64,000 nucleotides of DNA from positions 1 to 64,000 of the forward strand of contig NIVC01001263.1 in assembly GCA_002269645.1 (NCBI GenBank), in the 5' to 3' direction. How positions within the stretch are numbered: the first letter of the stretch is position 1; each line of letters begins with the position of its first letter. Below are positions 1 to 64,000 of the stretch, piece by piece. The DNA comes from Macrostomum lignano (lineage: Eukaryota). A model generated the notes under the pieces. It did no database searches. It was not told where the DNA came from and saw nothing but the letters and a program-made list of their open reading frames with translations. Both the position numbers and the translations under genes were made by a program.

Positions 1-330
1 TTTTTCTCTTCCTTTGCTATCTTTTCTCTTCTCTTCTCTTAACTCTTTCCCTATTATCTCTCCTCTTTAATCTTTCCTCTCTCATCTTTCTCTTATCCTT
101 CTCTCTCTCCTTTTTCCTCTATTTTCTTTTATCCCTTCTCTCTCTCATCTCTCTCTCTCTTCTTTTCTCTCTTATTTGCCTCTTTTCTCTCTATTTTCCT
201 TGCACTCCTCTTCCCTCCTCCCTCTTCTTTGCCTTTTTCTCTCCTTACCCTCTTGTCTTTTATATTTTATCCTTTCTCTTATTGTCTATTCATTCTTCTT
301 TCCACTCTCATCTGCCCTTGTAGCAATTAG
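1..330. repeat. CT-rich low-complexity tract (a similar tract lies at ~4985-5130)
   Basis: Nearly pure pyrimidine sequence; the 176..433 ORF is an artefact of this composition. Confidence 0.85.
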
Positions 331-1954
331 CTGGATTCTTTATCTGGCCTTTGAGGTAAAAAACCTGTCAATCCCTGCTTCAAAAGCCAGTTTTATTTAT
401 GTACTTTCCCAGTTGTACTCTCAAAGGACATAGTACTTTCATGGTTGTTTTTTCTGTGGCCTATTTGTTGACTGCTTTGATCATATCATCTTTTTAGCAA
501 CTTGCAGTCCTAAGAAGAACTTGTATTTTTCTAGCTTCATAGTTCCACATATCTGATATTGTGGCTAACCTAGGGTTGATGCTTTAAAGTTTGTTCAATT
601 ATTAACTAATCATATATACAAACCTTTGTTGAGACTTACAAACTATTCTTCTACATAACTTTTCCTAGGAAAATAGTCTTCTTAAAAATGATTATTTAAA
701 AGGACCCTAAAGTAACAATACATTAAGTACAAGTGCTACGAGCTAAAGTGGCTAAAAATAAAATAAACTATAAAGGAGAAAGTCCCAAAAATCTTCTAAA
801 TAAAGGATATAAATAAGGGGTTTGCCAAATAAAGGAGAATAAAGGAGATAAAGGAGATAAAGGAGGGTGCGGGCACCTTGTATATAAAAACAATATAATA
901 GCTAATAAAACTTTAATAAATAGAAGCTCTCCTTTTTATCAATTCCTCTTAGTCATAGTCATAGTCATGGAGGTTGAAATAAGTAAGACTATAAGTAATG
1001 AGTTTTAGATAGGCCTAGCTTTATTTTAAATTTAACTTAAGACTAAGTAACCAATTAGGCCTAGTCAATAATATATTATTGAAAATTATGCCTGTAATTG
1101 TTAATTAGGTCTATAGTCAAAGTTATAGTTAAGAATTAAAAGACATCATAATGATCCTCTGACTCTTCTCTATAGGCCTACCCAGGTCCAGGAGCTAGAA
1201 TAGCCAATACAATAGTAATTTAAATTAAAGAGGTTAAAACTTAAAAGTTAGGCCTATTTCTTTGCATTGGCTGATTTAAAGCAATGCCTGTACTGTGGCC
1301 ACCTAAGCGTGTTACCTTAGATATGCGCCATAAAAAAGTTACAAAACTTTTTATACCCTTATTTTTAACGAGTTAGCGACTTAGCGAGTACACAGAAACA
1401 TTGAACATTGAACAGTAAAAATCTAAAATTGCGTAAGCATTTATTTATTTAAGCACATGCACGCAACAAACTATTATTCAAATAAAAACAAAAATTGACT
1501 AATCAAAGATTTATTTTTAATTTCTTCACTAGATAGAAGGTTCTAAAAATAATTTATTAAAAACGATCGAATGCGTCTTAGAGCTTTTTTAAAAAGTTTA
1601 AAAAATCGCTGTGGCTTTTATTCAAAGTGCTTATACCTTATGTGCTTATTAATAGTGCTAATAACACTTACGATGATGCACTGGCCGCGTACTCACTACT
1701 CAGCTGGCCAGCCAGAGCCCTTTTTATTTGAACTTTACATTAATGTTACAATTATATTGTTTTTATCGAGCAGGAAGCATACAAGCCAGCAGTTTTTTTG
1801 CTTGAGCTAAACACTTAGGCCTACCACTACAATTATCCATTGGCTAAGTCACAATCACAATCACAATAAACAAGTGATTTTTGCCAATCCGGATCAGGAA
1901 TCAGGATGCATGAACTGTTTATTCAAATTGTCTTGTTATTTTGTTGTTTTTAAT

Positions 1955-2213
1955 CAGTGGCGTAGGAGGGCTACGAATGCATCTCCCCAATTTTTAAAGA
2001 TTGAGTTTTTTTCTTATTTTGTTACTAAAGATTTTTTGGAATTTATATATATTTTTTGTGTTTTTTTATTAAAAACCGAAACAGTTAAAAGAAAATGCCC
2101 GATTTTCTAGTAATACTTGTGTAAGTCTAGGGATTCTCCCAAGCACATAAAAAAGTTTTATCTATCTGTCTCCATTCTCCGTAAGCTAAAGAAAATTTAG
2201 GGCTATGCCACTG
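1955..2213. mobile_element. MITE with CAGTGGCGTAG...CTATGCCACTG termini
   Basis: 11-bp terminal inverted repeat with one CpG-type mismatch; same terminal family as 27708-28082; no clear TSD. Confidence 0.55.
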
Positions 2214-3703
2214 CCAATCAGTCATAAATTGATAGAAATCTGGTAGAGATGCTTGTTTAAAAAATAATAGAGAAATGAAGGCCAACAACAACTTATGGAT
2301 ATAATTAAATTATTATTATAGCCAAAATGTTTCAACACAAGCAGTCATCTTTAGGGCTTGCACTCATGATACATGATTTACAATTCCATATATTTAAATA
2401 AATAAAGAAAATAAAAAACTGTGCAAGGCAATAGACAAATGGGTTCAGTCCAGTCAATAATTGTACATTAAGAGACAAAAATAAATTAAATTATTAGGCC
2501 ATCACATAGAATAAACACAGAGCAAACAATATTGGTGGAGAGAAAGCCGCAAACCCACACCAAGCCTAGAAAACTTTGAGCTATAAACTGGCTCCTCCAC
2601 TTATAAGCTAAGCATTCAAACTAGGTCTATGATGCTTAATGTGCAAGGCTTCCAGCACTCTGAGTTTGCCATCAAATCTACATCTAATCAAAACAGTGAA
2701 AAGCTCAGTTGGCTCATACTCACAACAAGCATTGCAACTAAGCAAGTGATCATGCACAGCGATGTCGCAAAGTGTTGGAAAAAGTGTTGTAACAAAAATT
2801 TGAAGCAGTTGAAGAAACAGTTCTTGTTCCCATGAAAGGATCTTTTAAACAAGGAAACGGAAATGTTTCTCAAATCACAAACTTACATTTAATGGTTTGA
2901 TCTACTATATTTATCTGACTAAAGATTAATTTAAATGAATCTGTCATATACTGCAGGCTGCTGCGTAGTGCATACGTAACAAACATACATGTAAGCTTAC
3001 ATGAATAGTACAAGCTACATGTACATCACCTAGCTCTAAGAAGTGACATTTTAAGTGTTGGAAGATGTGTTGGCAGAATTTAACCATACGACACTTTTTC
3101 AGACACTTTTTACAGCATTAATTTAAGTGTCAAAAAATGCGTGTCCGCGAATGTCAACTGTTACAACACTTTTTTTTGACACTTTTTGCAACACTTTAAG
3201 TGTCAAAAAGTGTTGGAAGATCTGTCTAAAAATGTGTCAGCAAAAGTTATACAGGTGAGAGTTAAAGAGATTAGCATATCACTAGAATTCAACCTCTTAG
3301 CTTCGTCAGTCAAACTAGACTCAGTCATTTTCTTAGTCAGAAGTCTGTTCAGCACTTTACCAACAAAACCTCTCGAAGGAAACCATTACATTGAAAAATG
3401 TCAATGAGCTTGACCACTTCTTGGTGGAAAGATTGCCAGGTACTATAGATACAAGATACTGAATGCTCTGTTCATCCGTTGAGAGGTTTTTGGAGATTTT
3501 GAGAGGTTGAGAGGTTTTTTTGACATTTCTTAAAAAAGGTCAAGATTTATGACTATATATGAGTATCCTAGGGGTTACTTCTGTCTCTAATAATAATTTC
3601 ACTATGCCACCAAAAGCTGTCCCAAGGCTCCTATTTTGTTCTTCTGTTAATCTTACTTGCTGTCACCAAGTTGTAACAGGGCTTAACTACTGTCTTTATA
3701 AAT

Positions 3704-4350
3704 GTTGGTAGCTACCACCAAGACTATTCTATTAATAAATTATGGGTTTATTAATCTTAGAATAAGTCTGAGAATATTTCTTAGAATAGGTCTGAGTATT
3801 TAGTCTGAGTATTATTCTTAGAAAACTATTAGCCCTTAAAGATTTTATTCCTCTATTATTCTGGTAGCATTCTATAATTAATAATTTGGCCTGAGCAATA
3901 TTTTTGCCTACTGGTATATGTATTTCATGTACTTTGCAAGTCCTTGGGCATTACCGAGATCAGAGGGTCACAGCCTCCAGTTATTTATCAACTTTGGATC
4001 TACATCGTATCCTCTTGCTACTTCCACTTCTCAGTAATATATACTGTATATCCTTTGGTCTACTTCACTCTTATGTCTGCAAATGAATAACTTGGAAAAT
4101 GGCTCCTCTTACGTTTATTTGGAACACTCCTTTCTTATTATGCTCACTTCTTTCGTAGAAACTGCACGAAGGCAAGTTGCTCTCTCCTCGGCTTAGATTG
4201 CATCTATTTCTACTAAAATTTTCAGTAGTTTTAAACAAAAATTAATTTGTGAAAATATTTTGGAAAATATGTATATTATAACAAATTGTTTGCTTAGTTT
4301 TTGGCACAAGCTTAAAAGTATTGAATTGTGGAAATATAGATCGCCCTGCA
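3704..4350 (+). repeat. Old dispersed repeat, copy 1 (copy 2 at 5607-6290; more diverged relative near 62520-62760)
   Basis: Colinear direct match by eye over ~650 bp (gttggtagct...agatcgccctgca vs gttggtagct...agattgccctgca); many differences are CG/TG/CA/TA exchanges. Confidence 0.85.
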
Positions 4351-4439
4351 GGCACATGAGTTTTGGTAACTATAATCTTATCATATTTGGCAATCTTTTA
4401 GTTTGTTGCAATATATTATTTTTATGTTTTTTTAAACTT

Positions 4440-4700
4440 TTCAGCCTATTTAGTGATTGCCAAATGGCTGGGAGGCCTAGAGCACCAACTATAATCAGCC
4501 TACAATGGGCTTGCAAAATCATGTGGCTATCAATCACCAACTCCATTTTGTGGACCCCTACAACCTGACTGTCCATACAAATACAAACACTATTGAAAGG
4601 TTATGGGCAGGTGTCAAGGCCAAATTCAGGGCAATGCATGGTATTAGCAATGCCTTATTTGACATCCACCTTAATGAGTACCTATTATTACCTACTATTA
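4440..4700 (+). pseudogene. Degraded Merlin/IS1595 (ISXO2-like DDE) transposase C-terminal fragment
   Basis: Translation HVAINHQLHFVDPYNLTVHTNTNTIERLWAGVKAKFRAMHG...LNEYL matches the NH..FVDP....HT..IE.LW...K.......G.....YL.E motif of Merlin/IS1595 transposases; frameshifted, no TIRs found. Confidence 0.7.
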
Positions 4701-5289
4701 TTGATACTAAAGACAAATGACTTTCTATTTTACTAGGGCCTATTTTTCATGTGAAAATAATTTATTGCAATAAAATTGGAGATTGTCTCATATTTATATT
4801 TGATGAGGCCAACTCCTCTGTTGGAGGAAAAGGGAATAGAACTCCCATTGCCAGAATTCCATTCCCTGAAATCCATCAGCTGTATCCCATGACTGGAATT
4901 CCATCTTCCAAATCCTTTCCAAATCCTCTATAGAACCTCTCAAATACCATTTCTCTACTGCCATCATTTAGACTAAGACTCTCATGTCTCCTCTCCCCTT
5001 ACTCTTTAATCTCTCCTCCCTACTCTTTTATCTCTTCTCTCTTCTCTCTACTTTCTCATCTATTGTCTTTTCTTGGTTTTCTATTATCTCTCCTCTCTTC
5101 TCCTTTCACTCTTTTCTCTACTTTCTTATCTGACTGACTGAAGGCACCAATAATAAAAACCAATTGAAATTTGTCACCTGCCTCCATTACTGAAATTACT
5201 CAAATAATAGCTGGCTTGAATGTGCATATGCAACCTCCCCCAACTTAATGTGTGACTGACCTATTGCAAAAATAACTACAATCTTTGTA

Positions 5290-5600
5290 AAAAGTTTAAA
5301 AGTGTAACAGGCATGATTCTTCCTTCTTAATAATATCCCACTGCTGCCACCAAAGTTGTAACAGGGGTGTTTCTTCCTTCTTAATAATATCCCACCGCTG
5401 ATACCCAAGTTGTTACAGGCGTGTTAGCTCTCTCTAGAAATTATCCTACTGCTGCAACTAAAGTTGTACTAGGGATAATCTTCTTTCTTTACAAATGATT
5501 CCACAATGCCACCAAAGTTGTAACAGCAGTGTTTCCTCTTATTGAAATTATCCTACCGTTATGTCACCAAGCTGTGCTAGGGCTAACTTCTTACACTAAT
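5290..5600. repeat. Degenerate ~54-bp tandem repeat (caccaaagttgtaacagg core)
   Basis: About 5-6 diverged units; related units also occur at 3590-3690. Confidence 0.65.
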
Positions 5601-5606
5601 CTTTAA

Positions 5607-6290
5607 GTTGGTAGCTGCCACCAGGATTAGCCAATTAATAAATTATGAGTTTATCAATCTTAGAATAATCCGAGAAATGTTTCTTAGAATTGATCTGAGC
5701 ATGTTATATCTTAGTATTTAGTCTGAGTATTTATCTGAGCATTTAGTCTAAGTATTTATTCTTGGAAACTATTAGCCCTTATAAGTATTATTCCTCTGTT
5801 ATTCTGGTAGTGTTTACTGTACTTTTGGCCTGAGTGGTCTACTAGCTATACTGGTATATGTATTTTATGTACTCTGCAAGTCCTTGGGTGTTACTGAGAT
5901 CAGAGGGTCATAGCCTCCAGTTATTTATCGACTTTGGATCTACTTTGTATCCTCTTACTACTTCCACTTCTCAGTAATGTATACTGTAAATGCTTTGGTC
6001 TACTTCACTCTTATGTCTGCAAATGAATAACTCGGAGAACAGCTCCTCTTATATTTATTTGGAACACTCCTTTCTTAGTATGCTTACTTCTTTCGTAGGA
6101 ACTGCACAAAGGCAAGTTGCTTCCTCCTCGGCTCTGATTGCGTCTATTTATACTAAAATTTTCAGTAGTTTGAAACAAAAATTAATTCACAAAAATATTT
6201 TGGAAAATACATACATTATAACAAATCATTTGCTTAGTTTTTGACACAAATTTATAAGTATCAAATTGTAGAAATATAGATTGCCCTGCA
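5607..6290 (+). repeat. Old dispersed repeat, copy 2
   Basis: See 3704-4350. Confidence 0.85.
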
Positions 6291-7392
6291 CAAAAGTATA
6301 GAAATCAATTTTTTCAATGCTGTGCTTTTTGTTTTCATATTTAAAGCAAACAACTTATATCTTTAAACTCAGTATTGCAAGATCTTTCTAGCAATATATC
6401 TCCTCTCAAAGCTTATAACTTGAGGCACAGTTAGCGTTTGAACTTCCCAGTTTAAAGCATTGAAGCATTGAGTATATACATTCACTGCGTACTACAGCAA
6501 GAGTCTCGCAATCTAATTCATTAAATTTCAGGGCTGCCTATTGAAAGGCACCAATAATAAAACCAATTGAAACTCAACACAATCCTAGCTATCTATAGCC
6601 TCTGTTTACACTGTACATTGCTTTGTACACTCAGCTCAACCCCCTGATCTGGGGGAATAATTAAAATTTAACTGCAGCCCCAACATGTGTCACCCACCCC
6701 TCCAATACACAGTGACCTGCGAGCGGAGGTTGGTGTGGTTCTTTCTACAAACATGCCACCAACTCCACTGAAGAAGCAAAGTGGCCAAAGAAGGTGAAGA
6801 AAACAGTTTTCAGTCTTTTTTAACAGACTTAATTTTGAAAATTTCAACATTAAAATAGCCTATTTGTTGCTTAGGAAAGTTCTGCATTTTGATATATATA
6901 AGTCCTGCTTTTGAGTTTGTAGCCATCTAGGAGAAGATAGGTATTAAACCCAGTCTACTGGTTGATTGATCAATCGGTCCGCTCAGCTTTAGATATAAGA
7001 TATACATCAAGTTACTAACAAGCTCAACATTATATAATAATTGTTTTTCCTTTTATTATCATCATTGTACACATTTAACAAATAAATATTGGCATTGATA
7101 GATTGAAGTATAAATAGGTCTACTAGATACTAATTAGGTTTAATCTTGAATCTTGATCAAATGAAAGATTTCAAGTCTTAAAAATTTTGAAAAATTTAAT
7201 CTCTACCAATTATTTTTTTGTTATAGACAAAACTCAACTTAAAATTATAATAATAATTAAATTATCATAAAAATCATTTAAATATTTGACTTATCCAGAC
7301 TTGGTTAGATCCTTAGGCTTATTCATATTGTTTTATGGATTGAATAATTTAACCATTTTATTAACTACTTTTGAAAAAAATATTGATTTCTA

Positions 7393-8657
7393 AAAGGGTT
7401 GTTCCAAAAGTTTGTAGACAAACATGAACTATTGTTAAAAAAGTAGCAAAACTGAAAACCTTAGTCATTGACCTTTTCAATATGTGCCCTCGAGGCATAC
7501 ATACTTGTGCAGCACTTAGGTAGCTTTTCAATCCCTGCAGCAAAGAATTCTTTGGGGGGTACTTCTGACCCACTGGCTGTCGGTAGAGGCTAGGGCCTGA
7601 ATACTGCCATAATGGTAACCTTGGACTGACTTCTTCATCTGCATAAACAGTTGCTTGGTGCTAGGTCTGGCAAATAGAGTGGGTGCAGCAGCAGCTCAAA
7701 GCCCAGCCTAAAGATGGCAGCCATTGCTGTTTGGTTAGTTTGGGGCCTGGCATTGTCCTGCTACAGCAGGATCCCCCTGGTTAGCTTGCCCTGGTGCTCA
7801 GTCTTGATAGCTTCAGGCAATTTCTCTAGCACTTGGATATAATAAGCACTGGTAATAGTAGTGCCATATAGAAGCCAGTCAATGAGCAGGATGCCCTCCT
7901 TGTCCTAGAAGATTGTGGCTATCTGCTTTCTAGCCAATGGTACAGCCAGGGCCTTCACTAGGGTGGGTTCTCTAGCTGCCTTCTAGACATTGCTCTGCAT
8001 CTTGGACTCTGGTTCACTGTAATAGATCCACGACTCATCCCTAGTCACAATTCAATCCAAAAAGTTTGGGTCATTGCGGTTAGGCCTACAGGAGCTACTG
8101 ACATGCATAGACCCACTTGTGTTGCTGATCATCTATCAGAAGCTCTGGGACCCAATGAGCAACAACTTGCAATATCCCAAGCTTGGCCATGAGAATTTTG
8201 TGAACTACTAATGGTGATCTGGCAGTCAACATCAAGTGCCTGATGCATGCATTCATGTTGAACATGTTGACTGTGGTGGCTGGCCTTCTACTGCGTGGCA
8301 GATCTTTGACTGTCTCCCAGCTGTCCTCAAAGTGCTGCACCTACTTGCTGACCATTGACTTTGAAGGGGCATCTTTATCATATGCTGCATACAACTCGTG
8401 AACAATATCAGCCTGTTGCTTCCCTTCTTTCCATAAAAACCAAAATATGCTTTGCTTTGCTTTTTCATTGTTTTCCATAGTGCCAAAAATAGTGGGTAAC
8501 TTAAATGACAGCTGTAAAAATAACATAAGCATAGTTTATCACACTGCTATTAAAAGTTGTGGGACATAAGTGCTGTCTATGGCCTAAAGTATGGTGACTT
8601 AACTGCCTTTCATTTGGGAAAAATATGTTTGTCTATAAACTTTTGGAACAACCCTTA
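7393..8657 (-). mobile_element. Full-length but decayed mariner DNA transposon (transposase pseudogene on - strand)
   Basis: ~33-bp TIRs (agggttgttccaaaagtttgtagacaaacat at 7395-7425; atgtttgtctataaacttttggaacaaccct at 8625-8655), TA flanks at 7391-92 and 8658-59, 1265 bp. Broken frames give WFLWKEG...APSKS, DLPRSRRP, WVPELL, DESWIYY, QDNARP and DLAPS mariner motifs. Confidence 0.92.
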
Positions 8658-10240
8658 TATATTATATAGTTTTAGTCTTCAGTAGGAGACTGTTCTGAGC
8701 TATAAGCCAAATAAATAGAAAAAACCAACAACATATTTCCCTAGACAGAGAAATAACTATATACTTTTTTGTAAAATAATGAAGTCTCTTAATAAATGAG
8801 GCTAGGGCTGAAATTTATATATAACTTAAATATACTCAAAAAATAAATGAAATGATAAAAAGTATATAAGAAGATAAATTGATACAAAATATGGGGCCCT
8901 CTCACTCCTAAATATTGTAGATAGTATATATAAAACATATAGAATTTTATAAATTTGTTGAGTATCTTTATAAGCTAATTAGTTTATAAAGTACTTAAAT
9001 AATATCAGTTTTTATACTTTTTTATTTGAAGTTTTAGCGAAAAGCTATAGTAGGTCAAGCTAAGAATTTGTATACTAGATGCTATTATATAAGTTTGATA
9101 TAATGAATAATCATTATAACTATCTATTAGTAGAAACTAAACCTTTAGTCATTCTTCTATAAGTTTAGATAGCTAAGAAGGCTTATATTTTCCCTTGGAC
9201 ATAAGCAAAAGCATTTGTTCAATAGATCACAAATGAATGATTCACTATAGACCATAAGCCATGTTAGTAATATGTTTCCTTGGACTATATGCCATGCCAT
9301 TGAACTCTTGAAGTTGGATAAGCTGATTACTAACATTAAGGCACTGCTGTTTAGACTTATTGTAGAATTGAAAACTTGATTACTCGTATATTGGCCACAG
9401 TTAAATATTTGTTGGTGACTTGCTAGTTTATGTTTATGTCCTTGCTGACCATTGCCTGTTTCTTTATACAGCAGCAGTGGTTTGGCCTGTTGCAGTTGCT
9501 GTTCTACTTATCTATTGCTATGCACTCATCCTTTCTATAGTTGCTATTGCAGCTCATACACTTTTTGCCATCCTTGCATATCTTCATTAGCTTAGGCCCC
9601 TTTTACTTTGAGACAATGTGCACACTCTGTTGAGCAGCAACCAGTATACCACTGATGAATTTTAGCCATGAAGAGATGACCATAGTGATCTAAGTAGTGA
9701 TTCAGTGAGCTTTAGGGGTTTGTTCTATTATCAGTTGTACAAATGCGTGGCATGCGCTTCTCTATGAGCATGGTCTTGGTTGTAGACCTGCTGCTTTGCT
9801 GAGTCCATGAATGCGCTATTGGCTGTGAGCTGTCATCTATTTGCCTGTACTTAGCCTGCAATAGTTGCAGTTTACCTTCGACACAATCTGTCCCTTCCCA
9901 ATTAGCTTATCCATCTGTTACTATGACAACAGGCCTGCGCGCTTCGATCTTTGTAACCTTAATGAAGCTGTCCTCAACTCTTCTCCTCGCCTTCCCTTTC
10001 TCTACCCTGGACTATCCAGCAAGTAGGCAGAGAGAGACATCTCAAAGGCTCGCTAATTAGTAGTCGGCTCATCGGGACCTTTGTATTCAAGCCGAGCTCA
10101 GCTCGAGTAGCTGGCAAATAAACTCAACTACTGAAACGTTTGATTTCTGTTATTGCACTAACTGATCAGCTTGCAGGCGGAACTGTCAACTATTGTTAGA
10201 CAATCAATCGAATCAATCGAGCTATTAAGTTTTGTCAGGC

Positions 10241-13200
10241 ATGACGCAAGAATCCAATGGCGCTTCGGCCGCTGACCGCAAAGTGCTGCACCCGTTTGTT
10301 CTGTGGGGCCAGAAGGACCAGAATCTGTACCTCACTGTGCAGCTGCAGGGCGTCACGGACCCCATTATTAACTTGGACGAGGGTCGGCTGACATTCTTTG
10401 CCAAAGGTTATGGTTGTCATGGCAACAATGTGTATCAGTTTGAAATCGATCTGTATCTGCCGGTGCAGCGCAAGCTGAGCTCCTGGAAGGTAATGAAGTA
10501 CAGCTTTCTCGTGCGATTTGTAAATTGCTAATTTTATGGAGCGGTGCAATAAACCTTTAAAGCTGAGATCCTGAGCCTAGGGCCCTAGGCCCCAGCCTGT
10601 AGATTGTAGAATACTCAGCTGCTCGTGCCCGAAGATTTCTGAGGTAGTTGTCATCCCTAGGCTAAGATTTCCTAATTGTTTAACAGTAGAACTACCAAGA
10701 GGGGGGGAAAAATTCCCCCCCCCCTGACAATTTTTTTTGCTGCGCCGGAACGGAGCAACGCAGGCACACGAAATTCAAGAACACGGACTGACTTTTTGTT
10801 GCGCACCTTCTCAAACAAGAATCAAGTCGCCAACCCTCCGGACCGTCGAGATATTCGACGATTCTGCCAGAAGCCGGATTTTTCCCATAAGCGCTAGTGT
10901 ATTCAGTACACCCCTGTGCGCCAATTAGCACTGCGCCTCAGTGCAGCCTTGCCAAGTCTCCAAATTTCATCAGCACGTCGACTAAATGTGTCTGCATCAG
11001 CTCTGACTTCGTTGGTTACTGGCCTTCACCGAGACGGAGCTTCTAGACCTTCAACAGGTGGCACCAGGTGACTATGAACACCTTGATGCGAATTTCTCGA
11101 GTTTCGCCGATCAAGCCTCGACAGTAGGCAAGCCTCAACTGCCGGACACCCTCAGCCATCCCGACACCGTCGGCTCCTTCAACAGGTGGCATCAGGTGAC
11201 TATGGACGTCCTTTTGCAACTATGTCAGGTCTTTCTTATCAAGCTTTAATAATGGGCAAACCTCAACCGACGGACATTGTCAGCTAGTCTCTCAAGCATT
11301 CCGTCATCATCCCGACGCCGTCGGCTCCTTCAACAGATTACACCAGGGGACTATGGACAGCCTGATAAGAATTTCTCTAGTTTTGCCGATCAAGCCTCGA
11401 TAGTGGGCAAAAATCAACTGCTGGACATCCTCAGCTAGTCAGTCAAGCATTCAGCCATCACCCCGACGCCGTCGGCACCTTCAACAGGTGGCACCAGGGG
11501 AGTAAGGACACCTGAGCGTGATTTTTCATCATGCTCTTAACATTTCTGAATCATTATAAAATGAAAAAACGGATTGAATTTACTGGCTTCTTATAAGCAT
11601 AACCCTTTCTGCATAAAAATTGGGTTCAATATTATAGTTGAATAAACTAAACAGCTTTTCGAATAAAATATGTATGTAGCTCGTATGCATAAAAGTATGT
11701 GTAATAATAATATAAATATACAGCAACATGAGTTCAAGCTTAACTATAGCAATGTCCGTGCTTTAAAAATTTTGAGAGCTTCAGAAATGTTAAGAGCATG
11801 ATGAAAAATCACGCTCAGGTGTCCTTACTCCCCTGGTGCCACCTGTTGAAGGTGCCGACGGCGTCGGGGTGATGGCTGAATGCTTGACTGACTAGCTGAG
11901 GATGTCCAGTAGTTGAGATTTGCTCATTATTGAAGCTTGATAAGAAAAACCTGACATATTTGCAACAGGCTGTCCATAGTCACCTGGTGTAATCTGTTGA
12001 AGGAGCCGACGGCGTCGGGATGATGACGGAAGGCTTGAGAGACTAGCTGAGAATGTCCAGCAGTTGATTTTTGCCCACTGTCGAGGCTTGATCGGCGAAA
12101 CTAGAGAAATCCGCATCAGGGTGTCCTTACTCCCCTGGTGCCACCTGTTGAAGGTGCCGACGGCGTCGGGGTGATGGCTAAATGCTTAGGAGACTAGCTG
12201 AGGGTGTCCGGCAGTTGAGGCTTGCCTACTGTCGAGGCTTGATCGGCGAAACTAGAGAAATTCGCATCAGGGTGTCCATAGTCACTTGGTGTCATCTGTT
12301 GAAGGAGCCGACGGCGTCGGGATGATGACGGAATGCTTAGGAGACTAGCTGAAGGTGTCCAGCAGTTGAGGCTTGCCTACTGTCGAGGCTTGATCGGCGA
12401 AACTCGAGAAATTCGCATCAAGGTGTTCATAGTCACCTGGTGCCACCTGTTGAAGGTCTAGAAGCTCCGTCTCGGTGAAGGCCAGTAACCAACGAAGTCA
12501 GAGCTGATGCAGACACATTTAGTCGACGTGCTGATGAAATTTGGAGACTTGGCAAGGCTGCACTGAGGCGCAGTGCTAATTGGCGCACAGGGGTGTACTG
12601 AATACACTAGCGCTTATGGGAAAAATCCGGCTTCTGGCAGAATCGTCGAATATCTCGACGGTCCGGAGGGTTGGCGACTTGATTCTTGTTTGAGAAGGTG
12701 CGCAACAAAAAGTCAGCCCGTGTTCTTGAATTTCGTGTGCCTGCGTTGCTCCGTTCCGGCGCAGCAAAAAAAATTGTCAGGGGGGGGGAATTCCCCCCCC
12801 CCTCTTGGTAGTTCGACGGGCGGAAAAATGGCTTGGTATTCCTACTGTTAAGAATGAGATTACAGTGTTTTTTTCTGAGTGAGCTCTTGGAAGGATTCCG
12901 AGCTGCTCGCGTCACAAAGATGCGATTTTGTCATTGCTCATTCCCTGACTGGGAGGACAAGTGCTTTTCTTGACTGCTTTTTGGATTTTGAAGTGCTGCA
13001 ACTGCCTGTGCGGGGGCGGTTGCTTGCAGCGTGTTTGCAGTAGTTGCAGAAGTATTCTTCCAAAGCGAATATTAGTTACAATATGTTTATGTAGTGTCAG
13101 GAACGGGCTGCATCAATACTTAATCAGCGGTCTGTTTCGTGTGAGGTCGTTTTCAAAGCCGACGTATCATGGTGAATGGCAAATGTTTGCTAAATTAGGC

Positions 13201-16017
13201 GTCAACAGCAGAACAACTGTCAGTCAGCGAGTTTCAGTGTAGGCAAAAGTTCGCGGGGATATTATACGCCCATACACTCCGGCTGCCCTCAGGTGAAAGA
13301 GAAATGCGTGGAATTCCACCTGATGAAGGAAAGCAGCGAGATCTGGCCGCGCCTCACCAGCGCCAAGCAGCGCGAGCCGTGGATCAAGGTGAACTTCGAT
13401 CACATGCAGTTCTCGGACGACTCCGAGCAGGAGGAGCCGCCCTTCCCCAAGTGGGACTCGGACGATTCGCCCGCCCCGTCGTCGCGGCGTCGACGCGACG
13501 ACGATCGAATTCGCGACGCGGTGTCGAAGGACATGGACAAATTCTTTGCCGTATTCCGCAGCCCGCTCAAGCTCTACCTGTTTCTGTACAACATGTTCCA
13601 GTGGGTCGGCTTCTGCTACGTGTTTCACGTGTCTCTGTACAGCTACCTGCGGGCCGGCTCTAAGGTGACATGATTGTTATAATGGGAGAGATAACTATGC
13701 GAAACTGAAACAGATAGTGGGAATTTTTTATGAACCCCAGGCAACGTTAGAGGATAGAGAAAGGATAGACAAAGAAAGCGCTGACAAGGGGAGACAAGGG
13801 GATGGTAGACAGATGGGTAGATGGCGCGGCATCTGTAAATATCCACCAGCTTCTTTTTCTGTCTCCCCCAGGCCCAGCGGCAGGAGGCGTTCGCGAGCAT
13901 CCGGCCGCAGCTCTGCATGTTGCAGCTGGCCGCCAGCTTGGAGATTCTCAACGCCGCCCTCGGCTGGGTTCGTTCCGGCGTGCTGGCCACCGGCATGCAG
14001 GTGAGCTGGAGAGTTGCAGCTGCTGAGCCATGAACATCTGTTGTGACTGGCATTTGTCCATTGTCTATCTATGACCTTCTGTTTTAGCTTGTCGCACCAT
14101 GTACATATTCTCAATCTGTGTCTGATCTCACCGTGTACATACCTCAAGCTGTGTCTGATCTCACCATGTACATATCTTAATCTGTGACTGATCTCACCAT
14201 GTACATATCTCAATCTGTGTCTGATCTCACCATGCGCATATCTCAATCTGTGTCTGATCTCACCATGTATACATATCTTAATCTGTCTGATCTCACAATG
14301 TACATATCTAAATCTGTGTCTGATCTCACCATGTACATATCTCAATCTGTGTCTGATCTCACCATGTACATATCTCAATCTGTATCTGATCTCACCATGC
14401 GCATATCTCAATCTTTTTCTGATCTCGCCACGTCACCATGTCCATGTCTCAAGCTGTGTCTGATTTCACCATGTACATACTCATATCTCAATCTGTCTGA
14501 TTTCACAATGTACATATCTCAAGCTGTGTCTGATCTCACCATGTCCATGTCTCAAGCTGTGTGTCTGATCTCACCCTTGTAGATCTGGAGCATTGGAATC
14601 TTTGCTTATTCGCCTGCTACCTCCTGCATTCTGAATTGTCAGGTTTCCCTATCTCTCCCATTGTCAGGTTTCCCTATCTCTCCCATTGTCAGGTTTCCCT
14701 ATCTCTCCCATTGTCAGGTTTCCCTATCTCTCCCATAGTCAGGTTTCCCTATCTCTCCCATTGTCAGGTTTCCCTATCTCTCCCATAGTCAGGTTTCCCT
14801 ATCTCCCCCATAGTCAGGTTTCCCTATCTCCCCCATAGTCAGGTTTCCCTATCTCCCCCATAGTCAGGTTTCCCTATCTCCCCCATAGTCAGGTTTCCCT
14901 ATCTCTCCCATTGTCAGGTTTCCCTATCTCTCCCATAGTCAGGTTTCCCTATCTCTCCCATTGTCAGGTTTCCCTATCTCTCCCATTGTCAGGTTTCCCT
15001 ATCTCACCCATAGTCAGGTTTCCCTATCTCCCCCATAGTCAGGTTTCCCTATCTCTCCCATAGTCAGGTTTCCCTATCTCTCCCATAGTCAGGTTTCCCT
15101 ATCTCACCCATAGTCAGGTTTCCCTATCTCCCCCATAGTCAGGTTTCCCTATCTCCCCCATAGTCAGGTTTCCCTATCTCTCCCATAGTCAGGTTTCCCT
15201 ATCTCCCCCATAGTCAGGTTTCCCTATCTCTCCCATAGTCAGGTTTCCCTATCTCTCCCATAGTCAGGTTTCCCTATCTCCCCCATAGTCAGGTTTCCCT
15301 ATCTCCCCCATAGTCAGGTTTCCCTATCTCTCCCATAGTCAGGTTTCCCTATCTCTCCCATAGTCAGTTTTCCCTATCTCTCTCATTGTAAGGTTTTTAC
15401 ATCCTAGAAAATATCAATTGTCCTTGCGACCCAGTTGCTATGCAACCTATTCTACGCGTAGCAACATTCATTAATCGCAGGTATTCGGCCGCGGCATGAT
15501 CCTATTCATGCTGGTGCTGCCATACGAAGAGCTGCAGCGCATGGAGCCGGTGTTCTGGCTGGCCGTGACCTGGTCGGCAGTGGAGGTGGTCCGCTACCCC
15601 TACTACATCCTGGTCGTGCTGGGCCAGGAGTCCAGCCTCGTCACCTGGCTGCGCTACACGATGTGGATTCCGCTTTACCCGCTAGGCTTCGTGCTGGAAG
15701 GCCTGGTGATGCTGGCCGCCTTGCCGCGGGTGATGGAGGAGCGCTGGTACAGCGTGGAGCTGCCAAACAAGTTCAACATGTCCTTCGACTTCTCGCTGTT
15801 CCTGCGGGTGTACATGGTGGGCTTCCTGGTCGGCGCCTACGCCCTTATGAGCCACATGTACGCGCAGCGGAAGAAGAAATTCGGCGCCAATCCGCGCTCC
15901 CAGTTCAGCCGGTGGGGCCTCCTGCCTTTCCTGTCCGGCCGGAATCAGCGGCGCGCGTTGGGGCTGGACAGCGGCGACGGCGCCGGGGGCCGCGTGCAGC
16001 AGAAGAAGGCCAAGTGA
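10241..16017 (+). CDS. HACD3: Very-long-chain 3-hydroxyacyl-CoA dehydratase 3 (PTPLAD1), CS/p23 domain + PTPLA domain, ~428 aa
   Basis: Exons 10241-10489, 13293-13664, 13872-14000, 15481-16017; all GT-AG, phase 0, open frame. N-terminal HPFVLWGQ...GYGCHGNNVYQFEI (CS domain), EVVRYPYY, RYTMWIPLYPLGFVLEG with the catalytic Tyr and Glu, C-terminal KKAK dilysine ER motif. Confidence 0.95.
10684..12847. mobile_element. Foldback (FB-like) element with long modular inverted arms, in HACD3 intron 1
   Basis: TTAA|CAGTAG...CTACTG|TTAA ends. Near-perfect ~430-bp outer inverted repeat (10689-~11120 vs ~12390-12814), then ~120-bp tandem subunits on both arms, an inner IR (~11496-11555 vs ~11778-11835) and a ~225-bp AT-rich spacer. 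No transposase. Confidence 0.88.
14108..14578. repeat. 33-bp minisatellite (tctgatctcaccatgtacatatctcaatctgtg), HACD3 intron 3
   Basis: Tandem units visible directly; the 11-aa periodic ORFs are artefacts. Confidence 0.92.
14636..15385. repeat. 25-bp minisatellite (gtcaggtttccctatctcyccca[t/ta]), ~30 copies, HACD3 intron 3
   Basis: Highly homogeneous tandem units. Confidence 0.95.
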
Positions 16018-16076
16018 AGCCGCCGGACCGTGTGCTGGGCGTTAGGATCTCATTTCTGCGGTCTAAAATCCTGATT

Positions 16077-16200
16077 TTGGGGATTTTAACATCTGAGAGA
16101 GCTTTGGGATTTTAACATCTGAGAGAGCTTTGGGATTTTAACATCTGAGAGAGTTTTGGGATTTTAGCATCTGGGGAGAGTTTTGGGATTTTAACATCTG
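16077..16200. repeat. 26-bp tandem repeat just downstream of the HACD3 stop
   Basis: gggattttaacatctgagagagcttt x ~4.5. Confidence 0.85.
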
Positions 16201-16699
16201 CAAGCTAGAAGACTTGAATTAATTATCTACGCGATTTTATGCTGAAGAAGAAGAATGAAGAAGATTTCGAATTCAAAGAGTATAGGGAAAAGTAGGGCTG
16301 GATAGTCATTTCGACTGCTAGAAATTCTATCCAACATTTGCGGGCCTGGCAGTATTAGGCACTGTGAGTTATCTCGTGCCGGGACCCGCTCTGCTCTATA
16401 AATTCTACACCGGCACTTTTGAACTGTCCGGCACCATGCGATTTTATTTAACCTGCCAGTGCGGTAACTGCATGCTTGTACTGGGCTCCACTGTCATATT
16501 AATAGCTTTCCTTATTTATTGAATTCTCTGTTTTGTCTTGCCCTCAGTTAGTCGCACAGCTCTGAATAGGAATTAATATTTGACTAGCGACTCCAGGGTC
16601 TAATTGTCTTCGATAACTGAATGCACGCCTCGATTGTACTGCTCACATGGCATGCTGCGCACCCAGTATTCCCTGCTCCCGATTCGCTGTTTCTTAGTG

Positions 16700-16815
16700 T
16701 CTCTGTCTGTCCGTCCGTCTGTCGGTCTGTGTCTGTCTGTCTGTCTGTCTGTCTGTGTCTGTCTGTGTCTGTCTGTCTGTCTGTCTCTGTCTGTCTCTCT
16801 GTCTGTCTGTCTGTC

Positions 16816-16848
<33 letters not shown>

Positions 16849-16985
16849 GTCTGTCTGTCTGTCTCTGTCTGTCTGTCTGTCTCTGTCTGTCTCTCTGTCT
16901 GTCTGTCTGTCTCTGTCTGTCTGTCTGTCTCTGTCTGTCTGTCTGTCTCTGTCTGTCTCTGTCTGTCTGTCGGTCTGTGTCTGTC

Positions 16986-17018
<33 letters not shown>

Positions 17019-17029
17019 GTCTGTCTGTC

Positions 17030-17098
<69 letters not shown>
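16700..17098. repeat. (GTCT)n compound microsatellite
   Basis: Direct observation. Confidence 0.97.
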
Positions 17099-17798
17099 AT
17101 CCTCACCAGCTCACAGTGCAGCTAAATGCTTTCACACCCCAAGCTTACTGATTCCGTCATATTGTAACCCCCCCCCGTCTGGGCCGCAATGTGTTTTACA
17201 TTTGGTGGGCTGATTGCTTTTTAATTAGCTTCAGCTCTCAACTGGTCAACTTGACAGCCGTCTTGGCGAACAATTGCTTTGAAGTTATTATTTTTACAGA
17301 TCCGCATTTCCGTTTTTAATTAATTAATTGCGACCAACCCCAGTGCGCTGTGCTGTTGTCGGGATTTTTTACTGCGACACGCGAAACTTGTTGCCGACCT
17401 GACCGCAGATTCAGCGTTGCACTGCCGCGAGAATCGACCCTAACTGCGGACCATCTCGAAGGTCTCCCATTAGAAGCCAAGACTTTTAATTATCGCCCAA
17501 AAATCATTCCTTAATCGTCGTTTTCAAGGTCCTATGATAACCATTTAGAGTAGTATGCGTGTGATTTAAAATTTGCTTACTCTGTGTACTGAATACGCCG
17601 GAATAGCCACAATTCGCTACCGTATTTCCATGTCAAGTTTCGATTCGGGAGACAAGTAATATAAAAAATATATATTATAAAGATGCTTCTAATTATTGAT
17701 TTATCTTCCAGGCCCAAAGTCAGGATTATTAATAACTTATTGCCAATGTCGCTGTTTGTCAGGCCTCATTATTCTATAGCTGAATTAAGAGAGCTAGT

Positions 17799-17906
17799 GG
17801 CGCTCACTGTGGAGCATCGGTGGGGGACAGCGGCGCTCACTGAAGCATCGGTGGGGGGGGGGGCAGCGGCGCTCACTGAAGCATCGGTGGGGGACAGCGG
17901 CGCTCA
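17799..17906. repeat. 31-bp tandem repeat x3
   Basis: ggcgctcactgaagcatcggtgggggacagc units. Confidence 0.8.
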
Positions 17907-18941
17907 GTGAAAGAATTCTTAGCGAACTGAACTCAAACTGAGTATGGTATCCATGCTACGAGTAATTCTGCACAAAATTCGAGTTTGAGCTGGGCTCAAA
18001 AAGCTTCGGTTTATCAGTAATTGTTAATTGCCTTTTGCCCTTCCTTGCCTGAAGATTCCATCGTATTATACAGTGATTAGCATTTTAGGAAAGTGAAAGA
18101 AAAGTTCGCGCAAGTGCAAATAATCGTACGAGTACTCAACTGCTGGCACTGTCAAGCAATGGAAGGAGCTTTCGAGTGCGCGCGAGCTCACAGGGAAGAT
18201 CGGTCCAGGGCTCTGCAGCCCTATTTCTATTGCTTGAGCAGTCCAAGTCCTTCAAGAATGAAACCCAAAAAGAGAAGCATTTGAGCCGGTCAGGGAGAGA
18301 ACAGTCGGGGTGGGGGAGATTGGGAAATTTCTCCCGTCTTCACTCTCTCCGTCTGGACTCTCGGCCTTGTTTCTCCCCTCACCCCCGAGTCAGCTGATCG
18401 GCTCGCCCCGCCCCAAGCCGATCCCCCGAGTCCCTGCCTGCGCCGCCCGTTTCTCAACTACTCCGTCCGCTCTTTCCCGCAGTCGCCTTCGCTGTTCTGC
18501 CTGCTTTTGCGCCCCAGCCGGTCGGGCTTCTCTCTGCCCTCCTGCGCGCTCTCTCCCAAAACTCGTCTCCCCGTCTCTGCTTCTATCCCGGCCGGTGTAC
18601 CTCTGCTTGCATTCGCGCAAAATCCGCACGCCCCCTCGCCATCCGGGATCCTCCTCTCCCCACCATCTAGCCATTTTCATTATCGCTGGTTGGCGTCGCC
18701 GCCTTTATAAGGTGGAAAACGCCGCTTTGCTTGCCAAGCTGGGCTGCTTGCGGACAGGCCGGTGCCGCTCCCCGACTGCCTCGGCGGCTTACCTGCAGCT
18801 CAACTGAAGGGGATAGAAAGGGACTGAGATCGCCTAGCCAACCTGAATGCACTTTTAAGCGTTCGGGCCGCCAGAGCCACCCGCATCCGTGATCCTTCAT
18901 CCAAACCGGCACTTCTCGGGACTGTCATCTGAGACCTCGCC

Positions 18942-19727
18942 CTGGAGCCGCCAAGTGAGTCGTAGATTTAGAGCGCATGCGCGTGCGCAATCTTCTGTTT
19001 GCTTTGCGTGGGCAGCTCAGAGATTCTGTCTCGGAGGAGTAGGAAGACCGGCGCGACATTGATTTGCCCCAGCTGGTTCTTTCAAGGGGTCACAGCTGTG
19101 TGCACAATAGGATGGTGCAGCATTGTAGTCTCCCGATGCACAGTGCAAAATTGAAGTTAAAATACAAATAGAAGCTAGAATACTTCGTAAAAATTTAAAT
19201 CTCAGTGGGATTAGGTAAACATCTCAGTGGGATTATATGCACATCTCTACGCACTTTCCCGGTCCGCAGGTCCCAGCGTCCAGTCGTCTTCGGGCGCTTC
19301 GCCCGGCCCTGCCGGTTCCTCCACGAGCTCCGGCTCCGTCGGCGGCACCAAAACCTTCCAGGTGTACCTCAGCAGCAGTCCAGGCTCGCCTGGCGGGGCC
19401 CGCACCTACGCCTGCGTGCACTGCCGGGCCCACCTGGCCGCCCACGCCGACCTCATCAGCAAGAGCTTCCAGGGCAGCCAGGGCCGGGCCTACCTGTTCG
19501 ACCGGGTGGTCAACGTGACGGCCGGGCCAGCGGAGGACCGCCAGCTGCTCACGGGGCTGCACAGCGTGGCTGACATCCAGTGCCAGGGCTGCCGTACCGT
19601 CCTAGGCTGGAAGTACGAGCGCGCCTTTGAGAGCTCGCAGCGCTACAAGGAGGGCAAGTTCATCATCGAGCTAGCGCACCTCATCAAGGACAACGGCTGG
19701 GACTCGGATGAGCCCGAGGCGCTCTAA
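18942..19727 (+). CDS. YPEL: Yippee-like Zn-binding protein (YPEL1/2/3 type); start codon uncertain, candidate CUG at 18942
   Basis: 19270-19727 encodes KTFQVYL...[11 protein letters not shown]...[14 protein letters not shown]...[52 protein letters not shown], nearly identical to the YPEL consensus. Acceptor CAG ends at 19269; candidate donor AA|GTGAGT at 18955 gives a phase-1 join. The exon contains no Met. The 5' boundary is inferred. Confidence 0.9.
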
Positions 19728-19745
19728 GGTGGGCCAGCTGCGAGT

Positions 19746-20281
19746 GCCGCCCGCCTAAGCTCTCCTCCCTTCGGCTCTCCTCCCTTCGGCTCTCCTCCCT
19801 TCAGCTCTCCTCCCTTCAGATCTCCTCCCTTCGGCTCTCCTCCCTTCGGCTCTCCTCCCTTCGGCTCTCCTCCCTTCAGATCTCCTCCCTTCAGCTCTCC
19901 TCCCTTCAGCTCTCCTCCCTTCAGCTCTCCTCCCTTCAGCTCTCCTCCCTTCAGCTCTCCTCCCTTCAGATCTCCTCCCTTCGGCTCTCCTCCCTTCAGA
20001 TCTCCTCCCTTCAGCTCTCCTCCCTTCAGCTCTCCTCCCTTCAGCTCTCCTCCCTTCAGCTCTCCTCCCTTCAGCTCTCCTCCCTTCAGCTCTCCTCCCT
20101 TCAGATCTCCTCCCTTCAGCTCTCCTCCCTTCAGCTCTCCTCCCTTCAGCTCTCCTCCCTTCAGCTCTCCTCCCTTCAGCTCTCCTCCCTTCAGCTCTCC
20201 TCCCTTCAGCTCTCCTCCCTTCAGCTCTCCTCCCTTCGGCTCTCCTCCCTTCAGCTCTCCTCCCTTCAGCTCTCCTCCCAT
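19746..20281. repeat. 15-bp minisatellite (ctctcctcccttcag), ~36 copies, starting 18 bp after the YPEL stop
   Basis: Direct observation. Confidence 0.96.
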
Positions 20282-22065
20282 CGGCTTCTTTCAAGTTCGT
20301 ACCGTACATGTCTTTCCCAAGTTAGGAGAGTTACCAGCGTAAAGAGCCTATAAATATTTACAAACATGCCCCCGCATTCCCATCTGAGAATGCGGGATGC
20401 GGCCACTCTCTCTGGCCTAGATGCGCTCCGGCACGTCCCCCAGGCTCTCCTCTCTGCCCGCGGCGTCTCCGCCCTCCCTCTCTCCCGCGCGATTCGGTTC
20501 GGTGTGCGAGGAGAAGATCCTTGCGCATATCTTAAGCCAGCCCAGACTGCGCAGGATGCGGGCCCCGCCCCGGCCTGGCGGCTGCGGACGACGAGTCCGC
20601 AGATTTTTGCCGCGCCAGCGACAGCGCAGCAGGGCGGTGGCCATCAAGCGGTGCCCCCAGAGACCCGGAGTCTTTCCTCCGTCCTGCCTGCACTTAGCTA
20701 TGTTCCCCGGGAGCAGAAAACACCCAGGATGGGGGGCTGACTGATGGAGAATCTGATTAACTCACCCCGCTTCGCTTCCTCTTCTCCGTGCTCTTCTTTT
20801 CCTCTATTTTAAACTCTCTGCACTTTCTTGTTCAGCGAGGCCAGAGCCTCTCCCATCCTCTACTCTCTCGTCTGCCTCATCTGCAAGAGCTGTTGAGTAA
20901 TGGGCATATCAAATTTCCATATTCATTCGATACAGCTAAATTTTCCGGAGAGAACCGGGGCATCACAGATTTTGGGCATCCAGAGATTTACCTGTTTTAA
21001 ATCCAATTTTCCCATCTGCAGTCCCATACTGCATGTACTGAAACATGTACTCATGTTTTTTGCACATAAGTGCTTTGTAACGGAGAATTTTTCTTCTCAG
21101 TTTTAGAAACACATGCCTTGGGAATTGAGCCGAAATTCTTCGTAGTTACTAACTGCTGTTTCCAATCAATGAATGACAAGCACCGGCCGTTCGTTTTCGT
21201 GAAAATGTCACATAGGAATTGCTTTGAAATTTACTGTTGCCTGTTTTTGAGTTATTAAATACTTTTTTGTCTTCTCAAAAACCTGTGGGCACCTTATGAA
21301 GATTCAATTATCGGATGTACTCTCAGCAGCTTGATCTGTAAATCATTAAACTTGAATTATGAAGGCAAATTTTTCCAGTATAGTTCCGTACGCTTGTAAA
21401 TACTGTATTAATGATCATATTACTGCAATAAATGATGCCATATTGAATATGAAGAAACACAGCTTGTGTCACATTTCCAGAATCTATCGATTTTAATTAA
21501 TTATTGATAAATTAATGAATTTTAACAATCTCACTTACCAACGTGTGCATTTACGACATGTACCAATTTACCCAAACATGTACATTTGCAATGTAGCTAC
21601 TACTACTACCGTATATATGAGGATTTTAATTGGAATTTTGTTTTAGACTGCACGCTCAGAAATGCGGGTTTTTCCATTGCATAAATTTACCGGTACACTG
21701 GTTTTAAGCTTTCTGATTGCTCTGAACGTTTTAGCTGTCCAAGTTTTTAAAGAAAGTTACATTAACATGTACAAGTATGTAAGCTACAGCAAAAGTTTTC
21801 TGGGGGTTGTGTAGCCCACTTAATGTAGGTTCTGGAGTTTAGAGCGTACGTCGGACTCACGACTTAAAGGCAAGGACCACTGCATAGCTATTTTACCTAT
21901 TTACACTGGGTCCTTGCTGGAATTGGTCGGGGTTCGATTCCTGAATCCCAACGTAACAATTTGTGTCCTTAATTGAGCAAGACTCTTAAATCTGCATTGA
22001 TTCAGTTCACCCAGTTGTAAAATGGGTACCAGCAGCATTAGCTGGTGTAATTGAGGGTTGCATGT

Positions 22066-22316
22066 GGGGTATCGGTAATTCATGGCCCGGGCGGCCCCTA
22101 TTTAGCCAATGTAAATCTATTTTAGTAAATAAGTAAAACAAAAACTATACTGACCAGAATGCCACATATTTTTACAGTCAATTGGGAGGTTACTACGTTG
22201 TAAAATATTGATTGTCAATTTAATGAACTTCTGATGCTCTTTTTTTAAATTAAGTTAAAACTAAAGTAACAACGCCGCGGCCCTGGGCCGGGCCGGGCCG
22301 CGAAATACCAACACCC
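22066..22316. mobile_element. MITE with ~30-bp G-starting TIRs and a 9-bp TSD (Mutator- or Merlin-like)
   Basis: TSD gttgcatgt at 22057-22065 and 22317-22325; TIRs ggggtatcggtaattcatggcccggg / gggccgggccgcgaaataccaacaccc. Confidence 0.75.
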
Positions 22317-22360
22317 GTTGCATGTGTGTAGCGACCCCCCATACCATGTCGAAAGCACCT

Positions 22361-22838
22361 TCTTTCACAAGATCGAAATTTCACAAGGTCGAAATTTCAT
22401 AACATCGAAAACTCAAATAGCAACCACTTTCACAAGGTCGAAATTTCTCACAAGGTCGAAATTTCACAACATCGAAAACTTTAGCAAGAGACTTCATAAG
22501 GTCGAAATTTCAGAACATCGAAAACTCAAATAGCAGCCACTTTCACAAGGTCGAAACTTCACAAGGTCGAAACTTCACAAGGTCGAAATTTCACAACATC
22601 GAAAACTTTAGCAAGGGACTTCATAAGGTCGAAATTTCACAACGTAGAAAACTATTGTATTAGCTATTGTTAGATTAAATTTTCGACGTTGTGAAATTTC
22701 GAGCTTATGAATTTCGACCTTGTGAAAGTGGATGCTATTTGAGTTTTCGATGTTATGAAATTTCGACCTTGTGAAGTTTCGACCTTGTGAAAAAATTTAC
22801 TTTTCGACGTTGTGAAATTTCGACCTTGTGAAAGCACC
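22361..22838. repeat. Palindromic array of ~16-bp cacaaggtcgaaattt subrepeats (small foldback element)
   Basis: Subrepeats switch orientation near 22665; inserted within the SINE. Confidence 0.8.
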
Positions 22839-23205
22839 CCTTGGACTGAACGGCCGGACGCAGCGAATGAAATAGAAAAAAATATCATGCTAAGAATAGC
22901 AGATTTTTTAAACAAATATGGCAAATTTTAGATTCAATCTGTATTTTTGTTTAAATTTTAGACTGAGCATTTGCTATCTTGGAAATTTTAAAAGCACCTA
23001 CACTACTGGTTTTCTCGCGTTCTATACTTATTTTCTTCTGCAGCAAAGGTAAATTCAAACGAGGCCGGATTCCTTGTATTTTGTCAGTGACGGCCTCCGC
23101 CTACAGTTGGTGGCTTTCTTTTTCGTCAGTGGAGTGTGTTCACATATCGTGCATTTAATTCCTTCATCGAGCAAGCGTAGGATGATGGGTGGGTGCTACA
23201 GTAGT

Positions 23206-23330
23206 GAATTCGGCAATCCTGAAGATTCCCGCGTTTAATTATTTTACGGAATTATTTCGCCCTCTATTCAAGGGTGGTGGGGGTGGGGGTTATAATTAAA
23301 CGCGGGAATCTTCAGGATAACCGTGAATTC
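23206..23330. repeat. ~125-bp hairpin (MITE-like)
   Basis: atcctgaagattcccgcgtttaattat / ataattaaacgcgggaatcttcaggat perfect 27-bp inverted repeat. Confidence 0.75.
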
Positions 23331-23819
23331 TTTTTCATTTATTTCACACAAAATCCTGCGTTGGACGAATTCATTTTAGTCAAACTCACATTACTTGTGA
23401 AATAGGTCAAATAGCCAAAGCAGCCTTATTGTTATTATTATTAAGTATTGTTTCATTTTTTCAATCTTGTTATCATTTAGATCTCAAATTACTCCATTGC
23501 AGGATTTGCAGTATATGAGGTGTATAGGATAGGATAGGCAATGGGCATTTTGATTTTGGTAGATGGAATTCAGCATAGATTAGTCTTGTCTAGGCATGGC
23601 ATGGTATTGGTATGGCATTGGTATTGGTATGAAGTATAATTTGTTGCCTCTAGTATTTGTAATAATATCTAGATATTTTCAATAAATATTAGCTTTGTAT
23701 TTGTATTAGGCCTAGATATAATACTATAATAGGCCTACTAGCAATCCAGCCCATTTGGGGGGTGCAAAAAGGAAAATGTTAATGTTGCTAAAATATTAAA
23801 GAATAGACTCATGCTTCAA

Positions 23820-26070
23820 GTAAGCCTTGACATCTCAGCAATTGCAATTCCCTAAACTATAAGCCTTGACATCTCAAGAATTCTCCCAGCTATAAGCCTT
23901 GATATCCCAGCAATTCCCCAGTAAGCCTGGACATCTCAGCAATTCCCCAATAAGCCTTGACATTCTAGCAATTCCCCTAGCTGTAAGCCTTGATATCCCA
24001 GTAATTCCCTAGTAAGTCTAGACATCCCAGCAATTCCATAGTCCGGATCATGCTGGACTTACGCCGGAGAAAAAATCCAACATTTTTGGCACTTATGCCA
24101 GACTTAAGCCAACCAAAAAAGGTCCCTCTGACTTACGTCACCCAAAAAAGGTCCCTCACAATTCTTGTGAATAAAATGGAATAGAATAGAATAGAATAGA
24201 TGATTTACAATTAATCGGTGATTAATTAAACTCAGAAGTTGCAACTGTTTAAAAATCTCACAAGTTGCAAATTCTGAATCAAGAATCAAAGTAAGCATCT
24301 TGAAGCTAAAAAAACTTTTGCTATCCTTCAATAGATATTCTGCTATCTCATTTATACGAAATGCAATATTTTAATGAACTTTGTTTTAATGCTGCTCTTT
24401 AACATCATAATTAACGCAAATGTGTAATGTTCTATAGTGATACATTTGATCGTGAATGATCTCATTTGTGCCAACAATTACGCCACTTGATTTATGCCAT
24501 GTACTTACGCCAAGCACTTATGCCAAGGCACATTTTGGCCTATACTTACGCCAAGCACTTATGCCAGCCTCCGATCCCAAACCAGATTTACACCAGAGAT
24601 CTCCGGCGTAAACGACATGATCCAGACTATGGTAGCAATTCCCCGTAAGCTTTGACATTCCAGCAATATCCCAGTAAGCCTTGACATCTCAGCAATTCCC
24701 CTAGCTATAAGCCTTGACACCTTAGCAATTCCCCACAAGCCTTGACATCTCAGCAATTCCCCATAAACCTTGACATCTTAGCAATTACCTAATAAGCCTA
24801 GACAACTCAGTAATTCCCCAATAAGTCTTGACATTCCAGAAATTCCCCCAGCTATAAGCCTTGACATCTTAGCAATTCCCTAGTAAGCCTGGACATCCCA
24901 GCAATTCTCTATAAGCCTTGACCTCCCAGCAATTCTCCATCAGCCTTGACCTCCCAGCAATTCCCTAGTAAGCCTTGACATCCCAGCAATTCCCCATAAG
25001 CCTTGCCATCTAAGCAATTCCCTTATAAGCCTTGGCATCCCAGCCATCCCAGCCATCCCCTATAAGCCTTGAAATCTCAGCAATTCCCCCAGTTGTAAGC
25101 CTTGACATCCCAGCAATTTCCCCAGCTGTAAGCCTTGACATCCCAGCAATTCTCCCAGTGCCTTGACATCTCAGCAATTCCCCCACTAAGTCTTAAAGTC
25201 TAATAAATTAAAGCAATTCCCTTAGCTATAAGCTTTGACATCTCAGCAATTCCCCCAGTAAGCCTTGACATCTCAGCAATTCCCTCAGCTATAAGCCTTG
25301 GCATCTCAGCAATTCCCCCAGCTGTAAGCCTTGACATTTCAGCAATTCTCTAGTAAGCCTTGACATCCCAGCAATTCCCCAATAAGTCTAGACATCCTAG
25401 AAATTCCCCATAAGCCTTGACACCCCAGCACATACATGCGCAACCTCCAAATTTCGGTCGGCCATGCGACTTAGTTTTAACAAAAATGCGACGTAGTTTT
25501 TGGCCAAAAATGCAACATCGTAGGTTTGGGCCAAAAATGCACATGTAAAAAAACCCAAAAGCAAAATTAACGCAACTTTGGGTAAACGGCAGGAGTAACT
25601 ATGACTGTCTTATAAAGCCAAAATGCCTCGTCAGCTACTTAGTACTACTACTCGGTGTTTTTTTCGGGTTGGCATTTTTGCGACTTCCTTGGTTGGCTGC
25701 CAAATCGGTCGGCCGGATCGGCCGACTCGGCCGACTGTTGCGCATGTATGCCCCAGCAATTCCCCATAAGCCTTGACATCCCAGAAATTCCCTATAAGCC
25801 TTGACATCTCAGCAATTACCTAATAAGCCTAGACATCTCAGCAATTCCCCAATAAGCCTTGACATTCCAGAAATTCCCATAGCTATAAGCCTTGACATCC
25901 CAGCAATTCCCCAATAAGCCTTGACAATGACATCTTAGCAGTGAATTGTGTAAGCCTTGACATCCCAGCAATTCTTTATAAGCCTTGACATCTCAGCAAA
26001 TCCCTCCATAGCCTCGACATCTCAGTAGTTTTCCCAGTAAGTCTTGAAATTTTAGCAATTTCCCAATGAA
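23820..26070. repeat. Degenerate 25-30 bp satellite (aagccttgacatcccagcaattcccc) in two blocks, ~23820-24040 and ~24640-26070
   Basis: Dozens of diverged tandem units. Confidence 0.9.
25431..25750. mobile_element. MITE with CATACATGCGCAAC TIRs and an 8-bp TSD (P- or hAT-superfamily-like), inserted in the satellite
   Basis: TSD ccccagca at 25423-25430 and 25751-25758; near-identical second copy at 61661-61959. Confidence 0.92.
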
Positions 26071-26589
26071 TAATTATCTACTGAAATTCAAACCCAGTCA
26101 CTGCTTTAGCAGCTCCATCTGTTTGCATCTAGGCTAGCTTTTATTGATCGATATGCTCATACATGAATTGTAGCACTTATAATTCAATACAGTCACAACA
26201 CGTCAGTTGGAATAAAAGTCATGACATAATTTACTTCCAGTCAGTCAGTGTCAGTCACTATTTAAGTTAGCAATTCAATTACGCAATATCAATCAAGTCT
26301 TGTGCTATATGCTTCCACACTGTATACTTCAGACTGGCGCAATTCAATTCAGTGTCAAAATTCAGCCAGTATACACTGATGATAAATAAAAAGCCTAGTG
26401 TGATGCAATCTATTTCAGAATCAGAATTCAACCAGTCAGTTTTTTCTCTAGCATTCTTACAATGCATTTCAAGTCAAAAGAGCTGCTTGACCTTTGCAAA
26501 AAAGCCATGTTTTTGGAATATTTAATCCCTTTAGCATTGAGCAATCTCTTAGCCATGACCCATGTACCGTCACAGAAAAATTTCTGATC

Positions 26590-26650
26590 AAATGGTGCAA
26601 GTTTGGTGGAAATCGGTTGAGCTGTTTTTTCTATTTTCTATTACACAGAC

Positions 26651-26701
<51 letters not shown>

Positions 26702-26725
26702 GACAGCTTAGATTTAGATATATCT
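26590..26725 (+). mobile_element. Possible Helentron/DINE-1-like (HINE) non-autonomous element with an (ACAG)n tract
   Basis: caagtttggtggaaatcggttgagc followed by (ACAG)n and an AT-rich end resembles the HINE layout. The microsatellite itself (26646-26706) is certain; the family call is tentative. Confidence 0.4.
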
Positions 26726-27707
26726 ATAAAAAAAGAAAAAGACTTGCAATATCAAGAACTACTCAAATAGAAGGATAAAAAACTGAATAAAAAACAAATT
26801 AAAAAATAATAGACTCCTAAATTTCTAAACAAAAACACAAGAAGCAGTAAAAAATTTCTATTTGAAAAATACCACTAAAACTTGTTTTTAAATCTGTTCT
26901 ATAGAAAGTGTGGTGTTATTGTTAATGTAATTTTAATTAAATAAGCTATCAATAGGTTCTTTAAAAATACAATATAGATATAGGAAGCTTTTATTTTTTC
27001 AACATAAATTTTTTATTACTTTTGATATGAAGCAATAAAGCAGTAGAAGGCATAAACCCAATGTTTATCTTTTGATACATTTTGCCTTTCTTATTGCTTT
27101 ATTGATATTCATCAAGTTTTTGTGTTTCTCTTTAAAAAATTCTGACAGTGCAAACAAACTTTTTTAATAAGATTTTTCTAGTGCACAGTGCAAACAAACT
27201 TTTTTAATAAGATTTATTCCGGTATAGGTATGTTATGATCTTGACTATAGGGCATATACACTGGAAATTTCTAGGATATAGGCCTACTCAAAAAAATGGC
27301 ATATATGTTGGCACACAAAAAGTGATTTTGGTCTTTTGGTATACATTTAATGTAGTTTTTAAGCTTGTAAAAACATGTAGACAAATGTTTGTTGGTAATA
27401 ATTTTGTGCTATTAATAGTAAATATTAAATCAAATTATTATCCAAAAGGAGTCCTTTTCATAATATACAAAAGGTCATTTAATGTTGCAATGCAGAAAAG
27501 GTCATTTATTGGTGCAAAACTGGCTTAGATTTGGGTGTGGGTATGCATTCAAATTTTTTGGCATGCATGCATTTGTAACTATTCAATTTTTGTTTGGACA
27601 CACACCTATCATGAGCTAGACTATGGCAGTCACAATAGTTGTCTATGCATTATAATGGTAAAATTTGATAACTATTTTACCCAAAACTGGTTTCTATATT
27701 TTACAAG

Positions 27708-28082
27708 CAGTGGCATACCTAGGATTTTGAAAAGGGGGGATAACTTTTAGGGATAAAATTTTAGATCAATAAAATAGTCTTTTTGCAATTTTTTGCTTGA
27801 AAGATGCATTTAAAAAGTATAGAAACCATGTTAATTGGGCTAAAACTTTACTTTGTTAAAATCAGAATAAAGCTAGCAGATGTTGTTCCTGTTTACAGCA
27901 TTTTAGGAACTAGGGATTTGTGGAAATATTGTTTAAAACATTTTAATAGTAATCTATAGGTGAAATAGGCCAATTTTTTAGCAATTTTTCTATATCTAAG
28001 CTGCTTTGCTTTGCTTTTTTTCTTCAAAATAGGGGGTTAGGGTAGATATATACCCAGATCCCCCCTCCTAGATATGCCACTG
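27708..28082. mobile_element. MITE, CAGTGGCATACCTAG...CTAGATATGCCACTG, probable degraded 8-bp TSD (hAT-like)
   Basis: 15-bp TIR; flanks tttacaag / tttttaag. Confidence 0.65.
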
Positions 28083-29575
28083 TTTTTAAGGTAAAAATTT
28101 AAAATGATCAAAAATGCATAAGTTTTGTTGTTTTCTTTATATACATGAAACATTATACAAATATAGTTATTATTTTTAGTTTTCAACTTTATCTAATTGA
28201 AATTAAATATTAAAATCACTAGTCTAGTATTGTTACAAAATTTACAATTTGAAGCTTTGCATAAGTTAATATATTCAGCATACATTGGCATATGCCAAAA
28301 AAATTGGTCATTTTTTCTGGGGTACAAATAGACTATTCCAAACTATAGCTAAAGTAAAATGTAGGCTAATTGACTTTCTATATGCCATTCTTGTAAATCT
28401 CTAAGAACTTGGCCTTTAAAACCTAAGATCTCTTAGAACATATCTTTCACTCATCTCGACTGTGCCATAGAGTGACATATCTTTGATAAAAGCAATCTAA
28501 TTATTTTGCCACTTGTTTATTAAAGACATAAGAGAAAGAAAATAGAATAAACCATCCATCAAATTAACTCATATAGAGCAAAAGGCTTTTGTCAAAGTAG
28601 CCTCAAATATTTTACAAGATCAAAGAGTACAAATAAGATTAGGCTAATAAAATCTTTTTAATTTTCCATTTTTGTAAAATGTCTATCAGATAATAATTAT
28701 TTGATATAGTACTATTCAATTGTTTAGTATATATTTCAACATAGCAGATGAATTGGGTTTTATAAAAATGTTTAAAATGACCAACAAGATGTTAATTTTA
28801 TCCATTCCTAGGTTTCCTTTACTATTAATAATCTTTATCTTGGCATTTTATCTTATTTAGTACTTGGCTAGTTTTAAAGGATTACTACTGATTTTATACT
28901 TTGATAAAAAAAATTCTAGTTTTTTTGTAGGGTTTTTCCAAATTCAAAATTTTCCTATCTGTATCTTTATCTATATCTACAAAAGGTCCCATAGCCTATC
29001 TATATCCATATCATCCAAATTCATATCCATAATCCTATAATAGTAGGCTACAACTGATTTATCTTTTTTATTAATTATTTTGCATGATTAATGATTTCAA
29101 TATATATTAAAACATAGAAACAATTTATATTGGGTAAAATAGAAAGTTCTTGTGGTTTCCAAAAGTAAGCCTAAGTTAAGCCAAAGTTGAGAACTGTATG
29201 CCCAGCTGCTGGTCGGCGATGTTGGGGTGCAACCGGTAGAGACTGCTGGCTGATTTTTGTGTTTTTATAAAAAAGGTTATAAAACAGTAATGTCTGTCAA
29301 GGATTCAGGGTAAAGATGAAATACATACATGTATATTGAGCCATCTGCTAAAGTATATTTTCATACTAATACAATTTGTACATTTTCACTCATGCAATTG
29401 CATGCTTAGCAACTCTGGCGTCGGCAGCTGTGGCAGGCAACACAACCCACTGCGAATCTGAAAGCGTCTGGTTTGTCTTCCCATCTCTCCTCCCGATCCC
29501 ATTGACTGCCGTACCAAGGCTCCCTGGTCACTTGCTTCCCTACCAGCCCCAGCCAGCAGCTCGGCGGTCCAGTCA

Positions 29576-32500
29576 ATGCCGTCAGCTGTGAAAGACCAAA
29601 GTGGCCCAGGCGGCTTCCCAGTCATTGAGCTGTACCAGCTGGACAAGCGGAAATTCTTCCCGCTGTCAACTGTGGGCTCGCTGACTGTGCAGGTGGTGAC
29701 CTACCCGCTGACCCTGCTGCGCACCCGGCTGCAGCTGCAGGAGGGCCACAAAGTTTACAGGGGCCTTCTTCACTGCTTTCGGACTGTGCTGGGCCAGGAG
29801 GGCGTGCAAGGCCTTTACGCCGGATTTTGGGTCAAGAATTTTCAGGTGAGAATTCCAAGATTATCAAGTCAGTCCCGCTTTGCACCCTGTGTGTGTTGCT
29901 CGGGGCTCGGGGGTCAGCGGAGTTAGAATGATGACTTGTCTCCTCACTCACTGCAAGTCGGCTCTCATATCCTATTTTACAGCTAAGAATCCCAATCTCA
30001 CGACAAAGAATCCCCAATCTCACAGATAAGAATCCCAATCTTACAGCAGAGAATCCCAATCTCACAACAAAGAATCCAAATCTCACAGCTAGGAATCCCA
30101 ATCTCACAACAAAGAATCCAAATCTCAGCAACGAATCCCAATCTCATTTCAAAGAATCCCAATCTCACAGCTAAAAATCCCAATCTCACAGCTAAAAATC
30201 CCAAATCTCACAGCTAGCAATCCCAATCTCACATCAGAGAATCCCAATCTCTCAGCTAGGAATCTCAATCTCACAACAAAGAATCCCAATCTCATAATAA
30301 AGAATCGCAATCACAAAAATTAATCCCAATCTCACAGCTAGCAATCCCAATCTCACATCAGAGAATCCCACTCTCTCAGCTAGGAATCTCAATCTCACAA
30401 CAAAGAATCCCAATCTCATAATAAAGAATCGCAATCACAAAAATTAATCCCAATCTCACAGCTAGGAATCCCAATCTCACAGCTAGCAATCCCAATCTCA
30501 CATCAGAGAATCCCAATCTCTCAGCTAGGAATCTCAATCTCACAACAAAGAATCCCAATCTCATAATAAAGAATCGCAATCACAAAAATTAATCCCAATC
30601 TCACAGCTAGCAATCCCAATCTCACATCAGAGAATCCCACTCTCTCAGCTAGGAATCTCAATCTCACAACAAAGAATCCCAATCTCATAATAAAGAATCG
30701 CAATCACAAAAATTAATCCCAATCTCACAGCTAGGAATCCCAATCTCACAGCAAAGAATCCCAATTTCGCTGCTAGGAGTCTTCTTCTAAATCAATAAAA
30801 TTCGGCAGATTTCAGTATCGAATATTCAGATATTTTAAGCTCCTAAGCCCTCCCTACACAGAAACCCTATTCCCACTGACGCAGGTACTGAGCTCAGTCA
30901 TGTACGCCTACACCTACGAGCGAGTCCGCGAGGACACCCGCGGGATGTCGCCAACAATGCGCAGCTTCCTTGGCGGCGGCTGCGCCTCGCTGGTCTCCCA
31001 GACTGTGCTGGTCCCTCTGGACGTTGTCTCCCAGCACCTGCAGGTTTTGTCCCGGGCGCCAGGCGCCTCTTCGCGCACTCTGACGCCGATCTGCATCAGC
31101 GAGGCCGAAGCGAGCACCGCGCCAGGCCGCGCGCTTGCCGTGGTTCGCACCCTGTACAGGCGGAACGGCGTGGCTGCCTTCTACAAGGTAATTAATTTCA
31201 ATGCCTGTTGGACTTTGTAAATCCCGATTAGATTCTCTAGATTCCTGATCCCAATGTAAAAGTCCCAATCCTATTTTAAAGAGAACCAGACGTCAATGTA
31301 ATAATTCCAATGTCTAACATGATAATTTATGGCCCTATCCCTAATCCAGTTGACCCTGTCCCTAATCCAGTTGACCCTGTCCCTAATCTAATTGCCCCTA
31401 TCCCTAATCCAGTTGGCCCTATCCCTAATCCAGTTGAACCTATCCCTAATCTAATTGCCCCTATCCCTAATCCAGTTGACCCTGTCCCTAATCCAGTTGG
31501 CCCTATCCCTAATCCAGTTGGCCCTATCCCTAATCTAATTGCCCCTATCCCTAATCCAGTTGCCCCTATCCCTAATCCAATTGACCCTGTCCCTAATCCA
31601 GTTGACCCTGTCCCTAATCCAGTTGACCCTGTCCCTAATCCAGTTGGCCCTATCCCTAATCCAGTTGGCCCTATCCCTAATCTAATTGCCCCTATCCCTA
31701 ATCCAGTTGGCCCTATCCCTAATCCAGTTGACCCTGTCCCTAATCCAGTTGGCCCTATCCCTAATCCAGTTGGCCCTATCCCTAATCCAGTTGACCCTGT
31801 CCCTAATCCAGTTGACCCTGTCCCTAATCCAGTTGGCCCTATCCCTAATCCAGTTGGCCCTATCCCTAATCTAATTGCCCCTATCCCTAATCCAGTTGGC
31901 CCTATCCCTAATCCAGTTGAACCTATCCCTAATCTAATCGCCCCATCCCTTATCCAGTTGGCCCTATCCCTAATCCAGTTGAACCTATCCCTAATTTAAT
32001 TGCCTCATCCCTTATCCAGTTGGCCTCTACACCTAAGCTAATCCGAGAACCACTATCCGTAATCCAAGATCCCCGTTCCCCAATAAAAAATCCCTAATCT
32101 CAATCTTTAGTCTCGGAGTCCTGATCCCTAGTCTACATTCCGTGGTCAACCCTTTGCTCCAATTCCCACCAACCCAGGGCTACGTGATCTCCATCGCCCA
32201 CTTTGTGCCCAACTCGGCCCTGTGGTGGGCCTTCTACAACTTCTACTGCGACGCCATCGGCCGCGCCGCAGTCGCCCTGATGTCGGTCGGCCAGCCCGGC
32301 CCCCAGGACCCGCAGCAGCTGCCGCCCCGCCTGCCAGTCCAGCTGGCCTCCGCCCCCCTGTCTGGCATGTCATCCGGCCTCATCACCAACCCCATCGATG
32401 TGGTTCGAGTCCGCATGCAAGTGGAAGGCCTGGACCTGCCCTCCACTCTGCGCCGCCTGTGGACAGAGGAGGGCGCCGCCTTTGTGGTGAAAGGCCTCAG

Positions 32501-32609
32501 CGCCCGCCTGTTGCAGTCCTCGCTGTTCAGCTTCTTCATCATCTTGTCCTACGAGCCAATCAAGCGGTTCTCGCTGAAGGACGAGTACAAATCGTCCATT
32601 TCTTGGTGA
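29576..32609 (+). CDS. SLC25A44: Mitochondrial carrier SLC25A44-like, ~334 aa
   Basis: Exons 29576-29845, 30885-31187, 32178-32609 (GT-AG, phase 0). [78 protein letters not shown]: three carrier repeats matching the SLC25A44 pattern. Confidence 0.93.
29978..30770. repeat. ~21-bp minisatellite (aagaatcccaatctcacagct) with a ~145-bp higher-order repeat, SLC25A44 intron 1
   Basis: Identical artefactual ORFs recur at 30376 and 30521 (145-bp offset). Confidence 0.9.
31331..32030. repeat. 21-bp minisatellite (ccctatccctaatccagttgg), SLC25A44 intron 2
   Basis: Direct observation. Confidence 0.95.
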
Positions 32610-33184
32610 CCCCGGGCGCCCCCGTCCCTCATCCAGCTGGGGACCGCTCGGTCGCATTCCGGGTCCGTGCAAATTCCTATCAGTTCTATTCTTAGATTCT
32701 CCGTAGATTGTTTTCATTTTTTACCTGTCCCAGCGAGCGCATCAATAGAAAATATTATAAACCAGATTGACTGCTTTGGGACCACTTTGCGCGAATTGTG
32801 CTTTGTTCATTACTCGCTGATTATTTTCAATCATCACCGCTGCCTACTGGGAAGTAGTATAGAAAAATCTGGCGATTGTTTTAGTAAATTTGCATCTAGT
32901 TCAGTAAATCTGCGTTGCGTGTCTTTCTTTTCCATTTCTATTTTATTTATTCATGCAATACCAACTACTGATCTGAGTAGCGCTAATGAGTAGCTTAGGC
33001 GGAAACTTCAATTGGAACTGCTGACTGAATCCAATCGAGTATAATTGAAATGACTCAAATGACTCAATATTTTATCGACTCGGTTCGAGTTTTTAACTTA
33101 CAAATTTTTTCTTCGGAGTATCAAGTGGTACCTCGAACTTTTACCGTACGCTCTCTAGGTGTGGCTAATTCTAAGGTTTGTTTA

Positions 33185-34170
33185 TAGGGCGATTCTAGAG
33201 TGGTTTATTGGCAATTCTAGGTGTTGTTTATGGGTGCTATTAGAGTGGTTTATTGGCAATTCTAGGTGTTGTTTATGGGTGCTATTAGAATGGTTTATTG
33301 GCAATTCTAGGTGTTGTTTATGGGCGCTATTAGAGTGGTTTATTGGCAATTCTAGGTGTTGTTTATGGGCGCTATTAGAGTGGTTTATTGGCAATTCTAG
33401 GTGTTGTTTATGGGCGCTATTAGAATGGTTTATTGGCAATTCTAGGTGTTGTTTATGGGCGCTATTAGAATGGTTTATTGGCAATTCTAGGTGTTGTTTA
33501 TGGGCGCTATTAGAATGGTTTATTGGCAATTCTAGGTGTTGTTTATGGGCGCTATTAGAGTGGTTTATTGGCAATTCTAGGTGTTGTTTATGGGTGCTAT
33601 TAGAGTGGTTTATTGGCAATTCTAGGTGTTGTTTATGGGTGCTATTAGAGTGGTTTATTGGCAATTCTAGGTGTTGTTTATGGGTGCTATTAGAGTGGCT
33701 TATGGGCATTCTGGGGGTGGTTTATGGGCGCTATTAAGGGTGGGAAGAGTTAGTTTTAAAGGCGATTCTAGGTGTGGTTTATGGGCGCTATTAGGGGTGG
33801 TTTATGGGCATTCTAGATGTGGTTTATGGGCATTCTAGATGTGGTTTATGGGCATTCTAGATGTGGTTTATGGGCATTCTAGATGTGGTTTATGGGCATT
33901 CTAGATGTGGTTTATGGGCATTCTAGATGTGGTTTATGGGCATTCTAGATGTGGTTTATGGGCATTCTAGATGTGGTTTATGGGCATTCTAGATGTGGTT
34001 TATGGGCATTCTAGATGTGGTTTATGGGCATTCTAGATGTGGTTTATGGGCATTCTAGATGTGGTTTATGGGCATTCTAGAGGTGGTTTATGGGCATTCT
34101 AGAGGTGGTTTATGGGCATTCTAGAGGTGGTTTATGGGTATTCTGAGGGTGGTTTATGGGCATTCTTGGG
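33185..34170. repeat. 45-bp dimeric repeat (~33185-33735) adjoining a related 22-bp monomer array (~33760-34170)
   Basis: 45 = 22+23 related halves; monomer ttctagatgtggtttatgggca. Confidence 0.93.
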
Positions 34171-34805
34171 GTGGTTCATTATCCCAATAGCCAAGCATCC
34201 CCTTTCCCAACAATTTTACAAATGAATTTAGCGCAAACAAAGTTCCAATTTCCAGTAAATTAATTAAATTAATAAGTGGGTTTCACTTAATTTCACTGCA
34301 TGCCATGCCATTGAATTTTCATGCGATTTTTTACTGTAGCTCTTCAATAAACAGACCCGGGACCCCTGCTGCACTTCCTTTGCGATTTTGTCGCTCCACT
34401 TAACTCGCTGCAAATGCAAATGTTATTATAATAAATTTGCTTTTAACTTGCGCTGTCTCAATTTGATTGGCTGAGATAGAAATTTTCTGATTAATCTGCC
34501 AGTGGCTTCTTTTACCGTATGCGCGATTCCTCGGGTTAGATCTGATTTATTAAGAGCCTGACAGTCTGCTGTTGCAATTTATATAAATGCTCAAATTTAA
34601 TTTTAATCAATTTTGTTCAAACCTCGCCGACAGAGGTCTATCTGTCAGCGATAGTTTAATTACTCGTATATTGCTGAAACGCAGATGCCATGTCTTTTAT
34701 TCTGATTGTAATCTTCCCCTAGTAGATTTGTGTGCCATTGCAATTATAATATCATACATATTGTGATATGATATAGCGTTTCGTTTTTAAATTGTTGCTC
34801 CGTGG

Positions 34806-35251
34806 CACAGATACTAAAAGAACTGGATGGTCCACTCAGGCAATTATACTTAGTAAAACAGCTTTCTACTTTCAGTTCAGTAGCAAAGAAGAATACATAA
34901 GCTATTTTATAAAAATAAAGGCAGCTGAAATGACTTTGATAAGTTTAGAAGCCCAACAAATTTTGGCGTAAACAACTTGCTAATTGGTTCAGCAATAATG
35001 GACATTAGCCAGTCCACTGAAATGTACATGGCAGCTTTAGGCTGGAATTCCGAGAAAGGCAATAAACATTGGGGCGGTGGCAGGGGGTAGTGTGGAAAGG
35101 CGCGGTTGGAGGGTTTAAGCTGAGGGTAAGAGCCAATAAATGAGAGCCTTGGCTTTAAAAATGAAATGCTTCAGTTTAACGTACTACTGAACTGAAAGTA
35201 GTTTACACGCAAATGTGCTGAGTGGCCCATCTAGTTATTCTAGTATCTGTG
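34806..35251. mobile_element. MITE with ~35-bp CACAGATAC... TIRs and a 9-bp TSD
   Basis: TSD gctccgtgg at 34797-34805 and 35252-35260; uninterrupted relative of the copy split at 47678/58588. Confidence 0.88.
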
Positions 35252-36269
35252 GCTCCGTGGAAAGAAAGTGGAATCAATTTATCTACCAGAGGCGTGCTTC
35301 CCAATCCCCGAGTTTCACATTCGCCCTTCTCTAATAAATTTCATGCAAATTGACACTGCACACTGGCTTTGCGGCCTGGGATAAAACCTGCGTAAAACTT
35401 TGGAGTTTGAAACTGGTGCGGGGATTGTGAAAGCACCTAATCTGTAGCTAAGCCGGCCTCAAGGTTTCAATTCATTTCAACTGTCATGTTTCAATTACTG
35501 ATAAATAGAACCTGTCCTCTAGCGGTACCTTCGCGTTAGTGCTAATTTAAATTATTTAAAATGCCTGTCATAGTTGATTTTTTCCAAGAGCTTGAGGCCC
35601 TGATAATAAACAGCAGTACACGATGGTGCGAGCCCGGCAAAGCGCTGCAACCGTCTTGCCGATGCACTTTTGCCGCTCTTTCAAAATCGCTTTTTTGGTC
35701 TTTTTTTAATTGGTTTGGTTATTATCGCGGATACTTAAAATGATTGGATGGGCCGCTCAGCAAATGTGCGCGTAAGCTACTGTCAGTTCAGTAGACAGCT
35801 AAACAGAGGAATTTTAGCGTATTTTTATAGACAAGATGTTTTTGTTTCTTAATAACCCCTCCTAACTTAACCCTCTAATTGCGTCTCCACACAAAACCTC
35901 TACCCCCACACCCTCCTCCCGCCACGCCGCCCAATTTTAATTGGCTTTCTCAGTGCTCAGACTAAGCTGCTATGTACATTTCCAGTGACGCTCAATCAAT
36001 TGTCTGCAAGCTTTGGCTTCTAAACTTATCAGTAATTTTATCTGCTTCTTTTTATAAAATAGCTTATGCATTCTTTCTTGCTACTAAACAGGAAGTACAA
36101 AGCTGTTTTGCTAAGCATATTATACCCCTTATAGAAGTGACCCATCTAGTTTTTTGGTATTCTGTGGTTCTTATTGGTTTTTTTATAGGAAGTCTCAAAA
36201 TAAACCACTTATTTTACTACTGACGAGCAGTAGTAATTGGTTGGGAGTTGTCCTAAATTTAGTCTTACG

Positions 36270-36440
36270 CATACATGCGCAACCTTGAGAATCACCCGAC
36301 CGTTTCTATGGCAACACACACATGTAAGTCTCTATTGGCTGAGAGCAGTCACGTGACTACTATTCTGTCCAATAGCGACATACATGTGTGTGTTGCCAAT
36401 AGAAACGGCTGAGTGAATCCCAAGGTTGCGCCCAAGCATG
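36270..36440. mobile_element. Short palindromic MITE sharing the CATACATGCGCAAC left terminus; carries X-box, CCAAT and E-box motifs
   Basis: Mirror structure centred on agtcacgtgact (36347-36358); right end degenerate. Confidence 0.6.
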
Positions 36441-36891
36441 TCATTTAGGATACCAATTGTGTAGACACCTCTGTGACAGGCGGAATTCGCTGAAACGCAA
36501 ATTACAGTAGCTGACGCTCTCGTGTGTGTTCTCTGAATGATTTTCAGTATCGGCTACTCAGTTCTGCACTTCGGCTGGCATCGCGACTTCCGAATGCTCG
36601 AAAAGTAGTGCTACTTCAGGTGAATTTCATAGCTATGGCCTGCTCAGCTATGCAGTTTAGACTTCTTGATTGAGTTGGTACAGAGCTTGCTGCAATAGAA
36701 ACCGAAACGAAATTCATTTTGTGCTAAACATAGAGCAGCAGACTGTGCAATTCTGCAACACAATAGAGGCCGTGTACAGCTCGCAGAACATATTCTAGCA
36801 TTGTTACACTTTCTACAGACTATATAGGCATATGTTATAAGACTGCAGCAGAGCTCACGGGCTCCTTTAAACACGTATTCAGACATCTGGC

Positions 36892-38309
36892 ATGGCAACC
36901 AGAGGTCAGAAGCAATCGGATGAGCAGCGGCTGACGGAGCTGCACGACAAGCTGTCGCAGTCGAAGCGAGTCCTGGTGCTGACTGGTGCCGGGGTCAGCG
37001 CCGAGTCGGGCATCCCGACCTTCCGTGGCTCCACGGCCGGCAGCTGGCGCGGCTTCACCATCTCGGAGCTGGCCTGCCCGGAGGCCTTCCAGAGAAGCCC
37101 CAGCCAGGTGTGGGAGCTGTACCACTACCGGCGGGAGAAGTCGCTGGCCGCCAAGCCCAACCTCGCCCACGTGGCCATCGCCAAATTCGAGCAATTCTGC
37201 CTTAAGCGCGGCATCGACTTCATGCTGGCCACGCAGAACATCGACCGGCTGCACCAGCGGGCCGGCAGCAGCCGCGTTATCGAGCTGCACCGGAGCCTCT
37301 TCCTGGTGCGCTGCACCGCCTGCGACTCCGTGACTGAAAACTACGACAGCCCGATCTGCGAGGCACTGCGCGGCCGCGGCGACCCCAGCCCGCAGGCCGA
37401 CTCCACACCGATTCCCGAGGACCAGCTGCCCAGGTTACTGCTGACAATTATTTGCTGTCTGTCTGTCTGTCTGTATTAGAGAATACAATCCGGGATTTCA
37501 ATCACTCGAGATCCAAGAAATTCTAATTATCCCAGGATCCCAGGATCGACCATAGGGGATTCCGAAAATTGCCAATCCGGATAGTGCTGACTAGTTATTA
37601 ATAATTAGTAATTGCTAACTAACTTATTTTGTGCTTTGCACTCAATCCACTCAATTCATATTGGATCGGTCTCGTATTTGTAGCTATAAATATCAATTTA
37701 GCATTGCTAATTGACTAAAGAGAGAAGATTACTTGAGTACAATATCCCTAAAACACTAGCTGCTTTTGCTGAAATTGTTAAGGCAGGAAAAGCTTGGCCT
37801 TTCCAAGAATTTAAGTGCAGTGCAATGATTGCACGTTTTAATTCAATTTTTTTACATTTAGATTTCTTTGCGAAGCTTGTTTACAATTATAAAATGACTT
37901 TACAAATTATAATGTGATATGCGAGGCTGTGTGCGTACTCTGAAAATGAGTCTGAATTGTCCGGTTTCCACCACATCTTGCATATCAGATAGATCTCTGC
38001 CTGCCACCTTGCAGGTGCGCTGGCTGCTCTGGCCTGCTGCGCCCCTACGTGGTTTGGTTTGGCGAACCGCTAAACGAGGGCGAACTGAGCAGCGTGCAAG
38101 AGTTCGCCAACATGTCCGACTTCGTCCTGGTGGTTGGCACCAGCAACGCCGTCTACCCGGCCGCCATGATCGCCCCGGATGCGCGCAGGTCCGGCGCCCA
38201 GCTGGCCGAATTCAACCTGGACGCCAGCTGCAGCAGCAGCAACGACGTCAGCTACTTCGTTGCCGGGCCCTGCGGCTCCACTCTGCCCAAGGCCCTGCCC
38301 AGACTGTAG
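36892..38309 (+). CDS. SIRT5: NAD-dependent protein deacylase, class III sirtuin (SIRT5/CobB-like), ~278 aa
   Basis: Exons 36892-37433 and 38015-38309 (phase 2). GAGVSAESGIPTFRG, WELYHYRR (Tyr/Arg succinyl pocket), TQNIDRLH, CTAC...RCAGC zinc site, LRPYVVWFGE, VGTSNAVYPAA, EFN. Confidence 0.93.
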
Positions 38310-38579
38310 CCTGCTAGACTCCCTGAGTCCTGACTTATATTTATACAAATGTTTTAAACTATTGTATTCCCGACGTACTATTCTGACTGTTTGCGAAATA
38401 TATTGTAAGGTAGAGTCTACTCATACGGTAGTCTTCTTAGGACGGAAATATTATTTTAAAAATATTCACATTCTTTTGTAATTTTAAAATCAATTTAAGA
38501 AACTATAGAGAACTTTTTGGCGTTAAAAACAAACATTTAAACAAGCAACTTCAAGGATATATACTAACTTTTTTAACGC

Positions 38580-38830
38580 CTCTAGGTTCGAGCGTTGGAC
38601 TCACGACTGAAAGGTCGGGTTTTCTCGACCCCAATCGGAACAATGTGTCCTTTAGCAAGACACTTAATTCTGCATTGCTTCAGCTCACCCAGCTGTAAAA
38701 TGGGTGCCAGCATTAGCTGGGGTAATTAAAGGTGTGTGCGGCGACCCCCCCCCCCCCCAGTTCTTGGACTGAAGACTGAACAGCCGTACGCAGCCTTCAG
38801 ATGCGCTGCACAATAGCTGCGGCTGAGCTG
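38580..38830 (+). mobile_element. tRNA-derived CORE-like SINE, uninterrupted copy
   Basis: tRNA-like head (ggttcgagcgttggactcacgactgaaaggtcggg) followed by tgtgtcctttagcaagacacttaa...cacccagctgtaaaatggg; matches the 21830 copy. Confidence 0.65.
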
Positions 38831-39541
38831 TCGGTTGCACATCTGCCCATTAGAGAGATGTAATCAATTATAGTATTATTTATTAATTTAACGAAATAAT
38901 TCGTTCAAAAGTTATTCGTGAAAATATTACGAGCGTATACATTCTGATGACTTCAAAACTGAGATGAGAAGAAAACTGAAAACATTTGATAACCCGGCTG
39001 ATATTTTTGCCGTCACGCAAAAATATTCCAAAGCGTAAGATTAAAATGACTCAATCGTGGATGCTGGTCCATTTATGCAATAATTTTAGTCCGCCTTGCA
39101 TTGTAGGGTGGCCTGCCGATTAGAAGAGAGAAAAATGAAGTCACAAGAATACAGGCCGGGAGAGCAGGGTTGGTGGAGTGGGTGGGTGCTAAGACTACGC
39201 GCCTTCTCGTTTATTCTGATGCTGATCGGAGAATAAGGCCACACGCGAGTGCGCGCAATGTACACTCGTCCCTCTACCCCTCGCTTCCTCCACCCCACTG
39301 CGTGAGCCAATAGGAGAGGAGATACAACTGGCTGCACACCACCAGCTTAAGCCAGGCAGTCTGAGTCACCGCAATAGGCCCCCATTTTTCCGTCCCCGAT
39401 CGCCCCCCACCAATTAAATAAATGCACCCTTTATCGATTGATCGTAAACTGAGCATATGAAAGTCCCAGCGCCAGTCGCAGCGAGCTCAGGAGTTCCAGC
39501 AGACAAAAAATACAAACCCATCAACCACCACAGTCTCTAGA

Positions 39542-40960
39542 ATGCGGTTCCTGTGCTGCTGCTGCTGCCGGCGGAGAAGCAGCGTCGACGAGAAAAATGC
39601 CGCCAACACCGAGGCCATTGAGAACGCCCGCGCCGCTGACAGCGATGATGACAGCTTGAAGCAGGACTCGCTGGACAACTTCCGCTTTCGGGAAAACGAT
39701 CAAGCAAAGCTTCGCAGTCCCAACTTTCCGCTTCTCAAAGCGGCCGGGAAAAAGTCTAACGCTGGCCTTGGCCGCTCCGATGAAGCCTATTTTGTGCCGT
39801 TCGTTGTGGACTCGCCGGACAAGCCAGATTCGCCGCCCGTCGTTGCGCGCACAGCCGCCGTCTCGACTGCTACTGTGCACGCCAACGCTGTCACTGCTGC
39901 CAGTACTGTTACTAGCGCTGCCGTGCCACCGAAAAGTGAGAAGCCAGTTGCGTCGTCGGATTCTGCCGCGCCATCCAACAACAAAAGCAGCGCCATCACA
40001 AACGCCACTGGTACTACAAGTACAAATACTAGGGCGGCTCCTAGCGAAGTTGCTAGTTGCATCGCCAACGCTCAGCTGGCTTCGGTTGCGTCTGCTGCGG
40101 CTGCTGTCGCGGCTGCCAGGTCTGCAAAACATGCCGCTCCTGAAAGCACCAAAGCGGCCACTGTTACAGCCGCCGCCGCTTTTACTTCTCAAGGGAACGC
40201 CAATGCTGCAACTCGAGAGGCTGCTACTGTTTCAGCGCCACAAAAAGCAGCTAATGTAGCCAAGACCGGTGCCACTGCCACCACCAATGCTACTGCAGCT
40301 CCCAAGACCACCACCAATGCTACTGCAGCTCCCAAGACCATCACCAATGCTACTGCAGCTCCCAAGACCATCACCAATGCCGCTGCAGCTCCCAAGACCA
40401 TCACCAATGCCGCTGCAGCTCCCAAGACCATCACCAATGCCACTGCAGCTCCCAAGACCATCACCAATGCTACTGCGGCTCCCAAGACCATCACCAATGC
40501 CGCTGCAGCTCCCAAGACCATCACCAATGCCGCTGCAGCTCCCAAGACCATCACCAATGCCACTGCAGCTCCCAAGACCACCACCAATGCCGCTGCAGCT
40601 CCCAAGACCATCACCAATGCTACTGCGGCTCCCAAGGCGTCCTCGGAAGCCACTGTGGTTAAAAAGGCAGTCGCTAAGCCCAATACAACCACCGGTACTG
40701 CAGGCGTGAAGGCTGGCACCAATTCAAACGGTGCAGCTGCGGCTGTTTCAAGTGGCAATGCGGAAGCAGCAACTGACGGGACTTCTACTTCAACCCTGCC
40801 AAGAGTCAAGAAGAACGCTGCTCCATCTACTGGAACACTTCCAAGGGCTGCAACCGTTACTGCTCAAGCTAAAGCTGCGCCTTCGAACCAGGGTGCCGCG
40901 CCGAAGACGGCAAAAACGGTGACAGCAGCGAAAGCGCCCTCGGACGGTGCCAAGTCGTGA
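39542..40960 (+). CDS. Orphan 472-aa protein: N-terminal CCCCC-RRR, disordered Ala/Thr-rich body, ~12 x 10-aa APKTITNA(A/T)A repeats
   Basis: Single long ATG ORF that stays open across both non-repetitive flanks and the 30-bp repeats (~40270-40635); acceptor-like CTCTAG immediately before the ATG; no family recognised. Confidence 0.7.
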   Translation: MRFLCCCCCRRRSSVDEKNAANTEAIENARAADSDDDSLKQDSLDNFRFRENDQAKLRSPNFPLLKAAGKKSNAGLGRSDEAYFVPFVVDSPDKPDSPPVVARTAAVSTATVHANAVTAASTVTSAAVPPKSEKPVASSDSAAPSNNKSSAITNATGTTSTNTRAAPSEVASCIANAQLASVASAAAAVAAARSAKHAAPESTKAATVTAAAAFTSQGNANAATREAATVSAPQKAANVAKTGATATTNATAAPKTTTNATAAPKTITNATAAPKTITNAAAAPKTITNAAAAPKTITNATAAPKTITNATAAPKTITNAAAAPKTITNAAAAPKTITNATAAPKTTTNAAAAPKTITNATAAPKASSEATVVKKAVAKPNTTTGTAGVKAGTNSNGAAAAVSSGNAEAATDGTSTSTLPRVKKNAAPSTGTLPRAATVTAQAKAAPSNQGAAPKTAKTVTAAKAPSDGAKS

Positions 40961-41568
40961 GCAGCGTGCGGAGACGAAAGGCATGTTCTCAGCTCATCTA
41001 TAAATAGACCATTTTGCTACTTGCTCACTGTTTGGATCTTAAAACCCCCTTGCGATACCAAATCTGCTTGTGCCAGCGTTCAAACGAGGATTTTTTATAT
41101 CTGCATTTTTATCATCTATCCCGGTCTTAAAGTTCGCTTGGTTCTTTTCACATGAAATATTTTATTCACCACTGAGCAAATATTTTAGAACAACAAATAA
41201 ATCGATTGTGTTGTTTCTGCCGCAAAATTTATTGCAAAGTTTGGCCTCTTGATTCATTTCTATCGGGATGGCCCGCGTTTTATTGCGACGACTGTGAGAC
41301 GAATACAACGTCTCTGATTAATAGTTTGCATCTGAAGAGCAATGCTAAGGTGACGTATTTGCAAATAGCAAGAATATAAACTCTTCATTAAAAATTTGAC
41401 GCTCAGCCAATGGCAATTGTCCCGGTCCTACATTGTTGCTCTAGGGGGGGGGGGTGAGTGAGCCGTTTATAAATCAAGTAAATTGTTTTGAAAACCGACT
41501 CACCTCGCTGCTTAGCCCCTGACTTTAAACAGTTTATCAAATGCTAAAACTTGGTTGAAGCTTTCAAA

Positions 41569-43557
41569 ATGCTTCTGTTAATTCCCGGTCTGGGCATCTG
41601 GATTGCTGCGGTTGTACATTTGTTAGCAACTGGTAAGTACATGTACTGACTACTTGAGTCTAGCTTTTCTTAGAAAACTAAACAGACTGAGCCGCAACTT
41701 CATCCAGACGTGACTGCCACCCCAACAACCTTGACGATCTCGAGCGGTCAGTTTCTGGAGCCTTCGGGACCGATCCAGCTGGAGGAGTCTGTCAGCTCCG
41801 TGATTGCCGAGACGGTGGTTTCCCTGCGTCTCAGCTGCTTTGTGATGTGCGCGCTGAGGCGCTGCGCCATTCTGGTGCTACGGTCGGGCGGGCTCTGCCA
41901 GCTGATCGTCGTCAACGATGCCTCGGCGACGGCGGGTCCACCTGACAGTCACGTGCCGCGGCTGGTGGGAGCGGAGCCAGGCGATCAGGTGTGGAAGGTG
42001 TCCGACCTGCAGAAGCTGCTAAATGACAGGAAATACGGAAACTTTGTCTTCAAAAGTAAGCGAACGTTTTAGCCGGTGCTGCATCCAGGGACCACTGGCA
42101 GTGGAAGGACGAAACGAGTCAGTGATGGAAATTTGCTTCTTGAGGGCCCAATTTTGCTTTAAAATGCAGTGAAATTCAGTGAGATGGAAACGTGATGTTT
42201 TACTGCACCCAGGGACCAGTAAATGAAAAAACACTTCAAAATTATGAAAGTTTGCTATAATAGGGCCCAATTTTGCTTCGAAATGGAAAAGTAACATTAA
42301 GAAGTCCAGTATTTTTTGCCACTAAATTGGCTGGCTACATCCTCACCTTCTGGGACTTCCGGTATGCGTATTGTAAGGTTGGTGCACGTGTGATCAATTT
42401 GTGATTTACTATACAAGTTTGCTAAAGAAATTTTGTGCCTTCTGCTCTGCGTAGCCTGCATAGCATCAACTGTGGTTTAATAGGATCTGCCAATACATAT
42501 TGGACCGGCTCAAAGAAACAAAGTCGACAATGCACTTCTGACCAAGCACATGTGGTGGCTTCTTTATATGATCTCGAAGTTCAAAGATTTGATTTTAATT
42601 GCAGATTCGAGCACAGGCCCCAACGGCACCATTCAGGCCCTGACGATCTCCCTAACCGGCTGCTATCGAATCGAGGCCTTCGGCGCCAAAGGCGGTACCT
42701 CAGCTCCGACAAGCTCAACGCCTCCGACTGTGACAGCCGGCGGCCTAGGGGCCTTCATGGCGGGAAGCTTCAACCTGACAGCCGGCACCCAGCTGGCCAT
42801 CGTGGTTGGCCAGCGGGGCGGCGACCCGTCGCAGGCGCACGAGAAAGCCGGAGCTGGCGGCGGCGGCGGAAGCTTCGTGTACGTCAGCACTGAGGTCGGC
42901 GACCAGCCGCTGATCATAGCTGGCGGCGGCGGCGGAGGGACCTTTGGGGATGTCGGTGAGCTGGACTGACTGCTAAGCTTATTGACTGCAAGATTAAGGC
43001 ATTGCAAAGTCAGCTGGGGCACTGCTAAATGGCCAAATGATGAAATGATTTTGCATCCGCTGAGCAGGTATTCCCGGCCAGAACGGAACCAGCGGCTCGG
43101 ACACGACGCCCTGCGGCTGCAACTCCCGCTTTTACGGTTTCGGCGGCACCAACGGCCAGCCGGGCATCGTGAACGTCGCCAACGCCTCCAGTGTCTATTA
43201 TTTCGGCGGCGCCGGCGCAGGCTGGCTCGGCCGCGCCCGGACAACCGGCGCTCCGTTGCCGACGGGGACGGCGGCGGCAGCCGCGGCGAGGCCTGGCTGG
43301 GCGGAGTGGCCGGCGTCCTCAACTCCGGCGGCAGCGGTGGCTTCGGCGGAGGCGGCGGCGGCGGCAACGCGTTTGGAGGCAGCGGCGGTGGCGGCGGCTT
43401 CAGCGGGGGCGGCGCCGGCCTGGCCAGCCACCAGCCGGGAGGCGGCGGCGGCTCGTATTGCCATGGCAACAACGGTTGCTATGGCGTCACCGGCGGAAAT
43501 CCGGAAGATCAAGGCAGGGTGGTCGTCCACTTTCTGTCCAAGGCCTCTTGCCACTGA
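41569..43557 (+). CDS. Secreted protein: signal peptide + PAN/apple-like domain + ALK/LTK-type glycine-rich domain, ~417 aa (needs +1 C at 43236-43238)
   Basis: Exons 41569-41632, 41708-42055, 42605-42955, 43068-43557, all phase 1, GT-AG. MLLLIPGLGIWIAAVVHLLAT; C..C....C.......C.L; YRIEAFGAKGG...GGLGA...FNLTAGTQLAIVVGQRG...GGGGGSFV...IIAGGGGG; GGFGGGG, GGGGGFSGG, GGGGGSY. One frameshift in a C3 run. Confidence 0.8.
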
Positions 43558-44969
43558 TTGCCTTGGAACTGTTTGATAGCGGACTTCTTTAGCATCGAAA
43601 CTTTGCAGTAGCTATGACAACTCATTACTTTTTTTATATTTTATACGTTACTTAATGTGTTCTATCTTTTTGACGATTGAATTTGAGTAAAAGCTATTGC
43701 TGTTTACAGTGAGCTCTTGAAGAAAAGAAGCAAAAATATAAGTATGGAAGTACAAAAACTACTATATTTTTGTGTTACCAATGACCACAGACTCAGCAAT
43801 ACCACCATGCTATTTTAGTCGCAATTTGTCAGCGCCGAGGACGCATATCCCCCCCCCTACTATCCTTTAGTAGAGCTCTGGCAGTGGAATCATATGCATG
43901 CTCATATCTGTTTATCTCATAAATATTAAACTTGTATCTGGAACAAAAAAATTGATCCAGCCCCGAGGCAATTAAAATTTGCTTTAATCCTTGAAGTCAG
44001 CCGCTGCCGGCTCTTGTTAGGCGTCTCTCATTATTATATGCGCTCAGGCGGCTCATTAAATGCATTCATCATCAACGCTACTTAAATTCAGTTTATTGAT
44101 TGATTCAGGGGGGGAGGGCGTTGGCAAAGTCAGGTGAGACAGACGGTCATTCTGGGAGCTGAAATTATTATTATTGAGGCAAATTTTAGATATTCCAACT
44201 TTTTACCTGTATTAAATTTTTGAGCTGGCCACTTTATTGACTGTAAATTTTAAAGCTGCATCGGGAACTTTGATTGAAGTTAGCCACGGCCAATAATGAC
44301 AGTCACGTTCTCCGGGGTACTTGCAGTCTCCCCCCCGGATGTCACCAGCTAGGTTGAATATCCGGCCGAAAACTTAAGGTTTGCTTTGCGATATCCAGTT
44401 TGTGATGTCCTGGTAAAAGAAGTATAATGTATTAAAAAATGATTTTTTTGAACAAAAAAGACAAAAAACCTTGGGACAACGACTCTAGGGACTGGAGATC
44501 GCAAAGCAGACTCACATTTGTCTTGCGATCTCCGGCCGGAGACAGCAAGCGCACGGAGATTGCAAAGTCTAACACCGGGGCCTGGCGCAAGAGTCGGAGC
44601 TGCTCCCCCCCCCATATTGGCTCCCATATCTCGGTAGGCTGAGCTCTGCTGATCAATCCTGAAATTCACCTCATATTTGAATGCAAATGTGCAGAAAATA
44701 AAAAGTACTGTATTGTTAAAAACAACAAAATCGATAGACTTAACACTTCAGCTCACGCGCCCATCATGTGAAAATCGGAAATGTGAAAAAAGTGGTTTGT
44801 CTGCAGCGCCGGCTGTAACTCTTGAAATTATTTATGTTGGCATGAAAGCGCAGCCGTGAAAAATTCAACAGAAAAAACCACGGCAACATATCAGCTTTAC
44901 TGCTCCCTATGAGAGTTGCCTCAATGATGGAGGCTGGTTTTTATCGGACTCCCAGAACATTTCAACTCC

Positions 44970-45410
44970 GCAGCTGCAGCCTCTCAGCCAGACACCCACC
45001 TCGATCTGCAGCCTCTCAGACAGACACCCACCTCGATCTGCAGCCTCTCAGACAGACACCCACCTCGATCTGCAGCCTCTCAGACAGACACCCACCTCGA
45101 TCTGCAGCCTCTCAGACAGACACCCACCTCGATCTGCAGCCTCTCAGACAGACACCCACCTCGATCTGCAGCCTCTCAGACAGACACCCACATCGATCTG
45201 CAGCCTTTCAGACAGACACCCACCTCGATCTGCAGCCTCTCAGACAGACACCCACCTCGATCTGCAGCCTCTCAGACAGACACCCACCTCGATCTGCAGC
45301 CTCTCAGACAGACACCCACCTCGATCTGCAGCCTCTCAGACAGACACCCACCTCGATCTGCAGCCTCTCAGACAGACACCCACCTCGATCTGCAGCCTCT
45401 CAGACAGACT
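44970..45410. repeat. 32-bp minisatellite (ctgcagcctctcagacagacacccacctcgat), ~13 copies
   Basis: Direct tandem units without spacers. Confidence 0.95.
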
Positions 45411-46264
45411 GCCTTCTGTCAACAGTAGTCTTCTGTCAACGCTTCTGTCAACAGTATTCCTGCGACAAGGACCAAGCCACAGCGAGCTGTAGCTGATGTA
45501 AAAGCTCTTGCAGTAATTCTCCGGTGGCTTGGTCCGTTGCCCTCCTGGTGGAGGATTATTTTTGCATTAAAAAATTTGACTCTGGCAAATCAGTGAAGCG
45601 CATCCGGTTTGGAACGATAACTGAAGTCTCCAAAAAAGGCCTTAAATTTGAATCGCTAAGCTTCTCGAGTATAGCTCGTAAATAACTCGACCAGTTTTCC
45701 TCTCCGCTGGTTGGTGTGTGTTATCAGTGCAGATCACGGCCCCAGTAGATATCCCATTTCAATTCAAGTAAATCACGCTTGCAGCTTCTCTCTTAGCTGG
45801 CAGAGTTGATGGCCCCTCTGCAGTGCTATATTACAGTTCGGGCGCGCATTCTTGGAATCCTCGGCCCGAAGCAATCGTTCACAAAGCGATTCATTTTCTT
45901 GACCAAGCGGGTCGCCCTGGATAGCTATGAAACTCCGTGACTCACGCCCGGAACTGCGGCAAGTTTTGGGGAATGACTTTTTAGCTGCGGTCGGAGAAAT
46001 TGGGGATGAGGGGAGAGAAATGGGAAGACGATTCGCTCGCAGGGTGGGTGCGGGATGATAGAATGGTTTGGTGGACCGGGGAATTGCACTAGTCAGCCTG
46101 GTCGGTGGGGTGGCTCTGGGTGGGTCAGGGATGTGCAAGGTGTTAAGGCTGGCTGGAAAATAACTATCTATCCAAAGTCTATACACTGCTGAGGGCGGCG
46201 CAGCACTGACTTATTAATTGGGTGGACTGCATTGGAGGCAGGTCAAACTGAACCTTGACTGATC

Positions 46265-46362
46265 GGCAGTGAGATCTGAGGTGAGATCTGCAGCGAGATC
46301 GGCAGTGAGATCGGCAGTGAGATCTGAGGTGAGATCGGCAGTGAGATCGGCAGTGAGATCGG
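46265..46362. repeat. ~12-bp tandem repeat (gagatcggcagt)
   Basis: Direct observation. Confidence 0.8.
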
Positions 46363-46390
46363 CGCAGTTAATTTTCCACCTGACGACAGG

Positions 46391-46849
46391 CTGACTGCAA
46401 TGCAGCCATCTCGAGTGTCAGTGGGCTGTCAGACCGAGGACTCCAGCCTTTGTACTTTGCCTTCGGTCGCCGCTGTCCCGGAATGCAGTTACGGCAGCTG
46501 CGAGGCCGCGGCGACGGCTGCGGCAGAATCGCAGCAACTTCCAGACGACGCCGTGACACGCTGGCTGCGGAGCACCGCTGTGTCAGCCGGCTCGAGCTCC
46601 GTAGTGCAGACGGTGTGCGATGTCTCCACGACGGCGGCTTTGCCTTTGACAGCAGTGACGGCGGCGGCAACGGCGACCCAGACAACCACGGAGGATCAGG
46701 CGGCTTCGCAGCCGGGCAGCGTGTCCTTCAGTCGGCCGAGCTCCATCGCTCTGTCGGACGTGTTCCAGTCAGACGAGGAGGGCCCAGCGATGGACACGCG
46801 GTCGCGCGGCGTCTCAACCATCATCGACTGGGATGAGCAGAGGATTTAA
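46391..46849 (+). CDS. Probable terminal coding exon (or short gene) of an unknown disordered Ser/Thr/Ala-rich protein
   Basis: GC3-rich 149-codon ORF (ATG 46400) preceded by ctgac...cag branch/acceptor-like sequence and followed by AT-rich DNA; no family recognised. Confidence 0.5.
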   Translation: MTAMQPSRVSVGCQTEDSSLCTLPSVAAVPECSYGSCEAAATAAAESQQLPDDAVTRWLRSTAVSAGSSSVVQTVCDVSTTAALPLTAVTAAATATQTTTEDQAASQPGSVSFSRPSSIALSDVFQSDEEGPAMDTRSRGVSTIIDWDEQRI

Positions 46850-47677
46850 ATATATCTAATCATTCGAGCTTGTGTCTCATTGCGCAATGTCGTTAAAAAC
46901 TTTGCAGCGTAATCCATTCAGCAAATACAAAGTTTTTTATTAATCAGAGAATTACATGTAGTCAGGTGTTGCTTGCATATGCGATATCTTACATTAAAGT
47001 TCCAAGCTTGACAATTTCGAACAGGAGTGTAAATCGTTTCCTTTGAAAGAAATAAATGTAACAATTTGTAGATGCTCGAAAGACTAAATAATCACGGGAA
47101 AGAAATTTGAAATAGCTCGTAAAAACTGGTGTCTTTTTGTTTAAAATTTAGTTTTATATAATAGATACATGTAATACTAGCTCGTTACAAGTACAACTAC
47201 ATGTAAGTCGAGTGTATTTATTTTAGATGCATAACTTACTTTCCACCAATTAAGGAAGTAGTTATAAGTTTACTGAATAGTTGAATATTTGAAGCATTGA
47301 CGAATGAATGCATTGTTCAAAGCTGTACGTCCCGTAATTATATAAACTGCATGATTAATGGCCATGAAATGATGCATAGATTTATTGAGGAATTAAATAA
47401 TCAAACCAACGCTTTTTTCTATCAACGCAACCAAAATTTAAATATTAGGAACTCACTTTACAATCAAAAGCCAACGACCAATTGAAGTATATTGAATTTT
47501 TTGTCAATTTATTAATTCAAAATATTTAGGACAAATATTGAAGTATCTTTTCAGTCCTTTAGGTCTCTTCTTGTGATATTTTATGGAACCGTGCAAGATG
47601 CTTATTTAATCTGAAGTACGTACAACTTAAGCGGAAAATGCACCACCAAGATGGAAACATTTCATGTCTTTATTAAT

Positions 47678-48003
47678 CACAGATATACTAGAGTATAACT
47701 AGATGGGCCACTCAGGAATACATACTTAGCAAAACACTTTCTACTTTCAGTTCAGTTGCAATGAAGGATTACATATGGTATAATAAGAAAATAAAGGCGG
47801 CTGGATGACTTTGATAAGTTTAGAAGCCAAGCTTGGCAGACGTAAACAGCTTGCTAATTGGTTCAGCCATAATGTACATTAGCCACTGAAATGTACACGG
47901 CAGATTTAGGCTGGAACAACCGAGGAATACAAAAATGGTGGCGTGTGGCAAGGGGGTAGAAAAGTTCAGTGTGGTCGAGTTTGAGGGTTTAATTAAGCTA
48001 GGT
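47678..48003. mobile_element. Left half of a CACAGAT-family MITE split by the polB element (right half 58465-58588)
   Basis: Colinear with 34806-35251 up to gagggtttaa..gct; the remainder (taagagccaataaat...atatctgtg) resumes after the element. Confidence 0.85.
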
Positions 48004-48013
48004 GGGGGGGGGG

Positions 48014-48446
48014 ACTACGTATCGTGCAGTTAGAGCTGGGTTTTCAGATGTTTTGACGCAAAAACGCAAATTATACTACTATCTGAAAAATGAAGTAAGT
48101 AGTATACAAAAACGCTATCCTAAGCGTGATGTGGCAATATGTAGTCGTAATAATCCATGTGCTCATATATGTACATTAATTCCATGTTCAATAATCCCTA
48201 TCTATCTCAAAATGGATATGTACATTAATTCCATGTACATTAATCCCTAAATATCTCAAATTGGATATGTACATTAATTCCATGTACATTAATCCATATC
48301 CCAAATTGTCTATCCCCAATTCTATAGTACACTTACATTAATCTACAGTGTCATCCCCAGCGCGCGCGCACCAAAATTACATGTACAATGCTACATGTAC
48401 ACAGAGGTGAGAATTACTAATCTCATCTACTACCAAATGAGTCAAC
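48014..48446 (+). repeat. Left terminal inverted repeat (~430 bp)
   Basis: Near-identical to the reverse complement of 58062-58456 except a ~20-nt indel near 48094-48117 and divergence at the inner end. Confidence 0.95.
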
Positions 48447-48829
48447 TAACAGTGTAGCGCACATCATGTATAAGTATTTACAATGAAGATATATTTACAT
48501 TTAATCAGTAGCATATTACAGGAATCGAGACATGTACAGCATCACCAGCAAATAGAATATACAGAAAATTTTACATTGTTTTTCAATAATTTTCTCTTCA
48601 TAAATGATTTTAAACAGGTTTGACATGCAAAATATGTACAATAGATTTTTACATTGGCAATTTCGCCACACGCAATGCAAAAAATGTTTTATGTACATGA
48701 ATTATATATACAGCAAATAGATTCTGATAAATACAGCAGTATTACAATGCAAATTATGTACAATAAATAGATTTTACTAATTTAATATTGCAAAATGTAC
48801 ATTGAATTGTCAGTTATAATTGGATTACA

Positions 48830-51800
48830 TTATTTAAAGCCATAAGGCCTGCTGCAGGCCCCGTACACGCGCTTCGTCAGGACGCGCTGAAACGTCTTGT
48901 CCATACTAACAGTGTGTATGGTACAAGACGCCTTGTCGCGCCTAAACTGAAGCTGCGGCAGCTGCAGGGAGCCGCCGTGTAGTAGGGCACTGCGCAATTC
49001 ATCGCTGCGTTCCCGAATCTCCGGAGTCAGGCGGATGCCCTTGCATTTCAGGACCTGACTCCGGACACCGGCCGCATCCTCGACAATGTAAGTGTAGAGC
49101 TTGGGCCCTCCACTTACAAAGTCGGTCATCCGGCTGCCTGCGGACACCTCGTCGGTCCACATTCCGAGGCTCGTGCCATGGGGCGGCTCCCATTGGCCCT
49201 CGGAATGCCGGTAAACGACCCTGGGTGTGGGGGGAGAGAGATAATTACTTCCACATGCCAACTATTCAATTCTAAAAGAATTTTTCCAATGCAATACTTA
49301 CGAGTCAGTGTCGCAGTAAATGGCCCGTTCGCCGAGCCCCTCCAAGGCCTCGTACAGGCGCAGCCGGGCCTGCGTGGTTGTAAAGACTCCAATTGGCACA
49401 TTAGAGTACCGGAACGGCCGCTGATTAAAGTAGCGGTGCCGGTACTCTAGCAGTATAAACTCGCTGCCAATCGGCTCGCAGGCCTTGACTTTGAGGTTGG
49501 GGTCGGTCAGCCGGGCGAGCCAGTCCTCGTAGCTGGATACAATTTCGGTCGATGTCAGGTCGTCACGCTGACAAAATTTGCCCCAGAGCCTGTGTGTTGT
49601 GAAAAGAAGTGCTACTATTAGTAGAAGAAGAAAATCGTTTTAAAAACAGAATTTATAATTACTTACGAATTCAAAAAGATTTTCGCTACCAAGCGAAGTC
49701 CTGGGTTGGGCTCGACCTTGTCCAGCGTGACGCCCTCCTTTGCAAAGAAATCGGCAATGTAGGCGGCCTTGTCTTCATCCGACATGCCGGGGGAGCCGCT
49801 CGACTCAGCCTTCAGCTTGAGGAAGGTGCTAACATAGTCACTGAACAGGCCGGTCCGCTTCTCTGTCCAGTAGGCTAGCGCGTGCACCACCTGCAGCCGG
49901 TAGCCCAACTGGAAGGCCTTCCGCAGCTCCGGCGTTGCCCAGGTACCAGTCAGTGCCCGCTGCTCGTCTGAGTGGTCACAATCGTCGCCACACTGCTGCT
50001 CCATACAGGTGCGGCAAAGCCCAAAAAAGAGCTTCTTTTGCACTCTGTACGGCAGCAGCGGAATGTGCAAATTTGACGGCGGCAACACAGTCACTTTGGC
50101 AATACCAAAGTAACTAGCCAGCGCGTCAGAATCTAGCACTTGCGGCGTCGGATGCTGCACCGGGTGGCCAATCGGGTACGGGTCCTTTGACTGCACCGTC
50201 GGGTACAGAGAGACCTGCCAGTTGAAATAAAACATTATTTTCATAAACTGTATTTTTGCAAAATATTCTACTATATTAGTAGTATCACTACTCACCACAT
50301 CCCGATATTTGAGAGTCTCAGTCTCGCTGGCCACAGCATGCGGGATAAAACACTCTACGCGGCCGCCGTAGAGCGCATCCTCCATCTTGAGCGGAGCGCG
50401 CAGATGTGCAGTTGCGGCAATGAAATCGGCCTGCGACGCCAATACAGTGTCGTATTCGTGCTCCCAAATGACTCGAACACTGTAATTGTGCCGCTCCAAC
50501 TCGCGAGTGAACCACTCGGTCTCGTGGCGGATATGGCTCAGAGGCTGCCGTTTGAGCGGGTGGACAGCATCCTGATCAGGCATGCACTGCTCGCAGCCAT
50601 GGTAGAAACATCCATGAAACTGCAAGACAGTGTTGCTCGCCTCATCAAAACCATCCACCTTGCGGCCGAGAATGACAGCCTCGCCGCCAGTAGAGTCGCA
50701 CGTGCGCAGCCGCCCGCCAAATTCGGTGGCATTCAAATAAGTCAGCCACTTGCGCGCCTTGAACGATTGCTGGTCAGCCTGCCGGGCAATCACGCCGACC
50801 GAGTTGGGCTCCATAAACCGGGTGGTGAAAACGGCCATTGCCAAACTGGCAATCGTATTGGCCTGAACAAATGGTTCCAGGCCGTCGCAAATTTCACCAA
50901 TTATTGCCCTGTACTTGATGCAGCCCTCGCGAAGCAGGACTGTGTCGCTCAAACAATAATCGAGATATTCCCGATTAAAGTTGAACAACTCGCCCTGTCG
51001 CGAGGCTAGCCAAGCACAGATTGAGTCATAGTCCTTGTTTGCTTTGCCGCCATAATACTCAATGGCCGGGTAGGAGCCCACGTAGTTCCAATTAGCCGGC
51101 TTGTTGAACTCGTGGGGAAACGTCCCCTTGGCCAGCTTTGTGTCAGCGAGCCCCAGCGCTTTTGGGAATTGCGCAAGCGGGATTGGTATAAAATTTAACG
51201 AATCTTTAAATACCAATTTATCCACCGTCATGCACATTAGCCGGCTGCCCTGGAACAGCACTTGGGGCCGCTTCTTGGCCAGGCCGTTGAGCAGAGCGCC
51301 AAGCAATAAAAACGAATCGTAGCCTGATGCGTTGTGCGCTACAACAATGGCGCCGCCTCGGAATGTGGTGCTCAGCCAGGTGAAAAACGCATTCAGCGAG
51401 GCAGGGCCCACAGCCACAAAATCGGCCATTTGGCAGGCGCAGTCTGAGTGGCTGACGCAATTGGAGAATTCCTTCCCCAGATCGCGGCCAGTCAGACAAT
51501 TGGCGGCGCTATGCAGGCCATTGCAGAGGCGGCAAGTCTCGCGCGGAAATGCCCGGCCGGAGCAGGTCTCGCAGCACGTGACGGCAGTCACCAGATGCAC
51601 GTGATGCTGCTTCTCATCATCCGTGTACGTTTCCGTATCGTAGAACACGTACGGCATAGTTGAAGCTTTCACTTTGGGAGCCTTGACGAAGCACAAATGC
51701 GAGCCGGCCTCGTCGTACTGTTTACACAGCGGGCACTTGACGTGGCCGCATTTGTGCTCCGGCTCCCTTTGGCCGACCTTTAGCTCCTCGCAATACCCGC

Positions 51801-53039
51801 AATTGGGGCAGACACGGGTTGAGCTGCAGCGTGACCGCCCCGCCCGGTTCTTTTGGCGGTGGTTGTCGAAGCACTGCTGATTGTAGCACTTGAGGCCACA
51901 ATCAGCGCAGCGTTTGTAGTCACGCTGCAGGCTTTTGCAGTCGGTGCCGGGCACTTTGCACTGAGGGCAGGTGTTGGCACACTTGTGTTCTCCAGACACG
52001 CAGTCGTACGGCTGCTGGCAGCGGTCGCAGTAGCGGCGGGCACCGAAAAATGACGGCACCTTGCACACCGCGTTAAAGTGCTCGCCAATTAGGTGCAAAT
52101 TCAGCACTTCGCGGCCGGGCAGGGCGTACACACACGTATTGCCCTCCTCTGCGCTGTATACCCGGACGCCGAAATCTCGGCCGGGCGACTGGGCGTTCAG
52201 GACCGCGAGCAGTTGGGGGAGCACGTCAACCCCGAAAGGCCCGGCCTGTGCAATGGTTGATAAAGACTAAAACATTTGTATATTAATAAAAATGCAAATT
52301 AAAATGTGCAAGAATATTTTTACTCACCGAATACAATTTGGCGGCAATCTGAAGCTCCCCAGTCAGCTTCTTCTGCATTGGGGAGTCGGCCTTGATCGTT
52401 TGCCACGTGTTCTTAGTGATGACCTTAGCCTCCAGATCTGCGAAAGCCTTGGCCACCACCAGCGCCCTGATGAGGCAACGTTTGTCGCTGTTGGCGATGA
52501 CGACGTAGTTGCGGCCTGTCGAATGCCTGGACTGGATGTGGCGCTCCGCCGCATCTAGGCTGCCGCAGCCGCCCCGCGGGACCCAGGCCTTGTCAAAAAC
52601 AATTTAAAGTTGTTGCCCAAGACGCTGGAGTCCGACTGCAGCACCTTGTTTATATGCTTGAAAACAAGCTCTGCAGTGAAGCGGCTGCGGCGGACGGGTG
52701 GGACATTGATGGTCAACATCATATTGTCCGCCGTCAGCTTAGCTGCGACGAAATCATCTGCGTGCAAGTCACTGCAGAGTGCCGAAATTATATCCGCAAA
52801 CGTGGCGCGAATATCGGTAGTACTCGTATTTGTGAAGGCTACTTCATACTCACACCCTTTTGCCTTAAATTTTGGCAGGGCCTTTGCCCCGCCAAGACGC
52901 GCAATAAAGCCTAAAAAAAATTTGGGGTTTGAAATTAGAATTGCGAGAGGCGGCGGCAGGTGTATGACTCATAAAATCAACTCCTTACCATCGCCTTCGA
53001 CAGTGTCGGGCTGGGGCGGGGGTTGAAATTGAGCCAAAT
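48830..53039 (-). CDS. polB: Protein-primed family B DNA polymerase (Polinton-type), >=1270 aa, intron-containing; 5' exon unresolved; one frameshift
   Basis: Exons (minus strand): 53039-52989, 52910-52328 (needs +1 nt in the A5 run at 52594-52598), 52245-50296, 50214-49667, 49589-49302, 49220-48830. The phases fit only when spliced. Exo I FYDTET, Exo II HNASGYD, Exo III YCLSD, motif A DV|VSLYP, motif B KIFLNS|LWGKF, motif C YCDTDS|, then GPKLY, KCKG, KR..PYG. Confidence 0.95.
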
Positions 53040-53975
53040 CTGCAATAAAAATGTGCATGGTGACTAAAATTCTGACCGCTTGGAATTTTACAACTGTCAA
53101 AAATTTTTGATTGATTGCCTGCAGCAGCAGCAATTTTATCGCCCCACCCCAAGCAACAAAAATCGGCGAGTTGTAAAAACCCCAACTCGGCACGTTCCGA
53201 CACGTAGCAACAAAAGAAATGTGGGGTTGATTGACCCCCGCTTCGAATTTTAGGCTGTCAAAAATGTTTGATTGATGACCCTGATAACACAGATCCTGCC
53301 GCAGCAGCCATTGTAAAACCCCTATCAGCACGTGCCTCCATTGTGCCTCCTTGACACCTAGCAACAATACTGCGCGGCCGCTTTTGGATTTTAAAGCTGT
53401 CTGATTAATAACCCTCACCGTAGCAGCCATTGCTGCCAAAACCCCATACAATTGCAGCGGTGATTACATCATCATGCCCAAAAATCGGGGGGTTGATTTA
53501 ATCACTGCGCCGCTAGAATACCTGCCGCCGTGGTGATTACATCATCATGCTGAGCCCAAAAATCGGGGGGGTTGATTTTATCACTGCCGCTTGCCCGCCC
53601 CCCGCTGAGTCACGCGCGCGCCGCAGGATTGCTGTTTTTGCTTCTCTAGTCACATAACCCCTGAAATTTTATGACTATCCTCTACAGGCATTATCTGGCT
53701 ATACTGCTTCTGCGACTATTCTCTAAAACTCTGTTATTTCAACAGGCCTGAATTTGAGAAATCCAACTTCAACATCTATGTCAAGAGGAAATTCAGAAAT
53801 TTTAACCCAAAATGAATGTTAAAGATGAAAAGCTGTGGCTTCAAAGAAAGCCCATATTTCAACAAGCGTGTAGTTTGCAAATCCCACAAATGCTAAAGCA
53901 ATTATACAGCCCTATTTTTCTGAATTTAGATTTTGCAACTGCTAAAAGCATAGTTTTACGCGCGCAGAGACTCAC

Positions 53976-54239
53976 CTAGCGGGCGTCCTCTCTTTGCGGC
54001 CGGAGGCTGATGCTGATGCTGGTGTGATTGTGGCTGCTGCTGCTGCTGTGGTGTGTGTGTGTCTTCGGCTGGGCGGGTTCCCTCATTGCACCCACTCAGG
54101 GTGCGTGCACTTCAGGAACCCTAGCACCTAGCTGCTGTGGTTGCTGCTGCTGCTGTGGTTGCTGCTGCTGCCTGGATGGGCCGGCCTGCCCCCACAATGC
54201 CGATATGGCCGCTTCCGCAGCAGAGCGCTTCGATGCCAT
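53976..54239 (-). CDS. Candidate first exon of polB (MASKRSAA...polyQ...PPAAKRGRPL), needing a further -1 correction near 54113
   Basis: ATG 54239 lies ~90 nt downstream of a minus-strand TATA; strong donor CTAG|GTGAGT at 53975 is phase 1, matching the exon starting at 53039; NLS-like AKRGRP. The two halves are in different frames. Confidence 0.4.
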
Positions 54240-54326
54240 TTCGATGGGATGGTAGATGGTTGTTGATGCTGCTGATGCTGGTGCGATTGTGGCTGCTGCG
54301 GAAGCGGCGGTGATGCTCCTACAATC

Positions 54327-54606
54327 TCCTTTATATACCCCTGCAGGAAGGGGATGCTGCAAAAGCAGAGAGCGCGTGTGCATTATTTCTCTTTCCCCTG
54401 AACTGCATTTGCAAATTAGTGTACACTCAGACCCCAACTTGGTATAGAAAAGATGGGGTCTGAAAATACCCCATCATTTGCGTTCTCATACGGATTGTAA
54501 TTGGATGTGAGTGCATCTAACCAACCGGTAGTGCTGTAGGAACGAAAAATGCAGCCCGCAGCCTCACCTCCTCAGAGTACAGTTGCTTTCGCGGGTATAT
54601 AAAGGA
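54327..54606. promoter_or_regulatory. Divergent promoter with two identical 14-bp GGGTATATAAAGGA TATA motifs facing outward
   Basis: Minus-strand copy 54327-54340, plus-strand copy 54593-54606, each ~90 nt upstream of an ATG (54239 minus, 54694 plus). Confidence 0.75.
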
Positions 54607-54693
54607 CCATGCTGCTGAGAGATTTTTCAGAATTCTCGCTCGCTCGCTCCGACACTCTTTGCAACAGCTCTATCTCCGTGAAACTCTGTCAAA

Positions 54694-55500
54694 ATGTCTA
54701 TTCCACTTGTTGACAACTATGTGGTGCGCAAGCCCACATTCGATACTGATCGAGAACTGATTGAGATTCGGCGTTTCTACACTGACAAGAACGGCAACTA
54801 CAAGCACGGTTTCCCCGGTGTGTTTCTGACTCGCATCGAGTGGCAGCATCTCAAACGGGCGTGGCCGATTATTGAGTCTCTGCACGTCCTCGACTCTCGT
54901 CATAAGCGGTTTCAACTGGGTGAGAGCGGCCGCAAGATTCTGGAAGTGAAAAACAGCCAGATTTGGCTGCATCGCATCAACCCGGCCGGCTGCGATGAGG
55001 GCGAGCGTTGGAAATATTCCATCAAGTTCACCCCTGAATTGTGGACTGCTCTGATGGATGCTGACGTTGATTCGCTGTTTGCCTCGCAGTCGCCGCCGCC
55101 GCCCAAGACGGCTTCGGAGCCATCATCGCGGTTCAACAGCTGCAGCAGCAGCAATGATGGTGACGGCAATGGCAGCCGCCGCCGCAGTGCTGGCACCCCG
55201 CCACCGATTGAAATGCAGCCGCAGGTGAAGAAGCTTTCTACGACTGACGGCGGCAGCGGCAGCGGCAGCGGCTACAAGTGGTGGCACTCGTATCCCCCGG
55301 ACTCGACTGAGCTCGAGAGCTGGGCTGCTGGCCTTACTGATGAACAGCTTTTCAAGACCCCGGCCCATCAGATTGGGCCCCACGAGCCGGCCTTTGCTGC
55401 CTGGGCCGCTGTGATCAAGGAGCAGAACAAGCGAATTAAGCTAATCTACAGCAGCGACAAGGCCAAACTGCAGCAGCTGCCTACAATGCGTGTCGAGTGA
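54694..55500 (+). CDS. PC4/p15-like ssDNA-binding protein with probably two PC4 repeats and a low-complexity tail, 268 aa
   Basis: LIEIRRFYTDKNGNYKHGFPGVFLTRIEWQHLK resembles the PC4 core IDIREYW....GE.KPG.KGISL..EQW..LK; second degenerate unit FQLG...SIKFTPELWTAL. Confidence 0.75.
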   Translation: MSIPLVDNYVVRKPTFDTDRELIEIRRFYTDKNGNYKHGFPGVFLTRIEWQHLKRAWPIIESLHVLDSRHKRFQLGESGRKILEVKNSQIWLHRINPAGCDEGERWKYSIKFTPELWTALMDADVDSLFASQSPPPPKTASEPSSRFNSCSSSNDGDGNGSRRRSAGTPPPIEMQPQVKKLSTTDGGSGSGSGYKWWHSYPPDSTELESWAAGLTDEQLFKTPAHQIGPHEPAFAAWAAVIKEQNKRIKLIYSSDKAKLQQLPTMRVE

Positions 55501-55644
55501 AAATGATTAAGACAATTGCTAAAAAGACTCTTTTTGTGTGGGCTGTATGCTTTTTGTGTGTGAATATTCATATTCGTAATGTGTGGGTTGTATAATCATT
55601 GCTTTTGTGGGAATATATGGTTTGTATAATAATAACTCTACTGT

Positions 55645-55895
55645 AGAACCTTGTTTATGTGCTTGAAAACAAGCTCTGCAGTGAAGCGGCTGCGGCGCGG
55701 ACGGGCGGCACGTTAATAGTGAGCAACATGTTGTTGGCCGTTAGTTTGGCTGAGATGAAATCGTTAGCGTGCAGGTCAGCGCAGAGGGTTGTTATTATTT
55801 TCGCAAATGTGTCTCGACATCGACAATATCCGCTGTGAAGGCAACTTCATATTCGTAGCCTTTTGCTTTAAATTTTGGCAGGGCCTTTGATGCTG
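55645..55895 (-). pseudogene. Frameshifted paralogous fragment of the polB N-terminal exon
   Basis: Aligns to ~52640-52885 in the same orientation: KALPKFKAKGYEYEVAFT...LCADLHANDFISAKLTANNMLLTINVPPVR..SRFTAELVFKHINKVLQ*. Confidence 0.85.
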
Positions 55896-56278
55896 ATTAA
55901 CTCTCAATTGTATAATTTTTACTTGTGGGAATTTGTGTTTCTGCGATTATATCAACTCTAATAATGTGAAAAGCATCTTTTGAATAAACTGGCACTGACA
56001 ATAACATCTCTGGAATAAAAATGGTCTTATTTCATTTGTTTTGAAATTGAAAATAACCGAGACTTTGAAAATTTTATTATTAAAACAGACATAGCTAGCT
56101 GTTGAGTCAGACCAACTCGCTGGCGGGGCTGGGCTGGTGTTTGGGCAGAGTTGCTTGCTTGCAGGCTGGCGGAGCCAATGGGAGGCCTCACAAAATCACT
56201 ATAAAAACGAGACCCCTGCGAGACTGAAAATTTGTGATCAAACTCATCTACTCACCTACTCGCCTAAACTTGATTACC

Positions 56279-57043
56279 ATGAACAGCGACCGCATCAACA
56301 GCAGCAGCAGTAGCATCAGTGTTGAAGACGAGCCGCCGCAGTTAGTTGCGGTGGCGGTAGCCCTGCGTTGCGGCAAAACCCCTTCAATCCTATGGTGCGG
56401 GGTTGGGGGTGGCCGAGTAGGTCGTAACCTGTCACATCGTTATATCACCCGACCGGTTTTAAGCCTGTCAAACAAATCTGGCAGCAACGACAGCGACAGC
56501 AGCAGCAGCAACGACCGTCAGGCCACGAGACATCAACCCTCTGGCTCTGAAATCAGCAGCAGCAGCAATCACAGCAGCAGCAGTAGTAGCAGCAGTCACA
56601 TCAACAGCAGCCGCAGCGACAGCAGCAGTATGAAGCCGAAGAAGAAGAAGAGCAGCCGCTTAGGTATTAATTTGGCCCCTCGGATGGGGCTGCATAGTGC
56701 GGTTGCTGCTAGTGAAAAGGCTGCCACTGCTGACGAGGCCGCATACCAAGAATTTTTGCGGCAATGGCGCCGCGAGCCCGACTTGGACATGGTAAATAAT
56801 TGCATTTTATCCGAAAACTTTTCATTTTGCAACTAATTGCTGATTCAAAATTTCAATGCATTATAGCGGGAAACTTTTCCCACCCATTCCCTTTTCTAGC
56901 TAGCAGACTATTGTTTTGGCACCCCCTCTGAAGAGAGAGCGTATTACACGGCGGTGAAGGAGCGGCAGGTGTATGAGGCTGATTTACATTATGAAACAGC
57001 CGCAGAATTGGACAGCCTGTTCCCCGGCTCGGGGCTGTGTTGA
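56279..57043 (+). CDS. Orphan two-exon gene in the element, Ser-rich with a KPKKKK NLS-like motif, ~218 aa
   Basis: Exons 56279-56791 and 56900-57043 (ATG|GTAAAT...TTTTCTAG|, 108-nt intron, phase 0, second exon open for 47 codons); TATAAAA at ~56200. Confidence 0.55.
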
Positions 57044-57374
57044 CATTTTAATGTTGTGTCTGCACGCATTTTTATTTTCATGCACCTTGTACATATCTTG
57101 TTTTTATCAAGTGTTGTGTCTGCACTCAATCTAAATTTTCATGCACCCATAGTATATATCTCAACTTGCTATAAATGTTGTGTATGCACACTTACGTTAT
57201 CCACATGCACATTCTTTTCAAATAAATTGTTTTGCAAAATTTAAATATTGCGTTGAGATTTTTACCATTTTTTCGAGTAATGATATTTAGAATGAAAAAC
57301 TATAAACCATTCCGTGTGAAAACACTGTGACTGATTATAACCGCAAACTCACCAATTCCAGCTACGTCATCATC

Positions 57375-57836
57375 ATGGCTGCTTTAAAGGTGTCGCTGCT
57401 GACTGAAGGTGCTCGCCCGCCGGCTCGCCAGACAATCGGTTCTGTTGGCTACGATCTCTTTGCCTCTGAGGATGCTGTTGTCTGGGCCGGGTCGGTTGCG
57501 CAGGTGCCTCTCGGAATTTCAATCCAACCGCCTGATGGGACCTACGCTCGGATTGCCGGCCGGTCTGGGCTGGCGTTGCGCAAGTCTATACAAGTGGGCG
57601 CCGGCGTGATCGACCCTGACTATACTGGAGAATTGACTGTGGTGATATTTAATCATGGCAGTGCGGACTGGTTCATAACTCGGGGCTACCGTATCCCTCA
57701 AATAGTTTTGGAGCGTGTAATGATTGCTCCCGTAGTTGTAAGGGATCTCTATAGAGGGAATGGCGATGAGGAGGTTGCTTCCAGCAGCCGCTCAATTCGC
57801 GGTGCAGGAGGGTTTGGTAGTACAGGCTATAATTAA
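57375..57836 (+). CDS. dut: Trimeric dUTP pyrophosphatase, 153 aa
   Basis: All five motifs present: VGYDL, GRSGLA, GVIDPDYTGE, RIPQ, RGAGGFGSTG. Confidence 0.96.
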   Translation: MAALKVSLLTEGARPPARQTIGSVGYDLFASEDAVVWAGSVAQVPLGISIQPPDGTYARIAGRSGLALRKSIQVGAGVIDPDYTGELTVVIFNHGSADWFITRGYRIPQIVLERVMIAPVVVRDLYRGNGDEEVASSSRSIRGAGGFGSTGYN

Positions 57837-58061
57837 GTCTCAACTTGCTGTTGTCTCCTTACTGTTTTTGCTCTCTTTTTCAATTATTGAAATGAAAATA
57901 TACGCTTTTCCAATGTGAAAACTATATGAATACAGTCTTTTTCAATAGAATCTTGATTTGTTACTCTACTAAAGGTAGTAGTGTAATCAGCTACATGTAG
58001 GTTTTGAATAATTGACATATAAATAGGAATATGTATATAACGTGGTTTTTAAAACTTGAAT

Positions 58062-58456
58062 GTTGACTCATTTGGATGAGATTGTAGATGTAGTAGGGTT
58101 TCGAGTTGTAATTTTGGTGTGCGCGCGCTGGGGATGACACTGTAGATTAATACACATGTACATATAGAATTGGGGATAGACAATTTGGGATATGGATTAA
58201 TGTACATGGAATTAATGTACATATCCAATTTGAGATATTTAGGGATTAATGTACATGGAATTAATGTACATATCCATTTTGAGATAGATAGGGATTATTG
58301 AACATGGAATCATGTACATATATGAGCACATGGATTATTACGACTACATATTGCCACATCACGCTTAGGAAGGATTCATTTTTCAGATAGTAGTATAATT
58401 TGCGTTTTTTGCGTCAAAACATCTGAAAACCCAGCTCTAACTGCACGATACGTAGT
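58062..58456 (-). repeat. Right terminal inverted repeat (~395 bp)
   Basis: See left TIR. Confidence 0.95.
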
Positions 58457-58464
58457 GGGGGGGG

Positions 58465-58588
58465 CAAGACATAAGAGCCAATAAATAGGCCTTGTCTTCA
58501 AAAATACATTAAAATGCAACTGAACTGAAAGTACCTCTCACGCAAATTTTCTGAATGGCCCATATCATAGTTATTCTAGATATCTGTG
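58465..58588. mobile_element. Right half of the split CACAGAT-family MITE
   Basis: Matches ~35125-35251, including the right TIR. Confidence 0.8.
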
Positions 58589-59714
58589 CTCTCAATCAAT
58601 CAAAATTATAGTGTGCTAAAATTTAGAATAAGATTACGTGCGATAATTTTGATCTACTAAATTGAATAAGATTAAATTTCAGAAGCAATCACTTGCCAGA
58701 AATAAGCAAAATATTTCCAACCAGACCAACCTACAGTGGCTCAGATATGTGAAAGTTAATAAACAAATTTATAGATGTCTAATTTGAGAATGACCCTAAT
58801 GGTAATTTGATTTTGCTTTTTTTAACTCCGCTGCTCTTTTTTGTCAAGATTCCTAACTTTTTTTGCCTAAGCCTTTTAGACGTTGATTTAAACAGTATAA
58901 ATATTCCGAAATCATTACTGTTAGGAAAGTTTTTGTTATTATTCATTGTAGTAACTTTGCTTTATACAATCCATAAGCACCCAAATTAACGTTGAAATTA
59001 ACACATGCGACCTGAAGGACGGGTCCAAAGGACTCGTTGACCTGATAGTCTATCTCTACTCTATAATCCAATTCCACCGCTCTGATTATTTTTCGCATTG
59101 TAAAGTTAAGTTGCTTTACTTATTCGAAGTCACCAAGATTGTTTTAAAGAAGAATTATTCTTCCTAAAATTGCTAAATATGTCAAGCGAAGGTAGACATC
59201 CAAGTGGCGAGAATCTCTACGTCATAAAGAGAGGTATGATTGAAGTATATTTTTTTATATTCATTATAAAGCATAAAGCAGTGAGTGGATTGCATTTCAA
59301 TAATTAGCTTCACATTTGTAATGCATAGAATCTAATTTTAACTAATCTTATGTTTTAAATATGATTGAATTAAAATTTTGACAAGTCTGTTTTTACTTTT
59401 TTCAACAGGTTAGCTTTATTGTCCCCAAGTTGAAAAACAATTTTTAGTATACAAAATTATTTCTGTTTTTAAAAAGACAAAAGAAAAATGAATTTAAAGC
59501 ATAATATAAGTTATAGAAAAACTAGCAAAAATGTTTCTTTGCCAACTTTTTTGGTTCTCCCATCCATGAATAAAAAGTTCACTATTTTTGTGGTTTTACT
59601 TTAGGTATGTTATAGGGCTAACTTCTCTCTATTAAAATTCCAACTGCTGACACCAAGTTGTTGCAGGGGAAACTTCTATTCTATTGTCATATTAATCTTA
59701 ATCTTAGTAATATT

Positions 59715-59858
59715 TAGGCCTCGGACGGGATCAAAATTTTTGGGCAAGATTGGGATCGGGATTGAAATTTTTTAATGGGCAAGATTCGGGTGGGATTAGT
59801 CGGGAGTATACTGTATTGCGATATTATATATATATATTATATTACTAATTTACTATCA

Positions 59859-59897
<39 letters not shown>

Positions 59898-60848
59898 TAT
59901 AGATATAGTCAATACTAGGCTACTAGCTATAAGTTATAACTAGCTATAACTTTGTTCTAGCCTATATTAGCTATATAGTTACTTATTAAGTTATTATTAT
60001 TGAATATTGATAGTTGGATAATGGATACTAGATACTAGTAGGCCTAGTTATAGTCTTGTAGACTAGATGATTATTGATATTATGCTTACCTATTTCAGCT
60101 ATATGTCATGTACTGATTCACTGAACCTATTAGTAATATTATGCTTTATAATTTAGATATAGCTAGGCCTATAAGAAAAGAAATGAATATATTAGTTTGT
60201 TTTGTATTGCAAATCATGTTACTATATATATTGATAATTGACTAATTATAATTGATGAATAATGGGCCTTAGAAATAGAAATATAGATAGATAGTATTCA
60301 TTTACTTATTAGTAGGCCGAATTTAATTAACAATAAAATGAATAGAATATAGTCCATGTGCCATTTGTGCGCCGTCTATGCACCACTTCACGAGTAGAGT
60401 TTTCTAAGAAAGGCAATCGTACAAAAAGTATTTTTTAAATATTACGAATATTTTCATTTTAAACAAACTTAAATTATGCTTACAAAAAGAGTAATGCAAA
60501 ATTAACGTTCTATACAAATACAAATACAAATACTATACCATACTAATCTGTTGTCTGTCTATACATGTACTCAGTGAGTGAGATTAAAAAATGAGGAAAG
60601 ATAATAAAATGAACAAAATGTGAAATGTGAAGCAAAAAATTCTTATGTATCATTAAAACAAAATTAGTTACAATATCCGATATACTTATTTTCACAAAAT
60701 ACATTTGCAAGAAAGTAACCTTACCTAAGATTTCCGAAACACTGCATCAGAAAGTGCAAATATTCCCGATTCCCGACGGGTCACAAACTCTGGATCAGGA
60801 TCCCAAAAAAAGCTTGGGATCCCAATTCGGGATCTTGTCCAAGCTCTA
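59715..60848. mobile_element. Non-autonomous hAT-like element (TAG...CTA termini, 8-bp TSD)
   Basis: TSD gtaatatt at 59707-59714 and 60849-60856; TIR taggcctcggacgggatc vs gatcttgtccaagctcta (mostly transition differences); subterminal gggatc repeats. Confidence 0.8.
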
Positions 60849-61331
60849 GTAATATTCCATAGTCTAGATCATGGCAGGCATATGCCAGAATGAAAAATCA
60901 TTTTTTTATGTTGACATAAAATAAAATAAAAATTTTTTGTCAAATCTAAAGTAGTTTATACACCATTTTTTAATGCATATATATTTTTAGGAACTCAAAA
61001 CTTTTACTAAACATTGTAATAGCTGTTTTTGCTAAAAATTGATATTCTTTGTTTTAATTTTGATTTTCTTGTAATTGAGTTCATATTTTCTATTTTAGTT
61101 TCCGATTATTTTTAAAGAGCCTTCTACATTGGTTGATATTTAACTACACAATTACATTAGCCTTGAACTTGGCTATTTTTTTATGCCAACTATGTACATT
61201 TCATGTTGAACCTAAAAATTCTATACGCCAAGTGTATGCCAAGATTGTCAGCGAGAGCAAAAATATGCCAGAAAATTCTGGAGTAAAGGCCACCTTCCAG
61301 ACTATGGGTAATATTCTAGTAGCATTCTGGT

Positions 61332-62515
61332 TAGTGTTGGGCACCATTAATGAAAATCTTAACTTCCATTAATGGCAAAAGCATTAGCATTAAAACAAGA
61401 AAGTCTTAACTTATTAACTCTTAATTTTGTTAGGTTAACTAAAAGTTAATTGATAGTCATTAATAAGCATTAATCCATTGAAGTTAACACATAAAATACA
61501 GAAATCTTACACTTTTTTGAAACAGACTTCATTATGCACTGTCTTTGCTTTTCCACCTTTTTAGCAAAACACTGGTTGTCTAAGCAATTTACAAGCTAAA
61601 AAAGTAATAATTAATCATTTTAAAAATTTGTATATATAATACTACTAAAAGTAAGCATATCATACATGCGCAACCTCCAAAATTCGGTTGGCCGTGCGAC
61701 TTAGTTTTAACAAAAAATGCGACGTAGTTTTTGGCTAAAAATGCGACTTACATGTAAAAAAACCCTAAATCAAAATTACCGCAACTTTGGGTAAACGGCA
61801 GGAATAACTATGACTGTATTATTAAGCTAAAATGCCTCGTCAGCTACTTAGTACTACTGCTTGAGTGTTTTTTCGGGTGGGCATTTTTGCGACTTCTTTG
61901 GTTGGCCGCCAAATCAGTCGGCCGGATTGGCCGACTCGGCCGACTGTTGCGCATGTATGAAGCATATGGTATAAAAAGTAACTTATTTATTTGAAACTTG
62001 AAAGCTAATTAGTTAATAATAAAATACAAATACAAAGGTTATTTGAGTATTATTAGCAGGTGCAGCAGAAAGTTACAAAAGATTAGGAAAGGAGTAAATC
62101 AAAGCAATCCATGCTCACGCGCAAGCAATAAAGTTCATAATTTTTTATGAGTGTAATTCATAATTAAAGCTCATTAGTAAGAAATTGTTACTTTGCATGA
62201 TCATTGTCATTAAGAGATTAATTGGGCATTTAGGTAAATTCAAATATATCCAGTTGTAACTTCTCTTCAGACTTATATTTTTGTTCTTTCTTTGCATCTT
62301 TGGTCATTGACATTGGCATTAACTTTAACATTGAATTTGTCATTAACTCACAACATTAATAATGCAATTTTTTTAATCCATTAGTTCAAAAAAAATCCTA
62401 ATGGCAGTCTGTTAATGTTAATGAAAAATCTTAACACTTAAAATCTTAACACTTAAAGTCTTAATGCTTATTAATGGATTAACACAGTTTATTAATAGAC
62501 TAGTACCCAACACTG
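61332..62515. mobile_element. Non-autonomous hAT-like element (TAGTGTTGGG...CCCAACACTG, 8-bp TSD) with subterminal TTAAC/TTAAT repeats
   Basis: TSD attctggt / gttctggt (7 of 8 match); hosts the 61661 MITE. Confidence 0.75.
61661..61959. mobile_element. CATACATGCGCAAC MITE, second copy
   Basis: TSD aagcatat at 61653-61660 and 61960-61967; ~21 bp shorter than the 25431 copy. Confidence 0.92.
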
Positions 62516-63318
62516 GTTCTGGTAGTGTTCTTAATAGCATTCTGGTAGCATCTAGTGTATAATTTTGACCTGAGAGGTCCTACTAGTATTGGTATATGTA
62601 CTTTTTTCCAGTCTGGGTGTTACTAAGATTAGAAGGTCATGGCACTTATTCCTAGTACTCCTTTTTGCATGAATTCCAATTCCTTACTTTCTGACCTTCA
62701 CAACACTCTTAGAACTCTGATAAATAAGCAATGATCTAAGAAGAGTTATTGAACATGTGACAAAAATTATTGTATATAGATTTTAAATTTTTGTATAAAA
62801 ATATGCTGGGCAATAAACTATGTTTCTATTTAAAATTTTAGGCTTATATTTCCAATCTGGACAAAACTATAATTTTTTGCACTATACAAAAATTAGACCA
62901 AAGTTTTACAACTTTTATTAATTGACCAGTTTTCTAAAGTAAAGTGTCTTATCAATCTTTTGGTATTGATAAATATAAATACTTTCTCATATTTAATTTT
63001 TTCTTTTGAAAATTGTAGCTTCTATTCAATCTAATGATGAATATTATTATGGATTCAATAGAGATATTGATAATAGATTGTTAACTGCTAACTTATAAAA
63101 CTGTTAATATTGATAAGAGCTGTATAGATGAAAAGCAACAATAAACAATGGTTGTAAGTGCAGATGGACAGCTGGCTAGCCATGGTATTAGTTGTGTGAC
63201 TGCTTTGAGTTGTAAGTCTATTATATCTACCAATCACTAAATTACGCTAATTGACCACCAATTAAGTTTACCCACCTAACTGATATATGAGAGACAAATC
63301 TTTCAAGCCACATTATTA

Positions 63319-64000
63319 CAAGGTGTGATCAAAAAGTTCTGCAAGTGACCTCACAACTCAGTGTTACAGCAGCCACGGCGTCTAATCAGTGTCACATTCC
63401 CTCAAAGTACTTTCCACCACTATCTATGCACCATCGCAATGCGTATGCACCATGTCTGAAAGCAGTCATGGTACTCCGAAGTTGGTATACCCTGTAGAGC
63501 TGAATGTAACGCTTGGGCAAGGTCTTGTATGCGTGAAAACGGCCTCCCAGAAATGACGGATTTGATCCTCAGGAACAGCCAAAAGTCGCACGGTGCTAGG
63601 TCTAGAGAGTAGGGTGGATGGGGCAACATCCGGACCCCCTGCTGCTCCAGGTACACCAAGGTTGAGGCCGCTTTGTGCGGTGCCGCATTGTCATGGTGCA
63701 GCAGGAGTCGAGGTCCATGCCTGGTTCGCACACGTTCCTGCCGCTCCTGCAGCACGCCTGGTAGAACAGTGTCTGTGTAGTACCTGGCAGTCACTGTGGC
63801 ACCCGCTGGAAGGATGTTCACCGATACAACACCCTGAGAGTTGAAAAAATGGTGAATATCCGCTTCCGACTGCGGAATCCGGTCTTCAGCACCTTAGGCC
63901 TAGGCTCATCTTCTGCCAGCCAGACCATGTTGGACTGCTCATCCTTCATGGTAGAGAAGGAGATCCAACTTTTGTCTCCTGTGATGACATCCGACAGTCG
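63319..64000 (-). mobile_element. Younger mariner (D,D34D) element, truncated by the window end; transposase frameshifted
   Basis: TA|CAAGGTGTGATCAAAAAGTTC terminus; ITGDKSW, HHDNAAPH and HPPYSLDLAPCDFWLF with 34 residues between the last two Asp; frameshift near 63845. Confidence 0.92.

Follow-up and report, generated by a model that had tools for sequence, protein, structure and literature searches.

What kind of element carries a Polinton-type DNA polymerase gene (polB) between long terminal inverted repeats (TIRs) but no gene for a virion or an integrase, and how does it spread? The question is raised by one locus in the window, a 64,000-nucleotide stretch of the Macrostomum lignano genome (contig NIVC01001263.1, positions 1 to 64,000). 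The original prediction offered two options, a deletion derivative mobilised in trans or a minimal self-replicating linear element. The element does not align as a simple deletion and is not independent, and both options are probably true, because its 6-bp target duplications need an outside integrase while purifying selection on polB favours self-replication. We therefore consider it reasonably probable, though well short of assured, that the element is a helper-dependent, self-replicating Polinton derivative of a long-established lineage that is integrated in trans, in effect a Polinton satellite.

Architecture of the element

The TIRs, predicted to be intact, near-identical and about 400 bp long, match at 342 of 348 aligned bases, with small indels besides, and a laxer alignment extends over 389 bases at 96%, so that the predicted length is roughly right (Table 1). 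The insertion site is a G-run within a host MITE, whose inverted flanks lie at 47677-47760 and about 58514-58588; being a homopolymer, the target duplication of this copy is uninformative alone, and the informative 6-bp duplications come from other copies. A join of 47889 to 58472 in run X2 supports the assignment of these flanks to the MITE.

Table 1. Features of the element and its immediate flanks (positions in the window)
Feature	Position	Strand	Remarks
Left flank G-run	48004..48013	.	carries left copy of presumed 6-bp target duplication
Left TIR	48014..48381	+	begins 5'-ACTACGTA; TIR-to-TIR alignment
pPolB last exon	48830..49220	-	C-terminal palm/thumb region and stop codon; frame unbroken over splice at DTD|S motif
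pPolB exon 5	49302..49589	-	motif B to motif C; junctions IFLN|SLWGKF, CDTD|SVV
pPolB exon 4	49667..50214	-	motif A to motif B; junction YRDV|VSLYP
pPolB exon 3	50296..52245	-	vOTU His motif, Cys-rich region, exonuclease motifs I-III, VSR-like insert
pPolB exon 2	52328..52910	-	terminal-protein-like region, vOTU Cys motif; frame broken near 52,600
pPolB first exon (putative)	53976..54239	-	MASKRS... start; TATA box about 90 nt upstream; splice donor uncertain in window copy
PC4-like single-stranded-DNA-binding protein	54694..55500	+	low-complexity tail; Pfam PF02229, E 1e-5
Relic duplicate of polB exon 2 (52635-52886)	55640..55889	-	250 bp, diverged, 79%
Spliced orphan gene	56279..57043	+	exons 56279-56791 and 56900-57043
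dUTPase, accessory	57375..57836	+	Pfam E 2e-28
Right TIR	58107..58456	-	ends TACGTAGT-3'; TIR-to-TIR alignment
Right flank G-run	58457..58464	.	right copy of presumed target duplication

The predicted gene set between the TIRs, namely pPolB on the minus strand and PC4-like, orphan and dUTPase genes on the plus strand, was recovered with Pfam matches for polB, PC4 and dUTPase. The genes are present, with some corrections: polB and the orphan are predicted to be spliced, and the polB frame is broken in the window copy. The polymerase domain (DNA_pol_B_2, PF03175, E 3e-28) belongs to a gene with four predicted GT-AG introns of 77-82 nt, which unites exonuclease and polymerase motifs in a single spliced frame; the intron upstream of exon 4 escaped the open-reading-frame reader because its 81 nt stay in frame, and a fifth, long intron is likely. 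Domain names for exons 2 and 3 were assigned by motif and position, following the scheme set out in PMC11161782. The polB of a second family, B (see below), has a MAKRS start matching the putative first exon, followed by a GT donor. A crude test that needs exact motifs, and may under-count, finds exon 2 in one open frame in two of seven other copies. The window copy itself probably depends on the polB of another copy, since its own frame is broken. Among the 15 joints listed of 69 in runs guessed to be RNA, none is a splice joint of the element; one contig of run X17 covers 49301-49589, which is predicted exon 5 plus one shared base, a weak hint of polB splicing.

On the right arm, the top match of the PC4-like protein in an Atlas search is PC4 (0.91, 197 shared features). 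A word-seeded search with the PC4 domain returned no candidate, a result that carries no weight for absence. The orphan combines a low-complexity N-terminal part with a short C-terminal motif common to family B over the same splice, the part common to both families amounting to only about 50-60 residues. Against Pfam it gave nothing above the cut-off and only a low-complexity SR-25 match below it, and part of the B orphan retrieved only unnamed clusters from the Atlas (0.91, few shared features), which we treat as no result. The best relatives of the dUTPase are 44-55% identical and of mixed origin. The proposal that polymerase, single-stranded-DNA-binding protein and dUTPase form a conserved kit does not survive comparison: the one B copy read has no dUTPase, and the PC4-orphan-dUTPase arm is absent from all eight other polB-bearing A copies fetched. 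One A subfamily retains polB only, with a non-coding right arm (type-II), and even so the unit length stays at about 9.5 kb.

Virion and integration genes

The integrase, capsid, ATPase and protease genes were predicted to be lacking, with no room left for them, and this holds. None of the rve, jelly-roll, A32 or protease families was detected by Pfam in 140 stop-to-stop frames of at least 45 aa (56 in the window element and 84 in related copies). Three proteins of the Polinton-like virus L056, its integrase, ATPase and putative capsid protein, gave no tblastn match on the element at E<=1, while the polB of the same virus matched related copies strongly. Once annotated, the element leaves no coding room for capsid, penton, ATPase or protease, and the Pfam and tblastn searches brought no hidden capsid or integrase gene to light. 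Neither a helicase family nor a segregation or maintenance gene was found in the Pfam frames of the element.

Across the genome, no integrase match falls within 35 A or 15 B TIR pairs (150 scored of 578 candidates), no capsid match within 30 A pairs (126 scored of 195 candidates), and no capsid match within 25 kb of any listed A TIR motif. The counts draw on 100 of the 178 motif matches of A and, for B, on 40 of 331 candidates, and they leave aside the gene content of three long A pairs (12.1, 14.4 and 23.6 kb). Two further genome searches were set aside: Pox_A32 gave no match among 150 scored of 375 and was too insensitive, since capsid matches exist, and the rve family was uninformative, its 150 scored matches of 4300 resembling frames of LTR retrotransposons, so that the Polinton-like integrase query was used instead. 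The type-II arm was also considered as a spliced integrase and rejected, the frame being kept in only 3/21, 4/29 and 4/22 inter-copy gaps and Pfam returning nothing.

Two families with a conserved polymerase

Going by polB matches labelled Macrostomum lignano, the genome holds two families of the element, A (that of the window) and B, whose polB are 64% identical with saturated synonymous sites. They share the layout, the length of about 9.5 kb, 5'-ACTAC...GTAGT-3' ends (ACTACG in A, ACTACT in B), the four polB intron positions, PC4 and the orphan motif. The 26-base TIR motif of A has 178 genome matches against none for its reversed control, and the first 100 of these form 30 TIR pairs with a median of 9.4 kb; in B, 12 of 15 TIR pairs measure 9.27-10.1 kb, and 44 of 54 polB rows have a divergently oriented PC4 2-4.5 kb upstream. 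The layout, for which the original prediction had proposed a search with TIR and polB, is multicopy, with a fixed unit of about 9.5 kb in both families, and it does not align as a simple deletion of a resident full Polinton.

Between the window sequence and seven other copies, polB dN/dS, recorded for exon 3, is 0.065-0.104 at dS 0.16-0.23 over about 649 codons, the seven pairs not being independent, as all include the window sequence. Judged by these rates polB is under purifying selection, although full-length masters not seen here might be where it acted. The multicopy state, the failure to align as a simple deletion, the lack of a hidden integrase or capsid gene in the searches, and this selection together make self-replication likely.

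Footprints of integration and presumed replication

Of 15 A copies read on both sides, 14 are flanked by 6-bp target duplications, at 10 independent sites that are informative, as is the single B copy, which makes 15 of 16 in all. The duplications appear to be the mark of a Polinton-type integrase, an enzyme that on this reading must come from elsewhere, and the view of the element as independent was given up on their account. Longer integrase-bearing relatives, which the original prediction had proposed to look for, exist as separate 16.7-kb elements in which PC4 adjoins the integrase. At least 150 scored integrase matches lie elsewhere in the genome, mostly as stand-alone frames of about 350-390 aa. 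The one integrase-bearing family with a mapped end has different termini, which counts against the helper model: it starts GTAGTAGG, not ACTAC (28 of 40 alignments begin there), and has no TIR sequence in common with A or B. PC4 homologues are present both in family B and adjoining integrases (53 of 64 distant PC4 rows have an integrase 0.9-2 kb downstream). Identity between the element's PC4 and those linked to an integrase is only 32-37%. PC4 is no special acquisition of the element; we derive it from integrase-bearing Polintons.

The family has left two genomic footprints of what would be protein-primed strand displacement. In 11 of 12 copies the two ends have an identical variable 5' TIR segment, whereas comparisons between copies show such identity in 12 of 264 cases, and all eight polB-less A TIR pairs fetched are giant fold-back palindromes with arms 92-99.9% identical; the six scanned have no frame of 130 aa. 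Such end homogenisation and end-sharing palindromes are as expected of strand-displacement replication. Assembly artefact was rejected as their source in seven of the eight, whose flanks show direct 6-bp duplications and no inversion; palindrome C1580, with inverted flanks, may be one.

Alternative explanations

We think it unlikely that the element is a nuclear linear plasmid, that is, mainly free, protein-capped linear DNA kept by its own polB, with chromosomal copies as side products of whatever integrase is present. A self-sufficient replication gene under purifying selection would suit such a replicon, end homogenisation and fold-back forms require free replication intermediates, and PMC11161782 describes a descent of cytoplasmic linear plasmids from Polintons by loss of the virion module; but the precise ends and 6-bp duplications in 15 of 16 copies read speak for regular integration by an enzyme, genes for segregation or maintenance were not detected, and dozens of integrated copies already account for persistence. 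Still less probable is one segment of a bipartite Polinton-like virus, whose second, same-ended segment would carry the integrase and capsid genes. The genome does contain at least 73 jelly-roll capsid matches in elements that are unread, a constant length even with a non-coding right arm could reflect packaging, and the segments of bidnaviruses have common termini according to PMC8502044. Yet the eight polB-less A pairs fetched all proved to be palindromes, the listed A motifs have no scored capsid match within 25 kb, and none of the scored integrase matches falls within the 50 pairs.

We rate it as very improbable, and already largely refuted, that the element arose by ordinary internal deletion from a resident full Polinton and was passively amplified like a large MITE, with polB as passenger. 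Capsid-less non-autonomous Polintons are on record (Polinton-1N1_DR and Polinton-2N1_DR in Table S1 of PMC4028283), and the broken polB of the window copy and the non-coding type-II arm speak for it; against it stand a dN/dS of about 0.08 and the recurrence of one minimal layout in two families whose synonymous sites are saturated. The 99 listed polB rows include no intronless gene, though intronless frames of 1000-1480 aa do occur; among the best 150 library matches, 11 are at >=60% identity and the other 139 at <=40%; and the divergence of PC4 from its integrase-linked homologues points the same way. It is barely credible, finally, that the element is autonomous, with the orphan or a polB domain such as the VSR-like nuclease acting as an unrecognised integrase. 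The orphan lies directly downstream of PC4, the integrase position in full elements, and its spliced motif is kept between A and B, but beyond that short shared part it is low-complexity, with no counterpart in Pfam and no convincing one in the Atlas; Jeong et al. describe VSR-like inserts in Polintons that do carry an integrase, and 6-bp duplications are the product of Polinton integrases.

A proposed helper-dependent replication cycle

Under the preferred reading, a Polinton satellite, the lineage would have lost the virion module and integrase and kept the replication gene. An integrated copy would be transcribed by host RNA polymerase II and spliced, as TATA boxes and conserved GT-AG introns suggest, and the pPolB polyprotein (terminal protein, vOTU protease, exonuclease, VSR-like insert, palm) would, from its motifs and the literature, supply its own protein primer. 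A released copy would then replicate by protein-primed strand displacement from both ends, the observed footprints being traces of the presumed intermediates, and displaced strands could fold into TIR panhandles. Insertion, with the observed 6-bp duplication, would be by the Polinton-type DDE integrase of another element. PC4 and dUTPase may be optional helpers, and the polB-less palindromes a third, fully parasitic tier.

More tentatively, and with somewhat greater doubt than confidence, the families may represent an undescribed class of animal nuclear replicon: intron-bearing satellites without capsid or integrase whose replicating form is protein-capped linear DNA and which exploit full Polintons for integration and perhaps, given their constant unit length, for packaging, while giant fold-back palindromes parasitise them in turn. 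That would make a three-tier parasite chain in one animal genome and would parallel, in the nucleus, the transition from Polinton to linear plasmid; should a free form exist, linear plasmids would have an analogue in animal nuclei. The route of reduction, with the polymerase kept and the integrase dropped, is opposite to the usual MITE route, and the conserved introns appear to mark a long nuclear, non-viral life. Models of Polinton replication draw on sequence and have little direct support; Macrostomum lignano can be cultured and takes RNAi, and the model becomes testable because its footprints occur in such an animal.

Comparison with known systems

The element resembles Polintons/Mavericks with the VSR-bearing pPolB2 in the vOTU Cys/His and VSR-like motifs of its polymerase, its long TIRs and its 6-bp target duplications; unlike them it is without integrase, capsid, penton, ATPase and protease, and it measures about 9.5 kb against 13-25 kb. 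Its ends read as the reverse complement of the AGTAGT...ACTACT motif usual in Polintons, and lack the 5'-AGT/AG start. It shares concerted loss of the virion module and reduced size with capsid-less and non-autonomous Polintons, and as in a non-autonomous derivative it has Polinton-type ends and duplications with no integrase of its own. The N1 Polintons, Polinton-1N1_DR and 2N1_DR, depend on helpers, as the element probably does. In the element, the state of polB without integrase is common to two old families, with selection on polB. An AC-starting Maverick end is known from the swamp eel, and the four predicted polB introns differ from the intronless intact vertebrate Mavericks, both as described in PMC8097293. 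Nine Polintons without major capsid protein (MCP), protease and ATPase, among them Polinton-1N1_DR (15.5 kb) and Polinton-2N1_DR (11.1 kb), are given in PMC4028283, whose Table S1 leaves polB and integrase unscored, so that the polB-without-integrase state cannot be compared there. The polB-less insect Polintons of the Pannagram preprint show the opposite loss.

The pGKL-type linear plasmids of yeast carry their own RNA polymerase, which the element lacks. They are cytoplasmic, whereas the element is chromosomal, with target duplications and with TATA boxes and introns that suggest nuclear expression. Like them it has a TP-vOTU-EXO-PALM polymerase, in its case by motifs only, and TIRs; PMC11161782 traces these plasmids to Polintons that lost their morphogenetic genes. 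The element can also be set beside transpovirons and satellite or defective-interfering replicons, as a small linear TIR element that keeps a replication protein and, on the reading proposed here, depends on a larger virus-like partner. The fold-back derivatives resemble snap-back defective genomes. Transpovirons ride giant viruses and, as characterised in PMC11161782, have a Tlr1-like polymerase-helicase without exonuclease, whereas the polB of the element has exonuclease motifs and its partner would be an endogenous Polinton.

The nearest named outside relatives of polB are animal proteins at 28-36% (Nematostella, Xenopus, Photinus, Gigantopelta). A phage collection gave no match to the element, and viral contigs scanned with polB alone or the alignment labelled A1 gave no relative; with the alignment labelled A2 they yielded five distant loci at 34-45%.

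Gene content and setting of the element

The element spans 10,443 bp and, as the original prediction held, is bounded by intact, near-identical terminal inverted repeats (TIRs; 342/348 aligned bases identical) and encodes a protein-primed family B polymerase (polB), a PC4-like protein and a dUTPase, each confirmed by Pfam. The prediction that integrase, capsid, ATPase and protease genes are lacking was likewise borne out: none of 140 frames of at least 45 aa (56 from the element, the remainder from its copies L037, L051 and L052) matched the corresponding Pfam families, and tblastn of the element with the integrase, ATPase and putative capsid proteins of a Polinton-like virus returned no match. 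Downstream of PC4 lies an orphan gene of two exons, and a TATA box is present at most about 100 nt upstream of each of the four genes. As integrase and virion genes were sought and not found, the element resembles in its working the replication half of a Polinton, rather than an autonomous Polinton.

The flanking sequences form an inverted pair belonging to a high-copy MITE-like host repeat, interrupted at a G-run. One DNA contig connects 47889 to 58472 via the G-run, the pattern expected of a MITE copy without the insertion. Many minisatellites surround the host gene pieces elsewhere in the window.

Coordinates of the element and of other features in the window
Feature	Position	Remarks
Element	48014-58456	
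Left TIR	48014-48381	
Right TIR	58107-58456	
polB, joined exons	52591-48833	minus strand; 1146 codons, stop-free
polB exon 2 relic	55640-55889	250 bp
Flanking host repeat, left	47677-47760	
Flanking host repeat, right	about 58514-58588	
Fold-back-like element	10702-12802	2.1 kb; 455-nt arms 98% identical; internal 151-nt repeats
Yippee/Mis18	19215-19727	host gene piece
Mitochondrial carrier	29462-32609	host gene piece
Sir2	36871-37479	host gene piece
ALK/LTK glycine-rich domain	42484-42969	host gene piece

Two types of copies in family A

Searches of the 764-Mb assembly with the TIR and polB established that the element is multicopy. A 26-base TIR motif yielded 178 matches versus 0 for its reversed control, the first 100 of which resolve into 30 facing pairs with a median of 9.4 kb (16 of 9-11 kb, 10 shorter and 4 longer, including an 18-kb pair on C200 enlarged by retroelement and satellite insertions). 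The polB search returned 99 rows (93 scored of 174 candidates); minus seven second pieces, these comprise 38 rows like the window element (family A) and 54 of a second family (B).

In eight further polB-bearing A copies the left arm is about 90-95% identical to that of the window element. Window positions 54,600-57,800 (right arm) have no match in any of these eight, whose own right arm is non-coding, with the frame kept in only 3/21, 4/29 and 4/22 gaps between copies; on these counts, and as Pfam gave no match, we rejected a spliced integrase encoded there. With 40 of 153 candidates scored, the PC4-orphan-dUTPase arm was located on at least 12 contigs besides that of the window, and C157:54,556-64,414 is, judged from coordinates, a second TIR-to-TIR copy with the window layout. 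Thus, family A comprises type I (polB, PC4, orphan and dUTPase) and type II (polB only).

Four TIR motifs at C362:496,181-525,280, one of them forward and three reverse, have 9.86 kb spacing and suggest a tandem array or concatemer, and at C1485:44,228-62,496 (L048, L049) a polB-bearing A copy is nested in a palindromic A-ended element. On C157, C471, C513, C1176 and C1753, multiple copies and fragments of both families lie within tens of kb of one another, possibly as Polinton graveyards or piRNA-cluster-like loci.

Structure and selection of polB

The window polB, whose first exon we infer to begin at 54239, is interrupted by four GT-AG introns, each AT-rich and 77-82 nt long, of which three fall inside catalytic motifs A, B and C. 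Its vOTU Cys, vOTU His and VSR-like motifs fit the terminal protein-vOTU-exonuclease-palm layout described in PMC11161782, and the VSR-like motif is likewise found in the VSR-bearing pPolB2 group of Jeong et al. (10.1101/2023.08.22.554363). The frame is broken near 52,600, where 7/7 compared copies differ from the window copy. Exon 3 compared with seven A copies gave dS of 0.16-0.23 and dN/dS of 0.065-0.104 (Nei-Gojobori; the seven pairs are not independent), and as these copies are type II, selection on polB spans the type I/type II split. Among the best 150 library matches, 11 have at least 60% identity and 139 at most 40%; the six of the 11 checked for source are all labelled M. lignano, the name that UniRef gives to the matches 95-98% identical to the window polB.

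Family B and the age of the minimal layout

Family B polB exon 3 is 64% identical to that of A, with synonymous sites saturated, and the family has its own TIR; with 40 of 331 candidates scored, this TIR gave 15 pairs, of which 12 measure 9.27-10.1 kb. The copy read, on C307, has ends ACTACT...AGTAGT, a 6-bp duplication, a spliced polB, a divergent PC4 with 50% identity to the one in the window and an orphan sharing a short motif with the window orphan across the same splice; dUTPase is absent from it. The four polB introns occupy identical positions in both families, and a divergent PC4 match lies 2-4.5 kb upstream of polB in 44/54 B rows. The shared layout, introns, PC4 and orphan indicate that the minimal layout is older than the A/B split.

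Integration and the source of the integrase

Direct 6-bp duplications, which define intact vertebrate Mavericks according to PMC8097293, were seen in 14/15 A copies with both flanks read, C1580 being the exception; as two lie in simple repeats and two at another copy's site, 10 sites are independent and informative. No integrase match fell inside 35 A and 15 B TIR pairs (150 scored of 578 candidates), and no capsid match inside 30 A pairs (126 scored of 195). Full-length Polinton candidates are present in the genome, with at least 73 capsid matches, polB frames of 1000-1480 aa that have no introns and numerous integrases standing alone. In 53/64 rows, distant PC4 homologs (32-37% identity) lie just upstream of such integrases, in a comparison limited to the 53 integrase rows whose contigs bear a PC4 of this kind; this adjacency argues that PC4 is ancestral Polinton cargo.

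One integrase- and PC4-bearing family, with TIR pairs of 16.7-16.8 kb on C530, C1021 and C1860, begins GTAGTAGG and has no TIR sequence in common with A or B; these different ends argue against a simple helper that shares its TIRs. On balance, we favor a helper-dependent, self-replicating Polinton derivative that is integrated in trans. The A and B ends, ACTAC(T/G)...(A/C)GTAGT, correspond to the reverse complement of AGTAGT...ACTACT, the arrangement usual in Polintons. At C1944:70,583-76,996 a 5.7-kb B-ended element adjoins a Polinton-type integrase match and is probably inserted into a full element.

Probable footprints of replication and fold-back palindromes

The variable first 40 TIR bases are the same at both ends within 11/12 copies versus 12/264 between-copy comparisons, and on C566 a TIR lengthened to 928 bp takes in a copy of the polB 3' end. 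The eight polB-less TIR pairs retrieved, 6.4-9.9 kb long, all prove to be fold-back palindromes whose arms share 92-99.9% identity; seven of them have direct 6-bp duplications, and no frame of 130 aa was found in the six scanned. Protein-primed ends, strand displacement and panhandle formation, for which adenovirus end repair is a parallel, would together produce the end identity, the palindromes and the C566 extension.

Polintons that lack a capsid or are non-autonomous have been described before (section 4 of PMC4028283 and its Table S1, where polB and integrase are unscored). Also on record are polB-less ones (Pannagram preprint), the reverse of the window family, which keeps polB and in which no integrase was found. 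In mostly open-access literature, exclusive of Repbase, we found no published account of Macrostomum Polintons or of spliced families that retain polB without an integrase. More tentatively, these elements might constitute a class of animal nuclear replicons, protein-capped linear "Polinton satellites", parasitized in turn by the fold-back palindromes.

Unit length clusters near 9.4-9.9 kb across both A types, family B and several palindromes, type II reaching it through a non-coding filler of about 3 kb; a fixed length possibly reflects a packaging or replication constraint. Two dUTPase arms in inverted orientation are found at each of C2132:148,774-156,901 and C2539:49,150-57,252, loci that probably derive from type I by fold-back. 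Fold-back forms may likewise arise from integrase-bearing Polintons, to judge from PC4 or integrase matches that form inverted pairs 10-12 kb apart on C2301, C3189 and C664.

Follow-up and report, generated by a model that had tools for sequence, protein, structure and literature searches.

A spliced, protein-primed polymerase in a probable reduced Polinton lineage of Macrostomum lignano

Polinton core genes have been described as intronless (10.1101/2022.07.12.499685, and PMC8097293 in its available part), and a virus-type family B polymerase gene interrupted by several introns, three of them within its catalytic motifs, raises the question of what kind of element carries such a gene and how that element would live. 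The window considered here, meaning the whole stretch of 64,000 nucleotides that was analysed (positions 1 to 64,000 of Macrostomum lignano contig NIVC01001263.1, assembly GCA_002269645.1), contains a gene of this kind on its minus strand. A previous sequence-only reading had doubted that an intron-rich polymerase is typical of Polintons, in agreement with these descriptions; it had missed the carrier element, which is without integrase or capsid genes, as well as the broken state of the window copy. The positions of all features are collected in Table 1.

Table 1. Features of the element in the window, with their positions, strand and characteristics
Feature	Position	Strand	Characteristics
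Whole element	48014..58456	.	10,443 bp; ends 5'-ACTACG...CGTAGT-3'
Left terminal inverted repeat	48014..48330	+	inner limit approximate
Last polymerase exon	48830..49220	-	includes stop codon
Motif C intron	49221..49301	-	81 nt, phase 2, last Ser codon; GT..AG in 22/22 close copies
Motif B-to-motif C exon	49302..49589	-	from translation and profile alignment
Motif B intron	49590..49666	-	77 nt, phase 2, within Ser codon
Motif A-to-motif B exon	49667..50214	-	from translation and profile alignment
Motif A intron	50215..50295	-	81 nt, phase 0; free of in-frame stops in window copy
Large exon	50296..52245	-	650 codons; Cys-rich region, exonuclease motifs, VSR-like insert, motif A start
Intron	52246..52327	-	82 nt, phase 0; GT..AG in 21/21 close copies
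N-terminal-region exon	52328..52910	-	frame change between 52606 and 52557 in window copy
Intron	52911..52988	-	78 nt, phase 1; predicted
Polymerase micro-exon	52989..53039	-	51 nt; similar micro-exon in 5/5 distant siblings
Sixth intron	53040..53975	-	936 nt, GT..AG, phase 1; predicted
Polymerase exon 1	53976..54239	-	start codon 54239; stop at 54098; longer than sibling exon 1
Polymerase TATA-like box	54330..54337	-	putative function; same motif 5' of start in one sibling
PC4-like gene	54694..55500	+	intronless, divergent from polymerase; PF02229 at cut-off; putative single-stranded DNA binding protein
Partial N-terminal polymerase exon	55640..55889	-	diverged second copy; 76-82% to siblings
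Low-complexity Ser-rich frame	56228..56836	+	compositional match below cut-off; no convincing family
dUTPase gene	57306..57836	+	intronless, accessory; PF00692, E 3e-28
Right terminal inverted repeat	58163..58456	-	inner limit approximate

The gene product belongs to PF03175 (E 1e-27), with phi29 polymerase as its best match among solved structures (E 2.5e-5), and a profile built from its relatives gave a weak match (E 0.011) between the VSR-like insert and the Vsr endonuclease (1VSR). The five introns first proposed for it were recovered at their positions with GT..AG ends and lengths of 78, 82, 81, 77 and 81 nt, and the donor pattern GT(A/G)AG holds, the first donor being GTAAG, likewise two others. 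The count of five has to be extended, since a sixth intron (53975-53040) is predicted and a short first exon had been overlooked; the latter is open over 42-44 codons and runs up to a phase-1 donor in four of the five close siblings examined, and comprises 20 codons with a phase-1 donor in five of five distant siblings. The 78-nt intron retains GT..AG in 16 of 18 close copies and has an equivalent place in nine distant copies. When translated singly, the exon pieces align end to end along a profile built from 110 outgroup polymerases, leaving neither gap nor overlap where the three motif introns lie (profile junctions 842/843, 1027/1029 and 1123/1125), motifs A, B and C are complete once the introns are removed, and the GC content of four introns (0.24-0.38) and of the first (0.40) lies below that of the exons (0.54-0.59). 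The claim that the exon phases close only upon splicing is incomplete as regards exon 52910-52328, which lacks any single open frame in the window; its counterpart has a length that keeps one frame in 15 of the 17 close siblings aligned across it, and both halves share one frame in all four distant siblings. This frame change is either a mutation or a read error. With it and the stop in exon 1, the window copy is a broken, twice disrupted member of its family, which numbers some ninety copies in the genome, many of them truncated or broken.

Two subfamilies have been found, which form one clade separate from all outgroups in a FastTree phylogeny; an intronless fossil polymerase (C234), considered as a sister of the intron-bearing lineage, was ruled out as such by the tree. 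In the close copies GT..AG is kept, at the same nucleotide and in the same phase, in 101 of the 107 instances of an intron. The distant subfamily, at 62% amino-acid identity, has its introns at identical nucleotides and with different lengths, the shared sites having been found in 12 distant copies at 57-79% identity, and the intron sequences of the two subfamilies have diverged past alignment. The uniform size noted earlier is therefore a property of the window copy, as distant lengths range over 98-341, 61-116, 66-88 and 65-114 nt. GT..AG ends, a pyrimidine tract and closure of the frame on removal were found, as in U2-type introns. These data support the view that the introns are spliceosomal, old and maintained by selection, with a gain that would precede the split of the subfamilies; the comparison of intron positions among related polymerases of this genome, which had been proposed as a check, shows matching sites in both subfamilies. 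The likeness expected of introners was not found among the five short introns, nine of ten pairwise comparisons being at chance and the remaining one at 0.017, uncorrected. As a separate observation, two introns are nearly invariant within the close subfamily (interior variation of 0.024 for the motif A intron and 0.034 for the 82-nt intron, as opposed to 0.10-0.26 at fourfold-degenerate sites), for which plain neutral introns give no explanation. The polymerase itself is under purifying selection, with a dN/dS of 0.11 among eight close copies (28 pairs) and 0.12 among four distant copies (6 pairs), despite the lack of integrase and capsid genes in the element.

Sequencing runs provide an indication of splicing in sibling copies. 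Contigs of the RNA-like run X18 omit the motif B and motif C introns exactly, no contig lies over the motif A intron, and depth arithmetic is consistent with the skipping of two further introns, the motif A intron included; at the 82-nt intron, an RNA-like contig ends at the acceptor. In run X17, one contig corresponds exactly to exon 49302..49589 and another lies within the motif C intron, which may represent unspliced RNA or DNA. Run X11 was rejected as RNA evidence, with joints shared with a DNA run and even cover of non-coding parts. Removal is deduced for four of the six introns in sibling transcripts and would extend to the rest; the deduction relies on the depths and lengths of the aligned pieces, in a run tentatively taken as RNA and from siblings 5-10% unlike the window. 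None of the 15 junctions listed out of 46 falls at these introns, and the two upstream introns had neither coverage nor junctions, an absence that speaks neither for nor against their splicing. As spliceosomal introns of old age that selection has maintained, they make production of the enzyme dependent on host splicing, a dependence anticipated in the sequence-only reading and supported by intron conservation, exon tiling and purifying selection. The same reading had gone further, suggesting that regulated retention, chiefly of the motif A intron, acts as a tissue on/off switch or yields a dominant-negative form. In the P element, tissue-specific retention of a germline intron yields a repressor form, and the motif A intron of the window is indeed 3n and free of in-frame stops, as it is in 13 of 23 close copies; the low interior variation of this and the 82-nt intron, along with the X17 contig inside the motif C intron, also points in that direction. 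The remaining ten close copies have lost this property, donors conform strongly to consensus throughout and, by depth arithmetic, the motif A intron is skipped in run X18. Since the intron is 3n in only one of 12 distant copies, and that one contains two stops, the switch is left unsupported and is considered improbable.

The placement of three introns within motifs A, B and C, as first remarked from the sequence, exceeds chance (P about 0.001, calculated post hoc). Another case comes from an unrelated metagenome polymerase (locus L163), which has an intron at the same motif B nucleotide, in a serine codon of the other family, and a further intron 4 nt from the motif C intron position. This is the only outgroup locus with an intron-sized break that passes a test of GT..AG ends and frame closure, eight breaks at L104, L106, L108, L117, L145, L154 and L170 having failed it; 18 loci with a match to the VSR-like domain only were left out of the motif counts. 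A search of viral contigs for the motif C intron pattern gave five matches, none in a polymerase. Inteins at the catalytic sites of family B polymerases offer a parallel to the motif introns. Spliceosomal introns, unlike inteins and group I introns, show no preference for conserved catalytic sites according to the available part of PMC2814812. In the present lineage, introns at the catalytic motifs may persist, or be regained repeatedly, because exact removal alone would be tolerated there.

The element that carries the gene is bounded by terminal inverted repeats of about 0.3-1.4 kb in the window and its siblings; in the window element the first 250 nt of the two arms are 90% alike. Each end has a repeated triplet, as ACTACG or ACTACT, and matches none of the three Polinton motifs listed in the available part of PMC8097293, namely (AGT)2, (AG)3 or (AC)3A. 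The window element sits in a G run, where six G on each side make up an ambiguous target duplication; paired arms with unambiguous 6-bp duplications were found in nine of ten sibling copies examined, one copy being unsettled. Siblings measure 8.8-9.7 kb, except one of 13.8 kb through an inserted LINE, and the C1247 copy consists of arm, polymerase, PC4 and arm with no space for an integrase. Pfam searches gave no match to integrase (rve), capsid or protease within the window element or the siblings examined, tblastn with queries from the full Polintons of this genome (capsid, protease and six unnamed proteins) gave none in polymerase-bearing copies, and the smallest copy is too small for packaging ATPase or minor capsid genes. 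Integrases near ACTAC arms (C4099, C382, C1412) were ruled out as the element's own, being parts of AGTAG-type Polintons that are nested in it or lie next to it; the P transposase of the C2132 copy belongs to a nested P element, which has separate inverted ends and an 8-bp duplication of its own. The C2539 copy also contains a P transposase gene. The window PC4 shares 44% identity with its distant-subfamily counterpart and 28% with the PC4 encoded by a full Polinton of this genome, and is missing from five of five close siblings examined; the dUTPase was not found in the polymerase-bearing siblings examined.

Taken together, these features probably describe a Polinton/Maverick lineage reduced to about 9-10 kb, which is self-synthesising and neither self-integrating nor self-packaging. 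As it keeps its own polymerase and has no integrase or capsid genes, the element probably copies itself and borrows integration. Host RNA polymerase II would transcribe the polymerase gene and the spliceosome would remove the six old introns constitutively; on the model of the wider family, the protein-primed polymerase, assisted by the PC4-like protein, would copy the linear element, once freed, starting at its repeated end triplets. New copies, whose 6-bp duplications are observed, would most likely owe their insertion to a full-Polinton integrase that acts in trans. Such elements are present in the same genome and are likely the helpers: one Polinton integrase has at least 116 copies, and full Polintons of 16-17.5 kb have an intronless polymerase, integrase, capsid, protease and PC4. 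All five with settled ends, out of eight examined, end in AGTAG..CTACT and not in ACTAC..GTAGT, so a helper integrase would need to accept foreign ends. The need of ACTAC-type ends for this polymerase may keep it under selection, and palindromic, non-coding derivatives that share these ends would ride on it as well.

The copies could instead have arisen by deletion, as ordinary non-autonomous derivatives of an intron-bearing Polinton of full size that carries an integrase and is unseen or recently lost, and from which the signal of selection was inherited. The right arms vary among close copies and contain decayed pieces, an integrase lies nearby in nine of 29 long outgroup loci with the same polymerase type, and the arm search scored only the best 40 matches per arm, with 47 stretches screened, so that an autonomous ACTAC-ended element may exist. 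This account is nonetheless unlikely, considering that two subfamilies at 62% identity have in common the reduced layout of about 9 kb with polymerase and PC4 in divergent orientation, that 11 of 12 distant arm pairs span 7.2-9.1 kb and one 11.3 kb, with none at 15-20 kb, and that a one-exon search in which all 149 candidates were scored gave the two subfamilies, the one intronless fossil and nothing else; the integrases beside ACTAC arms, as described, are parts of other Polintons.

Insertion by another DDE enzyme, one able to use AC..GT ends and to produce 6-bp duplications, would suit an end motif unlike that of all five settled full Polintons and the P-element transposase genes inside two copies. 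It is very unlikely, given that the P element of C2132 is a nested insertion and that an AC-type end motif with a 6-bp duplication has been reported for fish Mavericks (PMC8097293, available part). An intron-rich structure, a TATA-like box, purifying selection and transcripts would also befit a domesticated host gene family spread via segmental duplication, an explanation that is scarcely credible when flanking sequence and 6-bp duplication are distinct for every copy and many copies are truncated or broken.

The reduced, self-synthesising lineage would represent a virus-derived replicase that adapts to the life of a nuclear gene while still mobile, with self-synthesis separated from self-integration in one genome that has possible helpers, and it is well suited to the question of what would make spliceosomal introns collect at catalytic motifs. 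HUSH silences intronless transcripts, and by analogy intron gain may let elements escape such silencing. A linked pair of broader ideas is put forward tentatively, namely that a self-synthesising, non-self-integrating replicon lifestyle exists among Polintons and that the motifs are recurrent landing or survival sites of introns. If true, a polymerase and a single-strand binding protein between inverted repeats would form a nuclear replicon that exploits a full-Polinton integrase and supports non-coding palindromic parasites, protein-primed polymerase motifs would show the intein and group I intron pattern reported absent for spliceosomal introns, and introns would hide such elements from ORF-based virus screens. 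A family of some ninety copies would have been invisible because its polymerase is spliced where an intronless one is expected and because it has no integrase; the survey of Jeong et al. (10.1101/2023.08.22.554363) was restricted to integrase-linked polymerases and therefore would not list such elements.

With animal Polintons/Mavericks (10.1101/2023.08.22.554363; PMC8097293, available part) the element shares the PF03175 protein-primed family B polymerase, terminal inverted repeats, a 6-bp target duplication and PC4-like and dUTPase genes, and it resembles them in the weakly matched VSR-like insert and in a repeated terminal triplet, the latter of a sequence outside the three listed motifs. 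It differs from them in the absence of integrase, capsid and protease, in the six spliceosomal introns of its polymerase, in ends of ACTAC rather than the AGTAG of this genome's full Polintons and in size, which is typically 15-20 kb or more in Polintons and 8.8-10.4 kb here, the LINE-bearing copy of 13.8 kb aside. The capsid-less 'Polintons' of Koonin, Krupovic and Yutin (PMC4405056, available part) have likewise lost virion genes for a transposon life; the loss described there concerns the capsid gene only, whereas here the integrase is gone too and the polymerase is under selection. Fungal linear plasmids, as treated in the same part of that source, resemble the element as minimal replicons that kept a protein-primed polymerase and lost the morphogenetic module, yet they are cytoplasmic with their own transcription enzymes, while the present element is chromosomal, needs nuclear splicing and makes a 6-bp duplication. 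The introner-bearing Polinton-like viruses of dinoflagellates (10.1101/2025.03.18.643946, available part) also have spliceosomal introns within Polinton-like elements, theirs being young transposon copies and the five short introns here mutually unlike. Compared with inteins and group I introns (PMC2814812, available part), the short introns here are below 130 nt and without homing endonuclease or self-splicing features, and the likeness lies in intervening sequences gathered at the most conserved, catalytic positions.

The feature is real. All five introns that the sequence-only reading had placed in the polymerase gene are present, each with GT..AG borders and a GC content of 0.24-0.40 compared with 0.54-0.59 in the exons, and this intron structure is regarded as established. 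When translated singly, the exons tile a profile of 110 outgroup polymerases and meet exactly at the motif-A, -B and -C introns, leaving neither gap nor overlap. Closure of the frame upon splicing, which the same reading had also proposed, holds at these three introns but not throughout exon 52910-52328, where the frame shifts between 52606 and 52557. The counterpart of this exon has a one-frame length in 15 of the 17 close siblings aligned over it (the close group being the subfamily of the window copy), and one frame is kept in all four siblings from the more distant group. Because of this frame change and a stop in the first exon, the window copy is broken at two places, through either mutation or read error. 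Further upstream the gene begins with a short first exon, followed by another intron and a micro-exon. Pairwise comparison of the five short introns shows no likeness among them.

Features of the polymerase gene, the carrier element, the remainder of the window and other loci
Feature	Position	Strand	Length	Remarks
Short first exon	upstream of the five introns	minus		stop at 54098 in window copy
Sixth intron	53975-53040	minus		upstream of the five
Micro-exon	upstream of the five introns	minus	51 nt
Intron	52988-52911	minus	78 nt
Intron	52327-52246	minus	82 nt
Large exon	52245-50296	minus
Motif-A intron	50295-50215	minus	81 nt
Motif-B intron	49666-49590	minus	77 nt
Motif-C intron	49301-49221	minus	81 nt
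Carrier element	48014-58456			inverted arms
Diverged duplicate	55640-55889			part of N-terminal polymerase exon, inside right arm
Foldback	10702-12802		2.1 kb	arms 455 nt at 98%, internal 151-nt repeats
Host sirtuin gene	36871-38310			Sir2 family (E 1e-27), two coding exons
Ala/Thr-rich open frame	39543-40960			30-nt tandem repeat, no Pfam match
Host gene	41569-43560			ALK/LTK glycine-rich domain, several introns
Fossil polymerase (C234)	L051:4190-6417			AT-rich, decayed, intronless
Metagenome intron, motif B	L163:1553-1681		129 nt
Metagenome intron, motif C	L163:1966-2110		145 nt
P-element, THAP transposase (C2132)	L192:2766-6261 approx.			host a dUTPase-bearing palindromic derivative
P-element, THAP transposase (C2539)	L206:4100-6988			host a dUTPase-bearing palindromic derivative

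Among the protein matches listed, 39 of 40 carry a Macrostomum lignano DNA polymerase or polyprotein as source name. In the same genome, the large exon has at least 72 matches (68 of 233 candidates scored), comprising a close group at 92-98% identity, a distant group at about 56-65% and one copy at 79%. When a relative of the next exon served as query, with all 149 candidates scored, 100 rows were returned, consisting of the two groups and one fossil, a single polymerase of the same broad type. In FastTree trees built on 345-348 columns, the two groups form one well-supported clade that excludes the fossil and every outgroup, and the fossil is not sister to it. GT..AG borders are retained in 101 of 107 intron instances across 26 close loci, and 12 copies at 57-79% identity have their introns at identical nucleotides and in identical phase, with the two upstream introns likewise present in distant copies. 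The uniform size noted earlier is a property of the window subfamily only, since the four downstream introns of those 12 copies measure 98-341, 61-116, 66-88 and 65-114 nt. Values of dN/dS for the large exon of 0.11 in the close group (28 pairs) and 0.12 in the distant group (6 pairs) indicate purifying selection, and selection on the polymerase is accepted as established.

Splicing was followed in contigs assembled from four sequencing runs, with joints deduced from piece lengths and depths; none of the 15 joints listed lies at an intron, and a further 31 fell outside the listing. In X18, presumed by guess to be an RNA run, a 452-nt contig places 288 letters on 48932-49219 and 164 on the exon above, both at depth 40.7, from which an exact skip of the motif-C intron is deduced. 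A 508-nt contig, of which 354 letters end at 49666 and the remaining 154 fall on the following exon, is similarly deduced to skip the motif-B intron. Of two further contigs, one ends at the donor of the motif-A intron and the other at the 82-nt intron's acceptor; bin depths are compatible with uncovered introns. With 5-10% difference from the window, these contigs are assigned to sibling copies, in which the splicing of four introns is thus established to the extent that X18 is RNA. One X17 contig corresponds to exactly one exon and another lies within the motif-C intron, representing either unspliced RNA or DNA. X11 was rejected as RNA evidence given its DNA-like behaviour. In the DNA run the introns are covered, and no intron-skipping joint occurs among the rows listed.

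It had been proposed that retention of the motif-A intron, its length a multiple of three and free of stops, could act as a switch. That state occurs in only 13 of 23 close copies, while a single distant copy of 12 has a length divisible by three and holds two stops, so that the introns probably do not act as a switch. What still speaks most strongly for a regulatory role is the unexplained low variation of the 82-nt and motif-A introns, four- to eight-fold below that of neighbouring fourfold-degenerate sites (13 close copies).

By conservation, the windows that hold the introns at motifs A, B and C rank in the top 0.1-4% of the outgroup profile. In post hoc tests, the probability of finding three of six introns there is ~0.001 with 7- or 11-residue windows and 0.02 with 17, and that for mean conservation over five introns is 0.011-0.16. 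A preference for catalytic or conserved sites has been found for inteins and group I introns, not for spliceosomal introns, in the portion of the source available (PMC2814812). Among 89 outgroup loci, a choice biased toward intronless genes, motif A is unbroken in 78, B in 65 and C in 56, the rest being mostly diverged or uncovered. The unrelated protein-primed polymerase of a metagenome contig (L163, Ga0316188_10035860) carries a pair of spliceosomal introns. The first shares its motif-B nucleotide with the window intron, but in a serine codon of the other family; the second interrupts motif C, 4 nt upstream of the window site. Its position outside the flatworm clade in the tree points to parallel intron gain. 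Intron-sized AT-rich breaks of 63-300 nt elsewhere in the outgroup polymerases L104, L106, L108, L117, L145, L154 and L170 fail the GT..AG frame-closing test.

The polymerase gene sits in an element that also carries a PC4-like gene and a dUTPase; PC4 occupies the same divergent position in 5/5 distant copies and 0/5 close siblings. Nine of ten sibling copies have paired arms, ACTAC..GTAGT ends and a perfect 6-bp duplication, different each time, which establishes mobility; the tenth gave no clear result. Siblings span 8.8-9.7 kb, with one of 13.8 kb owing to an inserted LINE. The same ends flank non-coding, near-perfect palindromes, 4-9 kb long and with 6-bp duplications, at five loci that represent three distinct insertions. 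Near-perfect 4-9 kb palindromes with these ends occur at L193, L194, L195, L196, L197, L211 and L214 (C982, C125, C1379, C4191, C900, C440 and C261), having arms of up to 4.2 kb at >98% identity and little or no coding content; they resemble products of copying back during terminal replication. Distant-group arms are 95-100% alike within a copy versus 64-82% between copies, as expected if replication keeps the two arms matched; close-group arms are 80-100% alike within copies, and these elements are therefore seen as mosaics.

Ordinary Polintons of 16-17.5 kb also occur in this genome, with an intronless polymerase of 1125-1478 codons, integrase, capsid, protease and PC4. Their ends are AGTAG..CTACT in all five for which ends were determined (8 examined); at least 116 matches were counted for one of their integrases. 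None of the polymerase-bearing copies examined yielded an integrase, capsid or protease, and the absence of the first two from these copies is taken as established. Since it shows neither integrase nor capsid genes, the element is classed as Polinton-derived, self-synthesising and helper-dependent. Integrases adjoining ACTAC arms were rejected as its own, belonging to nested or adjacent full Polintons, as was the P transposase inside the C2132 copy, which is part of a nested insertion with an 8-bp duplication. Full Polintons and small elements repeatedly lie side by side or nested, the latter in both directions (L045/L046 on C1412, L207 on C4099, L205 on C382, L216 on C291); one decayed small element contains a capsid-region fragment of 2 kb. 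The 47 stretches screened, part of the genome, held no autonomous ACTAC-ended element.

In the portions of the literature available, intact vertebrate Mavericks are without introns (PMC8097293, agreeing with Kapitonov and Jurka 2006), and core genes are intronless with intron-bearing cargo genes (10.1101/2022.07.12.499685). These portions also cover VSR-bearing polymerases, in a survey confined to integrase-linked genes (10.1101/2023.08.22.554363), introners in dinoflagellate elements (10.1101/2025.03.18.643946), group I introns only (PMC12220804), and capsid-less Polintons and pPolB plasmids (PMC4405056); the part seen of 10.64898/2026.07.28.741278 holds nothing on point. No description was found of Polintons in Macrostomum lignano, of spliceosomal introns fixed in an animal Polinton polymerase or of an integrase-less polymerase-bearing family, though Repbase-type reports, subscription papers and preprint supplements may hold some. 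The presence of introns alone is less rare than the sequence-only reading supposed; what deserves attention is a reduced, selected, intron-bearing replicon, together with the repeated placement of introns in catalytic motifs.

Judging from what is known of Polintons, the polymerase would copy the element by a protein-primed start at the repeated terminal triplet, jumping back as described for a repeated terminal motif (PMC8097293, in the part available). PC4 may serve as a single-strand binding protein, and a Polinton integrase could insert the element in trans, the differing end motif (ACTAC versus AGTAG) being the weak link of this last step. The element would work like a Polinton, but without integrase and capsid genes in the copies examined.
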